Origin: Minisyncoccota bacterium
GTDB lineage: Bacteria; Patescibacteriota; Minisyncoccia; Phycocordibacterales; UBA2135
Direction of reading: 5' to 3'
Assembly (NCBI GenBank): GCA_040879685.1
Contig: JBBDJW010000012.1
Coordinates: 14,233 to 78,232 of the forward strand
Length of the DNA: 64,000 bases
Shown here: positions 1-64,000 of the stretch, in pieces
Layout of the letters: each line of letters starts with the position of its first letter
How positions within the stretch are numbered: the stretch's first letter is position 1
Notes under the pieces: generated by a model
Seen by the model: only the letters and a program-made list of their open reading frames with translations
Told to the model about the DNA's origin: nothing
Database searches by the model: none
Program-made: the position numbers and the translations under genes

Positions 1-687
1 ATTGAAAATCCAATTGAATATCACCTCCCCGGCATCACCCAAACACAAACAGATGAAAAATCAGGTTATACCTTCTTGAAGGGGCTTCGCAGTGCATTAC
101 GGCAAGATCCTGATGTTATTATGGTTGGTGAAATTCGTGATGCAGAAACAGCAAAAACCGCTGTGAACGCCTCGCTCACTGGACACTTTGTTTTTTCTAC
201 CCTACATACCAATACTGCAGCAGGTGCAGTGCCTCGCTTAATAGACCTTGAGGTTAATCCAAAAATAATAGGTTCTTCTCTCTCGGCGGCACTTGCACAA
301 AGGCTTGTGCGAAGACTTTGTAAAAAATGCAAAAAAGAGGTACAACCAAGTAAGGAGGAGAGGGGACTTCTCGAACGCATTATGGAGACATTCCCCGAGA
401 ACGAACGCCGAGAGGTGGGGAGTATGTTTACTCCCGAGGGATGTAGTCTGTGTAATAACACCGGTTTTAAAGGAAGAGTTGGAATTTATGAGATTGTTGT
501 GGTTGATGAGAAGATAGAAAATGTTGCGACACAAAATCCGAGCGAGCGAGCGATTAAGGAAATTGCGCAGGGTCAGGGTTTTCTTGATATGAAGCAAGAT
601 GGGATTATAAAGGTTTTAGAGGGAGTTACCTCCCTCGCGGAAATCGCTCGGGTGGTTGATTTAGAAGAAGGATTAAAAAGTTCTTAA
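1..687 (+). CDS. Type II secretion/type IV pilus assembly ATPase (GspE/PilB family), C-terminal part; the 5' end lies upstream of the window
   Basis: The reading frame is open from position 1. The translation contains [14 protein letters not shown] and HTNTAAG motifs and the C-terminal CxxC...CxxC zinc motif (CKKCKK ... CSLCNN), which is typical of PilB/GspE C-domains. Confidence 0.8.
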
Positions 688-722
688 ACAAAAAAACCCC
701 GCCTTACGGGGAAAGTTAGAGG

Positions 723-876
723 TCTAAATCTCTAGGCAATCCTTTCAATGCAACGAGAGAAAGGCAGCTATTATACCAAGGAGTATGCTCAGCACTCCCG
801 CCGTAAAGGCGGACACCATGCATGCCCTCGTATGATACCTAAAAACCAAAAGGGCTTGATTGCCTAGAGATTTAGC
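723..876. repeat. About 150-bp element closed by a long inverted repeat (18-19 bp arms, GGTCTAAATCTCTAGGCAATC / GATTGCCTAGAGATTTAG), with an inner GC hairpin; candidate structured ncRNA or MITE-like element
   Basis: The arms at 723-741 and 858-876 are reverse complements seen directly in the sequence. The interior contains a CCGCC-GTAAA-GGCGG hairpin. The element lies in the 240-bp gap between pilB and ruvB. Confidence 0.4.
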
Positions 877-927
877 TCTCCAACCAGCGTTCTACACGCA
901 CAAAAAGTTTATCATATAAAATTTAAA

Positions 928-1941
928 ATGTCAAGCACCACCCCAAAACTGCCCGAGAATGATATCTCTCTTGATACTGCCCTGCGTCCACACAACTGGG
1001 AAGAGTATGTTGGACAAAAAAGGATAAAAGATAACCTTACTATTCTTTTGCGTGCGGCACAAGAGCGAAACCATTCCCCCGAGCACGTTTTGTTTTATGG
1101 GCCGCCAGGGCTTGGTAAAACAACACTTGCTCATCTCATTGCAAAAGAGTGTGATGCGGGGATTAAGGTAACTTCAGGGCCTGCTATTTCAAAAATTGGT
1201 GATCTTGCCTCTCTTCTCACCAACCTCTCTGCAGGAGATGTTTTATTTATTGACGAGATTCACCGGTTGGGTAAACAAGTTGAAGAAGTTCTCTATCCCG
1301 CAATGGAATCCGGAGTGCTTGATATTATTATTGGCAAAGGACCCTCTGCACGAAGTATACAATTAGAACTTCCTGCTTTTACCTTAGTTGCGGCAACAAC
1401 CCGTATCGCGCTTCTCTCTTCTCCACTTCGCTCAAGGTTTGGAGGCGGCATATTTCGTCTTGAATATTACTCTCCGGAAGAAATTGGAGAAATTATTAAG
1501 CGCTCAGCATCTTTACTTTCTGTGGTTATTGATAAAGATGGGGTGGAAGAAATCGCCAGAAGAAGTCGTTTTACACCACGCACTGCAAACTACCTCTTAA
1601 AGCGGTGTCGTGACTTCGCCCAAGTAAATCGTGGCCCTCTTGATAAGAAAACAATCCGTGGGGCATTAGCTCTCTTAGAAATTGATGAGCTAGGGCTTCA
1701 TGGAGGAGATCGGCACCTTTTACTTTCTCTTATTGAAAAATTTAGCGGTGGGCCGGTTGGCTTAAACACCCTCTCTACCCTTCTCTCAGAAGAAGAATCT
1801 ACCATCGCCGAGGTGAACGAGCCCTACCTTATCCAGATCGGCCTTCTCGAGAGAACAAAACAAGGTCGTGTAGTCACTGATGCAGCATACAAGCATTTAG
1901 GTGTTCCGGGTAAACGTAAACAACAAAACAAACTCCTGTAG
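928..1941 (+). CDS. ruvB: Holliday junction branch migration helicase RuvB
   Basis: Walker A FYGPPGLGKTTLAHLIA, the RuvB sensor region and a length of 337 aa. It sits in the ruvB-yebC-ruvC neighbourhood. Confidence 0.9.
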   Translation: MSSTTPKLPENDISLDTALRPHNWEEYVGQKRIKDNLTILLRAAQERNHSPEHVLFYGPPGLGKTTLAHLIAKECDAGIKVTSGPAISKIGDLASLLTNLSAGDVLFIDEIHRLGKQVEEVLYPAMESGVLDIIIGKGPSARSIQLELPAFTLVAATTRIALLSSPLRSRFGGGIFRLEYYSPEEIGEIIKRSASLLSVVIDKDGVEEIARRSRFTPRTANYLLKRCRDFAQVNRGPLDKKTIRGALALLEIDELGLHGGDRHLLLSLIEKFSGGPVGLNTLSTLLSEEESTIAEVNEPYLIQIGLLERTKQGRVVTDAAYKHLGVPGKRKQQNKLL

Positions 1942-2244
1942 TCATAGAGCACAAACAAGAAACTCTCATTCCAAAGCTCAAATGATAATAAAGTGTTACA
2001 TGTTAAAGCCCTAATATTAAAAGAATTGAATTATTTGAATTTTGAACTTACTTTGGCATTTTAGATTTTGACCTTCTTACTCGTACCCTCTAATCTTATA
2101 ACCAAACACTCAGTATCCTAACAGCCGAAATAACTATGTCAGGACACAATAAGTGGTCAAAAATTAAACACCCCAGTACAACAACTGCGTTGTGTACGGG
2201 GCGAGACTCAGTGTTATTATAATAAGAAACTAGTATATCTTTCT

Positions 2245-2775
2245 ATGTCAGGACACAATAAATGGTCAAAAATTAAACACAAAAAAGCGAGTGAGGATAG
2301 TAAGAAAAGTAAGGAATTTTCACGTCTTGCACAACTCATTTCTATTGAGGCACGAAACGCTAACGGGAATGAGAGTGCGCCCGCCCTTCGTAAGGCAATG
2401 GAACGGGCTCGTGCAATTAATATGCCATCCTCAAATATAAAACGGGCTGTAAGGAGGGGTTCTCTTGGAACAGGAGACGCTTTAGAGGAAGTTGTGTACG
2501 AGGCATATGGGCCAGGTGGGGTCGCAATGATAATTTTTGGTTTTACTGATAATAAAAATCGCTCTTGTGCGCAGATAAAAAACATTCTTACAAAACAAGG
2601 ATTTGCTCTAGCAGAGCCTGGCTCTGCTACATGGGCCTTTGAAAAACAAACAGAGGGTTGGGAAGCAAAAACAAAAATCGCCATTAAGGAAGACGAGCAA
2701 GACACGTTACATACTCTTATTGAAATACTTCTTGAAGAAGATTTTGTAGATGAAGTTCACACTAACGCAGAGTAG
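2245..2775 (+). CDS. yebC: YebC/PmpR-family (DUF28) probable transcriptional regulator, short form (176 aa)
   Basis: The N-terminus MSGHNKWSKIKHKK matches the YebC signature MSGHSKWANIKHRK. The gene lies between ruvB and ruvC as in many bacteria. Confidence 0.75.
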   Translation: MSGHNKWSKIKHKKASEDSKKSKEFSRLAQLISIEARNANGNESAPALRKAMERARAINMPSSNIKRAVRRGSLGTGDALEEVVYEAYGPGGVAMIIFGFTDNKNRSCAQIKNILTKQGFALAEPGSATWAFEKQTEGWEAKTKIAIKEDEQDTLHTLIEILLEEDFVDEVHTNAE

Positions 2776-2906
2776 TATATAAACCTGATTAGACATCATA
2801 GTTGCGAACACAAAAGATATGAGTATGCAGAAAAAAATACACCATTATAAAAATAATCAGGCAAGGAGCGATGTGCCATGCGCTTTCTCGCCCTACCTCT
2901 AACGGG

Positions 2907-3386
2907 ATGAAAATTTTAGGAATAGATCCAGGATATGAAAGGCTTGGTGTTGCGCTTATTGAAAAGACAGGGCAAAAAGAAAAACTTGTAAGCTCTTCTT
3001 GTTTTACCACCAACAAAAAGACCCCTTTTGCGAAACGCCTACTTCACATTGGAAAACATATTAAAGAAATATTGGAGAAAGAACATCCTAATTTCATTGC
3101 TGTTGAGACACTTCTTTTCAACACCAACAAAAAAACTGCGATGGCGGTAAGTGAGGTCCGCGGCGTCATACTCTATGAGGCAGCTTGTGCGGGAGTAGAG
3201 ATATGTGAATATACTCCTCCTGAGATAAAAATGGCGGTTACGGGCTATGGCCACTCGGAAAAAAAACAGGTGCAATTTATGGTTGGTAAAATCCTTTCTC
3301 TAAAAACAAGCCTTATGATTGATGACGAGTGTGACGCCATCGCGGTGGCACTTACTTGTGCCGCGCACCAAAGAGGTCCTTTCTAA
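2907..3386 (+). CDS. ruvC: Crossover junction endodeoxyribonuclease RuvC
   Basis: MKILGIDPGYERLGVALIE is the RuvC N-terminal catalytic motif. I chose the ATG at 2907 over the ORF-track start at 2871. Confidence 0.85.
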   Translation: MKILGIDPGYERLGVALIEKTGQKEKLVSSSCFTTNKKTPFAKRLLHIGKHIKEILEKEHPNFIAVETLLFNTNKKTAMAVSEVRGVILYEAACAGVEICEYTPPEIKMAVTGYGHSEKKQVQFMVGKILSLKTSLMIDDECDAIAVALTCAAHQRGPF

Positions 3387-4792
3387 ATAATAAGACGAAC
3401 AAAGCGAGTTTTGCCAAGCTTAAGTGTGGCAGTTGCAGAGAAGGGTCTTGCAAGAGAGGTGATTCTTTCCCCATCAACATATATTCCTCCTGCACGAGCG
3501 AGGCGCTGCAACTCTGTTTTTGACGCAATAAGATTTTTTTCCTTGAGCCTCTCCACAATATCAAGAAGAGTGTCTCCTTTAGAAATTGAAATCTCAATAG
3601 GGGTCTCGGGGGTAATTTTTTTTTGGAAAACAGCAATAAAGTTTTCTTGTGCCCTCTCTGCCTCCTTCTCTCCATGATAAAGTGCCACAATTTCTCGTGC
3701 GAGCCGCATTTTTGTATCCCGCGGGTTCTTATTTTTGCCCATAAGACTTTTTTCAATCTCTTCAATCTCCTCATTAGGGGTGAAGGTACAGAGCTCAAAA
3801 TATTCAACCATGAGCTCATCGGGGATAGACATAACCTTTCCATACATATCTTCAGGAGCATCGGTGATTGCTATATAGTTATCCAGACTTTTACTCATTT
3901 TTTCTCTACCCCCCGTCCCCGTGAGAATCTCCATGGACATAACAGCTTGTGGTTCTTCGTTGTTTGCGTGCATTACATCTCTTCCTACAAGCATATTAAA
4001 TGTTTGGTCGGTTCCCCCTATCTCAAGATCACAACTTCCATAAATTTTATACAGTATATGGGAATCAATCCCTTGAAAGACGGGGTAGAGCATTTCACTC
4101 ATAGAGAGCTCACTCCCTTTTTTAATTCTCTCTTGAAACATATCACGTTGAATGAGCCGTCCATGGGTGATGTGTTTGAGGGTCCAAAGGAGATTCACTA
4201 CTGAAACACTCGTAATATTTTTTTTCTGGAGTGCCTTTTTCTGCATGCGCGACTCATCAAACGCGAGCGCTCTTCCTTCTATGGACTGAGGGTTTATGGG
4301 GACATCAATTGTCTCACTCCCTTTTTGTACGGTAAGGGTAATTTTATAATCCTTAGGGAGGGTGATGTCAAAGGGTGAGGTGAACCAATCCGAATTCCTA
4401 ATCCACGAAAAAACCTCTTCATCGGTGCGGAGAATTTTTTTAATCTGGTCTAAATATGTCTCCATGTTTTTTTCAACTTCCTCTTGATTAACTTCAGGGC
4501 GTGTTTTATCCTTTCCTGATGGATCTCCAATGCTCGCGGTGAAGTCGCCCACAAGAAAAACCACCTTGCACCCAAGGTCTTGAAGGGCACGCATTTTATG
4601 GAGTATTACCGCATGACCAAGGTGAATATCGGGGCGTGTGGGGTCAACGCCAAGCTTTATAATAATATCTTTGGTATATTCTCCTTGTGTTTTCTTAAGG
4701 AGTTTTTGCCGAAAGGCGTCGTCAGGGTCTATAAACTCAGAAACCCCACGTGAAAGGATTTCGTTTATTTTATTCTCGGAGATGGTTACCAT
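3383..4792 (-). CDS. tyrS: Tyrosyl-tRNA synthetase with an insertion domain and a C-terminal S4-like domain
   Basis: Class I HIGH motif (HLGH), KMSKS motif (EKMSKS), GDFTASIGDPSGKD and a YPVFQGID block typical of TyrRS. Start chosen at the internal Met (MVTISENK); the ORF track extends to 4816. Confidence 0.8.
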   Translation of the reverse strand: MVTISENKINEILSRGVSEFIDPDDAFRQKLLKKTQGEYTKDIIIKLGVDPTRPDIHLGHAVILHKMRALQDLGCKVVFLVGDFTASIGDPSGKDKTRPEVNQEEVEKNMETYLDQIKKILRTDEEVFSWIRNSDWFTSPFDITLPKDYKITLTVQKGSETIDVPINPQSIEGRALAFDESRMQKKALQKKNITSVSVVNLLWTLKHITHGRLIQRDMFQERIKKGSELSMSEMLYPVFQGIDSHILYKIYGSCDLEIGGTDQTFNMLVGRDVMHANNEEPQAVMSMEILTGTGGREKMSKSLDNYIAITDAPEDMYGKVMSIPDELMVEYFELCTFTPNEEIEEIEKSLMGKNKNPRDTKMRLAREIVALYHGEKEAERAQENFIAVFQKKITPETPIEISISKGDTLLDIVERLKEKNLIASKTELQRLARAGGIYVDGERITSLARPFSATATLKLGKTRFVRLII

Positions 4793-4908
4793 AGGTAGAA
4801 TATAACACACACACACACCTTTGTCTTTATATAACGCCCCTCTTAATAGTTGCTTTACGGGCCGTGTTTGTGTTGTTGTGTGAGAGTGTATAAAATAAAG
4901 TTATTGCA

Positions 4909-7428
4909 ATGAATATAGTATCTAAAAATATCGGGTCTATTAAATTCATCTTTTTGTTGGTCATTTCTTTAGGAATTTTTATTTCCGGAGGTGTCTTATT
5001 GTGGGTCTCTAGTTTTGAGGTTCCCGACCTTAAAACATTTGATGAGAGAAAAATAAACCAATCAACAAAAATTTATGACCGAACAGGAGAGGTTCTTCTT
5101 TATGATATACATAAAGACATCCAACGCACCGTCATTCCTTTTGACATAATGTCGCGACATATCAAGAATGCAACGGTAGCTATTGAGGATGCTGAGTTTT
5201 ATGAGCACCGCGGTATAAAAATTAGTGCAATTTTTAGGGCCATTCTTGTAAACTTAAGTGCCGGAGAATACTCACAAGGAGGGTCCACTATTACCCAACA
5301 AGTGGTGAAAAACTCACTCCTCACCACAGAGAAAACCATCACACGAAAACTTAAGGAGTGGTTCCTTGCTCTAAAGCTTGAAAAAGTAGCTACAAAAAAA
5401 GAAATACTTGAGCTTTACCTTAACGAGGCCCCTTATGGGGGAAATGTTTATGGGGTGGAAAAGGCAAGTAATGTGTTTTTTGCAAAGAGTGCCCAAAGCC
5501 TCTCTTTGGCAGAGGCCGCTTATTTGGCCGCCATTCCTCAGGCGCCAACTTTTTACTCGCCCTATGGCAATAATGTCCACAAGCTTGAGGAGAGACAAAA
5601 TTTAGTTTTAGAGAGAATGTTGGGGTTAGGATTCATAACACAAGAAGAATACCAATCTTCCTCACAGGAGGAGGTTGTTTTTCAGCCACGCTCAACACTT
5701 GGTATCCGCGCGCCACATTTTGTTTTTTTTGTAACAGAGCTTCTAGAAAGGAGGTATGGTAAAGACGCAATTGAAAATGGTGGTTTGAAAATTATCACCA
5801 CTTTAGACTGGAATCTTCAAGAAAAAGCGGAGAATATTGTTTTTGAATATACAAAAGAAAACATTGAAAAATATAATGCTCATAACGCAGGACTTGTTGC
5901 AGTAGATCCGCAAACAGGGCACATTTTGGTTATGGTTGGCTCTCGGGATTATTTTAGTAAGGATATTGATGGAAACTTCAATGTTACCATAAACCCCAAC
6001 AGGCAGCCTGGTTCGGCATTTAAGCCCTTTGTATATGCAACGGCTTTTGAAAAAGGATACACCCCTGAGACGGTTGTTTTTGATTTGCAAACACAGTTTA
6101 ATGTTGGTTGTGATAGTGATGGAGTGCCACTTTATGAAAGTGTTGATGAGGAAGAGTGTTACACACCAGTTAATTATGATGAAATCTATCGCGGACCCAT
6201 AACCTTGCGAGACGCCCTTGCTCAATCAGTTAATGTTCCGGCCATAAAAACTCTCTACCTCGCTGGCTTAAGAGACTCTCTTTCAACCGCACAAAAAATG
6301 GGTGTTTCTAGTTTAGGTGACCCTGGTCGTTATGGACTTACTCTTGTCTTAGGGGGCGGGGAAACATCCCTTCTTGATATGACAAGCGCATATTCCGTCT
6401 TTGCAAATGATGGTATAAAAAATTTAACAACACCCCTTTTAAGGGTTGAAACATTTGATGGTATTGTTTTGGAAGAGTTTGGAAAACAGGAAGAGAGGGT
6501 GATCTCTCAGCGTGTTGCGCGGGTGATCTCTAACATTCTTTCTGATAATGTGGCGCGGACACCCGCGTTTGGAAACAGGTCTTATTTGTATTTTGATGAT
6601 GCTGATGTCGCCGCTAAAACTGGAACAACAAACGACTATCGTGATGCTTGGATTGTTGGTTATACACCAACAATCTCAGCAGGAGCGTGGGCAGGGAACA
6701 ACGACAACTCCCCTATGGAAAAACGGGTTGCTGGATTTATTATTGCGCCACTTTGGAATGCCTTTATGAAAGAGGCAATAGCGTATCTCCCACAAAAAAC
6801 ATTCAAAACCCCAAGTTTTGAGGATTTAAGTTTCTTAAAACCCGTACTTCGTGGAGAGTGGTTGGGGGGTGAGTCATATTATATAGACACCATCTCTGGA
6901 AAGTTAGCAACAGAACATACTCCAGAAGAAACGAGAAGTGAGAGGTTTGTACCTAACGTACACTCTATTTTATATTGGGTGGACAAAAACAACCCTCGTG
7001 GAGCGGCCCCAGAGGCCCCAGAAAAAGACTCTCAATTTGCTCTTTGGGAGGGGCCGGTAAGGGTGTGGGTTAAAAATCACAACATACAAGAGGGTGGTAC
7101 TTTTTCTATACCCACCGAACATGATGACGTGCACAGACCAGAATACTCACCTCAGCTTACTATTTCCGGCTTACAAGAGGCTCCTTACAACAAAAACGAG
7201 CGGGTGAGTATACAAATATCCTCCATAGGAAAATATCCCTTAATAAAGGCAGATATGTATATCAACAATACGTATATTAATTCAGCAAAAAAAGGTCCTT
7301 TTATGTTCTCCTTCGTCCCAAAAGAAATTTCTATATTGGAAAAAACAAACACCATAACCATTGTTGGCTATGATGCTGTTTTAAACTCTGGAAAAGCGAG
7401 CTCTCAATTTATTGTTCAAGAAATATAG
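4909..7428 (+). CDS. Class A penicillin-binding protein (transglycosylase plus transpeptidase) with a C-terminal extension
   Basis: N-terminal TM helix; the GT51 motif region (ATVAIEDAEFYEHRGI ... GGSTITQQ); transpeptidase SAFKPF (SxxK) and KTGTT motifs. Confidence 0.85.
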   Translation: MNIVSKNIGSIKFIFLLVISLGIFISGGVLLWVSSFEVPDLKTFDERKINQSTKIYDRTGEVLLYDIHKDIQRTVIPFDIMSRHIKNATVAIEDAEFYEHRGIKISAIFRAILVNLSAGEYSQGGSTITQQVVKNSLLTTEKTITRKLKEWFLALKLEKVATKKEILELYLNEAPYGGNVYGVEKASNVFFAKSAQSLSLAEAAYLAAIPQAPTFYSPYGNNVHKLEERQNLVLERMLGLGFITQEEYQSSSQEEVVFQPRSTLGIRAPHFVFFVTELLERRYGKDAIENGGLKIITTLDWNLQEKAENIVFEYTKENIEKYNAHNAGLVAVDPQTGHILVMVGSRDYFSKDIDGNFNVTINPNRQPGSAFKPFVYATAFEKGYTPETVVFDLQTQFNVGCDSDGVPLYESVDEEECYTPVNYDEIYRGPITLRDALAQSVNVPAIKTLYLAGLRDSLSTAQKMGVSSLGDPGRYGLTLVLGGGETSLLDMTSAYSVFANDGIKNLTTPLLRVETFDGIVLEEFGKQEERVISQRVARVISNILSDNVARTPAFGNRSYLYFDDADVAAKTGTTNDYRDAWIVGYTPTISAGAWAGNNDNSPMEKRVAGFIIAPLWNAFMKEAIAYLPQKTFKTPSFEDLSFLKPVLRGEWLGGESYYIDTISGKLATEHTPEETRSERFVPNVHSILYWVDKNNPRGAAPEAPEKDSQFALWEGPVRVWVKNHNIQEGGTFSIPTEHDDVHRPEYSPQLTISGLQEAPYNKNERVSIQISSIGKYPLIKADMYINNTYINSAKKGPFMFSFVPKEISILEKTNTITIVGYDAVLNSGKASSQFIVQEI

Positions 7429-7432
7429 TTGG

Positions 7433-7690
7433 TTAAATAATATTTTCTATCTTTTTATTAATGGTGTGAATTTCCTCAAGGATATCTTTTTTGTGTAGAA
7501 AAACTTCATTTTTAACAATGGGTGTTGTTGTTATAAAAATATCTCTACCGCATATTTTTATATCCTCTCTTTTTATAATAACACCAAACTGTTCATGAAA
7601 AATTTTTATAAGAAGTTTTTTAAGTGCATTATGGGGTGGTGTGAAAAGAGTAAATTTTTTTAAATACTCATCTATTTTTTGAAAAGACAT
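7433..7690 (-). CDS. Small protein immediately downstream of dnaN; possible DUF721/DciA-like replication-associated protein
   Basis: The call rests on position (dnaA-dnaN-small gene) and size only. There is no strong motif evidence. Confidence 0.35.
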   Translation of the reverse strand: MSFQKIDEYLKKFTLFTPPHNALKKLLIKIFHEQFGVIIKREDIKICGRDIFITTTPIVKNEVFLHKKDILEEIHTINKKIENII

Positions 7691-7697
7691 AGTGTGC

Positions 7698-8801
7698 CTA
7701 GGAGTTGAGGGGCATAATAAGATAGATAAAGTTTTCATCATGAACTCCCTTAATGATCATGGGCTGTGTTTCGTTATTCATCTTTAAAACCAAGCTATCT
7801 TTTTTAAGTGCAGAGAGGCAGTCGTTAATATACCTATGATTAAAGTTTACATAAATACCCTCACCCGATATTGATGCAGAGAGTGTTGTTTTGTTCTCTC
7901 CAAGGTCGCTGTTGTGAGAACTTATCTCAAACACCTTTTTAACAGGCTCAATGGTGATGGTAATTTTATTAAACTTATCGGAAAAAAGATTAGTAACTTT
8001 TAGTGCGTCAATAAAATCCTCTTTTAAAACAACCGCCTCGGTGGTAAATTCTTTTGGTATAATTTGTTTATAATCAGGAAAAACACCATCAACGAGCCGT
8101 GATGTTATATAAGTAGTATCAACCTGTAATGATATTTGGTTTTTATCAAAATTTATAAAAAGTTCTCCACCTTTATTGCTTAAAACCTTGCTAATTTCAA
8201 TAATATTTTTAAAAGGAATTAGGAGGGAGAGGTTTTGTTTAATGTCTGATTTTAGGTCTATTTTTTTTTCAGCTAACCGAAATGAGTCTGTGGCAACAAA
8301 AATCAGTGTGTTTGCATTATTATAAATAAAAATACTTGAAATCTCTGGCTTAATGTCTGATGTGGCACTGCTGTAAGAAACAGAGTTTATTCCTAATAAA
8401 AAATCTTGTGTTGATATTTTTAAGCTGTCTTTATTGTTGATTTTAGGTAGTAAGGGAAAGTCTGTGTGTGGCTTTGTTTTTATGGTGGTTGTTGTGTTTT
8501 TTGTTGTGATTGATAGATTGTTGTTTTTAATAATTTTAAAATTTATAATAGTATCATGAATATTTGAGAGAAGGTTGGAAATAATGCCACAAGGAAGGGC
8601 AATTGAGCCTTCTTTTTTTGTTTTTATAGGAATGGTAATTTCAATCCCAACATCTAGGTTTGTTGACCTTATTTGTAGTGTGTCCCCCTTTGTGGTGATG
8701 AGAATAAAACCAAGGATATCCAAAGACAGGTTCTTTCCAACCATTCTTTCGGCGAGAGAAAGGGCTTCTTGTATTTTTTCTTTATTACATTCAAACTCCA
8801 T
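7698..8801 (-). CDS. dnaN: DNA polymerase III beta sliding clamp
   Basis: 367 aa with an N-terminal MEFxCxKExIxxAL pattern and three-domain clamp organisation. It is directly downstream of dnaA. Confidence 0.85.
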   Translation of the reverse strand: MEFECNKEKIQEALSLAERMVGKNLSLDILGFILITTKGDTLQIRSTNLDVGIEITIPIKTKKEGSIALPCGIISNLLSNIHDTIINFKIIKNNNLSITTKNTTTTIKTKPHTDFPLLPKINNKDSLKISTQDFLLGINSVSYSSATSDIKPEISSIFIYNNANTLIFVATDSFRLAEKKIDLKSDIKQNLSLLIPFKNIIEISKVLSNKGGELFINFDKNQISLQVDTTYITSRLVDGVFPDYKQIIPKEFTTEAVVLKEDFIDALKVTNLFSDKFNKITITIEPVKKVFEISSHNSDLGENKTTLSASISGEGIYVNFNHRYINDCLSALKKDSLVLKMNNETQPMIIKGVHDENFIYLIMPLNS

Positions 8802-9034
8802 AATAAATAAATAACTATTAACTATATGTTTATTATTATAAGGCTGTTGATAAGTGGATAAGTGTTTTAAATACTGTTTTTAAAGGAAGTTTTTAAAATA
8901 TTTTTTCTAACAAAATGTTTATAGTTGAGGAATAATATGTTAATAACTTTTTACTTTTAATAAAACACTACTTTTTACACATATTATTAACTGAAAAATA
9001 AAAAGTTATTAACACACTTGCTCACAGCCTTTAA
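8802..9034. promoter_or_regulatory. AT-rich intergenic region downstream of dnaA with DnaA-box-like sequences; putative part of oriC (DNA-unwinding side)
   Basis: AGTGGATAA (reverse complement TTATCCACT, 8/9 match to TTATCCACA) and TGTTGATAA are present in a very AT-rich 230-bp tract between dnaA and dnaN. Confidence 0.45.
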
Positions 9035-10387
9035 TTAAAACATTGAACGAATCTGTTCTAATTCTTGTGAAAGAGAGCTATTTAATTCAAGGTCCTTTCT
9101 CACTTTTTCACAAGAGTGAATAACGGTTGTGTGGTCTCGCCCTCCTAATTTTTGTCCAATTGTTGGATAAGAAACACCAAAGTCTTCTCTTAGTAAAAAC
9201 ATAATAATTTGTCTCGGCTTAACCACCTCCCTTCTTCTTGTTTTTTGATAAATAAAATCTTTTTCAAGATTATAAAAATCAGTAACTATTTCAACAACAT
9301 CTTCTGTTGAAATAGTTTTTCTATCTTTTTTGTTGTTTTTAACAATTGTGCGAATCTCATTTAGTGTTAAGTCTTTATTTTTTACCTGTGCTTGGCAGAT
9401 AATTGCATTCAAAATCCCCTCCAACTCACGAACATTTCCCTTAAGCGACGACGCAACAAAGGAAATGGTTTCGTCAGGGAGGCTAAAACCAAGACTTTTT
9501 ATTTTTGACCTCAAAATAGCGGCCCGAGACTCAAGGTCTGGTTCTGAAATATCAACAATCATTCCTTGGCTAAAACGAGATTTAAGGCGGTCTTCTATAT
9601 CAGGGATATAGTTACAATGTTTATCTGATGAAAAAATAATTTGCTTATTATTATCATAAAGAGAGTTAAAGAGATGAAATAACTCATCTTGTGTTCCTTG
9701 TTTTCCTCCAAAAAACTGAATATCGTCCATAATGAAGACGTCGTATTTCCTGTACTTTTCTTTAAAGATACTGATTTTATTTACCTGAACAGAGTTAATG
9801 TAGTCCAAAAAGAATTTTTCAGAGGTTGTATAAAAAACCTTTTTTGAAGCGTGTTGTTTTTTTATTTCATTTCCAACCGCCTGAATAAGATGTGTCTTTC
9901 CAAGCCCTGTTGGTCCATGAATAAAAAGTGGGTTATATACCACGCCAGGATTTTTAATAATTGCCCGCGCGGCGGCATTAGCAAGTTCATTAAAGGGGCC
10001 AACAACAAAGGTTTCAAAAGAGTAACGAGAATTTAAATTATCATCCTTGTTTATATAAAGATCTTTTAAAGGCAACTCTATTGTGTTTTGTGTGTGTGGA
10101 AGGATTGTCGTGACCCGCTCCCCCACTAACTCCTCTCCTTTTGGAGTAATGATATATTCAACCCCACGGACATTCTCTTTTACCTCTCGTAATGATTTTA
10201 AAATAAATTTATGATATTTATTATAAAGCCACTCTTTAACAAAGCTATTAGGGACACTTATAAAAACAATTCCCTCCTCTTCCTTCACAATATTGGTGTT
10301 TTTAAACCACGTGGTGAAATTTGCTTTTGATACACTAAGCTCTATTTCAGAGAGGGCGGTATTCCAAAGTTGTTTTGTGTCATTCAT
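9035..10387 (-). CDS. dnaA: Chromosomal replication initiator DnaA
   Basis: AAA+ Walker A GPTGLGKTHL and the C-terminal DnaA box-binding signature (IGQKLGGRDHTTVIHSCEKV); 450 aa. Confidence 0.9.
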   Translation of the reverse strand: MNDTKQLWNTALSEIELSVSKANFTTWFKNTNIVKEEEGIVFISVPNSFVKEWLYNKYHKFILKSLREVKENVRGVEYIITPKGEELVGERVTTILPHTQNTIELPLKDLYINKDDNLNSRYSFETFVVGPFNELANAAARAIIKNPGVVYNPLFIHGPTGLGKTHLIQAVGNEIKKQHASKKVFYTTSEKFFLDYINSVQVNKISIFKEKYRKYDVFIMDDIQFFGGKQGTQDELFHLFNSLYDNNKQIIFSSDKHCNYIPDIEDRLKSRFSQGMIVDISEPDLESRAAILRSKIKSLGFSLPDETISFVASSLKGNVRELEGILNAIICQAQVKNKDLTLNEIRTIVKNNKKDRKTISTEDVVEIVTDFYNLEKDFIYQKTRRREVVKPRQIIMFLLREDFGVSYPTIGQKLGGRDHTTVIHSCEKVRKDLELNSSLSQELEQIRSMF

Positions 10388-10586
10388 GACGCTTGATATG
10401 GTTGGGTTATGTAGTTTTTAATTATAGCCACAGAACTCTATGTAGCAAAGTTTTTAAAACGGGGAATAGTGTGTTGATAATTTGTGTATAACTATCCTAG
10501 TAAAAATGATATTACTTTTCATTTTACCACAAAAAAATTTTTTAATTTTTGACAAAAAAAGTATTTTAGTGTAAATTACTATAATT
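10388..10586. promoter_or_regulatory. dnaA/rpmH divergent control region with DnaA-box-like sites (TGTGTATAA = TTATACACA; TGTTGATAA) and a sigma70-like promoter for rpmH (TTGACA at 10551-10556 plus TATAAT at 10578-10583)
   Basis: The motifs can be read directly in the sequence. This is the classical oriC position between dnaA and the rpmH-rnpA operon. Confidence 0.5.
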
Positions 10587-10724
10587 ATGTCAAAAACATA
10601 CCAACCTAAAAAAGGAAAGAGAAAAAAGACCCACGGCTTTCTTGTCCGTCAAAGAACGTCTTCTGGGAAAAACACCATTCAAAAAAGAAGAAGAAAGGGG
10701 CGAGCAAAACTTACCACCGTCTAA
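10587..10724 (+). CDS. rpmH: 50S ribosomal protein L34
   Basis: Not in the ORF track (45 aa). It translates to [45 protein letters not shown], the L34 signature, and is followed by rnpA. Confidence 0.85.
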
Positions 10725-10773
10725 AACATCCAAAAAAATCGGATGTTTTAGGTTTTTGGTGTAAACTATAAAT

Positions 10774-11121
10774 ATGTTGCCAAAAAAACATAAGGCGACC
10801 AGCGCACAAGTAGAGGCCCTTAAAAAAATACCACAAAAAAAAACACATCATTCACCCTCCTTTACTCTTCTTGTTTATAAAAAAAGAGACCAAAAAGAAG
10901 TCAGTACAATAACTTTTATTATTTCAAAAAAAATAGCCACCAAGGCGGTTTTGCGAAATAAATTAAAAAGAAGAGGGTATTCGGTGGCACAAGAATTGTT
11001 TTTCCGCATTCAAACAGGCTTTACATTGGTATTTTATTTTAAAAAAGAAAGTGTTCATAAAACACATAAAGAATTTTTCCTTGAAATACAAAAACTTTTA
11101 AAAGAAGCGCATGTTTTATAA
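10774..11121 (+). CDS. rnpA: Ribonuclease P protein component
   Basis: Small basic protein with an RNR-like basic motif (LRNKLKRRGY) in the canonical rpmH-rnpA position. Confidence 0.75.
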   Translation: MLPKKHKATSAQVEALKKIPQKKTHHSPSFTLLVYKKRDQKEVSTITFIISKKIATKAVLRNKLKRRGYSVAQELFFRIQTGFTLVFYFKKESVHKTHKEFFLEIQKLLKEAHVL

Positions 11122-11359
11122 AAAAAACAGAACAATAAAAAGTCTTTTTGTTTTTTACAAAAAATTTCTCTCTCCAGACGAAGGGTTTTTCCGCTTTCTC
11201 TTTAACCAAACAACGCCGGTTTGTGTTTTCTATCCCACATGCTCAGAGTATGTAAAACAATCTATTGAGAAAAAAGGATTATTTCAAGGACTTTACACAG
11301 GACTAAAAAGGGTTCTTCGATGTCATCCTTGGCAGAAGAGGCACATTGATCTCCCTTAA
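11111..11359 (+). CDS. yidD: Membrane protein insertion efficiency factor YidD
   Basis: FYPTCSEY ... LRCHPW conserved YidD motifs. The gene overlaps the rnpA stop and precedes yidC. Confidence 0.8.
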   Translation: MFYKKNRTIKSLFVFYKKFLSPDEGFFRFLFNQTTPVCVFYPTCSEYVKQSIEKKGLFQGLYTGLKRVLRCHPWQKRHIDLP

Positions 11360-11368
11360 TATATTTCT

Positions 11369-12124
11369 ATGATTTCAAATATCTTTTTCACCACCCTTTA
11401 CCAACCAATCTACAATAGTTTGGTTTTTTTGGTGTCCTTTATGCCGTTTTATGACATTGGGCTTGCGGTTGTTCTCCTTACTTTAGTTGTTAAATTTATA
11501 CTCTTTCCTCTTGCACATAAAACAACAAAAACACAGGCCTCTATAAAAGTTTTTGAACCCGAAGTTCAAAGACTAAAAGAAGAATATAAAGAAGACAAGC
11601 AAGAGCAGTCGCGAAAGATTATGGAGTTGTATAAAAAACATGGAGTGAATCCATTTTCAGGTTGTCTCTTATTTCTTGTTCAATTCCCCATCATCATTGC
11701 TCTTTATTGGGTTTTTTGGAAGGGATTGGAGAATGGAATCAATACAGAACAACTTTATTCTTTTGTTATTGCTCCAGCAAAAATATCAACTGACTTTCTT
11801 GGCCTCATTGATATTTCCGGGAGAAGTTTTTTCCTTGCAGCACTTGCTGGCATTTCTCAGTATTTTCAAATTAAACTTTCAATGCCCTCCACTCTCCCCA
11901 AAAAAGAGGGAGCCCCCGCTTCTTTTAAAGAAGATTTTAAAAGAAGTTTCCAGCTTCAAATGCGCTACGGCCTTCCGGTTTTTGTTTTTTTTATTGCTTA
12001 CACCATATCGGCCGTCATAGCCCTCTATTGGCTAACCTCAAACCTTTTTTCTATTGTGCACGAACTTTTTGTAAAAAGAAAAGTTACACAACTTTTATCA
12101 AACAAAGAAGAAGGAGTGGTATAA
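11369..12124 (+). CDS. yidC: Membrane protein insertase YidC/Oxa1 family (short form)
   Basis: Multi-TM protein with the YidC C-terminal motif (YWLTSNLFSIV) in conserved operon context. Confidence 0.85.
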   Translation: MISNIFFTTLYQPIYNSLVFLVSFMPFYDIGLAVVLLTLVVKFILFPLAHKTTKTQASIKVFEPEVQRLKEEYKEDKQEQSRKIMELYKKHGVNPFSGCLLFLVQFPIIIALYWVFWKGLENGINTEQLYSFVIAPAKISTDFLGLIDISGRSFFLAALAGISQYFQIKLSMPSTLPKKEGAPASFKEDFKRSFQLQMRYGLPVFVFFIAYTISAVIALYWLTSNLFSIVHELFVKRKVTQLLSNKEEGVV

Positions 12125-12160
12125 TCTCTTACAATTTTTTAGCTTCTAGCTTGTTAGTTT

Positions 12161-12299
12161 ACTGAGAAACCTCACTTGGAAGCTAAGTTTCCAAGTGAGG
12201 TTTCTCAGTGATAAACGGAGACATATCACAAGTTACGAAAACGGATTTTTGGGATACCTACACCCCATAATGCGCTATAGCGTATTATGGGGTGTAGGT
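12161..12299. repeat. Two long near-perfect hairpins in tandem (12161-12209 with a 21-bp stem; 12254-12299 with a ~22-bp stem) downstream of yidC
   Basis: ACTGAGAAACCTCACTTGGAA...TTCCAAGTGAGGTTTCTCAGT and TACCTACACCCCATAATGCGCTA...TAGCGTATTATGGGGTGTAGGTA. Neither is followed by a clear T-run. Confidence 0.5.
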
Positions 12300-12652
12300 A
12301 CTTATGGTGATAAGCGATAAAATATTTCATACTATATATATTTCATACTATATACGTCCGAATACTTCCGAAGTGCAGAAGAGTTTGTAACTTTGTGAAA
12401 GTTACAAAATCCAACACGCCACCCGTCTGGCGTATTCAAAAAGGTCTAGGACAAAGCCCTTTTTTCTCATACTTGCCAACCATTAACCTACAATTTATAA
12501 CAAACCTTACTATTTTTGTTTTCTACCATCTTCTAAAACACCAATTTTAATAATTTATATACCTAATATTCTTAAAGTTACTCGGACCACTAATAAAACA
12601 TACCTTGGTTGCGTGAGGTCATTTTTTAGTGTAGGTTAGAAATACTTAAAGT

Positions 12653-13153
12653 GTGCGTATGGAGATGGACTTTATTAAAAAAACAATAGAATCTCTTTTA
12701 AACAAGCTTGCCGCTGATGCAAAACTTGAGAGCGCTTTTCCTCTTCATGGTGGTGAGATTACTAAGTTCTCTATTAAAACAAACGAACCCTTTCTTTTAA
12801 TAGGCAGGGAAGGAAAAACATTGATGGCGATGAATCACCTTGTAAAGAAAATGTTTGAAAACGAAATAATCAACAAGGGATATAAACATATTAACTTTAT
12901 TATTGATGTCAACGACTATCAAGAAAAAAGAATTGAGGAAATAAAAAACAAAGCAAACATTATTGCTGAACGGGCTCGTTTTTTTAAAAACAACGTAGAA
13001 ATGTCGCCAATGAATCCTTATGAGCGGATGATTGCACATTCTATTTTTACCAACACCCCTGATATAGAAACAGAATCTGTTGGTAGAGGGAGAGAGCGGC
13101 GGGTTGTGGTAAAGTACATAGATACAACCTCTTCACCAGAAACGGTGTTGTAA
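12653..13153 (+). CDS. jag: Jag/KhpB-like RNA-binding protein (KH plus R3H domains)
   Basis: C-terminal R3H motif (NPYERMIAHSIF ... GRGRERRVVVKY) in the canonical position after yidC. Confidence 0.75.
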   Translation: MRMEMDFIKKTIESLLNKLAADAKLESAFPLHGGEITKFSIKTNEPFLLIGREGKTLMAMNHLVKKMFENEIINKGYKHINFIIDVNDYQEKRIEEIKNKANIIAERARFFKNNVEMSPMNPYERMIAHSIFTNTPDIETESVGRGRERRVVVKYIDTTSSPETVL

Positions 13154-13201
13154 AATCACATCTCTTTTACTTTTTTATCTTTTTACTAATCAACAAATCA
13201 T

Positions 13202-14446
13202 CTATTCCAACTTCAGTCGCCATAGGGTACCGTCTTTTTTATTTTGAAACAACAAAAAGCGTTCCTCCACATCAAGCTCTAGATTAATTACATCAAAAGA
13301 ATTGTTTAATGACTCTTGTGTTACTTGGGAAACAGAACCTCTTTCTACATCAAGTTGCCATATCTCATCACTAAAGGAGACTACCCCCCTATACCAATCA
13401 TCAGGATATAATGCCTTCTCTGGCGCTTGCGGCACCGCACAAAATGCCCTCTGAGGGCTTACCCTGCTCCACACACACTTCTCCGGTAGTGTGGCAAGGG
13501 GGAAAACTAGACTGTTTCCGCTCTCTCTATTATAGGAGATGATTCTAGAGAGGGTTTGCCCACGCATCTCTCCATAGAGGATGTTTCGCCCATCAAAAGA
13601 GGGTTGTGTGGTAAGCCCGGGAATGTTGTTTAAAAGAGGCACGATTCGTTCATTTGATAGGGTGAGAAGAATGCTCTGCCCCAAAACACCATTTGATGGT
13701 TTTGTGGTAAGAATAATTTGATTTTCTGTAGGCCAACCAACCAACCACTCTTTAAATGGGTGAGCAAAAACCTGCTCCTTGTCTCCGTTCTTTATATTTA
13801 AAATTGTACCAATCACAATATCACCAAAAGATCTAAGAGAGAACACCTTATCTCGCTCTGGTGAAAGAGTAAGAGCCTCTATATTCTCTTCCAAAAATTC
13901 TCCCTCCAAGCTTCCCACACCACTCTCCCCCCCCACAATGTTTCCCATAAATGTTTTTATAACTTCGCCGTCTAAATATTGGACGAGAAGTCTCTTCTCG
14001 TCATCACTCCACAACACTCTCTTTAGCGCCAGAAGGGTAGTGTTGGTAAGACGAACCTTTTCTAAGGTTTCTGGGTTTACCTCAAAAATATTGCCTGTTG
14101 TTTGTTCAACATACCTCACAGTCAAATGTTCCTTCTCGTCTTCACCAATGCGGTGAAACGATGCCCCCACCACCGGTGTACTTGAAAGCTGGAGCAGAGC
14201 ATTTCCCTCTCCTGCCTGCCCCGCAAGGGGTCCATCTTCTAACCCGTCTCCGTCTTGAGAGGGATCGCTTTGTGGAGGTCTTCGCACAGGCTCATCTGCG
14301 CCACCTCCTCCAAATGGAATAAAGTCGCGCAAGACTTCAACGGGCGTTTTGTCCTCTCGCGGGGCGATAATAAAGGCGGCAACAAAAATCCCTATTGCTA
14401 TGAGTGTTAAAATACCTATTATAATAAATGAAATTTTACGGGGCAT
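13202..14446 (-). CDS. Membrane-anchored extracytoplasmic protein; N-terminal TM, Pro/Gly-rich linker, possible beta-propeller body
   Basis: TM helix FIIIGILTLIAIGIFVAAFII followed by a low-complexity linker. No catalytic motifs were recognised. It is the first gene of the minus-strand secretion cluster. Confidence 0.45.
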   Translation of the reverse strand: MPRKISFIIIGILTLIAIGIFVAAFIIAPREDKTPVEVLRDFIPFGGGGADEPVRRPPQSDPSQDGDGLEDGPLAGQAGEGNALLQLSSTPVVGASFHRIGEDEKEHLTVRYVEQTTGNIFEVNPETLEKVRLTNTTLLALKRVLWSDDEKRLLVQYLDGEVIKTFMGNIVGGESGVGSLEGEFLEENIEALTLSPERDKVFSLRSFGDIVIGTILNIKNGDKEQVFAHPFKEWLVGWPTENQIILTTKPSNGVLGQSILLTLSNERIVPLLNNIPGLTTQPSFDGRNILYGEMRGQTLSRIISYNRESGNSLVFPLATLPEKCVWSRVSPQRAFCAVPQAPEKALYPDDWYRGVVSFSDEIWQLDVERGSVSQVTQESLNNSFDVINLELDVEERFLLFQNKKDGTLWRLKLE

Positions 14447-14452
14447 ATGAAT

Positions 14453-15190
14453 TTAATATAATTTGTCTATCTCTGCTTTATCAGCACACGTCGAAGCCCT
14501 ATCTGTGTCTTCCGCGGCTGCGATGCATTTATCAAGATCATTTCCAAAACAAAATAAAGAACCTGACCCTGTTTTTTTATAACAAAAATTAATATCAAGA
14601 ACACCTTGGTCTGTGATATTTTTACAAGTAAAGGTGGGCTCGTTGGTTGCGTTGTTTGCAACGTCTGCCACTCCTAGACATTCTTGCGCTGTTTGGTAAC
14701 AGTTTTGGTTAGTGGGGGTTTCTCCAATAGTGATTAAACAATATTTTTTATCAGAAGGAATATCAATGCTCCCAACATCATCAGGTGTCTCTATCGCGGG
14801 GACAGTTATTTTAAACACATCAATATTAAACTTAAGCAATTCGGGGTTAATTGTTTGCAAGATAAGCACCGATGAGCTTATAAGCACAAGGCCGATAACC
14901 GCGGACCATATTCGTTTTAGTGCGGCACTTTTATCGGTAATCGCTTCACTTAACATATATTGCATACCGCCCACAACAACCATAACAACCGCTAAAACAA
15001 TAGTTACACCAATAAGAAGTTTAAAAAGCTGTGTCAAATAACCCCCTAACCCAACCTCCCTTAGATCAATCTCATCTAGTGGAGCAAGGGGGGTATAGTC
15101 AATTGCGAAAACAGGAAGTGCAACGAAAAAGAAAAGAGCACATGAGAGTGAAAAAAAGGAAACAAAGTGTTTTTTTATAAAGGCAATCAT
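14453..15190 (-). CDS. Pilin-like membrane protein of the T4SS-like cluster (signal/TM, second TM, Cys-rich exposed C-terminal domain)
   Basis: Two hydrophobic helices in VirB2/TrbC-like topology, and at least 8 Cys in the C-terminal about 90 aa. Confidence 0.4.
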   Translation of the reverse strand: MIAFIKKHFVSFFSLSCALFFFVALPVFAIDYTPLAPLDEIDLREVGLGGYLTQLFKLLIGVTIVLAVVMVVVGGMQYMLSEAITDKSAALKRIWSAVIGLVLISSSVLILQTINPELLKFNIDVFKITVPAIETPDDVGSIDIPSDKKYCLITIGETPTNQNCYQTAQECLGVADVANNATNEPTFTCKNITDQGVLDINFCYKKTGSGSLFCFGNDLDKCIAAAEDTDRASTCADKAEIDKLY

Positions 15191-15191
15191 A

Positions 15192-16226
15192 TTAATTTCC
15201 TAAGCGAGAGGCCTCTCCAAATGTTATAGATAAAAAACGACGCACTTCTTGAAGGAAGTTATTTCTATTTGTAATTTTAAGTCCAATACGAGAACGGCCA
15301 GCCTCCTCCGGTTTTCTAAGGGTGATTTCTTGCCCTAAAGCACCTGTAATTTCTTTTCCATTGAGCAACCATGTAAATACTAAATTACTACCCACATCTT
15401 CTTGTGAAAAAAAATATGGTTCAGCGTGGAGTGTGATTTCATCAGGGAAAAAAGAATATTCTCCGCCAAGTGCTCTTTCAGAAAGGACTCCTCGTAAAGG
15501 GTGTTTTTCATAAAAGAAAATTTCCGGCTCTTGAGGAGAAAGAGTTAGAGAGGCTTCTCCACGGAGAGACCCTCCAAAAGAAGAGATGGCAACAGAGAGA
15601 TCCATTTCTTGAAACAGCGAAGGACCTGTTATGGTGAGCGTTTGTTTTCCAAACCCAGAAAGGCTTCCCAACACTCTTCCGTTACGAGACCATGTATACA
15701 CGAGCCCTTGTGGATTTAAAAACGAAACACCGTCCACACTAAACCACGGTAGTGCAGTAACAACAATTTTATTATCTGTTGTTAAAAGTGCCTTTCCTTT
15801 ATAAAAGGCAGGAGTATAGGTGTTGCTCTCCCATAAAAGAGAGACAAGTGTTGGAGTAAAACGAATTTCTTCGTTTAGTACAACACCTTCCGGCGTTGTC
15901 GCAGTAACTGAAACGCGGGTTTCTTCACCGACCTCACCCACTTTTATAGTGATTTTCTTTACCCCAACTCCTGATGTAAAAAGAGTGCCATTAACGAACC
16001 AGCGAAGCGTTGCTCTGTTAAGGTCCACACTAAAGCTCTCCACATTTATAAACACCTCTTCTTGAGGGGCAGGTACTTGTGGGAAGAATTTTATAATAAA
16101 GTTTTGTTGAGGAATTTGGGCGAAAAGAGAGTGAGATGAAAAAAGAAAACCAAAAAAGAAACCACAAAGCAATGACAGGGTTGCTGAAAGGATGCGTTTA
16201 TTTCTTTTACTATAGAGAAGGGGCAT
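15192..16226 (-). CDS. Secreted or membrane-anchored protein of the T4SS-like cluster
   Basis: N-terminal signal/TM (LSLLCGFFFGFLFSSHSLFA) with a beta-rich body and no recognised enzymatic motif. Confidence 0.45.
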   Translation of the reverse strand: MPLLYSKRNKRILSATLSLLCGFFFGFLFSSHSLFAQIPQQNFIIKFFPQVPAPQEEVFINVESFSVDLNRATLRWFVNGTLFTSGVGVKKITIKVGEVGEETRVSVTATTPEGVVLNEEIRFTPTLVSLLWESNTYTPAFYKGKALLTTDNKIVVTALPWFSVDGVSFLNPQGLVYTWSRNGRVLGSLSGFGKQTLTITGPSLFQEMDLSVAISSFGGSLRGEASLTLSPQEPEIFFYEKHPLRGVLSERALGGEYSFFPDEITLHAEPYFFSQEDVGSNLVFTWLLNGKEITGALGQEITLRKPEEAGRSRIGLKITNRNNFLQEVRRFLSITFGEASRLGN

Positions 16227-16243
16227 AATTACAGCTTATCACA

Positions 16244-18061
16244 CTACTCATTTGTTTGTTTGTGTTCCTGGCGCGTTTTTTTAAGTGATAAAATCTCGGA
16301 GGGGTCGGAGGTAATAATTTGGTCTTCCGTATACGAGGCAATAATTTTTATTGCAACATGTTTAAGTCCGGCAAAAAAGATTCCCTCTCCCACATCGGAT
16401 TCAAGAAGAAGATATTTTTCTTCATCTGTTAAATTGAAGGTTTTCTGAACTGTATCAACCGTTGTGGGAGATTGTTTAAGAAGAAGCTGTATTGAAGAGT
16501 TGTTTATAATAGGTTCGCCATATTCTGATTTCAGGAAGTCACCAACATCCTGTGTGATCGTGGCGAGGCCAAGATAGTATTTTCGTCCTCGCTTAGCAAG
16601 GCTATAGAGGAACGAAGCAGTGTCTTTTTGTTTCATCATCCACCATGCCTCATCAATTACCAAAAGCCTTTTCTTGAGTTCTTGGCGGATTGTGTTCCAG
16701 ATAAAGTGCATTACAATATACATTGCCACCGGCTTCAACTCGTCCTCCATATCACGAACAGAGAAGACCACAAATCGTTTATTAATATCAACATTGGTTG
16801 GTCGGTTTAAAAAGCCCTCCCAAGTACCTTTTGTGTATTTAATAAGCCTTGCGGAGAGTGATCCTGCTCCATCCATTCCCGCAAGAACCAGTTCAAAATC
16901 AGAAAGAAGAGGTGCTTCAATTTTTGAAAAATCAGACTCGGGGGTAATGTCTTTAAGTGCGTATGTTTCCGTAATAGCGCGGTCAATAACAGAGTCTTCC
17001 TCAGGACTAAGCCCTCCAAGCATAATTCGGAAAAGTCCAACAAGACTTACAATATTTGAACGGAGAACATCAGCAGGAGACTCATCTTCACGTACAGGAG
17101 GGAGGTCAAAAGGGTTAATATGATGCTCCGACGTGAGGGAGACATTGAAATATCTCCCCCCCGTTGCTTCGGCCAAGTATTCATATTCTTTTTCAGGGTC
17201 AATTACCAAGACATCTATGTCAAACATCAAGGAGCGAAGAATTTCTAATTTTGTTGCGTACGACTTACCAGACCCTGATGTTGCAAACATCAGAGAGTTA
17301 TAGTTGGGCATTGAAAAACGGTCAAAGAGCACCAAGCTTGTGTTGTGTCTGTTTACACCGTAAAGAATTCCTCTATCTGAAGTGAGATCAAAGGAGACAA
17401 AAGGGAAAAAACTTGAAAGTGGTGAGGAGTTTAGTTTTGAATGAATCGAGAGTGAATCATGCCCCACCGGCAACACACTGGTGAACCCTTCTTCTTGTTG
17501 AAAGAGGGCGGGACGCAGGTAGATAAGCTTTGTCTCAAGAAGTGATTTAATTTCTTGTTCAAGCTTATCAAGTGCTCGCTCATCATCTGCATAAATAGTG
17601 ATATAGAGCCCAACGTTGAAAAGTTTTTCCTGCGCTTGTTGGAGTTTATCGCGAAGCGACTCAAGATCTTGATACGCGATATCAAGCACAGGGTCTCTCA
17701 CCAACCCTTTTTCTTCGCGGATAGAAATTTGACTTTGCACTTCAGCAACTTTTTTTTGAAAATCCCGTAGCGCGCGAGAAGTGTCTATTGGGTGGATGAA
17801 CAGCGAGATATCAAAGACCTTGTCTAAGTTAATTATAGGAGAGAGCCAGTTATCATTAAGATACCGTGGGTATGAAATTGCAAAGAAGGTTCGGGCAGTT
17901 TTATCTCCCAAATGCAGTTCCTTGGGGCTTATTTTAAGGGCGGCCGGAGCAATAATATCTCTCAACTCTAATACCCCCGCCTCATAGATGTCTTGCGGTA
18001 AAATCGGAGAAATCTCTGCCGTATCTTTTTTTCTTCCTAGTAATGTGTCTAATAATCCCAT
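16244..18061 (-). CDS. VirB4/TrbE/PrgJ-type conjugal-transfer ATPase, C-terminal ATPase part; in frame with the upstream ORF across a single TAA
   Basis: Walker A ATSGSGKSYATK and Walker B RLLVIDEAWWMM, with VirB4-like C-terminal organisation. Confidence 0.75.
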   Translation of the reverse strand: MGLLDTLLGRKKDTAEISPILPQDIYEAGVLELRDIIAPAALKISPKELHLGDKTARTFFAISYPRYLNDNWLSPIINLDKVFDISLFIHPIDTSRALRDFQKKVAEVQSQISIREEKGLVRDPVLDIAYQDLESLRDKLQQAQEKLFNVGLYITIYADDERALDKLEQEIKSLLETKLIYLRPALFQQEEGFTSVLPVGHDSLSIHSKLNSSPLSSFFPFVSFDLTSDRGILYGVNRHNTSLVLFDRFSMPNYNSLMFATSGSGKSYATKLEILRSLMFDIDVLVIDPEKEYEYLAEATGGRYFNVSLTSEHHINPFDLPPVREDESPADVLRSNIVSLVGLFRIMLGGLSPEEDSVIDRAITETYALKDITPESDFSKIEAPLLSDFELVLAGMDGAGSLSARLIKYTKGTWEGFLNRPTNVDINKRFVVFSVRDMEDELKPVAMYIVMHFIWNTIRQELKKRLLVIDEAWWMMKQKDTASFLYSLAKRGRKYYLGLATITQDVGDFLKSEYGEPIINNSSIQLLLKQSPTTVDTVQKTFNLTDEEKYLLLESDVGEGIFFAGLKHVAIKIIASYTEDQIITSDPSEILSLKKTRQEHKQTNE

Positions 18062-18067
18062 AATTTT

Positions 18068-18760
18068 TTATTGCTCTTTACCCCTTTCTCGTTCCATAGG
18101 AATTGGCTTCTCAAGCTCTCCTGGGTTAAAAATACGGTAATAAAGCTCAACCAACTCTTCTGTATGAAGTGGGGCTACACGAAGCCCTGTACTTGCAAGC
18201 CCCTGCTCAACCACCCCTGCCCGTTGTTCAAGTTGCGTTCGTGCCTCCTCAAATCGTTCTTGTTCATTTTTAACATCCACCTTCTTTTTTGCTGGTAAGA
18301 ATTTAGTAAAAAAACCTCCTTGGGTATTAAGTGTTGCCCGTTGATAGGGGACAACAATAAAAAAAGTTTTTTTCATAATATTTACGCTTTCGGTAAATTT
18401 TTTCACAAAATTTATATATTCAGTTACCTGTATTTTCATCAAATCAGAGGATTGATCCTTTCTCCTCTCCTCTAAAAGGGCAATGTAGGGTCGTATATCC
18501 AACTCTCGTGATTGAGTAAAAATTTGTAACGAGAAATCTAAGGAGTTCAGAAAGCTTTGAAACTGTTGCAGAATAGCTCGCTGTTCCTCTTCTGATTTCA
18601 GCGCAAGATTGTGTGATGAGGTCATCAAAACCATTCTTAAAGAGCCGTCCTTGAGAATGACGACGCCATTTTTTATTTCTTTTATGGGAACGAAATTTTG
18701 TGCTGGTTCAGCCATAGGTTGGTGAATAGTTAGTATCTTAGTGGGTAGGTTTGTTCGCAA
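18068..18760 (-). CDS. VirB4-family N-terminal domain, separated from the ATPase part only by an in-frame TAA
   Basis: The pattern ILKDGSLRMVLMTSSHNLALKSEEEQ resembles the VirB4/TrbE N-domain. The stop at 18068-18070 is followed by two codons and then the ATG of the downstream ORF in the same frame. Confidence 0.6.
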   Translation of the reverse strand: MRTNLPTKILTIHQPMAEPAQNFVPIKEIKNGVVILKDGSLRMVLMTSSHNLALKSEEEQRAILQQFQSFLNSLDFSLQIFTQSRELDIRPYIALLEERRKDQSSDLMKIQVTEYINFVKKFTESVNIMKKTFFIVVPYQRATLNTQGGFFTKFLPAKKKVDVKNEQERFEEARTQLEQRAGVVEQGLASTGLRVAPLHTEELVELYYRIFNPGELEKPIPMERERGKEQ

Positions 18761-18781
18761 ATTGGTGTGTTATATATGGTA

Positions 18782-19249
18782 TTACGAGGAGTGCCTTGCT
18801 TCATTGCTTTGTGCGTAGATACTGTCATGGACATCAAGACTCCATGAAATATCTTTAAGCTTGCTATCGGAGAGTCTGGGAACAAAAAGCGAAGAAGCCA
18901 CCTGCTTTTCTTGTTTAGGGGTAATTTTTTTATCTTGCCTCTTCCAGATATAAAGTTTTCCAGTCATGAGAAAACGAAAGAAGGACTCTAAAAGAGCGAT
19001 AAAGGGGCGATTATTTACTTTATAAAAAGCAAGTGCAAGTGCGAGCGCTCCAACGGGAGCGATAACCAAAATCGCAATAAAGAGGGGTAAAAGAGAATAA
19101 GCAAGAAATGCCATTGCCGCCCCACCGGCAAGATAAATAAATTGCTTGAAGGTGAAGGGACCAAAAATTTTATTTTCTACTTCTATAAATTGTGGTACTT
19201 GAAAACGCATACTGTTTATGTGGCTTGTGGTAGATAACTTTTTGCACAA
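18782..19249 (-). CDS. PrgI-family (VirB3-like) small membrane protein
   Basis: VPQFIEVENKIFGPFTFKQFIYLAGGAAMAFLAY matches the PrgI-family N-terminal signature and is followed by two TM helices. The gene lies directly upstream of VirB4, as in Gram-positive T4SS. Confidence 0.55.
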   Translation of the reverse strand: MCKKLSTTSHINSMRFQVPQFIEVENKIFGPFTFKQFIYLAGGAAMAFLAYSLLPLFIAILVIAPVGALALALAFYKVNNRPFIALLESFFRFLMTGKLYIWKRQDKKITPKQEKQVASSLFVPRLSDSKLKDISWSLDVHDSIYAQSNEARHSS

Positions 19250-19422
19250 GCACCTTATTTTGATTTTCTTACTATCCTCCGACCCCCTTTCTTTTTTCGG
19301 TGCAGTTCCTCAATCTAGTTAAGTATAACAGATAAACTCAACCTTCTTAACTGTGATAGTGTCCCCAACCACTCTTTTTATGGCTTTGTGACATATGTTT
19401 TGATTGAAGGATTCCTCTACAA

Positions 19423-20382
19423 CTATTCAATGGGTTCTCTGTATGGATCTGCCGCGTACTCTTTCTTATCAGGCTTCTTTTCTTGAGATACTTGTCCCTC
19501 CTCATCTGCGTGCTCTGAGGGTGCCTTCTTTGGTTGTGGTGTTGGTGCACGAGGAGTCTCTTCTTTTTGAGTTTGTGGAGGTGCTTCTTCTTTGCTCTCC
19601 TGCGGGGTATCTGTTTGTTTTTCTTCTCTTGCCGATGGAGCTTGTAACCCTCGTCCTTCTTTTTTTATAGGAAGGTTTAGAGGAGGTTTTTCTTTGTTTA
19701 TTTTCACGAGGACTTTCTTTTGGGACTCTATGTCCTGGACCTCTTTTTCTTCTTCTCCCACATTGCTTTGTATTTTTATATCACGAAGCCTGTCGGGTAT
19801 GATGACATTCTCTTCCCCCTCAAACGAGCCCTCCTCTCCTCGCGGGTCCAAGGGCTCGTTCTTTTTGGGAGTGACAACAAGCGGTTCGGGCGCTTTGTTT
19901 TCAAGGCCGGATTTTTCTTTTTCCAGTTCGGGCTCTACGCGCTCTTCCATCCCTTTTTTTATTTCATGTTTAACGGGAATTTTTCTTTTTGGGAGAGGAA
20001 CTTGATAGGCATCTTCACTCTCCCTTTCAGAGGGAAGCGGCTGGTTTTCCCTCCTTTCTTTTTTTAGGGAGTGAATCTCTTTCAATGATTCACGAATAGG
20101 GTGAAAAACTTCTTTATTAACATCTTCCGCAATTGCACGCGCCTTTTCCCTCTCAACGCCTATTCGCTTGGCAAGATTACTAATAAATTCATTGGGGTGT
20201 GTAAGGCCAAGTATTACAAAAGTTGTTTCATCCACTAATCCACCCAAGGCATCTACATGAAGATTGTGTCTTTTTCCTATTTTTTCAAGCGCATCAAATA
20301 CCTCTGTTGAAGCAGCAGCAGTTTGTATGTCTTGAGGTAGTTTTTTTATAAATTCTTTTATTGTTGCAGAGTTTTTGTCCAT
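19423..20382 (-). CDS. Hypothetical protein with a Glu/Pro/Lys-rich low-complexity C-terminal half
   Basis: The long ORF has good codon structure but no recognisable motif. The dense antisense ORFs in the track are low-complexity artefacts. Confidence 0.45.
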   Translation of the reverse strand: MDKNSATIKEFIKKLPQDIQTAAASTEVFDALEKIGKRHNLHVDALGGLVDETTFVILGLTHPNEFISNLAKRIGVEREKARAIAEDVNKEVFHPIRESLKEIHSLKKERRENQPLPSERESEDAYQVPLPKRKIPVKHEIKKGMEERVEPELEKEKSGLENKAPEPLVVTPKKNEPLDPRGEEGSFEGEENVIIPDRLRDIKIQSNVGEEEKEVQDIESQKKVLVKINKEKPPLNLPIKKEGRGLQAPSAREEKQTDTPQESKEEAPPQTQKEETPRAPTPQPKKAPSEHADEEGQVSQEKKPDKKEYAADPYREPIE

Positions 20383-20399
20383 AGTCTCATTGGTGTGTT

Positions 20400-22250
20400 T
20401 TACTCAGTATCCTTATCGTCTTTTTTATCATCATCACTTTCGTCTTTCTTTTTCTCTGTCGGCTTTGATTTAATTGTTTTCGCCTCTTGCCGTAATGTTT
20501 TTATTTCCCCCCTAATTTTTTCTTTTTTCTTGTCAAGTTCCTCTTTTTTCTTGTCAAGTTCCTCCTCTAGGTTTTCTAGGCGACCCAACTCCTCTAGTTC
20601 AGCGACAGTTACTTTCTCACCTCTTTCTTCTTTACTATGAAGGTCACTACTATAGCTTGATAGTTTTTCGTAGTTTGATTTGATTCCATTCTTTAATTCC
20701 CTTTCTTCTTTTTCTAATTCTTTTTCTTCTGACTCCTTTATCTTAAGTATAAGTTGGGTTGCCGCAACCGTTCTATTTCGGAAGATGTCCCCCAAAGGAC
20801 TTCGTGGAGAGAGGACATTTTTAATATAATCCTCATCCTTATCTCCTCCGATAGATTTCGCAAAGGCAACACGTTCCTCAATCTTAGTGTCCAATTCCTT
20901 CTCATACCCTCCCTTTCCTAGTGCCTTTCCCATACCAGTGATTGATTTGCCGGCGACCTTTGCACTACGAGCATCATAGCTGGCAGTTGCCAAGCTACGA
21001 GTTCCCTGAAGAAGCGTTCCGGCAACACGACCTTTGATCGCCGCTTTTTGAAACCTTTCACTGCTTGCAAGTATGCTGGCTCCTCGTCCGAGGAGTTGCC
21101 GCCCGCCAATTCCCACTGCTCCGAATGTAAGAGCGCCGGTCGTCGCCTTTGCTGTTTTCATCACCGTCTCTGCTCCCATTAAACCAAATTGTTTTGCGAG
21201 TATATACGAGCCATAGATAAGAGCGATGACGATAGCAAACTGAAAGAGCACCGCAAAGAATGAAACTCCACCGACATCACCGGCAAACCAGCCGGCAACA
21301 GCACCCGAGAAACTCAAATCTTCTTCACCAACGCCCGGGAGCAGGCTTCCTGTGCCTATAATCATCACCGTCAATGTTATAAGAAGAATATAAGCGGGCG
21401 CATAAAAAGAGTATTTTAAGAGATGGCTCCACCACAGATTATAATACTTCTCTGTCCCGGGGAGAATTCTGGCGACAAATGCAAGAGGCGAGAGCACCAT
21501 TAAAAACATCAACATTACCGAACGGACAATAAACATTATCGCCGCAGTTCCAAAAGAAAAGACGGCGATGAGCGTAGCTATCGTTCCTACAATGTAAACG
21601 GTGAAAAGCCTACTCGGGTTCAAAACAAATGCCCCTGCAGTACCCCCGAGACCCTCAACACCTTCATTTACAATAGTTTGCAGACGAAGGCCATTCGCAA
21701 GACTTGCTGACAACCCCCCCTCGGCGGTTATTTGCTCATAAAACGCAACGGCAAAAATATTTGACGCATCAATTACAAGTTTTGTGAAGAAAAGGCTGAA
21801 GTTAACAAGAAGTGCAACGACAACGAGCGAGGTAAGAATTTTCTTTGTTTCAAAGCCTCCCGCCTGAAGAATGGTCATTATGGAAATATAAACGAGGATA
21901 AAAACAAAAACAACATTAGAAAGATCGCGCACAGCTCCCCACGCGACATTAACTGCCCCGACAGAGAGGCTGTTAATGTCTAATGAAAAAGTAATGCTTG
22001 TATCAAGAAGCCACGCACTCGCCGTGAGGATAAGGCCGGAAAGGTTGAATAGTCCTTCCGCAAGAAGATTTGGTATTAAAAGCGCAAACGCCTTAAGACC
22101 CCCTACAATATCAAGAGGGTTGGCAAACACAAAAGAGTCCGGAAGAGGGGCAAGAAAAAGGAAGAGTATAAATATCACAAACCACGAAGTGTGTCTTGGT
22201 GAGAACTTCTTTGGCAGTCTATATGCAATGTTTTGTAGTAGTCGCTTCAT
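20400..22250 (-). CDS. Polytopic membrane protein, VirB6/TrbL-like, with a C-terminal charged coiled-coil tail
   Basis: At least 8 predicted TM helices across about 450 aa, then a KELEKEE...KKDESDDDKKDD tail. Its size and position are typical of a VirB6 analogue. Confidence 0.5.
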   Translation of the reverse strand: MKRLLQNIAYRLPKKFSPRHTSWFVIFILFLFLAPLPDSFVFANPLDIVGGLKAFALLIPNLLAEGLFNLSGLILTASAWLLDTSITFSLDINSLSVGAVNVAWGAVRDLSNVVFVFILVYISIMTILQAGGFETKKILTSLVVVALLVNFSLFFTKLVIDASNIFAVAFYEQITAEGGLSASLANGLRLQTIVNEGVEGLGGTAGAFVLNPSRLFTVYIVGTIATLIAVFSFGTAAIMFIVRSVMLMFLMVLSPLAFVARILPGTEKYYNLWWSHLLKYSFYAPAYILLITLTVMIIGTGSLLPGVGEEDLSFSGAVAGWFAGDVGGVSFFAVLFQFAIVIALIYGSYILAKQFGLMGAETVMKTAKATTGALTFGAVGIGGRQLLGRGASILASSERFQKAAIKGRVAGTLLQGTRSLATASYDARSAKVAGKSITGMGKALGKGGYEKELDTKIEERVAFAKSIGGDKDEDYIKNVLSPRSPLGDIFRNRTVAATQLILKIKESEEKELEKEERELKNGIKSNYEKLSSYSSDLHSKEERGEKVTVAELEELGRLENLEEELDKKKEELDKKKEKIRGEIKTLRQEAKTIKSKPTEKKKDESDDDKKDDKDTE

Positions 22251-22300
22251 TGTAAGATAAGAGTGTTAACCCGATGTTTCTTTCTTCACTATCTTCCTCT

Positions 22301-23662
22301 TTACTCGCTACGCCTTTCAATTTCTGCTATAAGTGCATTTATTTCACTAAGCTCTTCTTGTGCAGACGCGAGGTCATTTGCATGTGTTTCTCCTTTGAAC
22401 CCATCAAATTCTTTTGAAATGGTGTTTATCTCCTCTAGAGATTCCGCGTTGATGGTTTGTGTTTTTAGGGTGTTTAACTTGGTGAGAACAGGATAAGTCT
22501 CAATCAAATCTTCTCTAAGAGGTGTTCTTAGGTTTTTAATTTCCCACGCTTTTTGAGCCCTGAAGAAGGAAAGAGATGGCTTACCTTCGAGATTTTTGAG
22601 TTTTTCTTCCGCTTCATCAAGCGCCACCAACGAACTATTTTTTGTGTTTTGATAGGTTTCCTCATTGTCTATATAGACATCTATGATACGGACAACTCCG
22701 TCGCGTGAGCGGGTGAGAGTATCAAGGTCTTCTGTTGGAACTTCTGTGTTTCCACCCCCCCTGCGCGAATCATCACCGCTCTTAAGAAGCCCCTTCGCAC
22801 CAACAAATATCTCATCTATAAGTTTTCCAAGAAGAGCATTTACTACTTCACCAATACTGTCTGCAAGGTTAAGCTGGTCAATGTCGCTCTCGACTGTGAG
22901 TTTTTTAATCCTATCCCGTACAAGACTTCCCGGGGTGATAGTTTCAGAATCAGTACACTCACCTTCTTCATTTCTGGCTTTGCACTTTTGAGAGCTTAAA
23001 AATCCACTTGCCCAATCAAGCTCTCGCTCTGTATTTTGCGCTTGTTGGCGAAGAAGGCTATTGAGCTCTGTACTGCTCTTTGCATATTGCCCATAAATGG
23101 TGTTTTGAGAGTTGGTAATTTGCCTTCTCCACACATCCCATCCACCGCGTCTGAAATCTTGATGATAATCGTCCAAAACTTCCTGCGCAATAGTGCGCGT
23201 ATCCGTAACCCTTCTCTCTCCGGCGCAGGGGCGCGCCGCTAAGAGTGAGCGAGCAATGACACGCTTTTCTTCTGGAGAATAGCTCGTATCATCGCCAAGT
23301 TTGTCCATGAAGCGATTAAATGTTTGCGTACAAATGAACGCAAAATACGCGTCTTTGTTTGTTATGTAAAGCGGGTTGCCGTCAAAGCCGTTGTTTATCC
23401 AGTTGATTGTCTGCTGGGTAATTTGCGCGACAAGGGCCTTCGCGACTGCCCATGCGATACCGTCAAGAACCTCTTCTCTGAAGGACTCCTCCAACATTTG
23501 GATGAAATTTGAAAAATCAAAAGTAGGCCAACCCCCAGCCTCTACTTCCTGTGGTTTTATTAAAAAGGAGCTCGGAAGCAGAAAGACAACCAAGAGCAGA
23601 ACCACAAGTATTTTTTTAGAAAGATTTTTTTTCATAAGCCGCTGACTCATTGTGTGTTCCAC
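22301..23662 (-). CDS. Secreted protein with signal peptide (T4SS-like cluster)
   Basis: N-terminal signal (ILVVLLLVVFLLPSSFLI). No enzymatic motif recognised. Confidence 0.45.
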   Translation of the reverse strand: MEHTMSQRLMKKNLSKKILVVLLLVVFLLPSSFLIKPQEVEAGGWPTFDFSNFIQMLEESFREEVLDGIAWAVAKALVAQITQQTINWINNGFDGNPLYITNKDAYFAFICTQTFNRFMDKLGDDTSYSPEEKRVIARSLLAARPCAGERRVTDTRTIAQEVLDDYHQDFRRGGWDVWRRQITNSQNTIYGQYAKSSTELNSLLRQQAQNTERELDWASGFLSSQKCKARNEEGECTDSETITPGSLVRDRIKKLTVESDIDQLNLADSIGEVVNALLGKLIDEIFVGAKGLLKSGDDSRRGGGNTEVPTEDLDTLTRSRDGVVRIIDVYIDNEETYQNTKNSSLVALDEAEEKLKNLEGKPSLSFFRAQKAWEIKNLRTPLREDLIETYPVLTKLNTLKTQTINAESLEEINTISKEFDGFKGETHANDLASAQEELSEINALIAEIERRSE

Positions 23663-24591
23663 ACATATCCTGCCTCGTGCTCCTTAAACTCAACACCCTT
23701 GTTCTTAAAAAAAAGGGAGAGAGAGGCAAGAGATTGTTGCATTTCCCCAAGAGCATTACGATACTCATCAAAACTAAACTTTCCTAAAATGGCATCTTTG
23801 TGAACGCGGCTCATTCCTGTAAGAGAGTTAGCAGTTTTTTTATATGAGTTTACAAGCTGGAGAAATATGCCAACGCTTTCACTCGGGACAGAGAGAGTTA
23901 AGATATCTTTTGCAAGTCCATCAAACACAACAGATTGCTCCTGAATTTTATCGGCAAATTCCGGGAGAGAATTAAGAGCAAGTGTCTCAAAAAGAGAAAG
24001 AACCTCCTGTACGTTGATTGCTGGGTTGGCTTGTAGCTGTGTAGCGAGGATGTTTCCAAAAGCACGTAACTCATCATTTGTCGTGTTATGGGCGATTGTC
24101 ATATCATCTCGCGTATATTGAGCAATGTCAGGTTTTTCTAACTGGTGCACGAGATTAGAAATAATCTCATCTTCATCTTGGAAGTTGTCACCTTGGCTGA
24201 TATTTAACGAACTTACAAAGAGAGATTTTGCAAACTTTTCGGTAAGATTACCACTTTCTGATTGGAAGAAGAAAGATTCTTCTATGCCATATTTTTTTGT
24301 AATTTCTTCTCCATCATACAAAGAAAGATCTCCGCCGAATTGTATGTAGTCATTCACACCGTCTCCGTCGGTGTCGGGGTTGTTTTTGTCGCTTCCCACA
24401 AGCACCTCCTCCCAATCCTTAAGCCCATCGCCGTCACTGTCCTCTTGAAAAAAGGACAGCTCACCCTCGGAAACATAAAAAGAACCTTCTTTATTCTTCC
24501 CAAAGGTGTCTTGCTCACCCCCTTTTACCAGAACAGCTCCCGTTAGCAAAAGAAGAGAAAATCCAATCGCGATAAATAAGTTTTTTTCCAT
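23647..24591 (-). CDS. Secreted protein with thrombospondin type-3-like Ca-binding repeats (DxDxDG)
   Basis: Signal peptide; DSDGDGLKDWEE and DTDGDGVNDY motifs. Confidence 0.5.
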   Translation of the reverse strand: MEKNLFIAIGFSLLLLTGAVLVKGGEQDTFGKNKEGSFYVSEGELSFFQEDSDGDGLKDWEEVLVGSDKNNPDTDGDGVNDYIQFGGDLSLYDGEEITKKYGIEESFFFQSESGNLTEKFAKSLFVSSLNISQGDNFQDEDEIISNLVHQLEKPDIAQYTRDDMTIAHNTTNDELRAFGNILATQLQANPAINVQEVLSLFETLALNSLPEFADKIQEQSVVFDGLAKDILTLSVPSESVGIFLQLVNSYKKTANSLTGMSRVHKDAILGKFSFDEYRNALGEMQQSLASLSLFFKNKGVEFKEHEAGYVWNTQ

Positions 24592-24739
24592 AAAACAAAG
24601 ACTCCCTCACTATGAAGTATAGCAAAAAAGGTGCCCTTATACGCACGGAAGCCTTTTTATGTGTGGATAATGGCTTTTTACTAATTTAATTACTCTTCCG
24701 AGCGAGAGGGATCAGTTTCTGCTTGAAACAACATAAAAG

Positions 24740-26704
24740 TCAGGTAATGATTTCTTCCTCAAAAGGGCCTTGTTCCATGTCGTGCACTCCTTCTTCCCGT
24801 TTAATAAGGTCTTCCGGAATGTCGTTTAAAAATTCAGAAGGGGACTGAAGCTCTTTTTTTCCATAAATGGTCCGCGAGCCGCTAAAAGAAAGAAACGCCC
24901 GTTTACCGGCTCGCGTAAGGGCGACATAAAAAAGCCGTCTCTCCTCCTCTCCGCGTTCACTCTGTGCACCCTCATTATCATCAAAGCCGGTGTGAGGAAA
25001 AAGCCCCTGCTCCAGACCGACAATGAAAACGTAAGGAAACTCAAGCCCTTTTGATGCGTGTACGGTCATCAGAGAAACGCCCCCCCCTTTTTCTTTTTTA
25101 TGAGAAAGAGAGTCCGCTTCGCTTGCAAGTGAAGCGTCCTCTAAAAGTTGCACAATCCCTTCTCCAAGCGGAAGAGAATCATACTTTGTAGAGAGTGTTA
25201 CAAGTTCTTTGATGTTCTCAAGTCTTTCCTTACCCTCTTCTCCTTCTTTGGCAAGTGCGGTGTCAAGCCCCACTCGTTTTGGAATCCACTTTATAAGTAG
25301 AGAGGGCTTTTGTGTATTTCCTCGCTCCTCTATTTCATCAAGAAGAGTAAAAAAGTCATCAACTTTTTCTTGCGTTCGTTGCGGTAGAGTTTTTTTTTGA
25401 CCACCCAAGAGTTTTAAGAGAGTCACTTTGCCAATTCCGCGCGGTGGCGTGTTGATAATTCTTTTAAGGGAGCTTACGCTCTCTCTATTGAGAGCCGCAC
25501 AAACAAAAGCCAAAATATCTTGCACTTCTTTTCTTTCAAAAAAGCGAGTACCAAGGACGCGATAGGGAATGTCTAATCCTAAAAAAACTTCTTCCAAAAT
25601 TCGTGATTGGAAGTTTGCACGATAGAGGAGTGCAATCTCGTTAGGGGAAACACCAGAAAAAAGAAGGTCGCGCACCTTTGAGCCGACAAAAAAAGCTTCT
25701 TCTACCTCACTTCGTGCAGTAAAGAGAGAAAGCTTTTCACCAAGAGCATTTTTTGTAAAAAGTTTTTTATCTTGCCGGAGAATATTTTTTTGAATAATAG
25801 CTTGAGCAGCCCTCAAAATCCGCTCTGTTGAGCGGTAATTTTGAGAAAGTATGATAATGCGTGCCTTGGGAAAATCTTTATCAAAACGAAGAATGTTTTG
25901 TATATTTGCTCCGCGCCAACTGTAAATGTTTTGATCACTATCACCGACAACACAGAGATTTTTATTATCTCCAACGAGAAGTCCCAAAAGAATGTATTGT
26001 GCTTGGTTTGTATCTTGATACTCATCAATGTGAAGGTAACGCCAACGAGTTTGGTAATGAAGACGAGCGTCCTTATCTTTTTGTAAAACAGAAACCGCTT
26101 TTATTAAAAGGTCGTCAAAATCAAGTGAGCGTTCTTTTTTAAGAAGTGTCTCATATGCTTCCCATACGCGCACAACAAGCAGTGCAAAAAAATTACCCCC
26201 CGAGCGTTCCAAATATTCATGCGGTGAAACACAGTCTCCTTTATTGCGAGAGATACTATTTAAAATTGTTTTTGGATCGTATTGTTTTGTATCATACCCA
26301 ACGGTCCCCATTGCTTCCTTTATTAAAGAGAGAGCGCTTGCCTTATTGGCAACCGAGAAATTTTTCTTTACACCAATACACATTCCATGTCCGCGCAGAA
26401 TTTCAATTCCCAAGCGGTGGAAGGTGCCAATGAAAGGCGTTTCACTAAGGAAGTGCGGAGCACCCCGCACGCCTTCTTTGCTCATAAGCGAGGTAATCCT
26501 CTCTCTCATTTCTTCCGCCGCCTTATTGGTAAAGGTAACGGCGAGGATCGCATCGGGGGAGACACCTTTTTTAATAAGGTGGAATATTCTATGAGTGATG
26601 GTTTTTGTTTTCCCCGCTCCTGCACCCGCGACAATTAAAAGAGGACCTTCTTGATAGAGTACGGCCTCTCTTTGTGGGGGATTAAGCTCGTCTAAATAGG
26701 ACAT
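24740..26704 (-). CDS. pcrA: ATP-dependent DNA helicase UvrD/PcrA family
   Basis: Motif I AGAGAGKTKTITHRI, downstream helicase motifs, and a C-terminal about 100-aa extension. Confidence 0.9.
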   Translation of the reverse strand: MSYLDELNPPQREAVLYQEGPLLIVAGAGAGKTKTITHRIFHLIKKGVSPDAILAVTFTNKAAEEMRERITSLMSKEGVRGAPHFLSETPFIGTFHRLGIEILRGHGMCIGVKKNFSVANKASALSLIKEAMGTVGYDTKQYDPKTILNSISRNKGDCVSPHEYLERSGGNFFALLVVRVWEAYETLLKKERSLDFDDLLIKAVSVLQKDKDARLHYQTRWRYLHIDEYQDTNQAQYILLGLLVGDNKNLCVVGDSDQNIYSWRGANIQNILRFDKDFPKARIIILSQNYRSTERILRAAQAIIQKNILRQDKKLFTKNALGEKLSLFTARSEVEEAFFVGSKVRDLLFSGVSPNEIALLYRANFQSRILEEVFLGLDIPYRVLGTRFFERKEVQDILAFVCAALNRESVSSLKRIINTPPRGIGKVTLLKLLGGQKKTLPQRTQEKVDDFFTLLDEIEERGNTQKPSLLIKWIPKRVGLDTALAKEGEEGKERLENIKELVTLSTKYDSLPLGEGIVQLLEDASLASEADSLSHKKEKGGGVSLMTVHASKGLEFPYVFIVGLEQGLFPHTGFDDNEGAQSERGEEERRLFYVALTRAGKRAFLSFSGSRTIYGKKELQSPSEFLNDIPEDLIKREEGVHDMEQGPFEEEIIT

Positions 26705-27214
26705 GTGTTGGTTTACTATAGCACAGGCGGTTTGAGTTAGTATTTTAGTAAATAATAAATAGTAGAAAGTTAAAGGATTGAAAGTTGTTTCAAGTTACGA
26801 ATGAGAGGGTGATGGCTCGTGTTGGTTGTGCACTCCAGGATCATGGGCCTTGAATGTCTGAAAAGCTCTTTATTATAGCCCTTATTTTCCTGTGGTTAAC
26901 TTCTATTGACTTACCCACCTCCTTTCATATAATGGGCCCATTGCTCCGCATGCATGGTTTTGGCAAAAAACGCTTATTTTGAAACGTTTTTGAGAAAAGT
27001 AAGAGAAGAAAAAATAGATTGATAAAGGTTCTTAGCCTTCCGGTGTTGCTGATTGGAGTAAAGGTAGGAAGCGTTTTGTTAAGGTCGAGAAGGCCATAGA
27101 TAAGGAAGAACCGCTTTTATTTGACTTATTTTATCTAAAATAACATCACCTGACCCGGCAGAGGGTCCGCATAAAACGCCTTTCGCGGCAAAATACAGAG
27201 CAAAAAAATCCACC

Positions 27215-28231
27215 ATGGTGCATAGGGTACCTTTTTTTGTGGTATTCGTTTTGCTTTTCACTATTCCGGCAGTACATGCACATGCCGGAATTTTTTCATT
27301 TGTAAACAATTTTTTAAAAAAGAATGTAGAAGAGTCGGTTTCCTCCAAAGGTAATGTGCAAAATCTTGCGCTTCTTCAGGCGGCACTCAACGTAGATCCA
27401 AACCCAGCAAAGGGAGGGGGGGAAATTACCGTTGTTGGTGACAGCGCTCTCTTACCCGACACAGGTCCTCTGGGAACCATTGCTGATATGGAGGAGAGTG
27501 CACCGTCGTCGGATAAGATTAGTATCTATATCGTTCGTGATGGAGATTCTCTTTCCCAGATTGCCAAAATGTTTGGTGTTTCTACCAATACTATTATTTG
27601 GGCAAACGACATTAGCCGAGGAGACTTAATTCGCGAGGGACAAACACTTGTCATTTTGCCACTTTCAGGTATTAAACACACCGTGGAAAAAGGAGATACC
27701 TTGAATGGTATTGTTAAAAAATATAAGGGAGACATACAGGAGATTCTTGATTTTAATGATTTAACGGAAGACGTGACTCTTGCTGTTGGAGATGAAATTA
27801 TTATTCCTGATGGAGAACTTGGAACGGTGCGGCATACAGAAATTCAATCAAAGAATATTGTACGGGGAACATCAGGACCGTCGTACGTTGGCTACTACAT
27901 AAATCCAGTCCCCGGCTCACGAAGATCACAAGGTATTCATGGATATAACGGGATTGATCTTGCCGCTCCATACGGTACGCAAATTCTTGCCTCAGCAGGA
28001 GGCACCGTCATCTTGAGTCGTTCATATGGATGGAATGGTGGGTATGGAAATTATGTCGTCATTCGTCACCCTAATGGAACTCAAACACTCTATGCACATA
28101 ACTCACGAAACATTGTAAGCGTTGGAGCTTCGGTAGTACAAGGGCAGGTAATAGGATATGTTGGTTCAACGGGCCGCTCAACAGGGTCTCATGTTCACTT
28201 TGAAGTTCGTGGTGCCAAAAATCCTTTCTAG
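27215..28231 (+). CDS. Secreted LysM-domain M23 peptidase (peptidoglycan hydrolase)
   Basis: Signal peptide; two LysM repeats (DSLSQIAKMFGV..., DTLNGIVKKYKG...); M23 motifs HxxxD (HGYNGIDLAA) and HVHFEV. Confidence 0.85.
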   Translation: MVHRVPFFVVFVLLFTIPAVHAHAGIFSFVNNFLKKNVEESVSSKGNVQNLALLQAALNVDPNPAKGGGEITVVGDSALLPDTGPLGTIADMEESAPSSDKISIYIVRDGDSLSQIAKMFGVSTNTIIWANDISRGDLIREGQTLVILPLSGIKHTVEKGDTLNGIVKKYKGDIQEILDFNDLTEDVTLAVGDEIIIPDGELGTVRHTEIQSKNIVRGTSGPSYVGYYINPVPGSRRSQGIHGYNGIDLAAPYGTQILASAGGTVILSRSYGWNGGYGNYVVIRHPNGTQTLYAHNSRNIVSVGASVVQGQVIGYVGSTGRSTGSHVHFEVRGAKNPF

Positions 28232-28306
28232 GTTGTACAAAATCAAGAGGAGTTTAAGGATTACAAGTTAAGAATTAGGATAGGTAAGAACCTCCTTAGA
28301 TTACTT

Positions 28307-29875
28307 CTAGAGGCTCTTTTTAGGGCGGTATTGCATTGCCTCAAGTATGTGTTGCGGAAGTATCTGCTCACATCCTTCAATGTCGGCGATGGTCCGAGCA
28401 AGTTTGAGTGAACGATGATATGCTCGGGCTGACAGATCAAGTTTTTTTGCTGCTTCGTCCAATATTTGTTTCGTCTCGTCGCGCAGTATCACATATTTTA
28501 AATCCCGCACCCGCATTTCTGCGTTTAATGAAAAATCTTTTTTTGAGAAACGACGACTTTGTTCCTCTCGGGCTTTCGCTACGCGCCGGCGCATTGTTTT
28601 TGTCTCCATATCCTCTCCTAAGAGGTGTTTATGAGAAACACTTTGGGAAAGTTCTTTATTGTCTATGCGCGATACCTCAATCCACATATCAATTCTATCA
28701 ATGATCGGCCCGGAAATTTTCCTTTGGTATTTAATAAGTTGTGTAGGAAGACAGGTGCATGCGCGAAGTGTGTCGCCATAATAACCACAGGGACACGGAT
28801 TAAATGCCGCGACAAGAATGAATCGTGCAGGAAAAATCTCACTTCCTTTTGCACGTGATATTGCGATGACATGCTCTTCAAGGGGTTCGCGAAGAGACTC
28901 AATAACGCGTCTATCAAATTCAGGAAACTCATCAAGGAAAAGCACGCCATTGTGTGCAAGCGTCGCTTCTCCGGGTTGTGGATAGGAGCCGCCACCAACC
29001 ACCGAAGTGTACGAAGCGGTATGATGGGGAGAGCGAAAGGGAGGTGTCGCTATAAAAACATCATCTAAAATGCCGCGCACTGAGTGAATTCCGGTAACTT
29101 CAAGCCCTTCTTCAAATGAAAGTGGTGGAAGGATTGAAATAAGTGCTCGGGCAAGAAGTGTTTTGCCACTCCCCGGAGGTCCATAAAAAGCAATATTATG
29201 CCCCCCCGCCGCCGCAATCTCAAGCCCTCTCTTTGCAGCCTCTTGTCCCTTTATGTCTCCAAATGAAGTAGCGTATGAAGGTTGGGTACTCACTACTTTA
29301 GTGTGTTCTTGTTGTTTAATTTTTATACTACTCTTTTCATTTTCCTTCTTCCCTTCATTAATATGCTCTACTACTTCACGCAGACTCTCTGCTCCATAAA
29401 CACAGATACCAGAAACAAGCGCCGCTTCAGGGGCATTTATACTTGGAAGATAAAGTTCAGTAAAGCCGGCCTCCTTTGCTTTTTGTGCAATAAGGAGCGC
29501 TCCCTTAATAGGAAGCAAGCTTCCTCCTAGTGACAACTCACCAACAAAGAGGCGATTCTGCGGTTCAAAACAAATCTCTCCTGTCGCGAGTAAATAGCCA
29601 AGTGCGATGGGCAGGTCAAAAAGAGGGCCCTCTTTTTTAAGATCTGCAGGAGAAAGGGAGACCACCACTTTTTGCTGTCCCTTGCTTTTCGGCGAGGTAA
29701 AGCCAGCGCTTTTTATTGCAGAGCTTACTCTGTCGCGAGACTCTTCAACAGCCTTGTCAGGGAGACCAACAACAGAAAACGAATGTACGCCACGAAACAA
29801 ATCAACTTCAATAGTAATGTTTCGTGTTTTTAATCCGGTAACTTGTGCGGAATAAATATAAGAGAGCCGAGTCAT
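28307..29875 (-). CDS. comM: YifB/ComM-family Mg-chelatase-like AAA+ ATPase (competence-associated)
   Basis: N-terminal Lon-like substrate domain, Walker A GPPGSGKTLLARAL and a C-terminal ChlI-type domain. Confidence 0.85.
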   Translation of the reverse strand: MTRLSYIYSAQVTGLKTRNITIEVDLFRGVHSFSVVGLPDKAVEESRDRVSSAIKSAGFTSPKSKGQQKVVVSLSPADLKKEGPLFDLPIALGYLLATGEICFEPQNRLFVGELSLGGSLLPIKGALLIAQKAKEAGFTELYLPSINAPEAALVSGICVYGAESLREVVEHINEGKKENEKSSIKIKQQEHTKVVSTQPSYATSFGDIKGQEAAKRGLEIAAAGGHNIAFYGPPGSGKTLLARALISILPPLSFEEGLEVTGIHSVRGILDDVFIATPPFRSPHHTASYTSVVGGGSYPQPGEATLAHNGVLFLDEFPEFDRRVIESLREPLEEHVIAISRAKGSEIFPARFILVAAFNPCPCGYYGDTLRACTCLPTQLIKYQRKISGPIIDRIDMWIEVSRIDNKELSQSVSHKHLLGEDMETKTMRRRVAKAREEQSRRFSKKDFSLNAEMRVRDLKYVILRDETKQILDEAAKKLDLSARAYHRSLKLARTIADIEGCEQILPQHILEAMQYRPKKSL

Positions 29876-29891
29876 TGTATATTAGTATAAC

Positions 29892-29916
29892 AAAAAAACG
29901 GGTCACAAGGACCCGT
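29892..29916 (-). terminator. Rho-independent terminator (ACGGGTC...GACCCGT stem followed by U-run) for the small minus-strand membrane-protein gene
   Basis: 7-bp GC-rich stem and A7 on the plus strand (T7 on minus). Confidence 0.6.
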
Positions 29917-29933
29917 TTGTCCACTCTGTGGAG

Positions 29934-30110
29934 TTAAACTTTTGAGAAAAAGGCAGCAAGTGCGACCAAGAGAACTCCAACAACTGTTGCATAAGAGACA
30001 AAAAGTAAAGGGCCATCTTGCAGTGTATTTCCCAACCATGCCATAAAAATACCAGCCGTGGGGATAAGAATTACTGCGGCGATACCTGTTCGTACAACTC
30101 GTTCTTTCAT
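29934..30110 (-). CDS. Small hydrophobic protein (about 58 aa, two TM helices)
   Basis: Translates to MKERVVRTGIAAVILIPTAGIFMAWLGNTLQDGPLLFVSYATVVGVLLVALAAFFSKV and is followed by a terminator. It is below the ORF-track size cutoff. Confidence 0.35.
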   Translation of the reverse strand: MKERVVRTGIAAVILIPTAGIFMAWLGNTLQDGPLLFVSYATVVGVLLVALAAFFSKV

Positions 30111-30165
30111 GAGAGAAGTCCTTTGCAGAGGATCTTATCTTAGCGTACGCTCTAAAAAAAACTTG

Positions 30166-30528
30166 TCAATTCAGATGTTTTGTACACGTCGTTGCCGCCG
30201 GGTTTGCCTCAAGCCGCTTCTCTTCTACTCTCCCTCCCCCTACTGAACAAATGCCATACGTTCCCTCATTGATGCGAGAGAGCGCTCCGCGTACATTATT
30301 TAATCGCTCTTCAAGTGTTTCAGTAATAGCAACGCGTTCCTCATAGTCTTCTTGCCTGTCGGCGGCGAGGTTTTTGTCGGCGCTTTCTTGAGGCCCGTTT
30401 CCTTTTTCCGGGTCAGCAACCCAGTCAGAAGGATTATTTGGGTTGACATGCCCCATGTCCGCTAGTTCTTTTTCAAGAAGAGTTTTTTCTTTAAGAAGTT
30501 TTTCTTTAAATTTTTCTGTATCAATCAT
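30166..30528 (-). CDS. DksA/TraR-family zinc-finger-like protein (coiled-coil N-terminus, degenerate C-terminal finger)
   Basis: A coiled-coil followed by a GTYGICSVGGG...C motif, resembling DksA/TraR proteins with reduced Cys content. Start chosen at the internal Met. Confidence 0.5.
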   Translation of the reverse strand: MIDTEKFKEKLLKEKTLLEKELADMGHVNPNNPSDWVADPEKGNGPQESADKNLAADRQEDYEERVAITETLEERLNNVRGALSRINEGTYGICSVGGGRVEEKRLEANPAATTCTKHLN

Positions 30529-30567
30529 TATCTCTATTGTAGAGAAATAATGCCCGCAAGGCAAATC

Positions 30568-31731
30568 TTATCGTGCCACACTTTGTTTAAGACGTTTTGT
30601 GATTTCATCAAATGTTATCTCATGGGTGCTTATAAGAAGTACCCCGCGATCAATAAAAGCATAGAGAAGAACAACCTCTCCCTCTGCGTCAAGGAGAATA
30701 CGAACGTCTTGGTTTTTTATTACCGAATCCTTGAAAAACGCACTGGAGAAGATTCGTTGTTTTTCTTGAGAAATTGAAAAAAGGGAGGAAAGGTCTTCAA
30801 TCAGTGTTTCTTCCCATTCAAGCATTCCGGAAAATGTATTTCCATAGTCGTTGACTTTAAAAAGAAGGAAGGGGTTATTTTGTACAAAGGAATGTATGCC
30901 AAAGACAAAGAAGGGATCTACTGCCCGTATAAAAAGAGACGGCGGTTGCATGCGCAAAAGAGAAGCGAGTTCGGCAAAGGTAAGGCGTGTTTCCTTTAAA
31001 GTGCCTTCAATATTTCCTTCCTCATATGCTCGTTCTCGCACTACCAGGTAGATGTGCTCCACGGTGTTGATAGGAAAACTCGCCATCTTTATTTCTTGAG
31101 AAGTTTTTTGAGTAATCTCCCCCCCCGTCTTTTTTTCAAGAGATATTTTTTTTGCCTCCTCAATAAAAATAATATCTTTTGATGCAGTTGGAATTTCACC
31201 GCTTCTTTTTGGTGTATCGGAGGTGAAAAAAAGAGAAACGAGGAAGAAGCCACCAAGCGCTGTAAGTATCACTGCGACAGCAACAAGACCTAGAGTTTTT
31301 TTATTCGTTGAAAACGATATTTGAGGAGCTATTTTTAAAGATACCCCATCTCGTTTCCTTTGCTCGGCAATAACCATGCTTGAAAGAGAGTTTTTTCCTC
31401 TCTTTACACTTTGTGCAACATCTCCTGCGTAGGTTCGTAGTGAGGGTAAAAAAGATTTTTCTTTTTTGATGGCATCGGAGGGAGATGGAGTTTTCAGTAT
31501 CTCTTCTGCAGGGCTTGATAATTGTGGCGCGTTAAGGTTTCTTTTATTGTCGGACTCTTCACGACCTGAGTCTGGTGTTATTATCTCCGGCTTAATTTCT
31601 GACACAGCGCCCTCCTCTCCTTCTTTTTTTTGCGGAGTGATTTCAAGTGGGGCGGGAGTGGTATGTTTTCCTAGAGTAGTCTTTTTTTCTTGGGAAACAC
31701 CTTCTTCCTTGTGTTCTTTTTCGTTCTCCAT
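30568..31731 (-). CDS. Hypothetical membrane protein (acidic N-terminus, single central TM, extracytoplasmic C-domain)
   Basis: TM segment LGLVAVAVILTALGGFFLVSLFF. No motif recognised. Confidence 0.45.
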   Translation of the reverse strand: MENEKEHKEEGVSQEKKTTLGKHTTPAPLEITPQKKEGEEGAVSEIKPEIITPDSGREESDNKRNLNAPQLSSPAEEILKTPSPSDAIKKEKSFLPSLRTYAGDVAQSVKRGKNSLSSMVIAEQRKRDGVSLKIAPQISFSTNKKTLGLVAVAVILTALGGFFLVSLFFTSDTPKRSGEIPTASKDIIFIEEAKKISLEKKTGGEITQKTSQEIKMASFPINTVEHIYLVVRERAYEEGNIEGTLKETRLTFAELASLLRMQPPSLFIRAVDPFFVFGIHSFVQNNPFLLFKVNDYGNTFSGMLEWEETLIEDLSSLFSISQEKQRIFSSAFFKDSVIKNQDVRILLDAEGEVVLLYAFIDRGVLLISTHEITFDEITKRLKQSVAR

Positions 31732-31736
31732 AGAGG

Positions 31737-33854
31737 TTAGGAAGTTTTTGGTTGCTTGTCTTTAAAAAAAAGTGGGTCTGCTTGTTTGAGTGAGAGCGCG
31801 ATACGTCCTTTTTCATCAATTTCTTTTACTACAACAGGAACTCGGTCTCCTTCTTTGAGAAGCTCGTCTACTTTTTCTACCCGAAACGGAGCCATTTCTG
31901 AAACATGCACCAATCCTTCTGTGTAAGGAGAGATGCGAACAAATGCGCCAAAGTCTACAATCTTTACTACCTCTCCGGTAAACCGCTCCCCTTTCTGATA
32001 GACGTGTGTGAGCTGTTCAATAATTTCCTTTGCTTTCTCCACACCCTCTCCCTTCCCTATAATATACACAAGACCATCATCTTCAATATCAATTTCAGTT
32101 CCTGTTTTTTCAATAATACCATTAATCATTTTTCCACCACCGCCAATGACAAGACCAATTTGACCTGGCTCTATTTTCAGTACAGTTATGTGTGGCGCTT
32201 TTTCTGAAACACTCTCTCGTGGTTTTGTAATTTCTTTTTCAATTACATCCAATACCTTCTCTCGCGCCTCTTTCGCCCTTACAAATGATTCCTCAAGAAT
32301 TGTGATGGGGATTGCATCAATCTTCACATCCATCTGGACAGCGGTAATACCTTCTCGTGTACCGGCAACTTTAAAATCCATATCACCATGATGGTCCTCC
32401 GGTCCTTGGATGTCGGTTAAAATTTTATAATTATTTTCATCTTTATACATTAAGCCCATTGCCATTCCTGCAACAGGAGCTTTTATCGGCACACCTCCGT
32501 CCATAAGCGCAAGCGTTGAGCCACACACTGATGCCATAGAAGTTGAGCCATTTGATGCAAGCGCTTCGGAAACGACGCGGATAGTATAAGGAAAAGATTC
32601 TTTAGAAGGAAGAACAGGTACCAACGCTTTCTCGGCAAGTGCGCCATGGCCGATCATTCGGCGGTTTACTCCGCCGATACGTCCTGTTTCACCAACAGAA
32701 AAAGGAGGAAAATTATAATGATGCATATAGCGTTTCTCTCGTTGCTCCTCCATTCCTTCCACAAGTTGTCCACTCTTTGGTCCGGCAAGGGTAAGCATAG
32801 AGAGTACATGAGTACCTCCGCGATAAAACATTCCACTCCCATGAATAACATTTGATATGCCGCCGACGCGTGCGTACAAAGGGCGAATCTCATCCATTCC
32901 CCTTCCATCTGCACGACGTTCATGCGAGATTGCTTCTTCGTGGAGAAGCTTGTTCACCTCTTCTTCATAATGCTCTCGTGCACGGGAGCGATTTGTTTCA
33001 GGAAGGATCTCTTCTACAAGGAGAAGCCATTCTTTTTCAAGTTCGCTGATTGCCTTTTTGCCCTTCTTGTTATTAAATACCGCATTAGTTAGTTGTGGCG
33101 CGACCTCTTTTTTAAAAAGTTCTTTTGCTTCCCCAGAAAGTGTTTCAGAGGAGAGCAACATCTTTTCATTTCCTATTCTCTCTATAATCTTTTTTTGAAA
33201 TACTTGCAGTTTTTCTATTTCTACAGAAGCTTCTTTAAGTGTCTCTCCCATTTTCTCTTCATTCACTTCATGCGCTTCAGCATCAATCATATTAATCTTT
33301 CCATCCTTTCCACAAACAATTGCTTCAAGAAGAAGCCCGGAGACACGTTCCTTGTATGAAGGGTTTACAATAAAACCTCCTTCATTTTTTACTCCTATAC
33401 GAACACCTGAGAGTGGTCCTCCCCAAGGAATATTTGAAACACCAAGCGCAAGTGACGCACCAATGAGAGAAATGACATCAGGGTCGTCTTCACCAAAAGA
33501 GAGAACGGTAATTACTACTTGCACCTCTTTCCGTATGTGTGATGGAAAAAGAGGGCGAATGGTACGGTCAATAACACGACCGGTTAGCGTGGCTTCTTCA
33601 GAAGGTCGTCCTTCGCGCCTCATATAGCGACTTCCTAAAATTTCTCCCGCGGCATAGAAGCGCTCTTCATAATCAACAGTAAGTGGGAAAAAATCTATAC
33701 TCGTGCGTTCTTCGTCTGAGATGGTTGCCGTTGCCAGAATAGAGGTGTCCCCATATGAAATAATAACAGAGCCATTTGCTTGCTCAGCGAGGTCGGAAAA
33801 ATGCGCTCGGAGTTTCTTTCCCCCCACCTCTATTTCAAATGTTGTTTCTTTCAT
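31737..33854 (-). CDS. pnp: Polyribonucleotide nucleotidyltransferase (PNPase)
   Basis: Two RNase PH domains (RADGRGMDEIRP), KH and S1 domains; 705 aa. Confidence 0.9.
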   Translation of the reverse strand: MKETTFEIEVGGKKLRAHFSDLAEQANGSVIISYGDTSILATATISDEERTSIDFFPLTVDYEERFYAAGEILGSRYMRREGRPSEEATLTGRVIDRTIRPLFPSHIRKEVQVVITVLSFGEDDPDVISLIGASLALGVSNIPWGGPLSGVRIGVKNEGGFIVNPSYKERVSGLLLEAIVCGKDGKINMIDAEAHEVNEEKMGETLKEASVEIEKLQVFQKKIIERIGNEKMLLSSETLSGEAKELFKKEVAPQLTNAVFNNKKGKKAISELEKEWLLLVEEILPETNRSRAREHYEEEVNKLLHEEAISHERRADGRGMDEIRPLYARVGGISNVIHGSGMFYRGGTHVLSMLTLAGPKSGQLVEGMEEQREKRYMHHYNFPPFSVGETGRIGGVNRRMIGHGALAEKALVPVLPSKESFPYTIRVVSEALASNGSTSMASVCGSTLALMDGGVPIKAPVAGMAMGLMYKDENNYKILTDIQGPEDHHGDMDFKVAGTREGITAVQMDVKIDAIPITILEESFVRAKEAREKVLDVIEKEITKPRESVSEKAPHITVLKIEPGQIGLVIGGGGKMINGIIEKTGTEIDIEDDGLVYIIGKGEGVEKAKEIIEQLTHVYQKGERFTGEVVKIVDFGAFVRISPYTEGLVHVSEMAPFRVEKVDELLKEGDRVPVVVKEIDEKGRIALSLKQADPLFFKDKQPKTS

Positions 33855-33885
33855 AGATAATTTTTAGTGTAGCAGAACTCCAACA

Positions 33886-33963
33886 AAAAAACGAACCCAG
33901 CCCCAGTTTTATGAAAAAGAAATTTCAATCTCTTAAAACTGGGGCTGGGTTCGTTTTTTTTTA
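33886..33963. terminator. Long hairpin (21-bp perfect stem AACGAACCCAGCCCCAGTTTT/AAAACTGGGGCTGGGTTCGTT, about 25-nt loop) flanked by A/T runs; terminator for the NYN gene and insulator between the NYN gene and pnp
   Basis: The inverted repeat and T-run were read directly from the sequence. Confidence 0.55.
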
Positions 33964-34503
33964 TTTTTTCTTCGTTGCTCGTTTTCGTGTCGCTCGTCCT
34001 TTGATGAGAAACTTTTTCTGATGTTCGCCGATGTCTATAAAGTCATCGGCAACTTCTTTCAAAGACGAAGAGGTGCTTTTTGAAAACGCAATGACCTCAA
34101 CTTGACACCCTTCATTCATTTTTAAATATTGAACGAGAGGGATAAAGTCGCCATCACCAGAAATAATAATTATCGTATCAAGCTTTGGCGCTATAGTGAT
34201 TGCGTCAATTGCAAGGCCAACATCCCAGTCTGCTTTTTTTGCACCGCCATAAAAAATTTGAAGCGGTTTTGTTTTTGTTTCAATCCCTGCTTTTAAAAGT
34301 GCATCAAAAAAACTTTGCTCCTCACCGGACTCTGTTGTAATGACATAGGCGAGTGCGCGAATAAGTTGTCGTCCGGCGACTGCTTCGTTTAAAAGTGCAT
34401 CAAAATTAACGCGGGCATTATGAAGATTGCGTGCGCTGTGATAGAGATTTTGTGAATCAATAAACACACCCACACGCTGAGTTTTGTGTTTTATAATAGA
34501 CAT
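33961..34503 (-). CDS. NYN/LabA-like (PIN-like) domain protein
   Basis: VFIDSQNLYHSAR ... DWDVGLAIDAI ... IISGDGDFIPLV matches NYN/DUF88 conserved blocks. Confidence 0.7.
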   Translation of the reverse strand: MSIIKHKTQRVGVFIDSQNLYHSARNLHNARVNFDALLNEAVAGRQLIRALAYVITTESGEEQSFFDALLKAGIETKTKPLQIFYGGAKKADWDVGLAIDAITIAPKLDTIIIISGDGDFIPLVQYLKMNEGCQVEVIAFSKSTSSSLKEVADDFIDIGEHQKKFLIKGRATRKRATKKK

Positions 34504-34695
34504 AAAAATTCAGTCAGTAGTTGGTAGTAAACCATAGATGGTACTCGTTGTTATACTAACCGAGCATATTTTTATGCATCTGCTTACTACTGACCACTCA
34601 CTATTTACTAATAAAACGATGGCGAGAAAAAGGAGAGTTGTTTGTTGTGTGTATGAAAAATTTGCAAAACTGCTCCACAGATGCGGAGCAGTTTA

Positions 34696-34962
34696 TTATC
34701 TTTTAAGCCCTGCCTTTTTTACAACGGCGTTGTAACGGCTTGTGTTTTTCTTTTTCAAATAATTAAGATGTGATTGTCTGTCGGCAACCACCTGGAGCAA
34801 CCCCCTTCGGGAGTGCTTGTCTTTACGATTTTTCTTAAGGTGGTCGGCTAGGTCGGTGATTTTTTGGGTCAAGAGGGCAATTTGCACCTCGGGAGATCCG
34901 GTGTCACCCTCTTTTCTGGCGAACTCCTTAACAATTTTTACTTTCTCTACTTTTTTAGCCAT
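34696..34962 (-). CDS. rpsO: 30S ribosomal protein S15
   Basis: GSPEVQIALLTQKITDLADHLKKNRKDKHSRRGLL matches the S15 signature. Start chosen at the internal Met (MAKKVEK); a terminator hairpin AAACTGCTCC...GGAGCAGTTT lies just downstream (34662-34690). Confidence 0.85.
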   Translation of the reverse strand: MAKKVEKVKIVKEFARKEGDTGSPEVQIALLTQKITDLADHLKKNRKDKHSRRGLLQVVADRQSHLNYLKKKNTSRYNAVVKKAGLKR

Positions 34963-35050
34963 CGTACGTGCTACTATATCAAAAACATCACCATAAGTCA
35001 AGTTTTTGTCAAAAAAGCCCAAATCCCCCGTGTTATACTTCGGAAGTATA

Positions 35051-35076
35051 ACACGACGCGATTGAGCGCCGTCTGT
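35051..35076. repeat. 26-bp palindrome GTGTTATACTTCGGAAGTATAACACG (copy 1 of 2 identical copies)
   Basis: An identical 26-mer is also at 43168-43193. It belongs to the CTTCGGAAG/CTTCCGAAG-core palindrome family. Confidence 0.6.
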
Positions 35077-35152
35077 AACTTTCGGAAAGTTACAGACATA
35101 ATTTAGACTAAACCCTTGAAAAACAACGCTATTTGGAGGTTGGATTACCCCA

Positions 35153-35183
35153 CCGCCTGTGCACTTCCGAAGTGCACAGGCGG
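35153..35183. repeat. 31-bp perfect palindrome CCGCCTGTGCACTTCCGAAGTGCACAGGCGG
   Basis: Same CTTCCGAAG core as the 26-mer. A hybrid half-site ATACTTCCGAAGTGCA occurs at 12362-12377. Confidence 0.55.
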
Positions 35184-35238
35184 TTGGGTGTCCAGTTTCT
35201 AGTACCCTAACAACCTAAAACCTGATAAGCTAAAGGTA

Positions 35239-36156
35239 ATGTCGCACAATATTTATGACCTCAAACGCCAGTTTTTGGAGCATCTAGAGATTGAAAAGGG
35301 GAGAAGTTTACATACGGTTTCAAACTACGACCGCTACCTCTCAAAATTCATAGAATTTAGCACGATAAAAAAGCCTTCAGATATTACTGATGATGTAGTG
35401 CGAGAGTTCAGGCTCTGGCTTAACCGGCGAAAGGGTGTGGGTGGAGGAGCTCTTTCTAAAAAGACACAAAATTACCACCTCATCGCGCTTCGCGGCTTTC
35501 TTAAATATCTTCACAGGCGCGAAATCAAGACGCTCTCTCCCGATCGTATTGATCTTGCAAAAACAGGAGACCGCGACCTAGACCTTATTTCAATAGAAGA
35601 ATTAACGCGACTTTTGCAGGCTCCACAAGGAGAAGGTCTCAAAGAGCGGCGCGACAAAGCGCTTTTAGAGCTTTTGTTTTCAACGGGAATGCGCATCTCG
35701 GAGCTCTGTTCGCTCTCACGCTCTATAGATCTTTCTCGCGATGAGCTCTCAATCCGTGGAAAGGGAGAAAAGGTGCGGCTCGTCTTTATCTCAAAGGAAG
35801 CGCGCGAGGCACTAAAACGTTACCTAGAGAAAAGAATAGACCTAGATGAGGCACTTTTTATACCTATTGGGAGAGAGACATCTGGAAAAGAGGCAGAATT
35901 GCGCCTCACTCCCCGTTCGGCGCAGAGAATTGTAAAGCACTATGCACTAGAGGCCGGGATTGACAAGAAGGTGACCCCGCATGTGATACGGCACAGCTTC
36001 GCGACAGACCTCCTGCAAAATGGCGCTGACATCCGCTCCGTGCAGGTCCTTTTAGGGCATGCCAATATCACGACAACGCAGGTCTATACTCACGTGACCG
36101 ATACCCATCTCAAAGATATCCACAAAAATTTCCACAATAAGCGTAAAAAAGAGTAG
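35239..36156 (+). CDS. xerC: Tyrosine site-specific recombinase XerC/XerD family
   Basis: N-terminal SAM-like domain and C-terminal catalytic HVIRHSFATDLL ... LLGHANITTTQVYTHV with the Tyr nucleophile. Confidence 0.85.
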   Translation: MSHNIYDLKRQFLEHLEIEKGRSLHTVSNYDRYLSKFIEFSTIKKPSDITDDVVREFRLWLNRRKGVGGGALSKKTQNYHLIALRGFLKYLHRREIKTLSPDRIDLAKTGDRDLDLISIEELTRLLQAPQGEGLKERRDKALLELLFSTGMRISELCSLSRSIDLSRDELSIRGKGEKVRLVFISKEAREALKRYLEKRIDLDEALFIPIGRETSGKEAELRLTPRSAQRIVKHYALEAGIDKKVTPHVIRHSFATDLLQNGADIRSVQVLLGHANITTTQVYTHVTDTHLKDIHKNFHNKRKKE

Positions 36157-36163
36157 CTTGACT

Positions 36164-36230
36164 CCCACGCTGAAATGTATGAAGTTTTAGGAAACGCGCC
36201 TTCGGCGCATCATATATTTCAGCGTTGGGG
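36164..36230. repeat. About 67-nt structured repeat element, copy A (outer stem CCCACGCTGAAATGTATGA/TCATATATTTCAGCGTTGGGG enclosing a GCGCC-UUCG-GGCGC hairpin)
   Basis: It is about 85% identical to the reverse complement of the element at 49926-49994. Confidence 0.6.
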
Positions 36231-36259
36231 TTGACAACATTTTCTATATCTTGTAGAAT
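36231..36259 (+). promoter_or_regulatory. Sigma70-like promoter (TTGACA - 17 bp - TAGAAT) upstream of the NUDIX gene
   Basis: Consensus -35 at 36231-36236 and near-consensus -10 at 36254-36259. Confidence 0.55.
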
Positions 36260-36293
36260 GCGGGGAGATTGAATCTAGACACGGAGGTGTCTG

Positions 36294-36992
36294 ATGAATA
36301 CACTCTGTTCTTACAAAAGGGAGGATGCAGTTCCTCCTCCTGGGGCAATGGAAAATGATTACCCCTCGCGTGCCTCCTCAATTATTTGTTTTCACTTTAT
36401 AGAAGGGAGGCTTTGTGTCAAAGCTGTTCTTCAGAGAAGGAGAGAGAAGGAAAATAAATGGGGCCTTCCCGGAGGTAAACGCCAGATGATTAGGGTTAGG
36501 GAAAGATGGGAGAGCCCAATTGAAAACGCAATACGGGAGACCAAAGAAGAGACAGGATATGTCTTTCCTCCTGAAGCACTCTACGAGCTTCCTGTTTATG
36601 AGAAAGTTGACGAGTACGGGATGCCGTACAACCACCACCTTTTTGTGGGGATGTTTGCGAGCGTTTCTGCCCACGACAAAAAGCTCGTCTTTATGGAGGA
36701 AATCGCAAAGCAGGACTGGTTTGATGTTCTCTCGGTCATTACACAAGAAGACCGAAGGATGCTCTCATATCACGCCAGGCATGTCGCGGTAGCGCTTCGT
36801 GCTGTCTTTGAGGCTAAGATGGATAGTCTCCCTCGTGACATGGTGAGGGAGTTTGCTAGTGAAATTAAGCATTCTCTCTCATCAAAAGAAGAGCGTGAGA
36901 AAAAGACCGAGTACATTAAATCTCTCGGCGAGGTGTGGGAGAAGGATGAGTACATCACTTCTCTTGAACGCATCGCACCCTCTGATTTTTGA
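36294..36992 (+). CDS. NUDIX hydrolase
   Basis: Nudix box GLPGGK...PIENAIRETKEETGY. The start may instead be the internal Met at 36348. Confidence 0.7.
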   Translation: MNTLCSYKREDAVPPPGAMENDYPSRASSIICFHFIEGRLCVKAVLQRRREKENKWGLPGGKRQMIRVRERWESPIENAIRETKEETGYVFPPEALYELPVYEKVDEYGMPYNHHLFVGMFASVSAHDKKLVFMEEIAKQDWFDVLSVITQEDRRMLSYHARHVAVALRAVFEAKMDSLPRDMVREFASEIKHSLSSKEEREKKTEYIKSLGEVWEKDEYITSLERIAPSDF

Positions 36993-37058
36993 AAGGGGGT
37001 GGGAAAGTGTTATTATGGCCTAGAAATTGCGCACGCAATTTCTGGGCCTTTCTTTTTG

Positions 37059-38528
37059 CTATTTAACCCAGTGTTTTTTGCGAATCTCCTCAATTTCTCG
37101 CTCTTCCTCCTCCTCTTTTTTTCTCCTCCCCTTCTCGCCGAGCCCTTGAAGATCTGCATCAGAGAGCTTTGTCAATTCAAGCGCCCGTTTTTCTAGATAT
37201 TCCTTGTTGTTTTGTATTGGGTCATCAAGCACCTCCTCCAAGAGGGCGTGGAGAATAAAGCCAATTCGTGGTCCCGGTTTCTCACTAGACATTTCCATCA
37301 ATCTATCCCCCGAAAGGGCGAGCATGCCGACAGAAACCGGTGCCCGCGCCGCCTCTTCTATCATAGATTCATACTTACGCAAGCGATAAGGCTTCTCTTT
37401 GGGTCGTCCCATACCGATTCGGTCACAGGCGCGCACTTTCATAAGATCCCAAACATTGTCAGGACCAACATTGCGCACAAGCCGCCGCACCGCAGAGAGT
37501 GTTATTTGGTCAATATCACTAAAAAAGAGATGCCAACGAACAAGTTTTGAACAGGTCTCAATAATAGAGCGAGAATATTTAAGGCGCGAGAGGATTTTTT
37601 TAGTTGTCCTCCCTCCCACCACGTCATGCCCGTAGAATGTCCAGTCGTTTTTTTCCTTATACCACCTTCGTGTTTCCGGCTTTGAGACGTCATGAAAAAG
37701 AGCCGCGAGCCTTATGTGGAGAGGCCATTTCCGCTCCCCAGCATGAGCAAGTGCCCGAAGATTGTGCTCCCAAACATGATAGATATGGTCTCCATTCTGC
37801 TCAACTCCAATGCCCGCTTCAAGCTCCGGAGCGATATACTTCAAGAACCCATATTCATGCAAGAGCAAAATCCCCTCCTTTGGATACTCTGAAAGAATAA
37901 TTCGTGAAAACTCATCACGAACACGCTCAATGGCAATTTCCTGAAGGTTTCTCGCGTGTTTTTTTATCGCCTCGCGTGTTTTTTCTTCTATAGTAAAAGC
38001 TGTTTCTGTTGCTATACGAATCGCCCTCATAATGCGCAGAGCATCTTCATAGAAACGCTCATCAGGGTCTCCCACAGCGCGGATTATTTTGTCCTTTATA
38101 TCGTCTTGTCCTTTATAAGGGTCTTTAATTTTGTCCTTTATAGGGTCATAGGCAATTGCATTTATGGTAAAATCCCTTCTCTTAAGGTCATCTTCAAGAT
38201 TTTTGGCGAAGGTTACTTTATTGGGACGGCGCTTATCATCATAGACGCCTTCAATGCGATAGGGAGTTACTTCAACAACTTCAAGTGTTTTATCTTCAAC
38301 TCCCTCGTTGACAACACCAACGGTGCCATACTCGTTTTCATAAAAAGTCTTTGGAAAAAGGGCGATGATCTGCTCAGGGGTTGCTCTGGTGGTGATATCC
38401 CAATCCTTTGGTTTTTTACCCATAATAAGGTCTCGTACACAGCCCCCCACCAAAAAGGCCTCAAAACCAGCGTTTTGGAGGATGAGTGTTATTCGTGAAA
38501 CCTCTACAGGAATACTCTGTTGGTTCAT
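37059..38528 (-). CDS. cca: CCA-adding enzyme / poly(A) polymerase family nucleotidyltransferase with HD domain
   Basis: GGCVRDLIMGKKPKDWDI polymerase-beta-like head and an HD motif (LAALFHDVSKPETR). Confidence 0.85.
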   Translation of the reverse strand: MNQQSIPVEVSRITLILQNAGFEAFLVGGCVRDLIMGKKPKDWDITTRATPEQIIALFPKTFYENEYGTVGVVNEGVEDKTLEVVEVTPYRIEGVYDDKRRPNKVTFAKNLEDDLKRRDFTINAIAYDPIKDKIKDPYKGQDDIKDKIIRAVGDPDERFYEDALRIMRAIRIATETAFTIEEKTREAIKKHARNLQEIAIERVRDEFSRIILSEYPKEGILLLHEYGFLKYIAPELEAGIGVEQNGDHIYHVWEHNLRALAHAGERKWPLHIRLAALFHDVSKPETRRWYKEKNDWTFYGHDVVGGRTTKKILSRLKYSRSIIETCSKLVRWHLFFSDIDQITLSAVRRLVRNVGPDNVWDLMKVRACDRIGMGRPKEKPYRLRKYESMIEEAARAPVSVGMLALSGDRLMEMSSEKPGPRIGFILHALLEEVLDDPIQNNKEYLEKRALELTKLSDADLQGLGEKGRRKKEEEEEREIEEIRKKHWVK

Positions 38529-38536
38529 TGTTGTTG

Positions 38537-38607
38537 TGCGGATACGGAGAATCGAACTCCGATCTTATCCTTGGCAAGGATACGTTCTACCACTAAACTA
38601 TATCCGC
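38537..38607 (-). tRNA. tRNA-Gly (anticodon GCC), no encoded CCA
   Basis: The cloverleaf folds by hand: acceptor GCGGATA/TATCCGC, anticodon stem TATCC/GGATA with loop TTGCCAA, and T-arm CGGAG-TTCGATT-CTCCG. Confidence 0.85.
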
Positions 38608-38711
38608 GGTTAGTTGCTAAGTACCTAAGTATATCCTAGGTGAAGTATTTCCCGCAAGGTTTTTTGTTAAACTCTATATTTTAATGTATAATTCAGCGAC
38701 TGGATTATAGT

Positions 38712-38783
38712 GCTCTCGTGGTGAAATGGATATCACAGCGGTCTTCGGAACCGCCGTTGGGGGTTCGAGTCCCTTCGAGAGCA
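38712..38783 (+). tRNA. tRNA-Arg (anticodon UCG), no encoded CCA
   Basis: Acceptor GCTCTCG/CGAGAGC, anticodon stem GCGGT/ACCGC with loop CTTCGGA, and T-loop TTCGAGT. Confidence 0.75.
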
Positions 38784-38951
38784 TAAAAATAAGGAGAAAA
38801 ATGCGAGGTATTTGGTGACTATATTTTTAGCGAATCGGAGAGACTCGAACCGAGCGCCGGCGAAGCTGTCTGAAAGACACGGCGCGAGTGGAGGCTAAGG
38901 GAATGAGATTATTTTGAGTTTGAAAAACGAAAAATAATCCATGAGAGTAGC

Positions 38952-47980: not shown

Positions 47981-48332
47981 GGAAAACCAGGGGTTTTCGC
48001 TTAGACTTTTTCAATACGCCAGGCGCCTGGCGTATTGGGGTGCCTTCTTTAGGAGGCTTGTTTTAGCCATTAGACAAGCCTCTATTTTCGTGATATTATT
48101 GAAATGTAGTGCACTCTACCTATTGTGAAAAAAGAGAGAGTATGTCAGAAAGAGAAAGAGATAGAGAGAGGGCAAGACGAACTTTAATTACCGATTTTTA
48201 ACTATCCCGTTTGTTTTTAAACATTTCCTTACTTTCTAAAATGTAGGTTAAAGATTCTTTTAATTTCCCAAATCCTTCTTTAGTAAGAGAGAGAGGAAGA
48301 AGGCGTATAAAAAACAAACAGGAGCAAGAACC

Positions 48333-49862
48333 ATGAGCCTCAAACTTATTTTGTTCTTGCTCGGATTCGCAGGCCTTATCGGCATCGCCGTTGGTTACTT
48401 TCTGCGCTTCCTCATCGCTATGGGGAAGCGCGGTTCCATTGAGCTTCGTACCAGGCACATGGAACTTCAGGCACAAGAAAAGACAAAGAGAATTATTGAT
48501 GAAGCTGAAAAGAAAGCACTTGCGATAGAGAAAGAGGCAAAAGAAAAAGCGAAAGAGCAAGAAACAAAAATTCAAAAGAAGGAAGATCGTCTCATTAAAA
48601 AAGAAGAACTTCTTGACACAAGACAGCTAGATCTTGGTAAAGAAGAAGAGACACTCAAAAGCAAAATAGAAGAGGTGCGCGCCATAAAAGAGCGCACAGA
48701 AAACTTAGAAGAGGAAAAAAAGAAGCTACTTGAAAAAGTGGCGGAACTTTCTCTTTCCGATGCGCGTGATGCGCTTATGAAGCAAGCAGAGAAGGATTAT
48801 GAAGAGGATGTGCTCGTACGCCTTCAAAAGCTTGAGCAAACAGGAAAAGAAAAAATTGAACGTCGCGCGAAAGAAATTTTAACAACAGCAATTCATCGGC
48901 TCGGCAATGCGGTCTCTTCAGATGTTTTGGCAACGTCGGTTACCATTCCTAACGACGAGATAAAAGGAAAAATTATTGGAAAGGAAGGGCGGAATATCCG
49001 TGCTTTTGAGCGCTCTGCCGGTGTTGAACTTATTGTTGACGACACGCCGGGTGCGGTTCTTATCTCTGCCTTTGATCCCGTGCGCAGGCAGATCGCTCGT
49101 ATGGCACTTGAAAATTTAATTATGGACGGGAGAATTCAGCCGGCGCGCATTGAAGAAGAGGTGATAAAGGCAAAAGAAGAGATAAGTAAAATCATTAGAG
49201 AAAAAGGAGAGCAGGCTGTATATGAGTGCGGCATTTTGCATCTTGATCCGCGACTTGTTTCTATCTTGGGAAGACTCTACTTTAGAACGAGCTATGGGCA
49301 AAATGTTCTTCAACATTCAATTGAAATGACTCACATCTCGGGAATCTTAGCAGAAGAACTGGGGGCTGATGTCGCGGTTGCAAAAGCGGGAGCGCTCCTG
49401 CACGATATCGGAAAGACAGTAAGCCATGAGGTGCAGGGCACTCATGTTGAGATTGGACGCAGAATTTTGCAGAAATTTAATGTTGACGAGAAAATTATTC
49501 AGGCGATGCAGTCGCATCACGAGGAGTATCCCTATGAGACGGTTGAATCAGTTATTGTGCAGGTAGCAGATGCGATTTCAGGGGGTCGGCCCGGCGCGCG
49601 TCGTGATAGTGTAGAGAACTATCTAAAACGTCTTGAGGACCTGGAAAGCATTGCAAATTCATTTGAGGGAGTTGAGAAATCATATGCTATCTCTGCCGGG
49701 CGCGAAGTGAGAATTTTTGTTACTCCCGAGAAGATTTCTGATTTTGAGGCGCGAAAAATTGCACAGGGAATCGCACGGAGAATAGAGAAAGAGCTTAAAT
49801 ACCCCGGAGAAATCAAAATCGCGGTCATTAGGGAGTCTCGTGTCATTGAATACGCACGATAA
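48333..49862 (+). CDS. rny: Ribonuclease Y
   Basis: N-terminal TM, coiled-coil, KH domain (GKIIGKEGRNIRAFE) and HD domain (LLHDIGK). Confidence 0.9.
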   Translation: MSLKLILFLLGFAGLIGIAVGYFLRFLIAMGKRGSIELRTRHMELQAQEKTKRIIDEAEKKALAIEKEAKEKAKEQETKIQKKEDRLIKKEELLDTRQLDLGKEEETLKSKIEEVRAIKERTENLEEEKKKLLEKVAELSLSDARDALMKQAEKDYEEDVLVRLQKLEQTGKEKIERRAKEILTTAIHRLGNAVSSDVLATSVTIPNDEIKGKIIGKEGRNIRAFERSAGVELIVDDTPGAVLISAFDPVRRQIARMALENLIMDGRIQPARIEEEVIKAKEEISKIIREKGEQAVYECGILHLDPRLVSILGRLYFRTSYGQNVLQHSIEMTHISGILAEELGADVAVAKAGALLHDIGKTVSHEVQGTHVEIGRRILQKFNVDEKIIQAMQSHHEEYPYETVESVIVQVADAISGGRPGARRDSVENYLKRLEDLESIANSFEGVEKSYAISAGREVRIFVTPEKISDFEARKIAQGIARRIEKELKYPGEIKIAVIRESRVIEYAR

Positions 49863-49925
49863 GCTAGATACCAGATCCTAGTCTCTAGACTCCAGCCTCC
49901 ATTTTTAGCTCCTAGAGCAGGGCTT

Positions 49926-49994
49926 GCCCCCACGCTGAAATATATGATGCGCCGGAGGCGCGTTTGTTAAAAACTCATATACTTCAGCGTGGGG
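49926..49994. repeat. About 69-nt structured repeat element, copy B (inverted orientation relative to copy A at 36164-36230)
   Basis: The sequence is CCCCACGCTGAAATATATGA-TGCGCCGGAGGCGCG-...-TCATATACTTCAGCGTGGGGG. It is about 85% identical to the reverse complement of copy A. Confidence 0.6.
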
Positions 49995-50116
49995 GCTTGC
50001 GCGCTTATCTATCCCTAGTATAATAGCCACATAGAGGTTATATCCTTTATTAATTTATAAGAAAGTTCCCCTGCCTCCTGATGAGTAATTTTTCAAGGGC
50101 AGGACAATATACATAT

Positions 50117-50398
50117 ATGAACAAAAATAAAGCAGCTCTCGTTGATATTGTTAACGAGACGATGGGTGGCACAAAGGCAGATGCTGAACGAGCAGTAGAC
50201 GCTCTTTTTGGCGCAGTTGTTGACACCTTGAAGAGCGGTGGTGAGGTTTCTGTAGCGGGATTTGGCGTTTTTTCGGCCAAGGAACGCGCAGCACGAACTG
50301 CACGCAATCCACGAACAGGCGAGCCAATTCAAGTGCCTGCCATGCGGGTACCTAAGTTTAGAGCAGCAAAGGCGCTCAAGGACGCAGTAAAACAGTAA
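50117..50398 (+). CDS. hup: DNA-binding protein HU
   Basis: MNKNKAALVDIV...GFGVFSAKERAARTARNPRTGEPIQVPA matches the HU arm signature. Start chosen at the internal Met. Confidence 0.85.
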   Translation: MNKNKAALVDIVNETMGGTKADAERAVDALFGAVVDTLKSGGEVSVAGFGVFSAKERAARTARNPRTGEPIQVPAMRVPKFRAAKALKDAVKQ

Positions 50399-50443
50399 GG
50401 ATTTATCCTTTTTCTCGGTTTGTACCAAAGTAGTACAGCCAAT

Positions 50444-50478
50444 AAAACAAAACCCCCTTTAAAAGGGGGTTTTGTTTT
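50444..50478. terminator. Bidirectional rho-independent terminator (AAAACAAAACCCCCTTT/AAAGGGGGTTTTGTTTT)
   Basis: Perfect GC-cored stem flanked by A/T runs on both sides, between convergent hup and the 50513-50857 gene. Confidence 0.65.
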
Positions 50479-50512
50479 ATTGGCTGTTGGTTCAGTGCAA
50501 GAGATTTAAAAG

Positions 50513-50857
50513 TTAAAGCCCAAGCTCTGATTCAATTGCTTCAAGATCGGCGTCAAGGTTGTCTAAATTAGTTGTATCAAGGTCTTCCTCAATGTCGCCC
50601 ACCTTATCGGAAGTTCCTTGTGCTTGCAACTCATCAATTACTCCATCGTTATCTGGAGAAAGGCTTTCCAATGATGAGGACTGCTCACTCCAAAGATAAA
50701 GACCTCCGGCGACAAGTATAATGATAATAATCACAATGCCAATAAGTGGGCCAAATGATTTGTGTCCACTCTCATCACCGTCAGGCATACCAGACATCTC
50801 TCTTTGTGCAGTTTCGGTATTTTCTAGGGGAGCTCCCATATTTTCTTTGTTGTTCAT
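50513..50857 (-). CDS. Small membrane protein with an acidic exposed C-terminus
   Basis: One TM helix (IGIVIIIIILVAGGLYLW). No motif recognised. Confidence 0.4.
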   Translation of the reverse strand: MNNKENMGAPLENTETAQREMSGMPDGDESGHKSFGPLIGIVIIIIILVAGGLYLWSEQSSSLESLSPDNDGVIDELQAQGTSDKVGDIEEDLDTTNLDNLDADLEAIESELGL

Positions 50858-50885
50858 AGATTTTTTAGATTAAATTAGTAATGAG

Positions 50886-51614
50886 TTACTCAGTGCTATT
50901 TTCATTTTCTTCTTCATCATCACCTTCATTACCTTCATCTTCTTCTGATGCAGCGTCCTTGAGTTCCACAACTGCCTCTACTAATGCTCTGTGTGCGGTT
51001 CGTATTTTCTCTACTGCTCCTTTCACTGCCTCACGAAGGCTCGCAAGGGCATCAGCAGGCGTTTCACCCGCTCGCAGACTCTCACTTATTGTCGTTACCA
51101 AAATAGGGATATCAGCAACGGCGTTTTTTGCATCAATGATTGTATCTCCTGCAGTAGTAAGAAGATTTCGAACAGACTGCATATCAACTCCTCTTTCTTC
51201 AAACTTCTCTACCCGAGAGAGAATTCTTTCCGAAAGAATCTGAAGCCTTTCGGTAGCTGCTCCGAGACGGCTTCCCATTCTTAAAATAAGCGCTTCAATG
51301 CGCAAAATGCGCCCTTCAAGTGCTTGTGCTCTTTTCTCTTGTGCTTGAGTTTGTTGCTGGGCAGCTTTTTCTTCTGCTGCCACTCTCCTCTCCTCAGCCT
51401 CGCCTTGTACACGTGTTGTCGCTTCTTGTGTTTCTACCGTCGCTTCACGTCGTTTTTCAACGTCTTCTTTTTCAAGAAGCGTGTCACGTTTTTCATTTAA
51501 TCGTTCTTGAAGCGTTGGTCTTTCTGCTGTAGTGCGCTCTTGTGCAAGCGCAAACCCCGTGCTTGCCATAAGTGCAAAAATAGCAAGAGGAATTATAAAT
51601 GTTATGTTTTTCAT
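50886..51614 (-). CDS. Secreted coiled-coil protein with an acidic C-terminal tail
   Basis: Signal peptide (IIPLAIFALMASTGFALA) and a heptad-rich Ala/Glu/Arg sequence. Confidence 0.45.
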   Translation of the reverse strand: MKNITFIIPLAIFALMASTGFALAQERTTAERPTLQERLNEKRDTLLEKEDVEKRREATVETQEATTRVQGEAEERRVAAEEKAAQQQTQAQEKRAQALEGRILRIEALILRMGSRLGAATERLQILSERILSRVEKFEERGVDMQSVRNLLTTAGDTIIDAKNAVADIPILVTTISESLRAGETPADALASLREAVKGAVEKIRTAHRALVEAVVELKDAASEEDEGNEGDDEEENENSTE

Positions 51615-51945
51615 AAGATTGTAATGTTTTTAATTATAAAAGATTAATACTACACATTTTATTTTATGGTGGGATGTCAAAGTTCTTTGTGGCAGACCTC
51701 TTTTTACCACTACCGTACTTACGCTTTATTCTACCTAAAAAGCCTTTATAAAGCCACTATGTTGAAAAGTATCTATAAAAAATTGACAAATAGATAAAAA
51801 TTTGTCGTAATACTGCTAAATTTATCTCTACACCTTTCATTAACCAACAAACATGTGAGAGGTTGAGTTAGCCTAAGTGAAGTCACCGGCTCAAAACCAA
51901 AAAATTACCAACCTCTTTTAAGAGCAAGGCGTTTTTTTTATTTTT

Positions 51946-52470
51946 TTACCCCCCATACTTTTCTTTGTAGAGTGCGAATGATTTTTCAATTGCCTCAAAT
52001 GCCTTTTCTTTCGGTAGCCACTTTCCCACCGTAACTTCTTTTTCTTGCAGGTCTTTATATACCTTAAAGAAGTGTTGAATTTCCAAAAGTAAGTGTGACT
52101 CAACCTCTGTAAGGTCGTAGATAGAAGAAAAACGAGGGTCTTCAACGGGGATAGTCAGGATTTTAATATCATCTTCGCCGGCATCGTTCATTTCAAGGGC
52201 CCCGACAGGGCGTGCCTCCACGAGACTCCCCGGGATAAGTGGCTCATGCGCAACAACCAAAATATCAAGCGGGTCGCCATCGTCCCATAAAGTTTGAGGG
52301 ACAAAACCATAATTTGTCGGATAGTGCATCGGCGAGTAGAGAACACGGTCAAATTTTATAAGTCCCGTTTCTTTATCAAGTTCATATTTCACACGGGAAA
52401 GCTTAGGAATCTCAACGATAACATTGAGCCTTTCTTTTTCTCCGTGCGGTATATCGTGCCAGTGATTCAT
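51946..52470 (-). CDS. ppa: Inorganic pyrophosphatase (family I)
   Basis: Signature DGDPLDILV and a metal-binding Asp cluster; 174 aa. Confidence 0.9.
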   Translation of the reverse strand: MNHWHDIPHGEKERLNVIVEIPKLSRVKYELDKETGLIKFDRVLYSPMHYPTNYGFVPQTLWDDGDPLDILVVAHEPLIPGSLVEARPVGALEMNDAGEDDIKILTIPVEDPRFSSIYDLTEVESHLLLEIQHFFKVYKDLQEKEVTVGKWLPKEKAFEAIEKSFALYKEKYGG

Positions 52471-52513
52471 AGTGCGAGTAAGTGGTTAGTAGTAAGTAGT
52501 TGATAGTTCTCTT

Positions 52514-53869
52514 TTATTTTATCTCAGTTTCTTTTTCCTGCCCAGACGCCTCCTCCCTTACTTCGCTGGAGTCTTCTACGGAGGTAGTCTTATCTTCCGG
52601 GCTCTCAGGGAGAGATTCTTTCTCTTTAAGAATCTCTTCAGGTTTTTCGGCACTCGGAATTTCTTTTTCCTCTTCTTCGGGAGTTTGTGTTATTCCTTCA
52701 CCACTTTCAACTTCTCGAATATCAATCTTCCATCCTGTAAGTTTTGCCGCAAGACGCGCGTTTTGCCCGCCCTTACCAATTGCGAGTGAGTATTGATCTT
52801 CGTGCACTCTAAGGGTCGCACTATGCTCTTCTTTATTGAGGATAACCTCAACAACTTGCCCTGGTGAGATGGCGCGTTCAATAAAGAGTGCTTCATCAGA
52901 AGACCATTCAATAACATCAATTTTCTCGCCCCCTAACTCGCTCATAATGGTTCCGATACGGACACCTCGTCCACCAACACATGAGCCAACAGGGTCAATG
53001 TGTTCATCGTTTGAGCACACGGCAATTTTAGAGCGAGATCCTGCCTCGCGCGCGATTGTTTTCACCTCTACTGTTCCGTTTGCAATTTCCGGTACCTCTA
53101 TTTCAAAGAGTTTAAAGAGGAACTGTGAATGTGAACGGGAAAGCTTAAGGGTAATGTCACGAGCCGTTTCATCTACGGTGTAGAGATAAGCGCGAATACG
53201 GTCTCCCGACTTAAAATATTCTCCGGGGATTTGCTCGTTGCGTGGCAACACCCCAATGACACGGCCGAGGTCTACATAAATGTTGCCTCGTTCAATTCTT
53301 TGCACCGTTCCGCTTACAATTTCTCCACGGCGTTTCTCAAACTCATTCATCACAGAAATCCGCTCTGCCTCGCGGATTCTTTGTATGATAACTTGCTTTG
53401 CTGTCTGTGCGGCAATTCTTCCGTAGTCACTTCGCATCTCAAGAGGAAAGACGAGCTCTTCTTCAAGTTGTGCGTCTTTCTTTATCATCTTCGCATCTTC
53501 AAGAAGAATGTGTTGCTCAGGGTTAAAACGGATGTGCGTTTCCTCTTCTTTCTCTTCGGGAGAATCCTCCTCATTATCAGTACGAGTAGCTTCGGGATTT
53601 TTTGCTTCTTGTGCTTCGGTTACTTCTTCATCAACCTCTTCTTCCACTCTCACCATAGATTCGTCCACCACGGTTTTAATTTGGTTAAACTCAACCTTAC
53701 CGCTGTTCAAATCAAAAGAAGCGCGAACTACTTGTCCCCTTTTTCCATAATCTTTTTTATACGCAGCAGCCAAAGCATCCTCAATTGCCTCAAGAATTTT
53801 TTCTTGCGGGATACCGCGCTCTGTCTCAAGCTGTAATAATGCAGACTTTAGTGTTTTTAAATCAAACAT
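52514..53869 (-). CDS. nusA: Transcription termination/antitermination factor NusA with an acidic C-terminal extension
   Basis: N-terminal domain, S1 domain and two KH domains (VGSCVGGRGVRIGTI..., IGKGGQNARLAAKLTGWKIDI). Confidence 0.9.
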   Translation of the reverse strand: MFDLKTLKSALLQLETERGIPQEKILEAIEDALAAAYKKDYGKRGQVVRASFDLNSGKVEFNQIKTVVDESMVRVEEEVDEEVTEAQEAKNPEATRTDNEEDSPEEKEEETHIRFNPEQHILLEDAKMIKKDAQLEEELVFPLEMRSDYGRIAAQTAKQVIIQRIREAERISVMNEFEKRRGEIVSGTVQRIERGNIYVDLGRVIGVLPRNEQIPGEYFKSGDRIRAYLYTVDETARDITLKLSRSHSQFLFKLFEIEVPEIANGTVEVKTIAREAGSRSKIAVCSNDEHIDPVGSCVGGRGVRIGTIMSELGGEKIDVIEWSSDEALFIERAISPGQVVEVILNKEEHSATLRVHEDQYSLAIGKGGQNARLAAKLTGWKIDIREVESGEGITQTPEEEEKEIPSAEKPEEILKEKESLPESPEDKTTSVEDSSEVREEASGQEKETEIK

Positions 53870-54117
53870 AGCAAAGTTTTTGGAATGTTAATGGGTAAAA
53901 AAATAAGCCCGTTTAAAACGGACCATTACTACCTCTTTGTTCAATTACAATAAAATTATTCTAGCAAATGAACGGGGTATGTCAACCCCTCACCTAGAAA
54001 GCGTGTTGCAAGAGACTCCACTATTACTGAGAGAGGAATGCAATAAAGTATCTCTATAGAAACAAACGCTTTTCTTTGATAAACTAATATGAAAGAAAAC
54101 TTTTTCACTAGCATTTT

Positions 54118-55854
54118 GTGTATTTAGATGAAGAACAACTAAAAACCTTTCTTCTTCGTGCCGGGCTTGCTGGCCGTGAGCTTCTTGAAGAAGCCCATCA
54201 AGAGGCTCGGAGAAAACGGACTGCTTTTCATGAAGAGCTTATGGGAAGCGAGCATCTCTCTGAAGAGAGTGTAAAAAAAGCATGTGCGCATGTGCTTGGG
54301 ATTCCTTATGTTTGTATTCGTGAAGAGGAGTTAGACCCCGAAGTTCTTATGATTATTCCAGAGCCTCTTTCAAGAAGACATAATGCATGTGCGTTTAAGC
54401 GTGACGACACAACTCTCTTTGTCGCATTTTTGGACATTGAGGATTTAAAGAAACTTTCCTTTCTTTCTCAAAAAACAGGACTTATTATTCGCCCCTCTCT
54501 CACTGATAGCGCTTCACTGCGCAAAGCGCTTTTACTTCATCAAAAACATCTCACGCAGACGTTTGGTGGGAAAATACGAACCAGCGTCAAAGCCCTCCCT
54601 TCTTACAAACAAGAAAAGGACGATGAAGAGGTGAGTACTCTTGCCCTTTTTGCGCAAGATGAGGCTACGGAAAACCTCCTCTCTCTTTTAATTGAACATG
54701 CTCGACTTTTCCACGCAACTGATATTCACATTGAGCCACTCGAAAAATCACTACGAGTTCGCTATCGCATTCTCGGGGCACTCTACAGCGCAATGGAGCT
54801 TCCAGAGTTGGGCAGTACCTTGTTAGTCGCTCGTGCGAAGTTTTTGTGCGGGCTTTCTCTTTCAAACACAAAGACACCACAAGAGGGGCGCTGTTCGCTT
54901 ACGTTTTCTCTTGAAAAAGTATCATTGCGTATATCTACAATGCCCACGCGCCTTGGAGAAAAGATGATTATTCGTATTTTAGAAGAAGGGATGAAAGGTT
55001 TTACCTTTTCGGGGTTAGGTTTTGTGGGGGAGAATTTGGCGCTTGCCCATGAGCTTGTGGAGAAGAAAGAAGGACTTGTTCTTATCACGGGGCCAGCGCA
55101 AAGTGGAAAGACGACGCTTCTCTATACTATATTAGACACTCTTAACTCGGGGAAACTCGCTCTCTCTTCTGTTGAAGACCCCATTGAATACCAACTTCCT
55201 TACGTCAATCAAACACAAGTTAATGTCAAAGAAGGACTTACCTTTTCGCGGGCGTTTCGTGGTGTACTGCGTCAGGACCCTGATGTGGTGGCACTCTCAG
55301 AAATTCAAGGGAGTGAGATTCTTTCCCTCTCGGCACAAGCCGCATTAAATGGGAAACGTGTTTTTGCGACAATCCATACCAACAAACAAAGGGGAGAAGT
55401 TCCCTTACTTCTCGAGAAGGGGGGCAACTCTCCCACACTTTCTTCTGCGCTCTCGGGGATTATCACCTGCCGTCTCATGAGGAGGCTCTCCGAGAACACA
55501 AAAAGAGTAAAACTTACAAAAAAAGAATTCTCACTTCTTAAAGAAAAGGTAAACACTCGCAAACTCTTACGGATATTGCGCGAAGAGGGAATTATCGGGG
55601 AGAATGAAACATGGCGCGATATTCATGTTTCTATTCCGGAGGGAGATGGCGACTATGATGGAGTCGTAGGCGTCTATAGTGTGCTTATGGTTACGCAGGC
55701 AGTAAAAGATTTGCTCGCAAAAGATGCAACTCCTTTAAAAATAGAAGAAGAAGCAATCCGCCACGGCGCACCCTCTCTTTTAGAGGACGGCATCATTAAG
55801 GCGGTGGAGGGTAAGACGAGTTTGGATGAGGTCTTTCGTGTATGTATGTCATAG
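54118..55854 (+). CDS. GspE/PilB-family secretion ATPase paralog (divergent; no tetracysteine zinc motif)
   Basis: Walker A GPAQSGKTT and the RQDPDVVALSEIQ region, with the N-terminal GSPII-like domain. The ORF-track coordinates are used as given. My base-by-base reading of the start codon was off by one and I could not resolve it. Confidence 0.65.
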   Translation: MYLDEEQLKTFLLRAGLAGRELLEEAHQEARRKRTAFHEELMGSEHLSEESVKKACAHVLGIPYVCIREEELDPEVLMIIPEPLSRRHNACAFKRDDTTLFVAFLDIEDLKKLSFLSQKTGLIIRPSLTDSASLRKALLLHQKHLTQTFGGKIRTSVKALPSYKQEKDDEEVSTLALFAQDEATENLLSLLIEHARLFHATDIHIEPLEKSLRVRYRILGALYSAMELPELGSTLLVARAKFLCGLSLSNTKTPQEGRCSLTFSLEKVSLRISTMPTRLGEKMIIRILEEGMKGFTFSGLGFVGENLALAHELVEKKEGLVLITGPAQSGKTTLLYTILDTLNSGKLALSSVEDPIEYQLPYVNQTQVNVKEGLTFSRAFRGVLRQDPDVVALSEIQGSEILSLSAQAALNGKRVFATIHTNKQRGEVPLLLEKGGNSPTLSSALSGIITCRLMRRLSENTKRVKLTKKEFSLLKEKVNTRKLLRILREEGIIGENETWRDIHVSIPEGDGDYDGVVGVYSVLMVTQAVKDLLAKDATPLKIEEEAIRHGAPSLLEDGIIKAVEGKTSLDEVFRVCMS

Positions 55855-55884
55855 TATGGCGCGCGGTGCTATACTCAAACAATT

Positions 55885-56658
55885 ATGAAGAAAAGAAAAC
55901 TCACCATTATCGCTAATTGGAAAGCAAACCCCGATACCCTCGGCAATGCACGAACACTATTTCGTAGTATAAAAATTGCTGTAAAGAAACTTGTTGGCGT
56001 TGAAGTTTTTGTGTGCCCCCCTTTTGTGTATCTTCACGAGCTTTCTAAAATTTCTAAAACACACAAGCTCTCTCTAGGGGCGCAAGGGGTCTCTCTTTTT
56101 GAGGGGGGAGCGCATACGGGAGAAATTTCTCCTGCGATGCTCTCTTCGGCAGGGGTCTCGGTTATCCTCATTGGGCATTCCGAGCAAAGAGAACAGGGAG
56201 AAAGTGATAAAAACATAAATGAGAAGATAAAACTTGCCCTGAAATATGGATTTCGGGTCGTCTTGTGTGTTGGTGAAAAGGTGCGAGATAGGGATGGAGA
56301 GTATTTCAGGGTGGTAAAAGAGCAACTTCAGAAAGATCTTAAGGGCGTTGCGCGGGGGAGGGTGGAGAATATTATGATTGCCTACGAACCCATCTGGGCA
56401 ATTGGTGCGCACGCAAAGCATGCTGATACTCCGGAGAATTTTGTTGAGATGTCTATCTTTATTCGCAAAGTTTTAAACGAGCTTTATAGTAAACAACATG
56501 CCTTAGGTGCGACTATTCTCTATGGTGGTTCAGTGAATGATAAAAACGCGGAAAGCTTCTTGTTGTGTCGCGAGACACAAGGTTTTCTTATAGGGAGAGC
56601 GAGCCTTGATGGCGGAAAATTTAAAGAGATTCTAACGCTTGCACATATACTGCGATAA
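55885..56658 (+). CDS. tpiA: Triosephosphate isomerase
   Basis: ANWKAN...IAYEPIWAIG...GGS motifs. Confidence 0.9.
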   Translation: MKKRKLTIIANWKANPDTLGNARTLFRSIKIAVKKLVGVEVFVCPPFVYLHELSKISKTHKLSLGAQGVSLFEGGAHTGEISPAMLSSAGVSVILIGHSEQREQGESDKNINEKIKLALKYGFRVVLCVGEKVRDRDGEYFRVVKEQLQKDLKGVARGRVENIMIAYEPIWAIGAHAKHADTPENFVEMSIFIRKVLNELYSKQHALGATILYGGSVNDKNAESFLLCRETQGFLIGRASLDGGKFKEILTLAHILR

Positions 56659-56660
56659 GT

Positions 56661-57779
56661 ATGTTTGAGAGGATAGATCGTATAAAAGATTTGAGAGGTA
56701 AAAAGGTGCTCGTTCGCTCTGATTTTAATGAGGTGATAAAAAAGGGCAAGCTTGCCTCCGATTTCAAAATTAAAAAAACATTTTCCACCATTTCTTTTTT
56801 AAGAGAAGCAGAGGCAAGTGTTATTTTGTTAAGCCACCATTCAACAAAAAGGCAAAGCTTACGAGTCGTTGCAGACTATCTGGGGGAACATTTTCCTATC
56901 ACATTTATCGGCGATGTGTATGATGTTGAAGGAATAAACGCGGCATTGGAAGGAGGAAATATTGTCTTATGCGAGAATCTTCGCTTTTGGGATGGAGAGG
57001 AAAAGAATGATAAAGAGTTTGCAAAGCATCTCGCTTCTTTGGGGGATGTGTATGTCAACGATGCGTTTGGCGTCTCTCATCGGGAGCATGCATCAGTTGT
57101 TTCGCTTCCGCGTGAGGTGCGCTCTTGTATGGGGTTTTTACTTGAAGAGGAGATACAAAACCTCACTCCATTTCTCACTCCTCAAAAACCATCGCTTATG
57201 ATTTTAGGGGGAGCAAAGGCGAAGAATAAGCTGGAAAGTGTACCAAAACTCCTTTCATTGTTTGATGAGATATTCATTGGTGGTGTGCTCGCCAATCACT
57301 TTTTTAAAGAAAAGGGGTTATCCATAGGAGCATCTTTTTTAGACGAAGGGGTTCAGGTGGCGTCGCTTCTTAATAATCCTCATATATTTCTTCCGCAAGA
57401 TGTTGTTGTTTCTTCAAAAGAAGGGCCGCAGAAGCGTGGAGTTCATGAGATTTTAGAAGATGAGTGCATTTTGGATATTGGTGATGAAACACTCGCCCTT
57501 TTGAAATCAAAAATAGAACGCGCACAAAGTGTTCTTTGTGCCGGACCCTTAGGAACTTATGACAGACAGGGGTTTGAGAAAGGAACACGGGAGGTGTTTG
57601 AGATGGTGAGAAAAAGCGATGCCATTTCAGTCGCTGGCGGGGGTGATACCGCGCGGTTTATTATTGAGAACAATCTTGAAGAAGGGTTTACCTTTCTCTC
57701 AACAGGCGGTGGCGCGATGCTCGCTTTTCTTGCTCATGGGACACTTCCCGCACTAGAAGCACTTAAAAAAACCTCTTGA
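56661..57779 (+). CDS. pgk: Phosphoglycerate kinase
   Basis: VRSDFNEV N-terminus, GGGDTA hinge and STGGGAMLAFL C-terminal motif. Confidence 0.9.
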   Translation: MFERIDRIKDLRGKKVLVRSDFNEVIKKGKLASDFKIKKTFSTISFLREAEASVILLSHHSTKRQSLRVVADYLGEHFPITFIGDVYDVEGINAALEGGNIVLCENLRFWDGEEKNDKEFAKHLASLGDVYVNDAFGVSHREHASVVSLPREVRSCMGFLLEEEIQNLTPFLTPQKPSLMILGGAKAKNKLESVPKLLSLFDEIFIGGVLANHFFKEKGLSIGASFLDEGVQVASLLNNPHIFLPQDVVVSSKEGPQKRGVHEILEDECILDIGDETLALLKSKIERAQSVLCAGPLGTYDRQGFEKGTREVFEMVRKSDAISVAGGGDTARFIIENNLEEGFTFLSTGGGAMLAFLAHGTLPALEALKKTS

Positions 57780-57817
57780 ATCACATTGAGTTACATTGAA
57801 TGATAAGGACTTTCTCT

Positions 57818-57855
57818 ACAATACTCTCACATTCTCGAGAATGTGAGAGTATTGT
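57818..57855. repeat. 38-bp perfect palindrome ACAATACTCTCACATTCTCGAGAATGTGAGAGTATTGT between convergent pgk and the ArsR-like gene
   Basis: Read directly. It shares its core with the 58175-58214 palindrome. Confidence 0.55.
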
Positions 57856-57870
57856 AATTATTGTTTACGT

Positions 57871-58161
57871 TTACTTTTCTTTGGTGAATTTTTTTAGAAA
57901 AGTAACAAATAATTTTCCATAAGGAGAAAGGGTGTGCTCAACGCTTCTCCCTTTGTATTTTTTATCAAGAAGCCCCGCAGTAAGAAGTCTTTGAGTATGT
58001 CCTGAAATTGTTTTTTCGTTTGCGTTTAGTTTTTTAATGATTTCTTCAAGTGTAAGAGATGGATGTTTTTCAAGAAGTATGAGAACCTCCAAGCGCCAAT
58101 GATTTGCCGCGCCCTTGAAATATCTCTCCAACTTTTTCCCTTGTTTTATATTTTTCGCCAT
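57871..58161 (-). CDS. ArsR/SmtB-family winged-helix transcriptional regulator
   Basis: 96 aa; HTH region LTLEEIIKKLNANEKTISGHTQRLLTAGLL. Confidence 0.65.
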   Translation of the reverse strand: MAKNIKQGKKLERYFKGAANHWRLEVLILLEKHPSLTLEEIIKKLNANEKTISGHTQRLLTAGLLDKKYKGRSVEHTLSPYGKLFVTFLKKFTKEK

Positions 58162-58174
58162 ACCAGTATCGTAC

Positions 58175-64000: not shown

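Follow-up and report, generated by a model that had tools for sequence, protein, structure and literature searches.

Organisation of the operon

The minus strand at positions 13202-24591 of the window (the whole 64,000-nucleotide stretch of DNA analysed here) holds a single tight operon of ten co-oriented ORFs, g1 to g10. All ten are intact, and the intergenic gaps range from -16 to +50 nt, with one exception of 173 nt. The operon was compared with the loci of 80 other Paceibacteria species, in which many gene misses are due to contig ends. As predicted originally, PrgI/VirB3, VirB4, a VirB6-like protein and a VirB2-like pilin are present, making this a compact type IV secretion system (T4SS) cluster of the Gram-positive (MPF_FATA-related) type.

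The ATPase motor is encoded by g7 (605 aa; 16244..18061, minus strand), a VirB4 of the MPF_FATA/CD1110 type that lacks an N-terminal domain of its own. The protein exceeds the cutoff of the CD1110 family profile in NCBIfam (NF045971; E 1.4e-112, 377 bits, cutoff 325), covering profile positions 185-733 of 752, and matches P-loop_TraG in Pfam (PF19044; E 2.8e-28). Intact Walker A (GSGKS) and Walker B (LLVIDEAW) motifs can be read in its translation. It has more than 8,000 homologues, which are Parcubacteria/Paceibacteria proteins, and the best 120 are 76-86% identical and all ~600-700 aa long. The VirB4 assignment stands, but the original prediction did not see that VirB4 is split over two genes. 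The separate gene for the VirB4 N-terminal domain, g6 (230 aa; 18068..18760, minus strand), is TrsD-like: it matches TrsD/TraD (NF041427; E 2.2e-7), positions 2-124 of the CD1110 VirB4 and 103-235 of the Mbov_0397 VirB4, and TraC_F_IV (PF11130, N-terminal part; E 6.8e-5), and its orthologues in loci L081 and L082 carry a TraC-like domain (PF26593). Present in 79 of the 80 loci, g6 varies among them in its frame relative to VirB4 and mostly ends in TAA, so that the split is genuine and no frameshift. The sequence thus shows g6 to provide g7 with the VirB4 N-terminal domain in trans.

Upstream lies g5 (155 aa; 18782..19249, minus strand), the PrgI/VirB3-like protein that the original prediction had recognised by VPQFIEVENKIFGPFTFKQFIYL. 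It scores above the PrgI cutoff (PF12666; E 4.8e-10, 40.3 bits, cutoff 27), has two TM segments at 38-79 and probably starts at Met14 (~19210). It occurs in 77 of the 80 loci at a median identity of 50%, and the genes at this position in L081 and L082 carry a PrgI annotation. The polytopic membrane protein g3 (616 aa; 20400..22250, minus strand) is of the "extended VirB6" type and combines ~7 TM segments in residues 20-355 with a region rich in Gly and Ala and a long, charged tail of coiled-coil type. Its hydrophobic segments and tail agree with the original description; its match to TrbL (PF04610; E 7e-5, 23.1 bits, residues 136-319) stays below the cutoff of 25.9, TrbL is matched by only 3 of 41 orthologues (E<=0.01), and the family has no PDB match, so that we call the protein VirB6-like only. 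The gene lies upstream of VirB3-VirB4 in 60/80 loci, an order that matches prgH-prgI-prgJ of pCF10. Between VirB6 and PrgI, in 43 of the 80 loci as here, sits g4 (319 aa; 19423..20382, minus strand), a charged, tether-like cytoplasmic protein that lacks TM segments and a signal peptide and matches nothing in Pfam or PDB. Its helical head (~100 aa) is conserved and is joined by a long, variable and disordered charged/proline-rich linker to an invariant C-terminal DPYRE(P) motif, which was found in 35 of 37 orthologues (the two misses are artefacts). Either g4 or g6 is the gene that the original prediction, which listed nine rather than ten, had overlooked.

The pilin candidate g9 (245 aa; 14453..15190, minus strand) is indeed a two-TM, Cys-rich protein (9 Cys). 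A VirB2-like T4SS pilin domain with a signal peptide and two TM helices ends at TINPELL (~residue 118) and is followed by a 127-aa Cys-rich C-terminal tail. The protein itself falls just under the T4SS_pilin cutoff (PF18895; E 2.7e-5) and matches TrbC at E 0.006, whereas 43 of 46 orthologues match T4SS_pilin (best 2.4e-10) and nine match TrbC/VirB2. An HMM of the pilin domain, run against the ORFs of the window, retrieved g9 as the sole pilin-like gene.

The four proteins that had been described as carrying signal peptides, g1, g2, g8 and g10, each have a single N-terminal hydrophobic segment and are predicted to be Sec-exported or membrane-anchored accessory components. In g1 (314 aa; 23647..24591, minus strand), a signal/anchor segment at residues 3-25 precedes calcium-binding-type DxDxDG repeats at ~residues 49-82 and a C-terminal domain of ~200 aa that matches no known family. 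The repeats, noted originally, match TSP3_bac (PF18884; E 3.4e-5), and the family profile hits the calcium-binding proteins Bap (7e-7) and lanmodulin (6e-5) in the PDB, in the repeat region only; a TSP3 protein also occupies this position in L082. The secreted, mostly alpha-helical g2 (453 aa; 22301..23662, minus strand) has no match in Pfam or NCBIfam and belongs to a large unnamed family of 5,928 clusters at 50% identity (E<=1e-3). Alignments of the family show a conserved core (WINxGFxGxPxF...GGW..W...PQNNxYGAY...GFLS..C...C..TPGSVI...LADE) and a variable C-terminal part, which in some members carries Bact_surface_Ig-like, discoidin or PG_binding_1 domains. AF2 models of g2 were of low overall quality (pLDDT 64 and 55), with a C-terminal helical bundle (313-452) as the only part modelled confidently. 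The extracytoplasmic g8 (344 aa; 15192..16226, minus strand) continues from its signal/anchor into Ig-like beta-sandwich repeats: BiPBP_C was found in 5 of 37 orthologues (best 2e-5) besides Ig_3, TIG and Big_2 matches, and its profile hits the phage Hoc Ig-like protein (E 0.0035). Finally, g10 (414 aa; 13202..14446, minus strand) joins an N-terminal TM anchor (1-31) through a Gly/Pro/Asp-rich linker to a TolB-like beta-propeller, as judged from profile matches to TolB structures (E 9e-6 to 5e-5) and from PD40 and DPPIV_N matches in orthologues. Three of these proteins, previously held to have no recognisable homologues, thus have an assignable fold or motif, namely the TolB-like propeller, the Ig-like repeats and the TSP3 repeats.

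Conservation and genomic context

In most of the 80 loci that are long enough to show it, as well as in L081 and L082, the order uvrD-g1..g10-jag-yidC-dnaA is collinear. This recurrence places the gene cluster far beyond chance. Linkage of the neighbouring genes to VirB4, on which the original prediction had staked its reading, was found across species: g8 lies downstream of VirB4 in 76/80 loci (directly so in many), g10 is the final operon gene in 64, g2 directly precedes the VirB6-like gene in 48, and g1 lies upstream of g2 in 28. Within the 80 loci, median identity is 75.8% for VirB4, compared with 58.5% for DnaA, 49.8% for UvrD and 45.6% for YidC, whereas the extracellular components diverge fast (24-38% identity). 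Given the synteny, the conservation of VirB4 and the housekeeping genes on both flanks, the operon is a vertically inherited core machine and not a mobile element.

Neither a relaxase nor VirD4 (or any other coupling protein) nor VirB11 was found in the window among the ORFs scanned against Pfam or by BLAST of six-frame ORFs, in agreement with the original prediction. A coupling protein or relaxase could be located elsewhere in the genome, and VirD4 homologues have been described as numerous but far from virB4 (PMC12102498). The gaps in the component set, together with a VirB4 family (CD1110) typical of Gram-positive ICEs, would also suit a non-functional remnant of an ICE that has lost its relaxase and coupling protein. 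To such decay we assign next to no probability: the ten ORFs are intact, gene position and gene order do not differ among most of the 80 loci, VirB4 is more conserved than DnaA, and the TrsD/VirB4 split is itself conserved. Besides, no element integrase or repeat boundaries were found in the window, whose sole integrase gene is of the Xer type (35239-36156), and orthologues are essential and expressed (PMC10633639, PMC10936435). The ICE remnant is refuted by the synteny and conservation data. The original prediction further drew on comM (28307-29875), two PilB-like ATPase genes (54118-55854 and a fragment at 1-684) and DNA-repair genes as a DNA-uptake context; comM and both PilB-like genes are indeed present, but all of these belong to the usual housekeeping surroundings of dnaA.

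A candidate host-interface machine

The system as such is already known (Wang 2023 Cell; Quinonero-Coronel 2025 Microb Genom; FEMS Rev 2025). A Patescibacteria set of VirB4, TrsD, PrgI/VirB3, VirB6 and a VirB2-like pilin without relaxase has been reported, in Paceibacteria near dnaA, dnaN and rnpA (PMC12102498). The arrangement next to dnaA is thus published, and the system is not new; added here are the TolB-like propeller of g10, the Ig-like repeats of g8, the large unnamed secreted family of g2, the head, disordered linker and DPYRE motif of g4, and the polymorphic C-terminal domain of the pilin. Papers from 2023-2025 propose that the T4SS of ultra-small Parcubacteria/Paceibacteria connects host-dependent cells to their hosts rather than conjugating. 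In Southlakia epibionticum, the orthologous T4SS, including its pilins, is essential for epibiotic growth (PMC10633639, PMC12857230), and in Paceibacterales-methanogen co-cultures T4SS pilin genes ranked with the most strongly expressed genes of unknown function (PMC10936435).

We consider it highly probable that the operon encodes the conserved chromosomal T4SS of Paceibacteria, a host-interface machine descended from monoderm (MPF_FATA) conjugation machinery. On this reading the relaxase and coupling protein of that ancestor have been lost and the locus is no conjugation apparatus, in line with the lack of relaxase, T4CP and VirB11 hits in the window. Docked on VirB3 and VirB6, VirB4/TrsD would pull the pilin out of the membrane and assemble it into a short pilus or stalk that crosses the monoderm wall, with g2, g8 and g10 forming the extracytoplasmic part in place of VirB7-10. 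This structure would engage, and possibly breach, the envelope of the host cell that the epibiont needs, and would then act as a conduit that requires no coupling protein. As to the direction of transport, we lean slightly towards uptake of host macromolecules over export. The roles given to g2, g8, g10 and g4 are based only on linkage and fold class, and the channel architecture is guesswork, because no VirB8-like or VirB1-like gene was recognised within the operon.

The host-interface reading draws on a conserved pilin domain with divergent tails, some of them cell-wall enzymes, and on fast-evolving extracellular parts with adhesin-type domains on some g2 members. Across all 46 g9 orthologues the pilin domain forms one cluster, whereas the tails fall into 29 unrelated ones, often with a peptidoglycan-active enzyme (SLT, NlpC/P60, VanY-type, YkuD or 3D domains). 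By topology, the C-terminus of g9 is extracellular and carries a species-specific domain. A pilin that ends in a globular tail of 130-400 aa might not form polymers as classical VirB2 does; it could, alternatively, be cleaved or act as a carrier anchored in the membrane.

Such polymorphic tails recall polymorphic toxin architecture and could point to a machine by which proteins, the cell-wall enzymes on the pilin among them, are delivered into or onto the host cell so as to manipulate or harm it. Protein export is one option suggested by Wang 2023, and the conserved extreme C-terminal motif of g4 has parallels in some T4SS substrates or adaptors. Yet the window yielded no coupling protein that could recruit substrates from the cytoplasm, the pilin enzymes could act on the cell's own wall (the role of VirB1), and the tail of the present g9 is a Cys-rich module in which Pfam searches found no enzymatic signature; effector export is thus a possible but less favoured alternative.

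VirB4 has an established role in pilin dislocation and pilus biogenesis, so that the organelle might merely build a VirB2-type filament for host attachment, with nothing passing through it. The variable surface domains on the pilin and g2 and the lack of a substrate-recruitment ATPase in the window would fit. We find this distinctly improbable, as type IV pili for adhesion are already encoded (PilB), and a channel function is suggested by how extremely VirB4 is conserved and by the fact that VirB6 and VirB3 have been retained.

Parallels to DNA-import systems

The original prediction favoured a DNA-uptake or cell-cell transfer apparatus. A DNA-import machine of this kind would, like archaeal Ced/Ted or Helicobacter pylori ComB, bring in host or environmental DNA, here for nucleotides. 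The literature describes these organisms as lacking nucleotide synthesis, and g7 weakly matches CedB (E 8.5e-10) and CedD. However, no operon protein resembles a DNA-binding or nuclease component, and genes such as comM, PilB and the repair genes are commonplace around dnaA. In the one genetically tested relative, S. epibionticum, competence depends on ComEC and type IV pili, and a mutant deleted for comEC is viable, while the T4SS is essential, and this independently of ComEC (PMC12857230, PMC10633639). A function in DNA translocation, uptake or transfer was not borne out, and we regard DNA import as unlikely. The CedB score of 38 bits is far from the profile cutoff of 700, so that g7 is not a Ced orthologue; the present set of VirB2-like pilin, VirB6-like protein, VirB3 and VirB4, without T4CP and relaxase, does parallel those of Ced and ComB, as discussed previously (PMC12102498).

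Layout and core components of the T4SS operon

Ten ORFs on the minus strand (g1 to g10 in the order of transcription) fill window positions 13202-24591. Their spacing of -16 to +50 nt, with g4-g5 (173 nt) as the sole exception, argues for one operon or, at most, two. The original prediction had described this region as a compact T4SS-like cluster, and the Pfam and NCBIfam assignments of the ORFs bear this out with two corrections: ten ORFs were counted instead of the nine claimed, and the presumed single VirB4 gene is in fact two genes, g6 and g7. Likewise, no relaxase, VirD4-type (T4CP) or VirB11-type family was found among the scanned window ORFs, as had been claimed.

The g7 protein (605 aa; window 16244-18061) is a VirB4 of the CD1110 family that covers profile positions 185-733 and exceeds the equivalog cutoff (NF045971, 377 bits; cutoff 325). 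VirB4 homologues number >8,000; the best 120 have identities of 76-86% and lengths of about 600-700 aa, and all of these 120 that carry a source name are MAG proteins of Parcubacteria, Paceibacterota or Patescibacteria. A BLAST search with VirB4 returned no paralogue in the window. TrsD-like g6 (230 aa) aligns with the first ~125 positions, that is, the N-terminal part, of Gram-positive VirB4 profiles (NF041427, E 2.2e-7), with scores under the NCBIfam full-length cutoffs. Such a TrsD-like gene adjoins virB4 in 79 of the 80 loci, all from Patescibacteria MAGs, that were obtained by scanning one genome per GTDB species. In the window, g6 and g7 share the same frame and are 6 nt apart (a TAA followed by two codons). 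Over 78 loci, however, all three relative frames occur (in 40, 24 and 14 loci), and 59 of the 78 have TAA as the stop codon of g6. The variable frame and the mostly TAA stop rule out a frameshift, a pseudogene or read-through as the cause of the split, and we therefore consider the two-gene arrangement ancestral and functional. It resembles the TrsD-TrsE pair of pGO1-type systems, which a phylum-wide survey describes as the most abundant T4SS component of Patescibacteria (Quinonero-Coronel 2025, PMC12102498).

The remaining core assignments differ in how they score. The PrgI/VirB3 protein g5 (155 aa) clearly exceeds its cutoff (PF12666, 40.3 bits; cutoff 27). Polytopic g3 (616 aa) matches TrbL/VirB6 with an E-value of 7e-5 but falls slightly below the Pfam cutoff (23.1 vs 25.9 bits); just 3 of 41 g3 orthologues match TrbL and a search of the PDB for its VirB6 identity gave no match, while its topology and gene position fit VirB6. 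The only pilin-like ORF that the pilin-domain HMM detected in the window, g9 (245 aa; 14453-15190), combines a T4SS_pilin/TrbC-like domain with a Cys-rich tail and is slightly under the PF18895 cutoff (24.6 vs 26.6 bits), a model matched by 43 of the 46 positional pilin orthologues (best E 2.4e-10). At the sequence level, none of the ten operon proteins matched a VirB8, PrgL or TraM-type domain; g8 is Ig-like and g10 a propeller, while g1 or g2 could conceivably have a VirB8-like fold. Pfam and NCBIfam scans of the operon proteins detected no VirB7-10-like proteins.

Conservation and genomic neighbourhood

When each window protein was run by tblastn against the 80 loci, matches were found in 79 loci for g6, 77 for g5, 76 for g8, 64 for g10, 62 for g9, 60 for g3, 48 for g2, 43 for g4 and 28 for g1, many of the misses being due to contig ends or divergence. 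Order and orientation of uvrD, g1-g10, jag-yidC (on the opposite strand) and dnaA are kept in most of the sufficiently long loci, and the accessory genes are linked to VirB4 across species, so that the operon passes the comparison across related genomes by which the original prediction was to be checked. In the precomputed annotation of two long contigs (L081 and L082), the neighbourhood is the same as in the window, and L082 additionally has an M23/LysM hydrolase, KsgA, DnaN and PBP1. Both contigs carry an extra small ORF between VirB4 and g8 (141-209 aa, no family; L081:11894-12523, L082:11836-12261) and, separating uvrD from the operon, a gene for KsgA (L081:2946-3884, L082:2730-3527), neither of which is present in the window.

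Next to the operon lie dnaN (7698-8801), dnaA (9035-10387) and rnpA-yidD-yidC-jag (10774-13153), and the window flanks hold genes for replication, recombination and repair (RuvB, DnaN, DnaA, ComM), translation, transcription and RNA turnover (TyrRS, PNPase, CCA-adding enzyme, RNase Y, NusA), the envelope and protein quality control (PBP1a, MscS, an HtrA-like protease, trigger factor) and central metabolism (TIM, PGK). Over the 80 loci, VirB4 has a median identity of 75.8% to its window counterpart, as against 58.5% for DnaA, 49.8% for UvrD and 45.6% for YidC; the exported proteins of the operon are 24-38% identical to their window counterparts. The fixed synteny, the high VirB4 identity, the housekeeping flanks and the lack of a relaxase, VirD4, VirB11 or a VirB4 paralogue together identify this as a vertically inherited core operon. 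It is under strong purifying selection and is neither an integrated element nor the remnant of one. A mobile element or ICE was considered and rejected, since location and order are fixed over 80 species and no relaxase or T4CP was found among the window ORFs scanned.

Several further features of the window deserve mention. Its sole integrase-family gene encodes an Xer-type tyrosine recombinase (35239-36156, plus strand) and lies 10 kb off the operon in housekeeping surroundings. The window also has two ATPases of the PilB type (T2SSE), at 1-684 (plus strand, truncated by the window start) and at 54118-55854 (plus strand); both belong to type IV pilus systems and not to the T4SS. Directly past uvrD, at 27215-28231 (plus strand), there is an M23 peptidase with LysM domains, which L082 has in the corresponding position. 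This peptidase may provide a VirB1-like wall-opening function, given that M23/LysM domains are mentioned in VirB1 candidates (PMC12102498). DnaA-box-like sites are seen 28 times in the window against 14.7 expected (including 39102-39130, 10472-10491 and 8845-8861), and the tightest cluster, three boxes of which one is perfect, is found at 39.1 kb beside tRNA genes. As the minimum of the cumulative GC skew (about 38 kb) is close to this cluster, oriC may sit at ~39.1 kb and not beside dnaA; the T4SS operon would then run in the direction of the leftward fork.

Pilin tails and accessory proteins

The ~120-aa pilin domains of the 46 positional orthologues all group into one BLAST cluster. The tails that follow them do not: they span 0-436 aa, and clustering of the 41 that reach 60 aa or more leaves 29 unrelated groups, 24 with a single member. 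Some pilin orthologues match Pfam families of peptidoglycan-active enzymes, namely YkuD (three members), NlpC/P60 and Amidase_5 (two each), VanY and 3D (one each) and SLT-type families (four family matches across SLT, SLT_2 and SLT_3). Three tails found counterparts in the PDB (SLT, E 5.7e-15; a VanY-type carboxypeptidase, 6e-6; a CwlO-type NlpC/P60, 1e-4), and other tails consist of coiled coils or Cys-rich modules. Motif positions, compared in five cases, place the enzyme domain C-terminal to the pilin domain each time; examples of orthologues with polymorphic extensions are L004:14879-15868, L058:12932-14023, L072:12870-14111 and L011:7688-8893. Eight tails (L009, L025, L038, L049, L051, L052, L063 and L075; alignment A13) have in common a GGTExWLH...HWHV domain with the fuller motif C..C...ITGGTExWLH...H.PG..(V/I)DL....HWHV, in which the invariant-type His, Asp and Glu residues hint at a metal-dependent enzyme. 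Comparison of its profile with the PDB found no relative, leaving a LAS/M15 metallopeptidase identity unsupported. The tail of the window pilin (127 aa, 8 Cys) is unique among the tails and has neither a match nor an enzyme signature, which sets it apart from VirB1-type hydrolases. The orthologues share SLT, NlpC/P60, VanY-type, YkuD and 3D domains with such hydrolases, yet here the enzyme is fused to a pilin, and their layout of a conserved delivery module with a variable C-terminal domain is that of polymorphic toxins. Pilin-enzyme fusions are not mentioned in the main texts of the papers cited here. A structure-clustering preprint places PF18895 in many freshwater-specific clusters, which fits such diverse tails.

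Among the accessory proteins, g10 (414 aa, TM anchor) is, going by its profile, a TM-anchored TolB-like propeller: when built from 36 orthologues and compared with the PDB, it finds TolB beta-propellers (E about 1e-5), and some orthologues match PD40 or DPPIV_N. The likeness to TolB of the Tol-Pal system is one of sequence profiles; unlike TolB, g10 has an N-terminal TM helix as its anchor in a monoderm and keeps a fixed place as the last gene of a T4SS operon. It shows no detectable match to the N-terminal domain of TolB, and its neighbourhood has no Tol-Pal partners. Orthologues of g8 (344 aa, signal/anchor) match BiPBP_C, Ig_3, TIG and Big_2, and the g8 profile matches phage Hoc, so g8 is made up of Ig-like repeats. 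In g1 (314 aa, signal/anchor), the recognisable part is confined to calcium-binding repeats (TSP3-type, DxDxDG). The cytoplasmic, strongly charged g4 (319 aa; 19423-20382) has no TM segment; a conserved helical head of ~100 aa is followed by a variable disordered linker and, at the extreme C-terminus, a DPYRE(P) motif present in 35 of 37 orthologues, the two exceptions being artefacts. This tether-like layout matches no known family. FtsZ and SSB likewise combine a folded head and a disordered linker with a conserved C-terminal peptide, an analogy suggesting that g4 could be a tether hooking a partner such as VirB4/TrsD.

Secreted g2 (453 aa; 22301-23662), which had no family match, belongs to a large family for which there is no Pfam model: a profile query of a word-indexed database gave just 16 proteins, whereas exhaustive search gave 5,928 clusters at 50% identity (E<=1e-3). 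Its members have a conserved core, four near-invariant Cys and a variable C-terminal part, a few of them ending in surface Ig-like, discoidin or peptidoglycan-binding domains; the window g2 is a divergent member lacking two of these Cys (the CSPF...CTL pair). In common with DUF4141/VirB5/TrbJ proteins, g2 is secreted, mostly helical and encoded beside a VirB6-like gene (directly upstream of it), and DUF4141 genes, whose products in Bacteroides conjugative transposons are probably TraI, adjoin the VirB6-like traJ there. However, weak N-terminal DUF4141 matches were restricted to 3 of about 110 family members (E 1.3e-5, 9e-4 and 0.02), all below the Pfam cutoff, with none in the window g2 itself, and the N-terminal motif that prompted the VirB5 idea is not conserved in the family. 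Three profile searches against the PDB yielded coiled coils only and no link to VirB5, the AF2 models (pLDDT 64 with a 19-sequence and 55 with a 26-sequence alignment) were too poor for a fold test, and Foldseek against the PDB reached a best E of 0.4. A VirB5 identity of g2 is conceivable, but we do not accept it.

As a side result, the tails of the pilin and the accessory genes conserved with it are modestly novel. We consider it conceivable, if rather unlikely, that the single pilin of the Paceibacteria T4SS carries polymorphic C-terminal 'warhead' domains and forms, together with the accessory set, a new, monoderm-specific outer architecture. Besides the pilin organelle, the latter would comprise the g2 family, Ig-like g8, TolB-like g10 and the g4 DPYRE tether and, if real, would not have been described before. 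If displayed on the assembled pilus, the tails would make the organelle a species-tuned tool to breach or remodel the host envelope. The tails may attack that envelope or may instead serve the cell's own wall in a VirB1 role.

Possible function and relation to known T4SSs

The assignments show an intact VirB4 motor with its N-terminal module supplied in trans, VirB3-like and VirB6-like membrane partners and a VirB2-like pilin, together with four exported or anchored accessory proteins and, within the window, no conjugative DNA-processing genes. We infer that VirB4/TrsD would act on VirB3 and VirB6 to raise a pilus or stalk across the monoderm wall, that g2, g8 and g10 would make up its outer part, and that this structure would touch the host and serve as a coupling-protein-independent conduit. 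As to direction, we lean slightly towards import, because a T4CP that would recruit cytoplasmic cargo is lacking and because these organisms depend on their host metabolically; export of cargo, against which the lack of a T4CP counts, and a role purely in adhesion are both live alternatives. The T4SS cluster of the original prediction stands, but its label 'DNA translocation' is still hypothetical, and nothing at the window locus points to DNA as the cargo.

In these very abundant uncultivated bacteria, the Patescibacteria T4SS is one of a handful of machines whose necessity for epibiotic life has been demonstrated. The window locus leaves this picture unchanged and adds detail: place and order are fixed across many species, with a motor better conserved than DnaA; five accessory genes are linked to the operon; and the C-terminal domain of the pilin is rapidly swapped, often for a peptidoglycan enzyme. 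The fixed operon, the accessory genes and the pilin tails hence offer concrete, testable candidates for the host-touching parts.

The closest parallels are other T4SSs of this phylum. In Wang 2023 (PMC10633639), the T4SS of Southlakia epibionticum (SEML1_0006-0019) is described as unusual and Gram-positive-like, with essential pilins but no coupling protein or relaxase, and as essential for epibiotic growth. The survey by Quinonero-Coronel 2025 (PMC12102498) reports a Patescibacteria VirB4 clade related to MPF_FATA, a widespread set of VirB4, TrsD, PrgI/VirB3, VirB6 and VirB2-like pilins with almost no relaxases, and a T4SS that adjoins dnaA, dnaN, rnpA and rpmH in Paceibacteria, and proposes the import of DNA or other host macromolecules. 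A recent review calls these T4SSs the 'most exciting newcomers' and stresses that their essentiality is independent of ComEC (FEMS review 2025, PMC12857230). In cultures of Paceibacterales with methanogens, T4SS pilins rank with the most strongly expressed genes of unknown function (Kuroda 2024, PMC10936435). The window shares with the systems of Southlakia and Paceibacteria VirB4, TrsD, PrgI/VirB3, a VirB6-like protein and a VirB2-like pilin, a chromosomal location adjoining dnaA, dnaN and rnpA, and a locus free of relaxase and T4CP. It thereby has the features of the Patescibacteria clade as set out in PMC12102498 (VirB4, TrsD, PrgI/VirB3, pilin, no relaxase or T4CP at the locus, dnaA position), and it is a typical Paceibacteria copy of an already published system, so not new. 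In contrast to the array of six divergent pilins in Saccharibacteria, the window has one pilin with a C-terminal tail, and Southlakia has peptidase and lysozyme genes after virB4 that are absent from the window operon, the M23/LysM gene being 2.6 kb off. The accessory genes g1, g2, g4, g8 and g10 are not identified in the main text of either study.

With the MPF_FATA systems (PrgH-PrgI-PrgJ of pCF10, TrsC-TrsD-TrsE of pGO1/pSK41, CD1110 of C. difficile CTn2), the window has in common the order VirB6-like, VirB3, (TrsD), VirB4; the PrgI and TrsD profiles match, and VirB4 exceeds the CD1110 equivalog cutoff. Compared with them, the locus is without a T4CP, a relaxase, a PrgK/TrsG-type VirB1, a PrgL/TraM-type VirB8-like protein and a PrgB adhesin. 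A VirB2-like pilin is absent from Gram-positive systems (PMC12857230), whereas the window has one, encoded in a core chromosomal operon and not on a mobile element.

The minimal set of a VirB4-like ATPase, a VirB6-like protein and a VirB2-like pilin with neither relaxase nor coupling protein is also shared by archaeal Ced/Ted and Helicobacter ComB. The ComB system further includes outer-membrane parts of the VirB7-10 type, to which the operon has no counterpart. The window system belongs to neither group: VirB4 scores far under the cutoffs for CedB (37.9 bits; cutoff 700) and CedD (20 bits; cutoff 600), and VirB7-10-like proteins were not detected. Despite this distant sequence relation, the T4SS in the window may work like Ced/Ted or ComB.

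Follow-up and report, generated by a model that had tools for sequence, protein, structure and literature searches.

A TrsD-like gene and a VirB4-type ATPase gene separated by an in-frame TAA in the type IV secretion cluster of a Minisyncoccota bacterium

On the minus strand of a 64,000-nucleotide stretch of contig JBBDJW010000012.1 from a Minisyncoccota bacterium (hereafter the window, with positions counted from its first letter), an ORF of 215 aa ends in TAA, and six nucleotides later, in the same frame, an ATG opens an ORF of 605 aa that encodes a VirB4-type ATPase. We conclude with high confidence that the two ORFs are ordinary genes, each translated separately, of a chromosomal type IV secretion system (T4SS) of Paceibacteria, namely, a TrsD-like gene for the first half of the VirB4 N-terminal domain and a second gene for the rest of VirB4. 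Sequence comparison shows that relatives throughout the clade have the same split, that fused VirB4 proteins align collinearly with the two products, and that the frame relation of the two genes is free to vary between relatives. The apparent premature stop in a central secretion ATPase is the normal gene structure of the lineage, and annotators should neither flag a pseudogene here nor merge the two ORFs.

Gene layout around the junction

A preliminary description of this DNA, made from the letters alone, had reported a TAA followed after six nucleotides by an in-frame ATG, and this layout was borne out on the minus strand (Table 1). The spacer consists of only two sense codons, AAA and ATT, and the ATG that opens the ATPase gene occupies 18061-18059. 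The same description had run the upstream ORF from 18760 and had arrived at a total of about 838 aa for the two pieces. Its stop was right, whereas its start was not: the ORF beginning at 18760 is the maximal form, with a TTG start and 230 aa, but homologues use the conserved ATG at 18715. An NCBI protein that is 100% identical to the 215-aa product (P0001, named "TraC family protein," from a Candidatus Paceibacterota MAG) has the same start, and the summed length of both pieces is 820 aa.

The T4SS genes in the window begin at 13202, after Jag/R3H, and the ATPase is encoded alongside other T4SS inner-membrane components (VirB3 and VirB6). The 344-aa and 319-aa proteins listed in Table 1 would also belong to the T4SS, judging by their position. 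No relaxase was seen in the T4SS cluster of the window.

Table 1. Features at and around the junction, in window coordinates. Strand is given where assigned.
Feature	Position	Strand	Description
dnaN	7698-8801		
dnaA	9035-10387		
rpmH	10587-10724		
rnpA	10774-11121		
yidD	11111-11359		
yidC	11369-12124		
Jag/R3H	12653-13153		
VirB2-like T4SS pilin gene	14453-15190	-	PF18895 T4SS_pilin, E=2.7e-5, slightly under gathering score
344-aa secreted or membrane protein	15192-16226	-	Directly downstream of the ATPase gene in the same gene string; weak BiPBP_C match only
VirB4-type ATPase gene	16244-18061	-	605 aa; second half of the N-terminal domain and P-loop ATPase domain
Junction	18062-18070	-	TAA stop of the TrsD-like gene (18070-18068) and spacer AAAATT (18067-18062)
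TrsD-like gene	18068-18715	-	215 aa, stand-alone first half of the VirB4 N-terminal domain; Pfam PF26593 "TraC-like"
PrgI/VirB3-like membrane protein gene	18782-19249	-	PF12666 PrgI, E=4.8e-10; directly upstream of the TrsD-like gene
319-aa E/K/P-rich protein	19423-20382	-	Between the VirB6-like and PrgI-like genes; no Pfam match
VirB6/TrbL-like polytopic membrane protein gene	20400-22250	-	PF04610 TrbL, E=7e-5, under gathering score

The two products and their fit to a single VirB4

The 605-aa protein has the P-loop domain of the VirB4/TraC/TrbE ATPases, with a Walker A motif (TSGSGKS) and a Walker B motif (LLVIDEAW), and it matches the Pfam families P-loop_TraG (99 bits), AAA_10, and DUF87. 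It is homologous to the C-terminal domain of VirB4: a comparison with PDB sequences returned the crystallised VirB4 C-terminal domain (4AG5) with E=1.2e-40 and TrwK with E=4.6e-10, the Walker A region of our protein (residue 254) being aligned with TrwK residue 445. The match to the NCBIfam profile conju_CD1110 spans positions 185-733 and scores 377 bits, above the curated cut-off of 325, and the protein also covers the last ~75 positions of the N-terminal-domain profiles TraC_F_IV and CagE_TrbE_VirB. A complete N-terminal domain is nevertheless absent from this polypeptide, as its matches begin only at position 185 of 752 in conju_CD1110, 293 of 894 in VirB4_plasma, and 259 of 792 in TIGR00929. 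The segment absent from its front is provided by the upstream gene, whose product (hereafter the N piece) covers positions 2-124 of conju_CD1110, 104-235 of VirB4_plasma, and 14-173 of TraC_F_IV in profile searches.

As with TrsD/TraD proteins, the N piece is a stand-alone protein of ~200-230 aa, its gene lies between those for a VirB3-like protein and a VirB4-like ATPase, and it is homologous to the N-terminal part of VirB4, as seen in the profiles, in the alignment to fused proteins, and in the fold. The Pfam assignment in Table 1 comes from a precomputed match on the identical protein P0001. The NCBIfam TrsD model (NF041427), which describes a narrow subfamily and was built on Firmicutes proteins, was matched with E=1.9e-7 and 31.1 bits, far under its curated cut-off of 200 bits, and an alignment of the N-piece family to the single pSK41 TrsD sequence was weak (hhalign probability of 3%). 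We therefore call the 215-aa protein TrsD-like (Pfam "TraC-like") and do not assign it to the narrow NCBIfam subfamily.

An AlphaFold2 model of the N piece had a mean pLDDT of 77, with a disordered tail at residues 203-215. When this model was compared with PDB structures, ranks 1-14 were all R388 TrwK/VirB4 (probability 0.99-1.00; query TM-scores of 0.45-0.51), and the ranks after them were noise, so that TrwK/VirB4 alone was matched. The N piece is thus predicted to have the fold of the TrwK/VirB4 N-terminal domain. A search of the PDB by sequence, with the N piece either as a single sequence or as a 42-sequence profile, returned only a chance match to a designed fibre protein; the link to TrwK in the PDB came from the fold search only.

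A tblastn search of plasmids with the N piece retrieved relatives that are fused as well as relatives that are split. On a fused 866-aa protein of a Clostridium sporogenes plasmid, residues 1-204 of the N piece aligned to residues 58-234 and residues 11-562 of the ATPase to residues 253-842; at the junction, 21 residues of the pieces were unaligned, compared with 18 in the fused protein. The same end-to-end alignment of both pieces was obtained with a fused Myxococcus pYRE protein (858 aa). The check proposed in the preliminary description, that the pieces should abut without missing residues, thus came out positively: they lie end to end on fused VirB4 proteins and nothing is lost. The split order, consisting of PrgI, an N piece of ~320 aa, and a DUF87 ATPase of ~640-660 aa, occurs on plasmids of Geobacillus, Bacillus thuringiensis, and the actinobacterium Miltoncostaea, whereas Rubrobacter has a fused gene. 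Fused forms were also found in the family of the window itself. One of them, P0194 (797 aa), lies downstream of PrgI in the same oriC neighbourhood and retains the old junction Met. The other, P0266 (898 aa), is present on five contigs, which come from at least three samples, and is therefore not an assembly artefact. In both, the N part precedes the C part, and these rare fusions therefore support the view that the two halves are one functional unit.

Junctions in related loci and the competing explanations

Homologues of the N piece number at least 7,836 in 90% clusters. The 120 best listed, with identities down to about 60%, are all stand-alone proteins of 207-245 aa that carry PF26593. An exhaustive search of 50% cluster representatives gave 2,149 matches, and the N piece was stand-alone in 148 of the best 150. 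The closest relatives (85%, 75%, and 70% identity) are likewise all stand-alone, and many homologues have long, variable C-terminal tails.

Related loci were taken from species-representative genomes (13 loci) and from metagenomes (80 loci), and in each the end of the N-piece gene and the beginning of the ATPase gene were mapped. Across relatives, the N piece is 39-70% and the ATPase 53-80% identical. The preliminary description had suggested comparing orthologous loci for one versus two ORFs and had named homologues with the two domains always in separate genes as a refutation; a stop codon was present in 83/83 informative junctions and none was fused, and the anomaly dissolves. The two genes are adjacent and in this order in 83 of 85 informative loci. 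Over 82 junctions, the median distance from stop to ATG was 6 nt, and the extremes were -26 and +599 nt; 61 of the 82 spacers were 15 nt or shorter, with clustering at 1-8 nt, and the commonest form was TAAtATG. The genes overlap in four loci (for example, by -14 and -26). A whole gene is inserted in the spacer of five relatives; its product is 23S_rRNA_IVP, a four-helix-bundle protein, in four of them (L024, L033, L073, and L080) and a GIY-YIG nuclease in the fifth (L045).

With respect to frame, 20 of the 82 junctions are in frame, 35 are at +1, and 27 are at +2 (chi-square p=0.13). Any adjacent gene pair shares a frame one time in three, and the in-frame relation is therefore at chance level among the orthologous junctions; the shared frame in the window is a one-in-three coincidence. 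An alternative genetic code was also considered and was rejected: TAA, TAG, and TGA all end the N piece in relatives (64, 14, and 4 of 82, respectively), and rpmH, rnpA, yidD, yidC, and dnaA/dnaN are intact and of normal length in the six-frame ORF list with all three stops.

Viewed only locally, a single TAA between two in-frame pieces whose total length is typical of VirB4 is what would be expected if a once-single virB4 had recently acquired a nonsense mutation, had become a pseudogene, or had been sequenced or assembled wrongly, and the preliminary description had listed such a lesion among its explanations. We give this explanation practically no chance, because the stand-alone N piece recurs in the closest relatives, in thousands of more distant homologues, and in all 83 related loci, and because both pieces are intact and conserved. 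In addition, the start motif of the ATPase, M-[GSA]-[LI]-[FL]-D-F-L-K-K-K-K, is conserved in 85 loci and marks a real, old start codon. Readthrough of the TAA, either programmed or leaky, would instead yield a fused full-length VirB4, alone or beside the two separate products. The common frame in the window and the very short sense stretch between stop and ATG are compatible with it, as is the existence of natural fusions, which in the case of P0194, with its old junction Met, indicates that a fused protein is evidently functional. Programmed readthrough should, however, be accompanied by a conserved frame and an absence of further stops, whereas the in-frame junctions stay under one third, two in-frame relatives (L001 and L007) have extra in-frame stops within the spacer, and the overlaps and gene-bearing spacers make readthrough impossible in most of the clade. 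The regulated readthrough envisaged earlier is contradicted by the same observations, and we consider readthrough in general very improbable. There is an equally slim chance that low-level readthrough in this genome gives a minor fused VirB4 beside the two subunits, one mutation short of the P0194 fusion; nothing supports selection for it. The homologue counts, the stops at the junctions, the variation in spacer and frame, the inserted genes, and the ATPase start motif, taken together, leave no room for a recent mutation, for an assembly error, or for conserved readthrough.

It could also be supposed that the TrsD-like protein is an independent accessory factor of VirB4 N-terminal ancestry that is not assembled with the ATPase as a split subunit. 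The long, variable tails of many homologues agree with this, as do two loci (L005 and L011) in which the N piece has no ATPase downstream; in these, the N piece may be able to act alone, or the contigs may be chimeric. By contrast, the N piece supplies precisely the part that is missing from the ATPase, the two genes stay adjacent and in order almost throughout, and the fused forms preserve the same order. An independent role is accordingly a very doubtful explanation, and the genuinely split, two-subunit VirB4, which had been one of the explanations put forward from the sequence, is supported by the conserved stand-alone N piece and by the collinearity of the pieces with fused VirB4.

If VirB4 is split in this manner, the two polypeptides would associate non-covalently and rebuild the VirB4 protomer. 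The N-terminal domain of R388 TrwK/VirB4 contacts VirB3 at the membrane. By analogy with R388, and given the fold match of the N piece, the TrsD-like half may be the membrane-proximal part that docks to the PrgI/VirB3-like protein. The ATG of the ATPase gene could be used by ribosomes that finished the upstream gene only a few nucleotides earlier, a translational coupling that would favour an output of ~1:1; termination-reinitiation fits the clustering of spacers at 1-8 nt. Alternatively, the ATG might be reached by SD-independent initiation on A/T-rich leaders, which most genes here apparently use. Typical leaders in the window are A/T-rich, like AATAAAAAATT, which precedes the ATPase ATG. 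The earlier concern that the gap leaves no room for an RBS is moot, because an SD-like motif at -15 to -4 was found for only about 7 of 44 window genes.

Comparison with known systems

Compared with single-chain VirB4/TraC/TrbE proteins (R388 TrwK, PDB 7O41/8RTD; the CD1110 family; Thermoanaerobacter VirB4, 4AG5), the two window pieces together cover the full length, but the break between them falls midway through the N-terminal domain, at approximately position 185 of a profile of ~750-800 residues.

A break of this kind is found in the staphylococcal plasmid pSK41 (NC_005024), in which trsC (VirB3-like, 135 aa), trsD (227 aa), and trsE (672 aa, DUF87) stand in the same order as their counterparts in the window. 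TrsE is 25% identical to the window ATPase over 590 residues (E=5e-37). Its match to conju_CD1110 starts at position 183, compared with 185 for the window ATPase, indicating the same break point in both. The ATPase N-termini are also alike: MIMAFLKKKK in pSK41 TrsE, MGLLDTLLGRKKD in the window, and MGLFDFLKKKK in the clade consensus. The spacer between trsD and trsE is 14 nt long, against 6 nt in the window, and the sequence similarity of the N piece to TrsD of the pSK41 type is weak, as the TrsD model and hhalign comparisons given above indicate. Furthermore, the pSK41/pGO1 system (TrsD/TrsE = TraD/TraE, MPF_FATA) is plasmid-borne and conjugative, with a relaxase and a coupling protein, whereas the window genes are chromosomal and located at oriC.

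The closest correspondence is with the chromosomal T4SS of Patescibacteria (Quinonero-Coronel et al. 2025, PMC12102498). In that survey, TrsD was the most abundant T4SS component in Patescibacteria, with 2,272 homologues found by the CONJscan TrsD profile, and it adjoined virB4 in 1,664 of these 2,272 cases. Citing Guglielmini et al. 2014, the authors treat TrsD as a remote homologue of the VirB4 N-terminal part that has no assigned function, and with reference to Wang et al. 2023 they list it as essential in Southlakia epibionticum ML1. They also report that the VirB4 clade of Patescibacteria is nested within MPF_FATA and that the T4SS cluster of Paceibacteria lies near dnaA, dnaN, rnpA, and rpmH. 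The window belongs to the same clade and has PrgI/VirB3, TrsD-like, VirB4, VirB6, and VirB2-like pilin genes beside dnaA/dnaN/rpmH/rnpA/yidC, without substantive difference from the published system. Because the window shows exactly this oriC context and gene arrangement, the feature is already known; the two-gene arrangement of TrsD-like protein and VirB4 has been described across Patescibacteria. The collinearity with fused VirB4 and the junction geometry, which were not spelled out in that paper, are shown here. As a modest addition to the literature, the collinearity, the break point shared with pSK41 TrsD/TrsE, and the rare natural re-fusions explicitly show that the TrsD-like protein and the protein called "VirB4" equal one full VirB4, and a hypothesis for the function of TrsD follows: it would be a half of the VirB4 N-terminal domain, the one proximal to VirB3, that is detached from the rest.

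Fused genes and unusual loci among relatives

Inside the window's own family, the TrsD-like and ATPase parts are naturally fused, although rarely, and we found two such database proteins (P0194 and P0266; see the table), the second of which occurs in several independent samples. Two related loci carry a TrsD-like gene without an ATPase gene after it (L005:36-710 and L011:3986-4612), which is followed instead by unrelated genes on the opposite strand; these arrangements may be chimeric contigs or genuine rearrangements. In a further locus, the ATPase gene is broken across two frames (L055:3138-4825): tblastn aligns it as HSPs in frame 3 and in frame 2, a pattern that suggests either a genuine pseudogene or an erroneous frameshift.

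The N piece, the product of the TrsD-like gene, weakly matches haloarchaeal plasmids, including a Haloplanus plasmid (L099); the alignments cover 96% of the N piece at 21-23% identity. The matched regions are the starts of 526-aa hypothetical proteins, each of whose genes has another large ORF after it, and the pair is possibly a differently split archaeal VirB4.

The TrsD-virB4 spacer and the protein ends

A small gene lies inside the TrsD-virB4 spacer in five relatives, and this intergenic site seems to be a repeatedly used landing place. The TrsD-virB4 spacers of L045 (about 3131-3730) and L090, two metagenome loci with no relation to each other, contain a palindromic repeat, GTCATTCCCGCGAAAGCGGGAATCCAG, which is also present as its inverse and resembles a small mobile repeat element.

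The ATPase begins with a conserved motif, M-[GSA]-[LI]-[FL]-D-F-L-K-K-K-K, in the window (18029-18061, the first 11 codons) and in 85 related loci. pSK41 TrsE begins with MIMAFLKKKK, and the N-terminus of a Geobacillus homologue is MFKFKKEKRE. The motif may be a docking peptide or merely an A-rich start region. Across the 44 gene starts of the window, leaders are A/T-rich and only about 7 have a Shine-Dalgarno-like motif between -15 and -4, which suggests that initiation in this genome is mostly SD-independent.

Many TrsD-like homologues have long, variable C-terminal tails and reach a total length of up to ~440 aa; those of the related loci L012 and L013 have ~110-150 additional residues rich in Q/N/P.

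Genomic setting of the T4SS cluster

Upstream of the PrgI-like gene, the VirB6-like protein (20400-22250, minus strand) ends in a long, E/K-rich, coiled-coil-like C-terminal tail. The adjacent 319-aa protein had no match in a Pfam search.

Features of the window and of related loci (L handles)
Feature	Position	Strand	Remark
319-aa E/K/P-rich protein gene	19423-20382	-	between VirB6-like and PrgI-like genes
dnaN	7698-8801	-	oriC neighbourhood
dnaA	9035-10387	-	oriC neighbourhood
rpmH	10587-10724	+	oriC neighbourhood
rnpA	10774-11121		oriC neighbourhood
yidD	11111-11359		oriC neighbourhood
yidC	11369-12124		oriC neighbourhood
Jag/R3H	12653-13153		oriC neighbourhood
P0194, fused, 797 aa	L102:544-2937		former start Met retained at junction
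P0266, fused, 898 aa	L103:3001-5697; also L104, L105		P/A-rich linker
23S_rRNA_IVP four-helix-bundle protein gene	L024:1815-2186		TrsD-virB4 spacer
23S_rRNA_IVP four-helix-bundle protein gene	L033:1297-1674		TrsD-virB4 spacer
23S_rRNA_IVP four-helix-bundle protein gene	L073:3184-3528		TrsD-virB4 spacer
23S_rRNA_IVP four-helix-bundle protein gene	L080:3181-3552		TrsD-virB4 spacer
GIY-YIG nuclease gene	L045:3294-3578		TrsD-virB4 spacer

The T4SS cluster is directly adjoined by the classic oriC gene set (7698-13153). Origin-proximal placement has been reported for the T4SS of Paceibacteria (PMC12102498), and the T4SS of the window shares this location.

Follow-up and report, generated by a model that had tools for sequence, protein, structure and literature searches.

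Two inverted copies of a 69-nt element lie in the window, by which we mean the whole 64,000-nt (64 kb) stretch of DNA that was analysed, and we consider this element, with a probability of about 0.7, to be a MITE-like non-autonomous transposon. The element type, MITE, is known; what is new is a previously undescribed small transposon family, seen twice. The MITE-like reading is favoured because of the combination of terminal inverted repeats (TIRs), flanking duplications and an empty site in a relative. The preliminary description, made from the letters alone, had offered a small RNA gene family, a REP/MITE-like element and a protein-binding module as options for the repeat. The MITE-like part of the second option is supported by the TIRs, by flanking duplications of 4-5 bp and by an exact empty site in the relative L004. 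The host MAG, which carries the label Candidatus Paceibacterota (CPR/Patescibacteria), encodes, on a 78.5-kb contig, the RNase Y deposited as NCBI MEX0934077.1.

A repeat finder returned, as the longest inverted repeat in the window, arms at 36164-36230 and 49927-49993 (67 nt, 88% complementary). Refinement of the ends gave two copies of 69 nt each, copy A at 36162-36230 on the + strand (CTCCCACGC...GCGTTGGGG; our reference orientation) and copy B at 49927-49995 on the - strand (CCCCCACGC...GCGTGGGGG; inverted relative to copy A). Under a covariance model (CM) of the two copies they scored 97 and 99 bits, respectively. When the + strand of copy A was aligned with the - strand of copy B, 60 of the 69 columns were identical (87%, a divergence of 13%), which bears out the earlier estimate of two inverted copies with about 85% identity as reverse complements. 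An alignment that included the flanks showed this similarity to break off sharply at the ends of the outer stem. Likewise, a search of the window with the 19-mer of the outer arm, allowing up to 3 mismatches, matched the four arms only, and gave 0 matches in shuffled sequences. Independent Logan assemblies of run SRR27977663 contain both copies at 100% identity, so copies A and B are not an artefact of a single contig.

Both copies fold into a 21-bp outer stem that encloses the inner hairpin GCGCC-NNN-GGCGC together with an A/T-rich spacer. In copy A the two 21-nt TIRs occupy 36162-36182 and 36210-36230 and the inner hairpin, GCGCC-TTC-GGCGC, occupies 36196-36208 (+ strand for all three); 18 of the 21 TIR pairs are Watson-Crick and 2 more are G-T. 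In copy B, likewise given on the + strand, the TIR on the rny side lies at 49927-49947, the inner hairpin, GCGCC-GGA-GGCGC, at 49949-49961 and the TIR on the hup side at 49975-49995, with 20 of 21 pairs Watson-Crick. The outer stem, the GCGCC/GGCGC clamp and the A/T-rich spacer therefore stand as first described, but the UUCG loop does not, since the actual loops are 3 nt long (TTC in copy A, GGA in copy B). Predicted RNA minimum free energies on the + strand were -39.5 kcal/mol for copy A (z -7.1) and -52.5 kcal/mol for copy B (z -8.1), and DNA folding gave z scores of -9.7 and -10.3 for the two copies. The GC content of the element is 0.49-0.52, i.e. it is not AT-rich, and its 69 bp hold no ORF. 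Its arms are individually not self-complementary, and its non-palindromic interior is conserved between the copies.

Short direct repeats, identified by reading the sequence and with a flank-repeat script, bracket both copies as candidate target-site duplications (TSDs). At copy A the repeat TTGA lies on the left at 36158-36161 (TTGAC for a 68-nt element starting at 36163) and on the right at 36231-36234, where it makes up the first four bases of a -35 hexamer; the junctions read gcTTGA-CTCCCACGC...GCGTTGGGG-TTGAcaac. At copy B the repeat CTTG lies on the left at 49923-49926 (GCTTG with a 68-nt element) and on the right at 49996-49999, overlapping the -35-like TTGCGC; here the junctions read gggCTTG-CCCCCACGC...GCGTGGGGG-CTTGcgcg. 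Runs of C and G at the ends of the element allow two readings of the duplication, 4 bp with a 69-nt element or 5 bp (TTGAC, GCTTG) with a 68-nt element, and each reading is consistent across both copies. As a control, we placed 200,000 random 69-nt intervals in the window with 1 nt of slack at each end. Flank repeats of at least 4 nt were found at 4.7% of these random sites and repeats of at least 5 nt at 1.5%, so that both copies would be flanked in this way by chance with a probability of about 2e-3 to 2e-4.

The closest retrievable relative (L004, Logan run SRR28149499), whose RNase Y is 85% identical and in which the order clpP-rny-hup is kept, has an intact empty site at the locus of copy B. 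It reads gagGGCTTGCGCa where the window reads GGCTTG-[element]-CTTGCGC, is uninterrupted at the junction (GGGCTTGCGC) and contains CTTG once, in GAGGGCTTGCGCACC...TATAAT. Its rny-hup spacer, ...taaggcgaGGGCTTGCGCaccagtgtatccctagTATAAT..., holds no hairpin. When the element and one CTTG were removed from the window, the junction aligned with L004 without a gap (GC-AGGGCTTGCGCGC against GCGAGGGCTTGCGCAC), and the alignment continued past the junction at ~80% identity up to the start of hup. The empty-site evidence covers copy B, in this one relative.

The rny-hup spacer is indel-prone, since a second, unrelated indel is found there: 53 nt that are extra relative to L004 sit right after the rny stop at 49869-49921 (CTAGATACC...CTCCTAGA), with CTAGA at both ends. 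In a more distant relative (L005, RNase Y 74% identical), a different long inverted repeat, cgtgtatcgtgaaacg...cgttttacgatacacg, lies right after the rny stop at 11530-11605 of its contig, so that in several lineages the site behind rny draws in or keeps hairpins that are unrelated in sequence. Relatives share the gene order tig-clpP-rny-hup around copy B, and we rejected a composite transposon, or an inversion between the inverted copies, on this ground.

An orthologous site for copy A was sought in the relatives and none was found, because the NUDIX gene downstream is without a detectable homologue; the regions 3' of xerC could not be aligned. In those regions of the relatives the element is absent and ordinary terminators, each a hairpin with a T-run, are in place. 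A search of 5.8 billion proteins, limited in sensitivity, returned for the NUDIX ORF (36294-36992) no homologue but itself at E <= 1e-5. The xerC-cca interval differs among relatives, one of which (L009) has an Exo_endo_phos gene there, and the NUDIX slot is variable within otherwise conserved synteny. A recent foreign origin of the NUDIX gene was considered and found unsupported, the region being without compositional anomaly.

Gene coordinates agree with the earlier placement of the copies after xerC and after rny. Copy A begins 5 nt 3' of the stop (36156) of xerC, a XerC/D-type recombinase gene, and copy B lies 64 nt 3' of the rny stop (49862), upstream of hup. The copies are 13.7 kb apart, amid housekeeping genes. 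Since xerC, NUDIX, rny and hup are all on the + strand, copies A and B are oppositely oriented with respect to transcription, as is expected of insertion in random orientation and not of a cis-regulatory RNA. Both copies adjoin promoter-like sequence on the + strand. Upstream of the NUDIX ORF, TTGACA-17-TAGAAT (36231-36259) matches the consensus at 11 of 12 positions, and the first base of its TTGACA, 36231, directly follows copy A, exactly as had been claimed. The putative hup promoter, TTGCGC-16-TATAAT (49997-50024), is found as the same TTGCGC-16-TATAAT in L004; it is absent from the list of the consensus scan because its -35, TTGCGC, scores only 3/6. Promoter function of the NUDIX and hup sites is thus putative, as judged from consensus and from conservation in L004. 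That copy A ends where the -35 begins would be explained by insertion into the -35 hexamer, which the target duplication rebuilt.

Prokaryotic MITEs are 50-800 bp long, with TIRs of at least 10-15 bp and TSDs of 2-10 bp; they encode no transposase, are intergenic and give stable hairpin transcripts (PMC11602168; PMC10969869). The element fits this description in its size of 69 bp without an ORF (PMC11602168), in its 21-bp TIRs, in the duplications TTGA(C) at copy A and (G)CTTG at copy B, and, for copy B, in its presence or absence between relatives with an intact empty site in L004. In a MITE model, the TIRs would be bound by a transposase whose gene lies in another part of the genome, and insertion would take place at a staggered cut of 4-5 bp, the repair of which would leave the flanking duplication. 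Two such insertions would have survived in the window, in opposite orientations and each within the -35 hexamer of a promoter located right behind the upstream stop codon (xerC|NUDIX and rny|hup). Before insertion, a single base would have separated the xerC stop from TTGACA. In L004, 9 bases lie between the rny stop and TTGCGC. With gaps this short (1 base at xerC, 9 bases at rny in L004), there is almost no free intergenic DNA. The duplicated TTG would rebuild the hexamer downstream, at the correct spacing to the -10, and so leave the promoter intact; with the promoter spared in this way, even a very compact genome could tolerate the insertions.

A side effect would be that read-through transcripts of xerC and rny gain a very stable 3' hairpin, which may cause pausing or termination or shield the 3' end, like the hairpins of other bacterial MITEs. 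By this analogy, the hairpin may affect read-through or 3'-end stability of the xerC and rny mRNAs as a consequence of insertion. The repeat, its TIRs, the flanking duplications, the empty site and the location in the -35 are observed; within this model, we infer the transposase, the promoter function and the effect at the RNA level. A parent that is IS1380-like, we presume, would fit both the 4-5 bp duplication and ends that start with CC. Several findings run against the MITE-like reading: only two copies are known, no further family member turned up in the databases searched, no transposase and no longer element with the same termini was found in the window, the single empty site lies in an indel-prone spacer, the element is not AT-rich, and the stems are nearly perfect despite the 13% divergence of the copies, which could hint at selection on the hairpin.

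That last finding is also one of the points in favour of a functional RNA hairpin, that is, a factor-independent terminator, an insulator or a stabiliser of xerC and rny 3' ends that was copied for its usefulness, its mobility being incidental. Both copies lie shortly 3' of stop codons, between co-directional genes that are otherwise without a terminator, both fold very stably, and long perfect hairpins are frequent in the intergenic regions of the host; hairpins of MITEs are known, moreover, to affect transcripts (PMC10969869). Against this, neither hairpin is followed by a U-run, as had already been remarked of the repeat, while other terminators in the window have one (33885-33960, 50435-50487). 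The L004 rny-hup site does without any hairpin, and the flanking duplications would be left unexplained. Compensatory changes were likewise not seen: 17 pairs of the outer stem are invariant between the copies, 3 are one-sided variants and 1 is a mismatch, and the number of pairs changed on both sides is 0/26, a count that comes from two sequences only and hence is uninformative on covariation. Each of the three one-sided transitions produces a G-U pair on the A(+)/B(-) strand; hand arithmetic puts the chance that they fall on the same strand, whichever of the two, at ~0.25, which is not evidence. We regard a hairpin-first origin as unlikely; a functional hairpin is better understood as something that insertion may have brought about than as a rival account of how the element arose.

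Returning to the MITE-like reading, both original targets contain GCTTG, within TTGACA and TTGCGC. The location in -35 hexamers may reflect a true target preference or survivorship in a compact genome, two sites being all there are. In a bolder form of this idea, the element would be a promoter-homing CPR MITE that prefers -35 hexamers, its duplication rebuilding the hexamer and its hairpin acting as an 'insulator' between a gene and the next promoter; we give this extended version little credence.

The same adjacency to promoters can be read as a protein-binding module, a palindromic operator with two 21-bp half-sites 27 bp apart through which one regulator would control both NUDIX and hup. 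Each copy adjoins a -35 hexamer, and the symmetric arms would present the same sequence to the promoter in either orientation. This option of the preliminary description is weakened by L004, in which the orthologous hup promoter is kept without the element. Conservation of the non-palindromic interior is not accounted for by an operator, nor are the flanking duplications, and the operator-like palindromes of the window are much shorter and contiguous (e.g. 57817-57856). We consider an operator quite improbable.

A REP/REPIN-type element, moved by a RAYT (an HUH tyrosine transposase), would likewise be an extragenic palindromic repeat 3' of genes, and the length is REPIN-like. The individual arms are not palindromic, however, the copies have flanking duplications, and the ORFs of the window contain no Y1 transposase domain. 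HUH transposition, to our knowledge, makes no flanking duplications. On these grounds membership in the REP/REPIN class is very unlikely. A family of independently transcribed small RNAs would explain a structured, repeated, intergenic sequence, but this option, too, is very unlikely, as no score came near any Rfam threshold, neither copy showed a promoter or terminator of its own nearby, the two copies point in opposite directions with respect to one another and to transcription with flanks that are not conserved, and the closest relative, L004, lacks the element. In the Rfam search nothing reached the gathering threshold, and the best matches in permissive scans were to models of generic hairpins (miRNA precursors), with 22-25 bits where 93-100 are needed.

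Within the 64 kb window and ~1.6 kb of extensions, the family is known from two copies only, both in a single lineage. Logan contigs extended the sequence beyond the window by ~1.4 kb and 0.23 kb, and neither extension holds a copy. With the covariance model, no third copy was detected in the window, in the extensions or in ~90 kb of relatives; a weak GC hairpin at L035:211-247 (E 0.26) was rejected as a family member. A longer element with the same termini was looked for in the window and none was found, and the terminal 12-mer, with up to 2 mismatches, occurs at 5 extra sites against 2.9 expected, which is about chance. Pfam identified no transposase or RAYT among the 50 ORFs of the window. 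Databases were searched with two-arm and single-arm patterns. Across GTDB, with one genome for each of 185,579 species, the two-arm pattern gave 0 matches and single arms gave 6 chance matches in unrelated phyla. Metagenome contigs from JGI gave 1 match, which falls within coding sequence on an AT-rich contig that is unrelated, and no family member; IMG/VR gave 19 single-arm chance matches and no family member; plasmid and phage collections gave noise only. Every match in GTDB, JGI and IMG/VR was to a single arm of 18 or 19 nt that had no partner arm, and came from taxa that are unrelated or from viral contigs. Logan contigs continue unbroken across both copies, and the way in which de Bruijn assembly works suggests that near-identical further copies are not abundant in the SRR27977663 sample.

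Other long perfect hairpins, whose stems measure 15-27 bp, are unusually frequent in the window. A perfect hairpin of 27 nt, GTGTTATACTTCGGAAGTATAACACGA, occurs in two identical copies at 35030-35056 and 43168-43194 with no obvious flanking duplication; additional genomic copies are probable, because L001 and the contig behind L035, both from Logan, break off at the first of them. The divergent rpsO-xerC spacer contains three successive perfect palindromes (35029-35055, 35071-35097 and 35152-35184) with TTCGGAA or TTCCGAA at their centres, and a GC-rich hairpin ~1.2 kb upstream of the window start (L035:214-244; CCACCTGCGCACC-TCCGA-GGTGCGCAGGTGG) resembles them. Palindromes of 34-40 nt (AATACTCTYAYATTCTCGAGAATRTRAGAGTATT) at 57817-57856 and 58175-58214 flank an ORF on the - strand (57871-58161; 96 aa, unannotated, no Pfam match), and differ from each other by symmetric substitutions that preserve the palindrome. 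A third, diverged copy lies at 41125-41158. From their arrangement, the palindromes around this ORF look like operators of a small regulator.

Two direct repeats were also found. An exact 49-nt repeat at 45037-45085 and 45241-45289 (204 nt apart, with ~155 nt between the copies) begins inside the 3' end of tRNA-Gly(TCC) (44984-45055) and resembles the attL/attR sites of a tRNA-integrated element; the interval is short and may be a remnant. A 38-nt repeat, 97% identical, at 2134-2171 and 2243-2280 (109 nt apart) covers the beginning of a YebC/TACO1-family gene (2245-2775) and the stretch immediately before it, a layout that suggests a duplicated 5' gene fragment. At ~14450-22250, ORFs match type IV secretion families (T4SS pilin, TraG/VirB4-like ATPase, TraC-like, PrgI and TrbL/VirB6-like), in several cases with scores under the Pfam cut-off, and do not match transposases; the ORFs on either side of this stretch, 13202-14446 and 22301-24591, have no such match. 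The genes dnaA-dnaN lie at 7.7-10.4 kb of the window.

Little is known of mobile DNA in CPR/Patescibacteria, the genomes of which are small and streamlined, and we found no description of MITEs in Paceibacterota/CPR in the searchable literature. If the element is a bona fide MITE, an active or recently active DDE-type transposase is implied in the lineage, and the element offers a handle on how insertions are tolerated where intergenic space is minimal. That both surviving insertions appear to rebuild their -35 box would illustrate the constraint that a compact genome imposes. Should promoter targeting be a real preference, the family would represent a mobile way to uncouple neighbouring transcription units.

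Among known systems, integron attC sites resemble the element in being imperfect palindromes of ~60-140 bp, and copy A adjoins a gene that NCBI names 'tyrosine recombinase/integron integrase'. Unlike attC sites, the element shows no RYYYAAC or GTTRRRY core sites by inspection and belongs to no cassette array. An attC site was thus rejected, the termini CCCCCACGC and GCGTGGGGG being without R''/R' cores and the two copies forming no array; the recombinase beside copy A is a conserved rpsO-linked XerC/D homologue present in all relatives. A dif/Xer site, a CRISPR and a retron were also rejected by inspection, with no core motifs, arrays or reverse transcriptase. Intrinsic (rho-independent) terminators share with the element a strong hairpin soon after a stop codon, but the element has no U-run, a much longer stem and a branched interior, is repeated at two loci and is missing from the orthologous site of a relative; in addition, the full element is not in the terminator-scan list, and its tails read TTGACAACAT and CTTGCGCGCT. 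Like REP/REPIN sequences with their RAYT, the element is an extragenic palindromic repeat 3' of genes with possible roles at mRNA 3' ends; unlike them, its arms are not self-palindromic, it has flanking duplications, its copy number is low and no RAYT was seen. Dispersed repeats that form a terminator-like hairpin 3' of genes (PMC10969869) are comparable in being small and dispersed, but the element lacks a U-tract, is bounded by clear 21-bp TIRs with duplications on its flanks, and is unrelated to them in sequence. Compared with known MITEs, the element resembles nothing that was found at the sequence level, comes close to the minimum size with its 69 bp, has a duplication of 4-5 bp and not TA, is not AT-rich as typical MITEs are, carries no detectable outward promoter or IHF site, and comes from a Paceibacterota (CPR) host, with only two copies and no partner IS known. 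Like bacterial MITEs such as the Correia element of Neisseria, MITEAba12, ERIC and RUP, it is short and non-coding, with TIRs and short target duplications, and it shares with them an intergenic position, often beside promoters, stable hairpin transcripts and a presence that varies between relatives (PMC10969869, PMC11602168).
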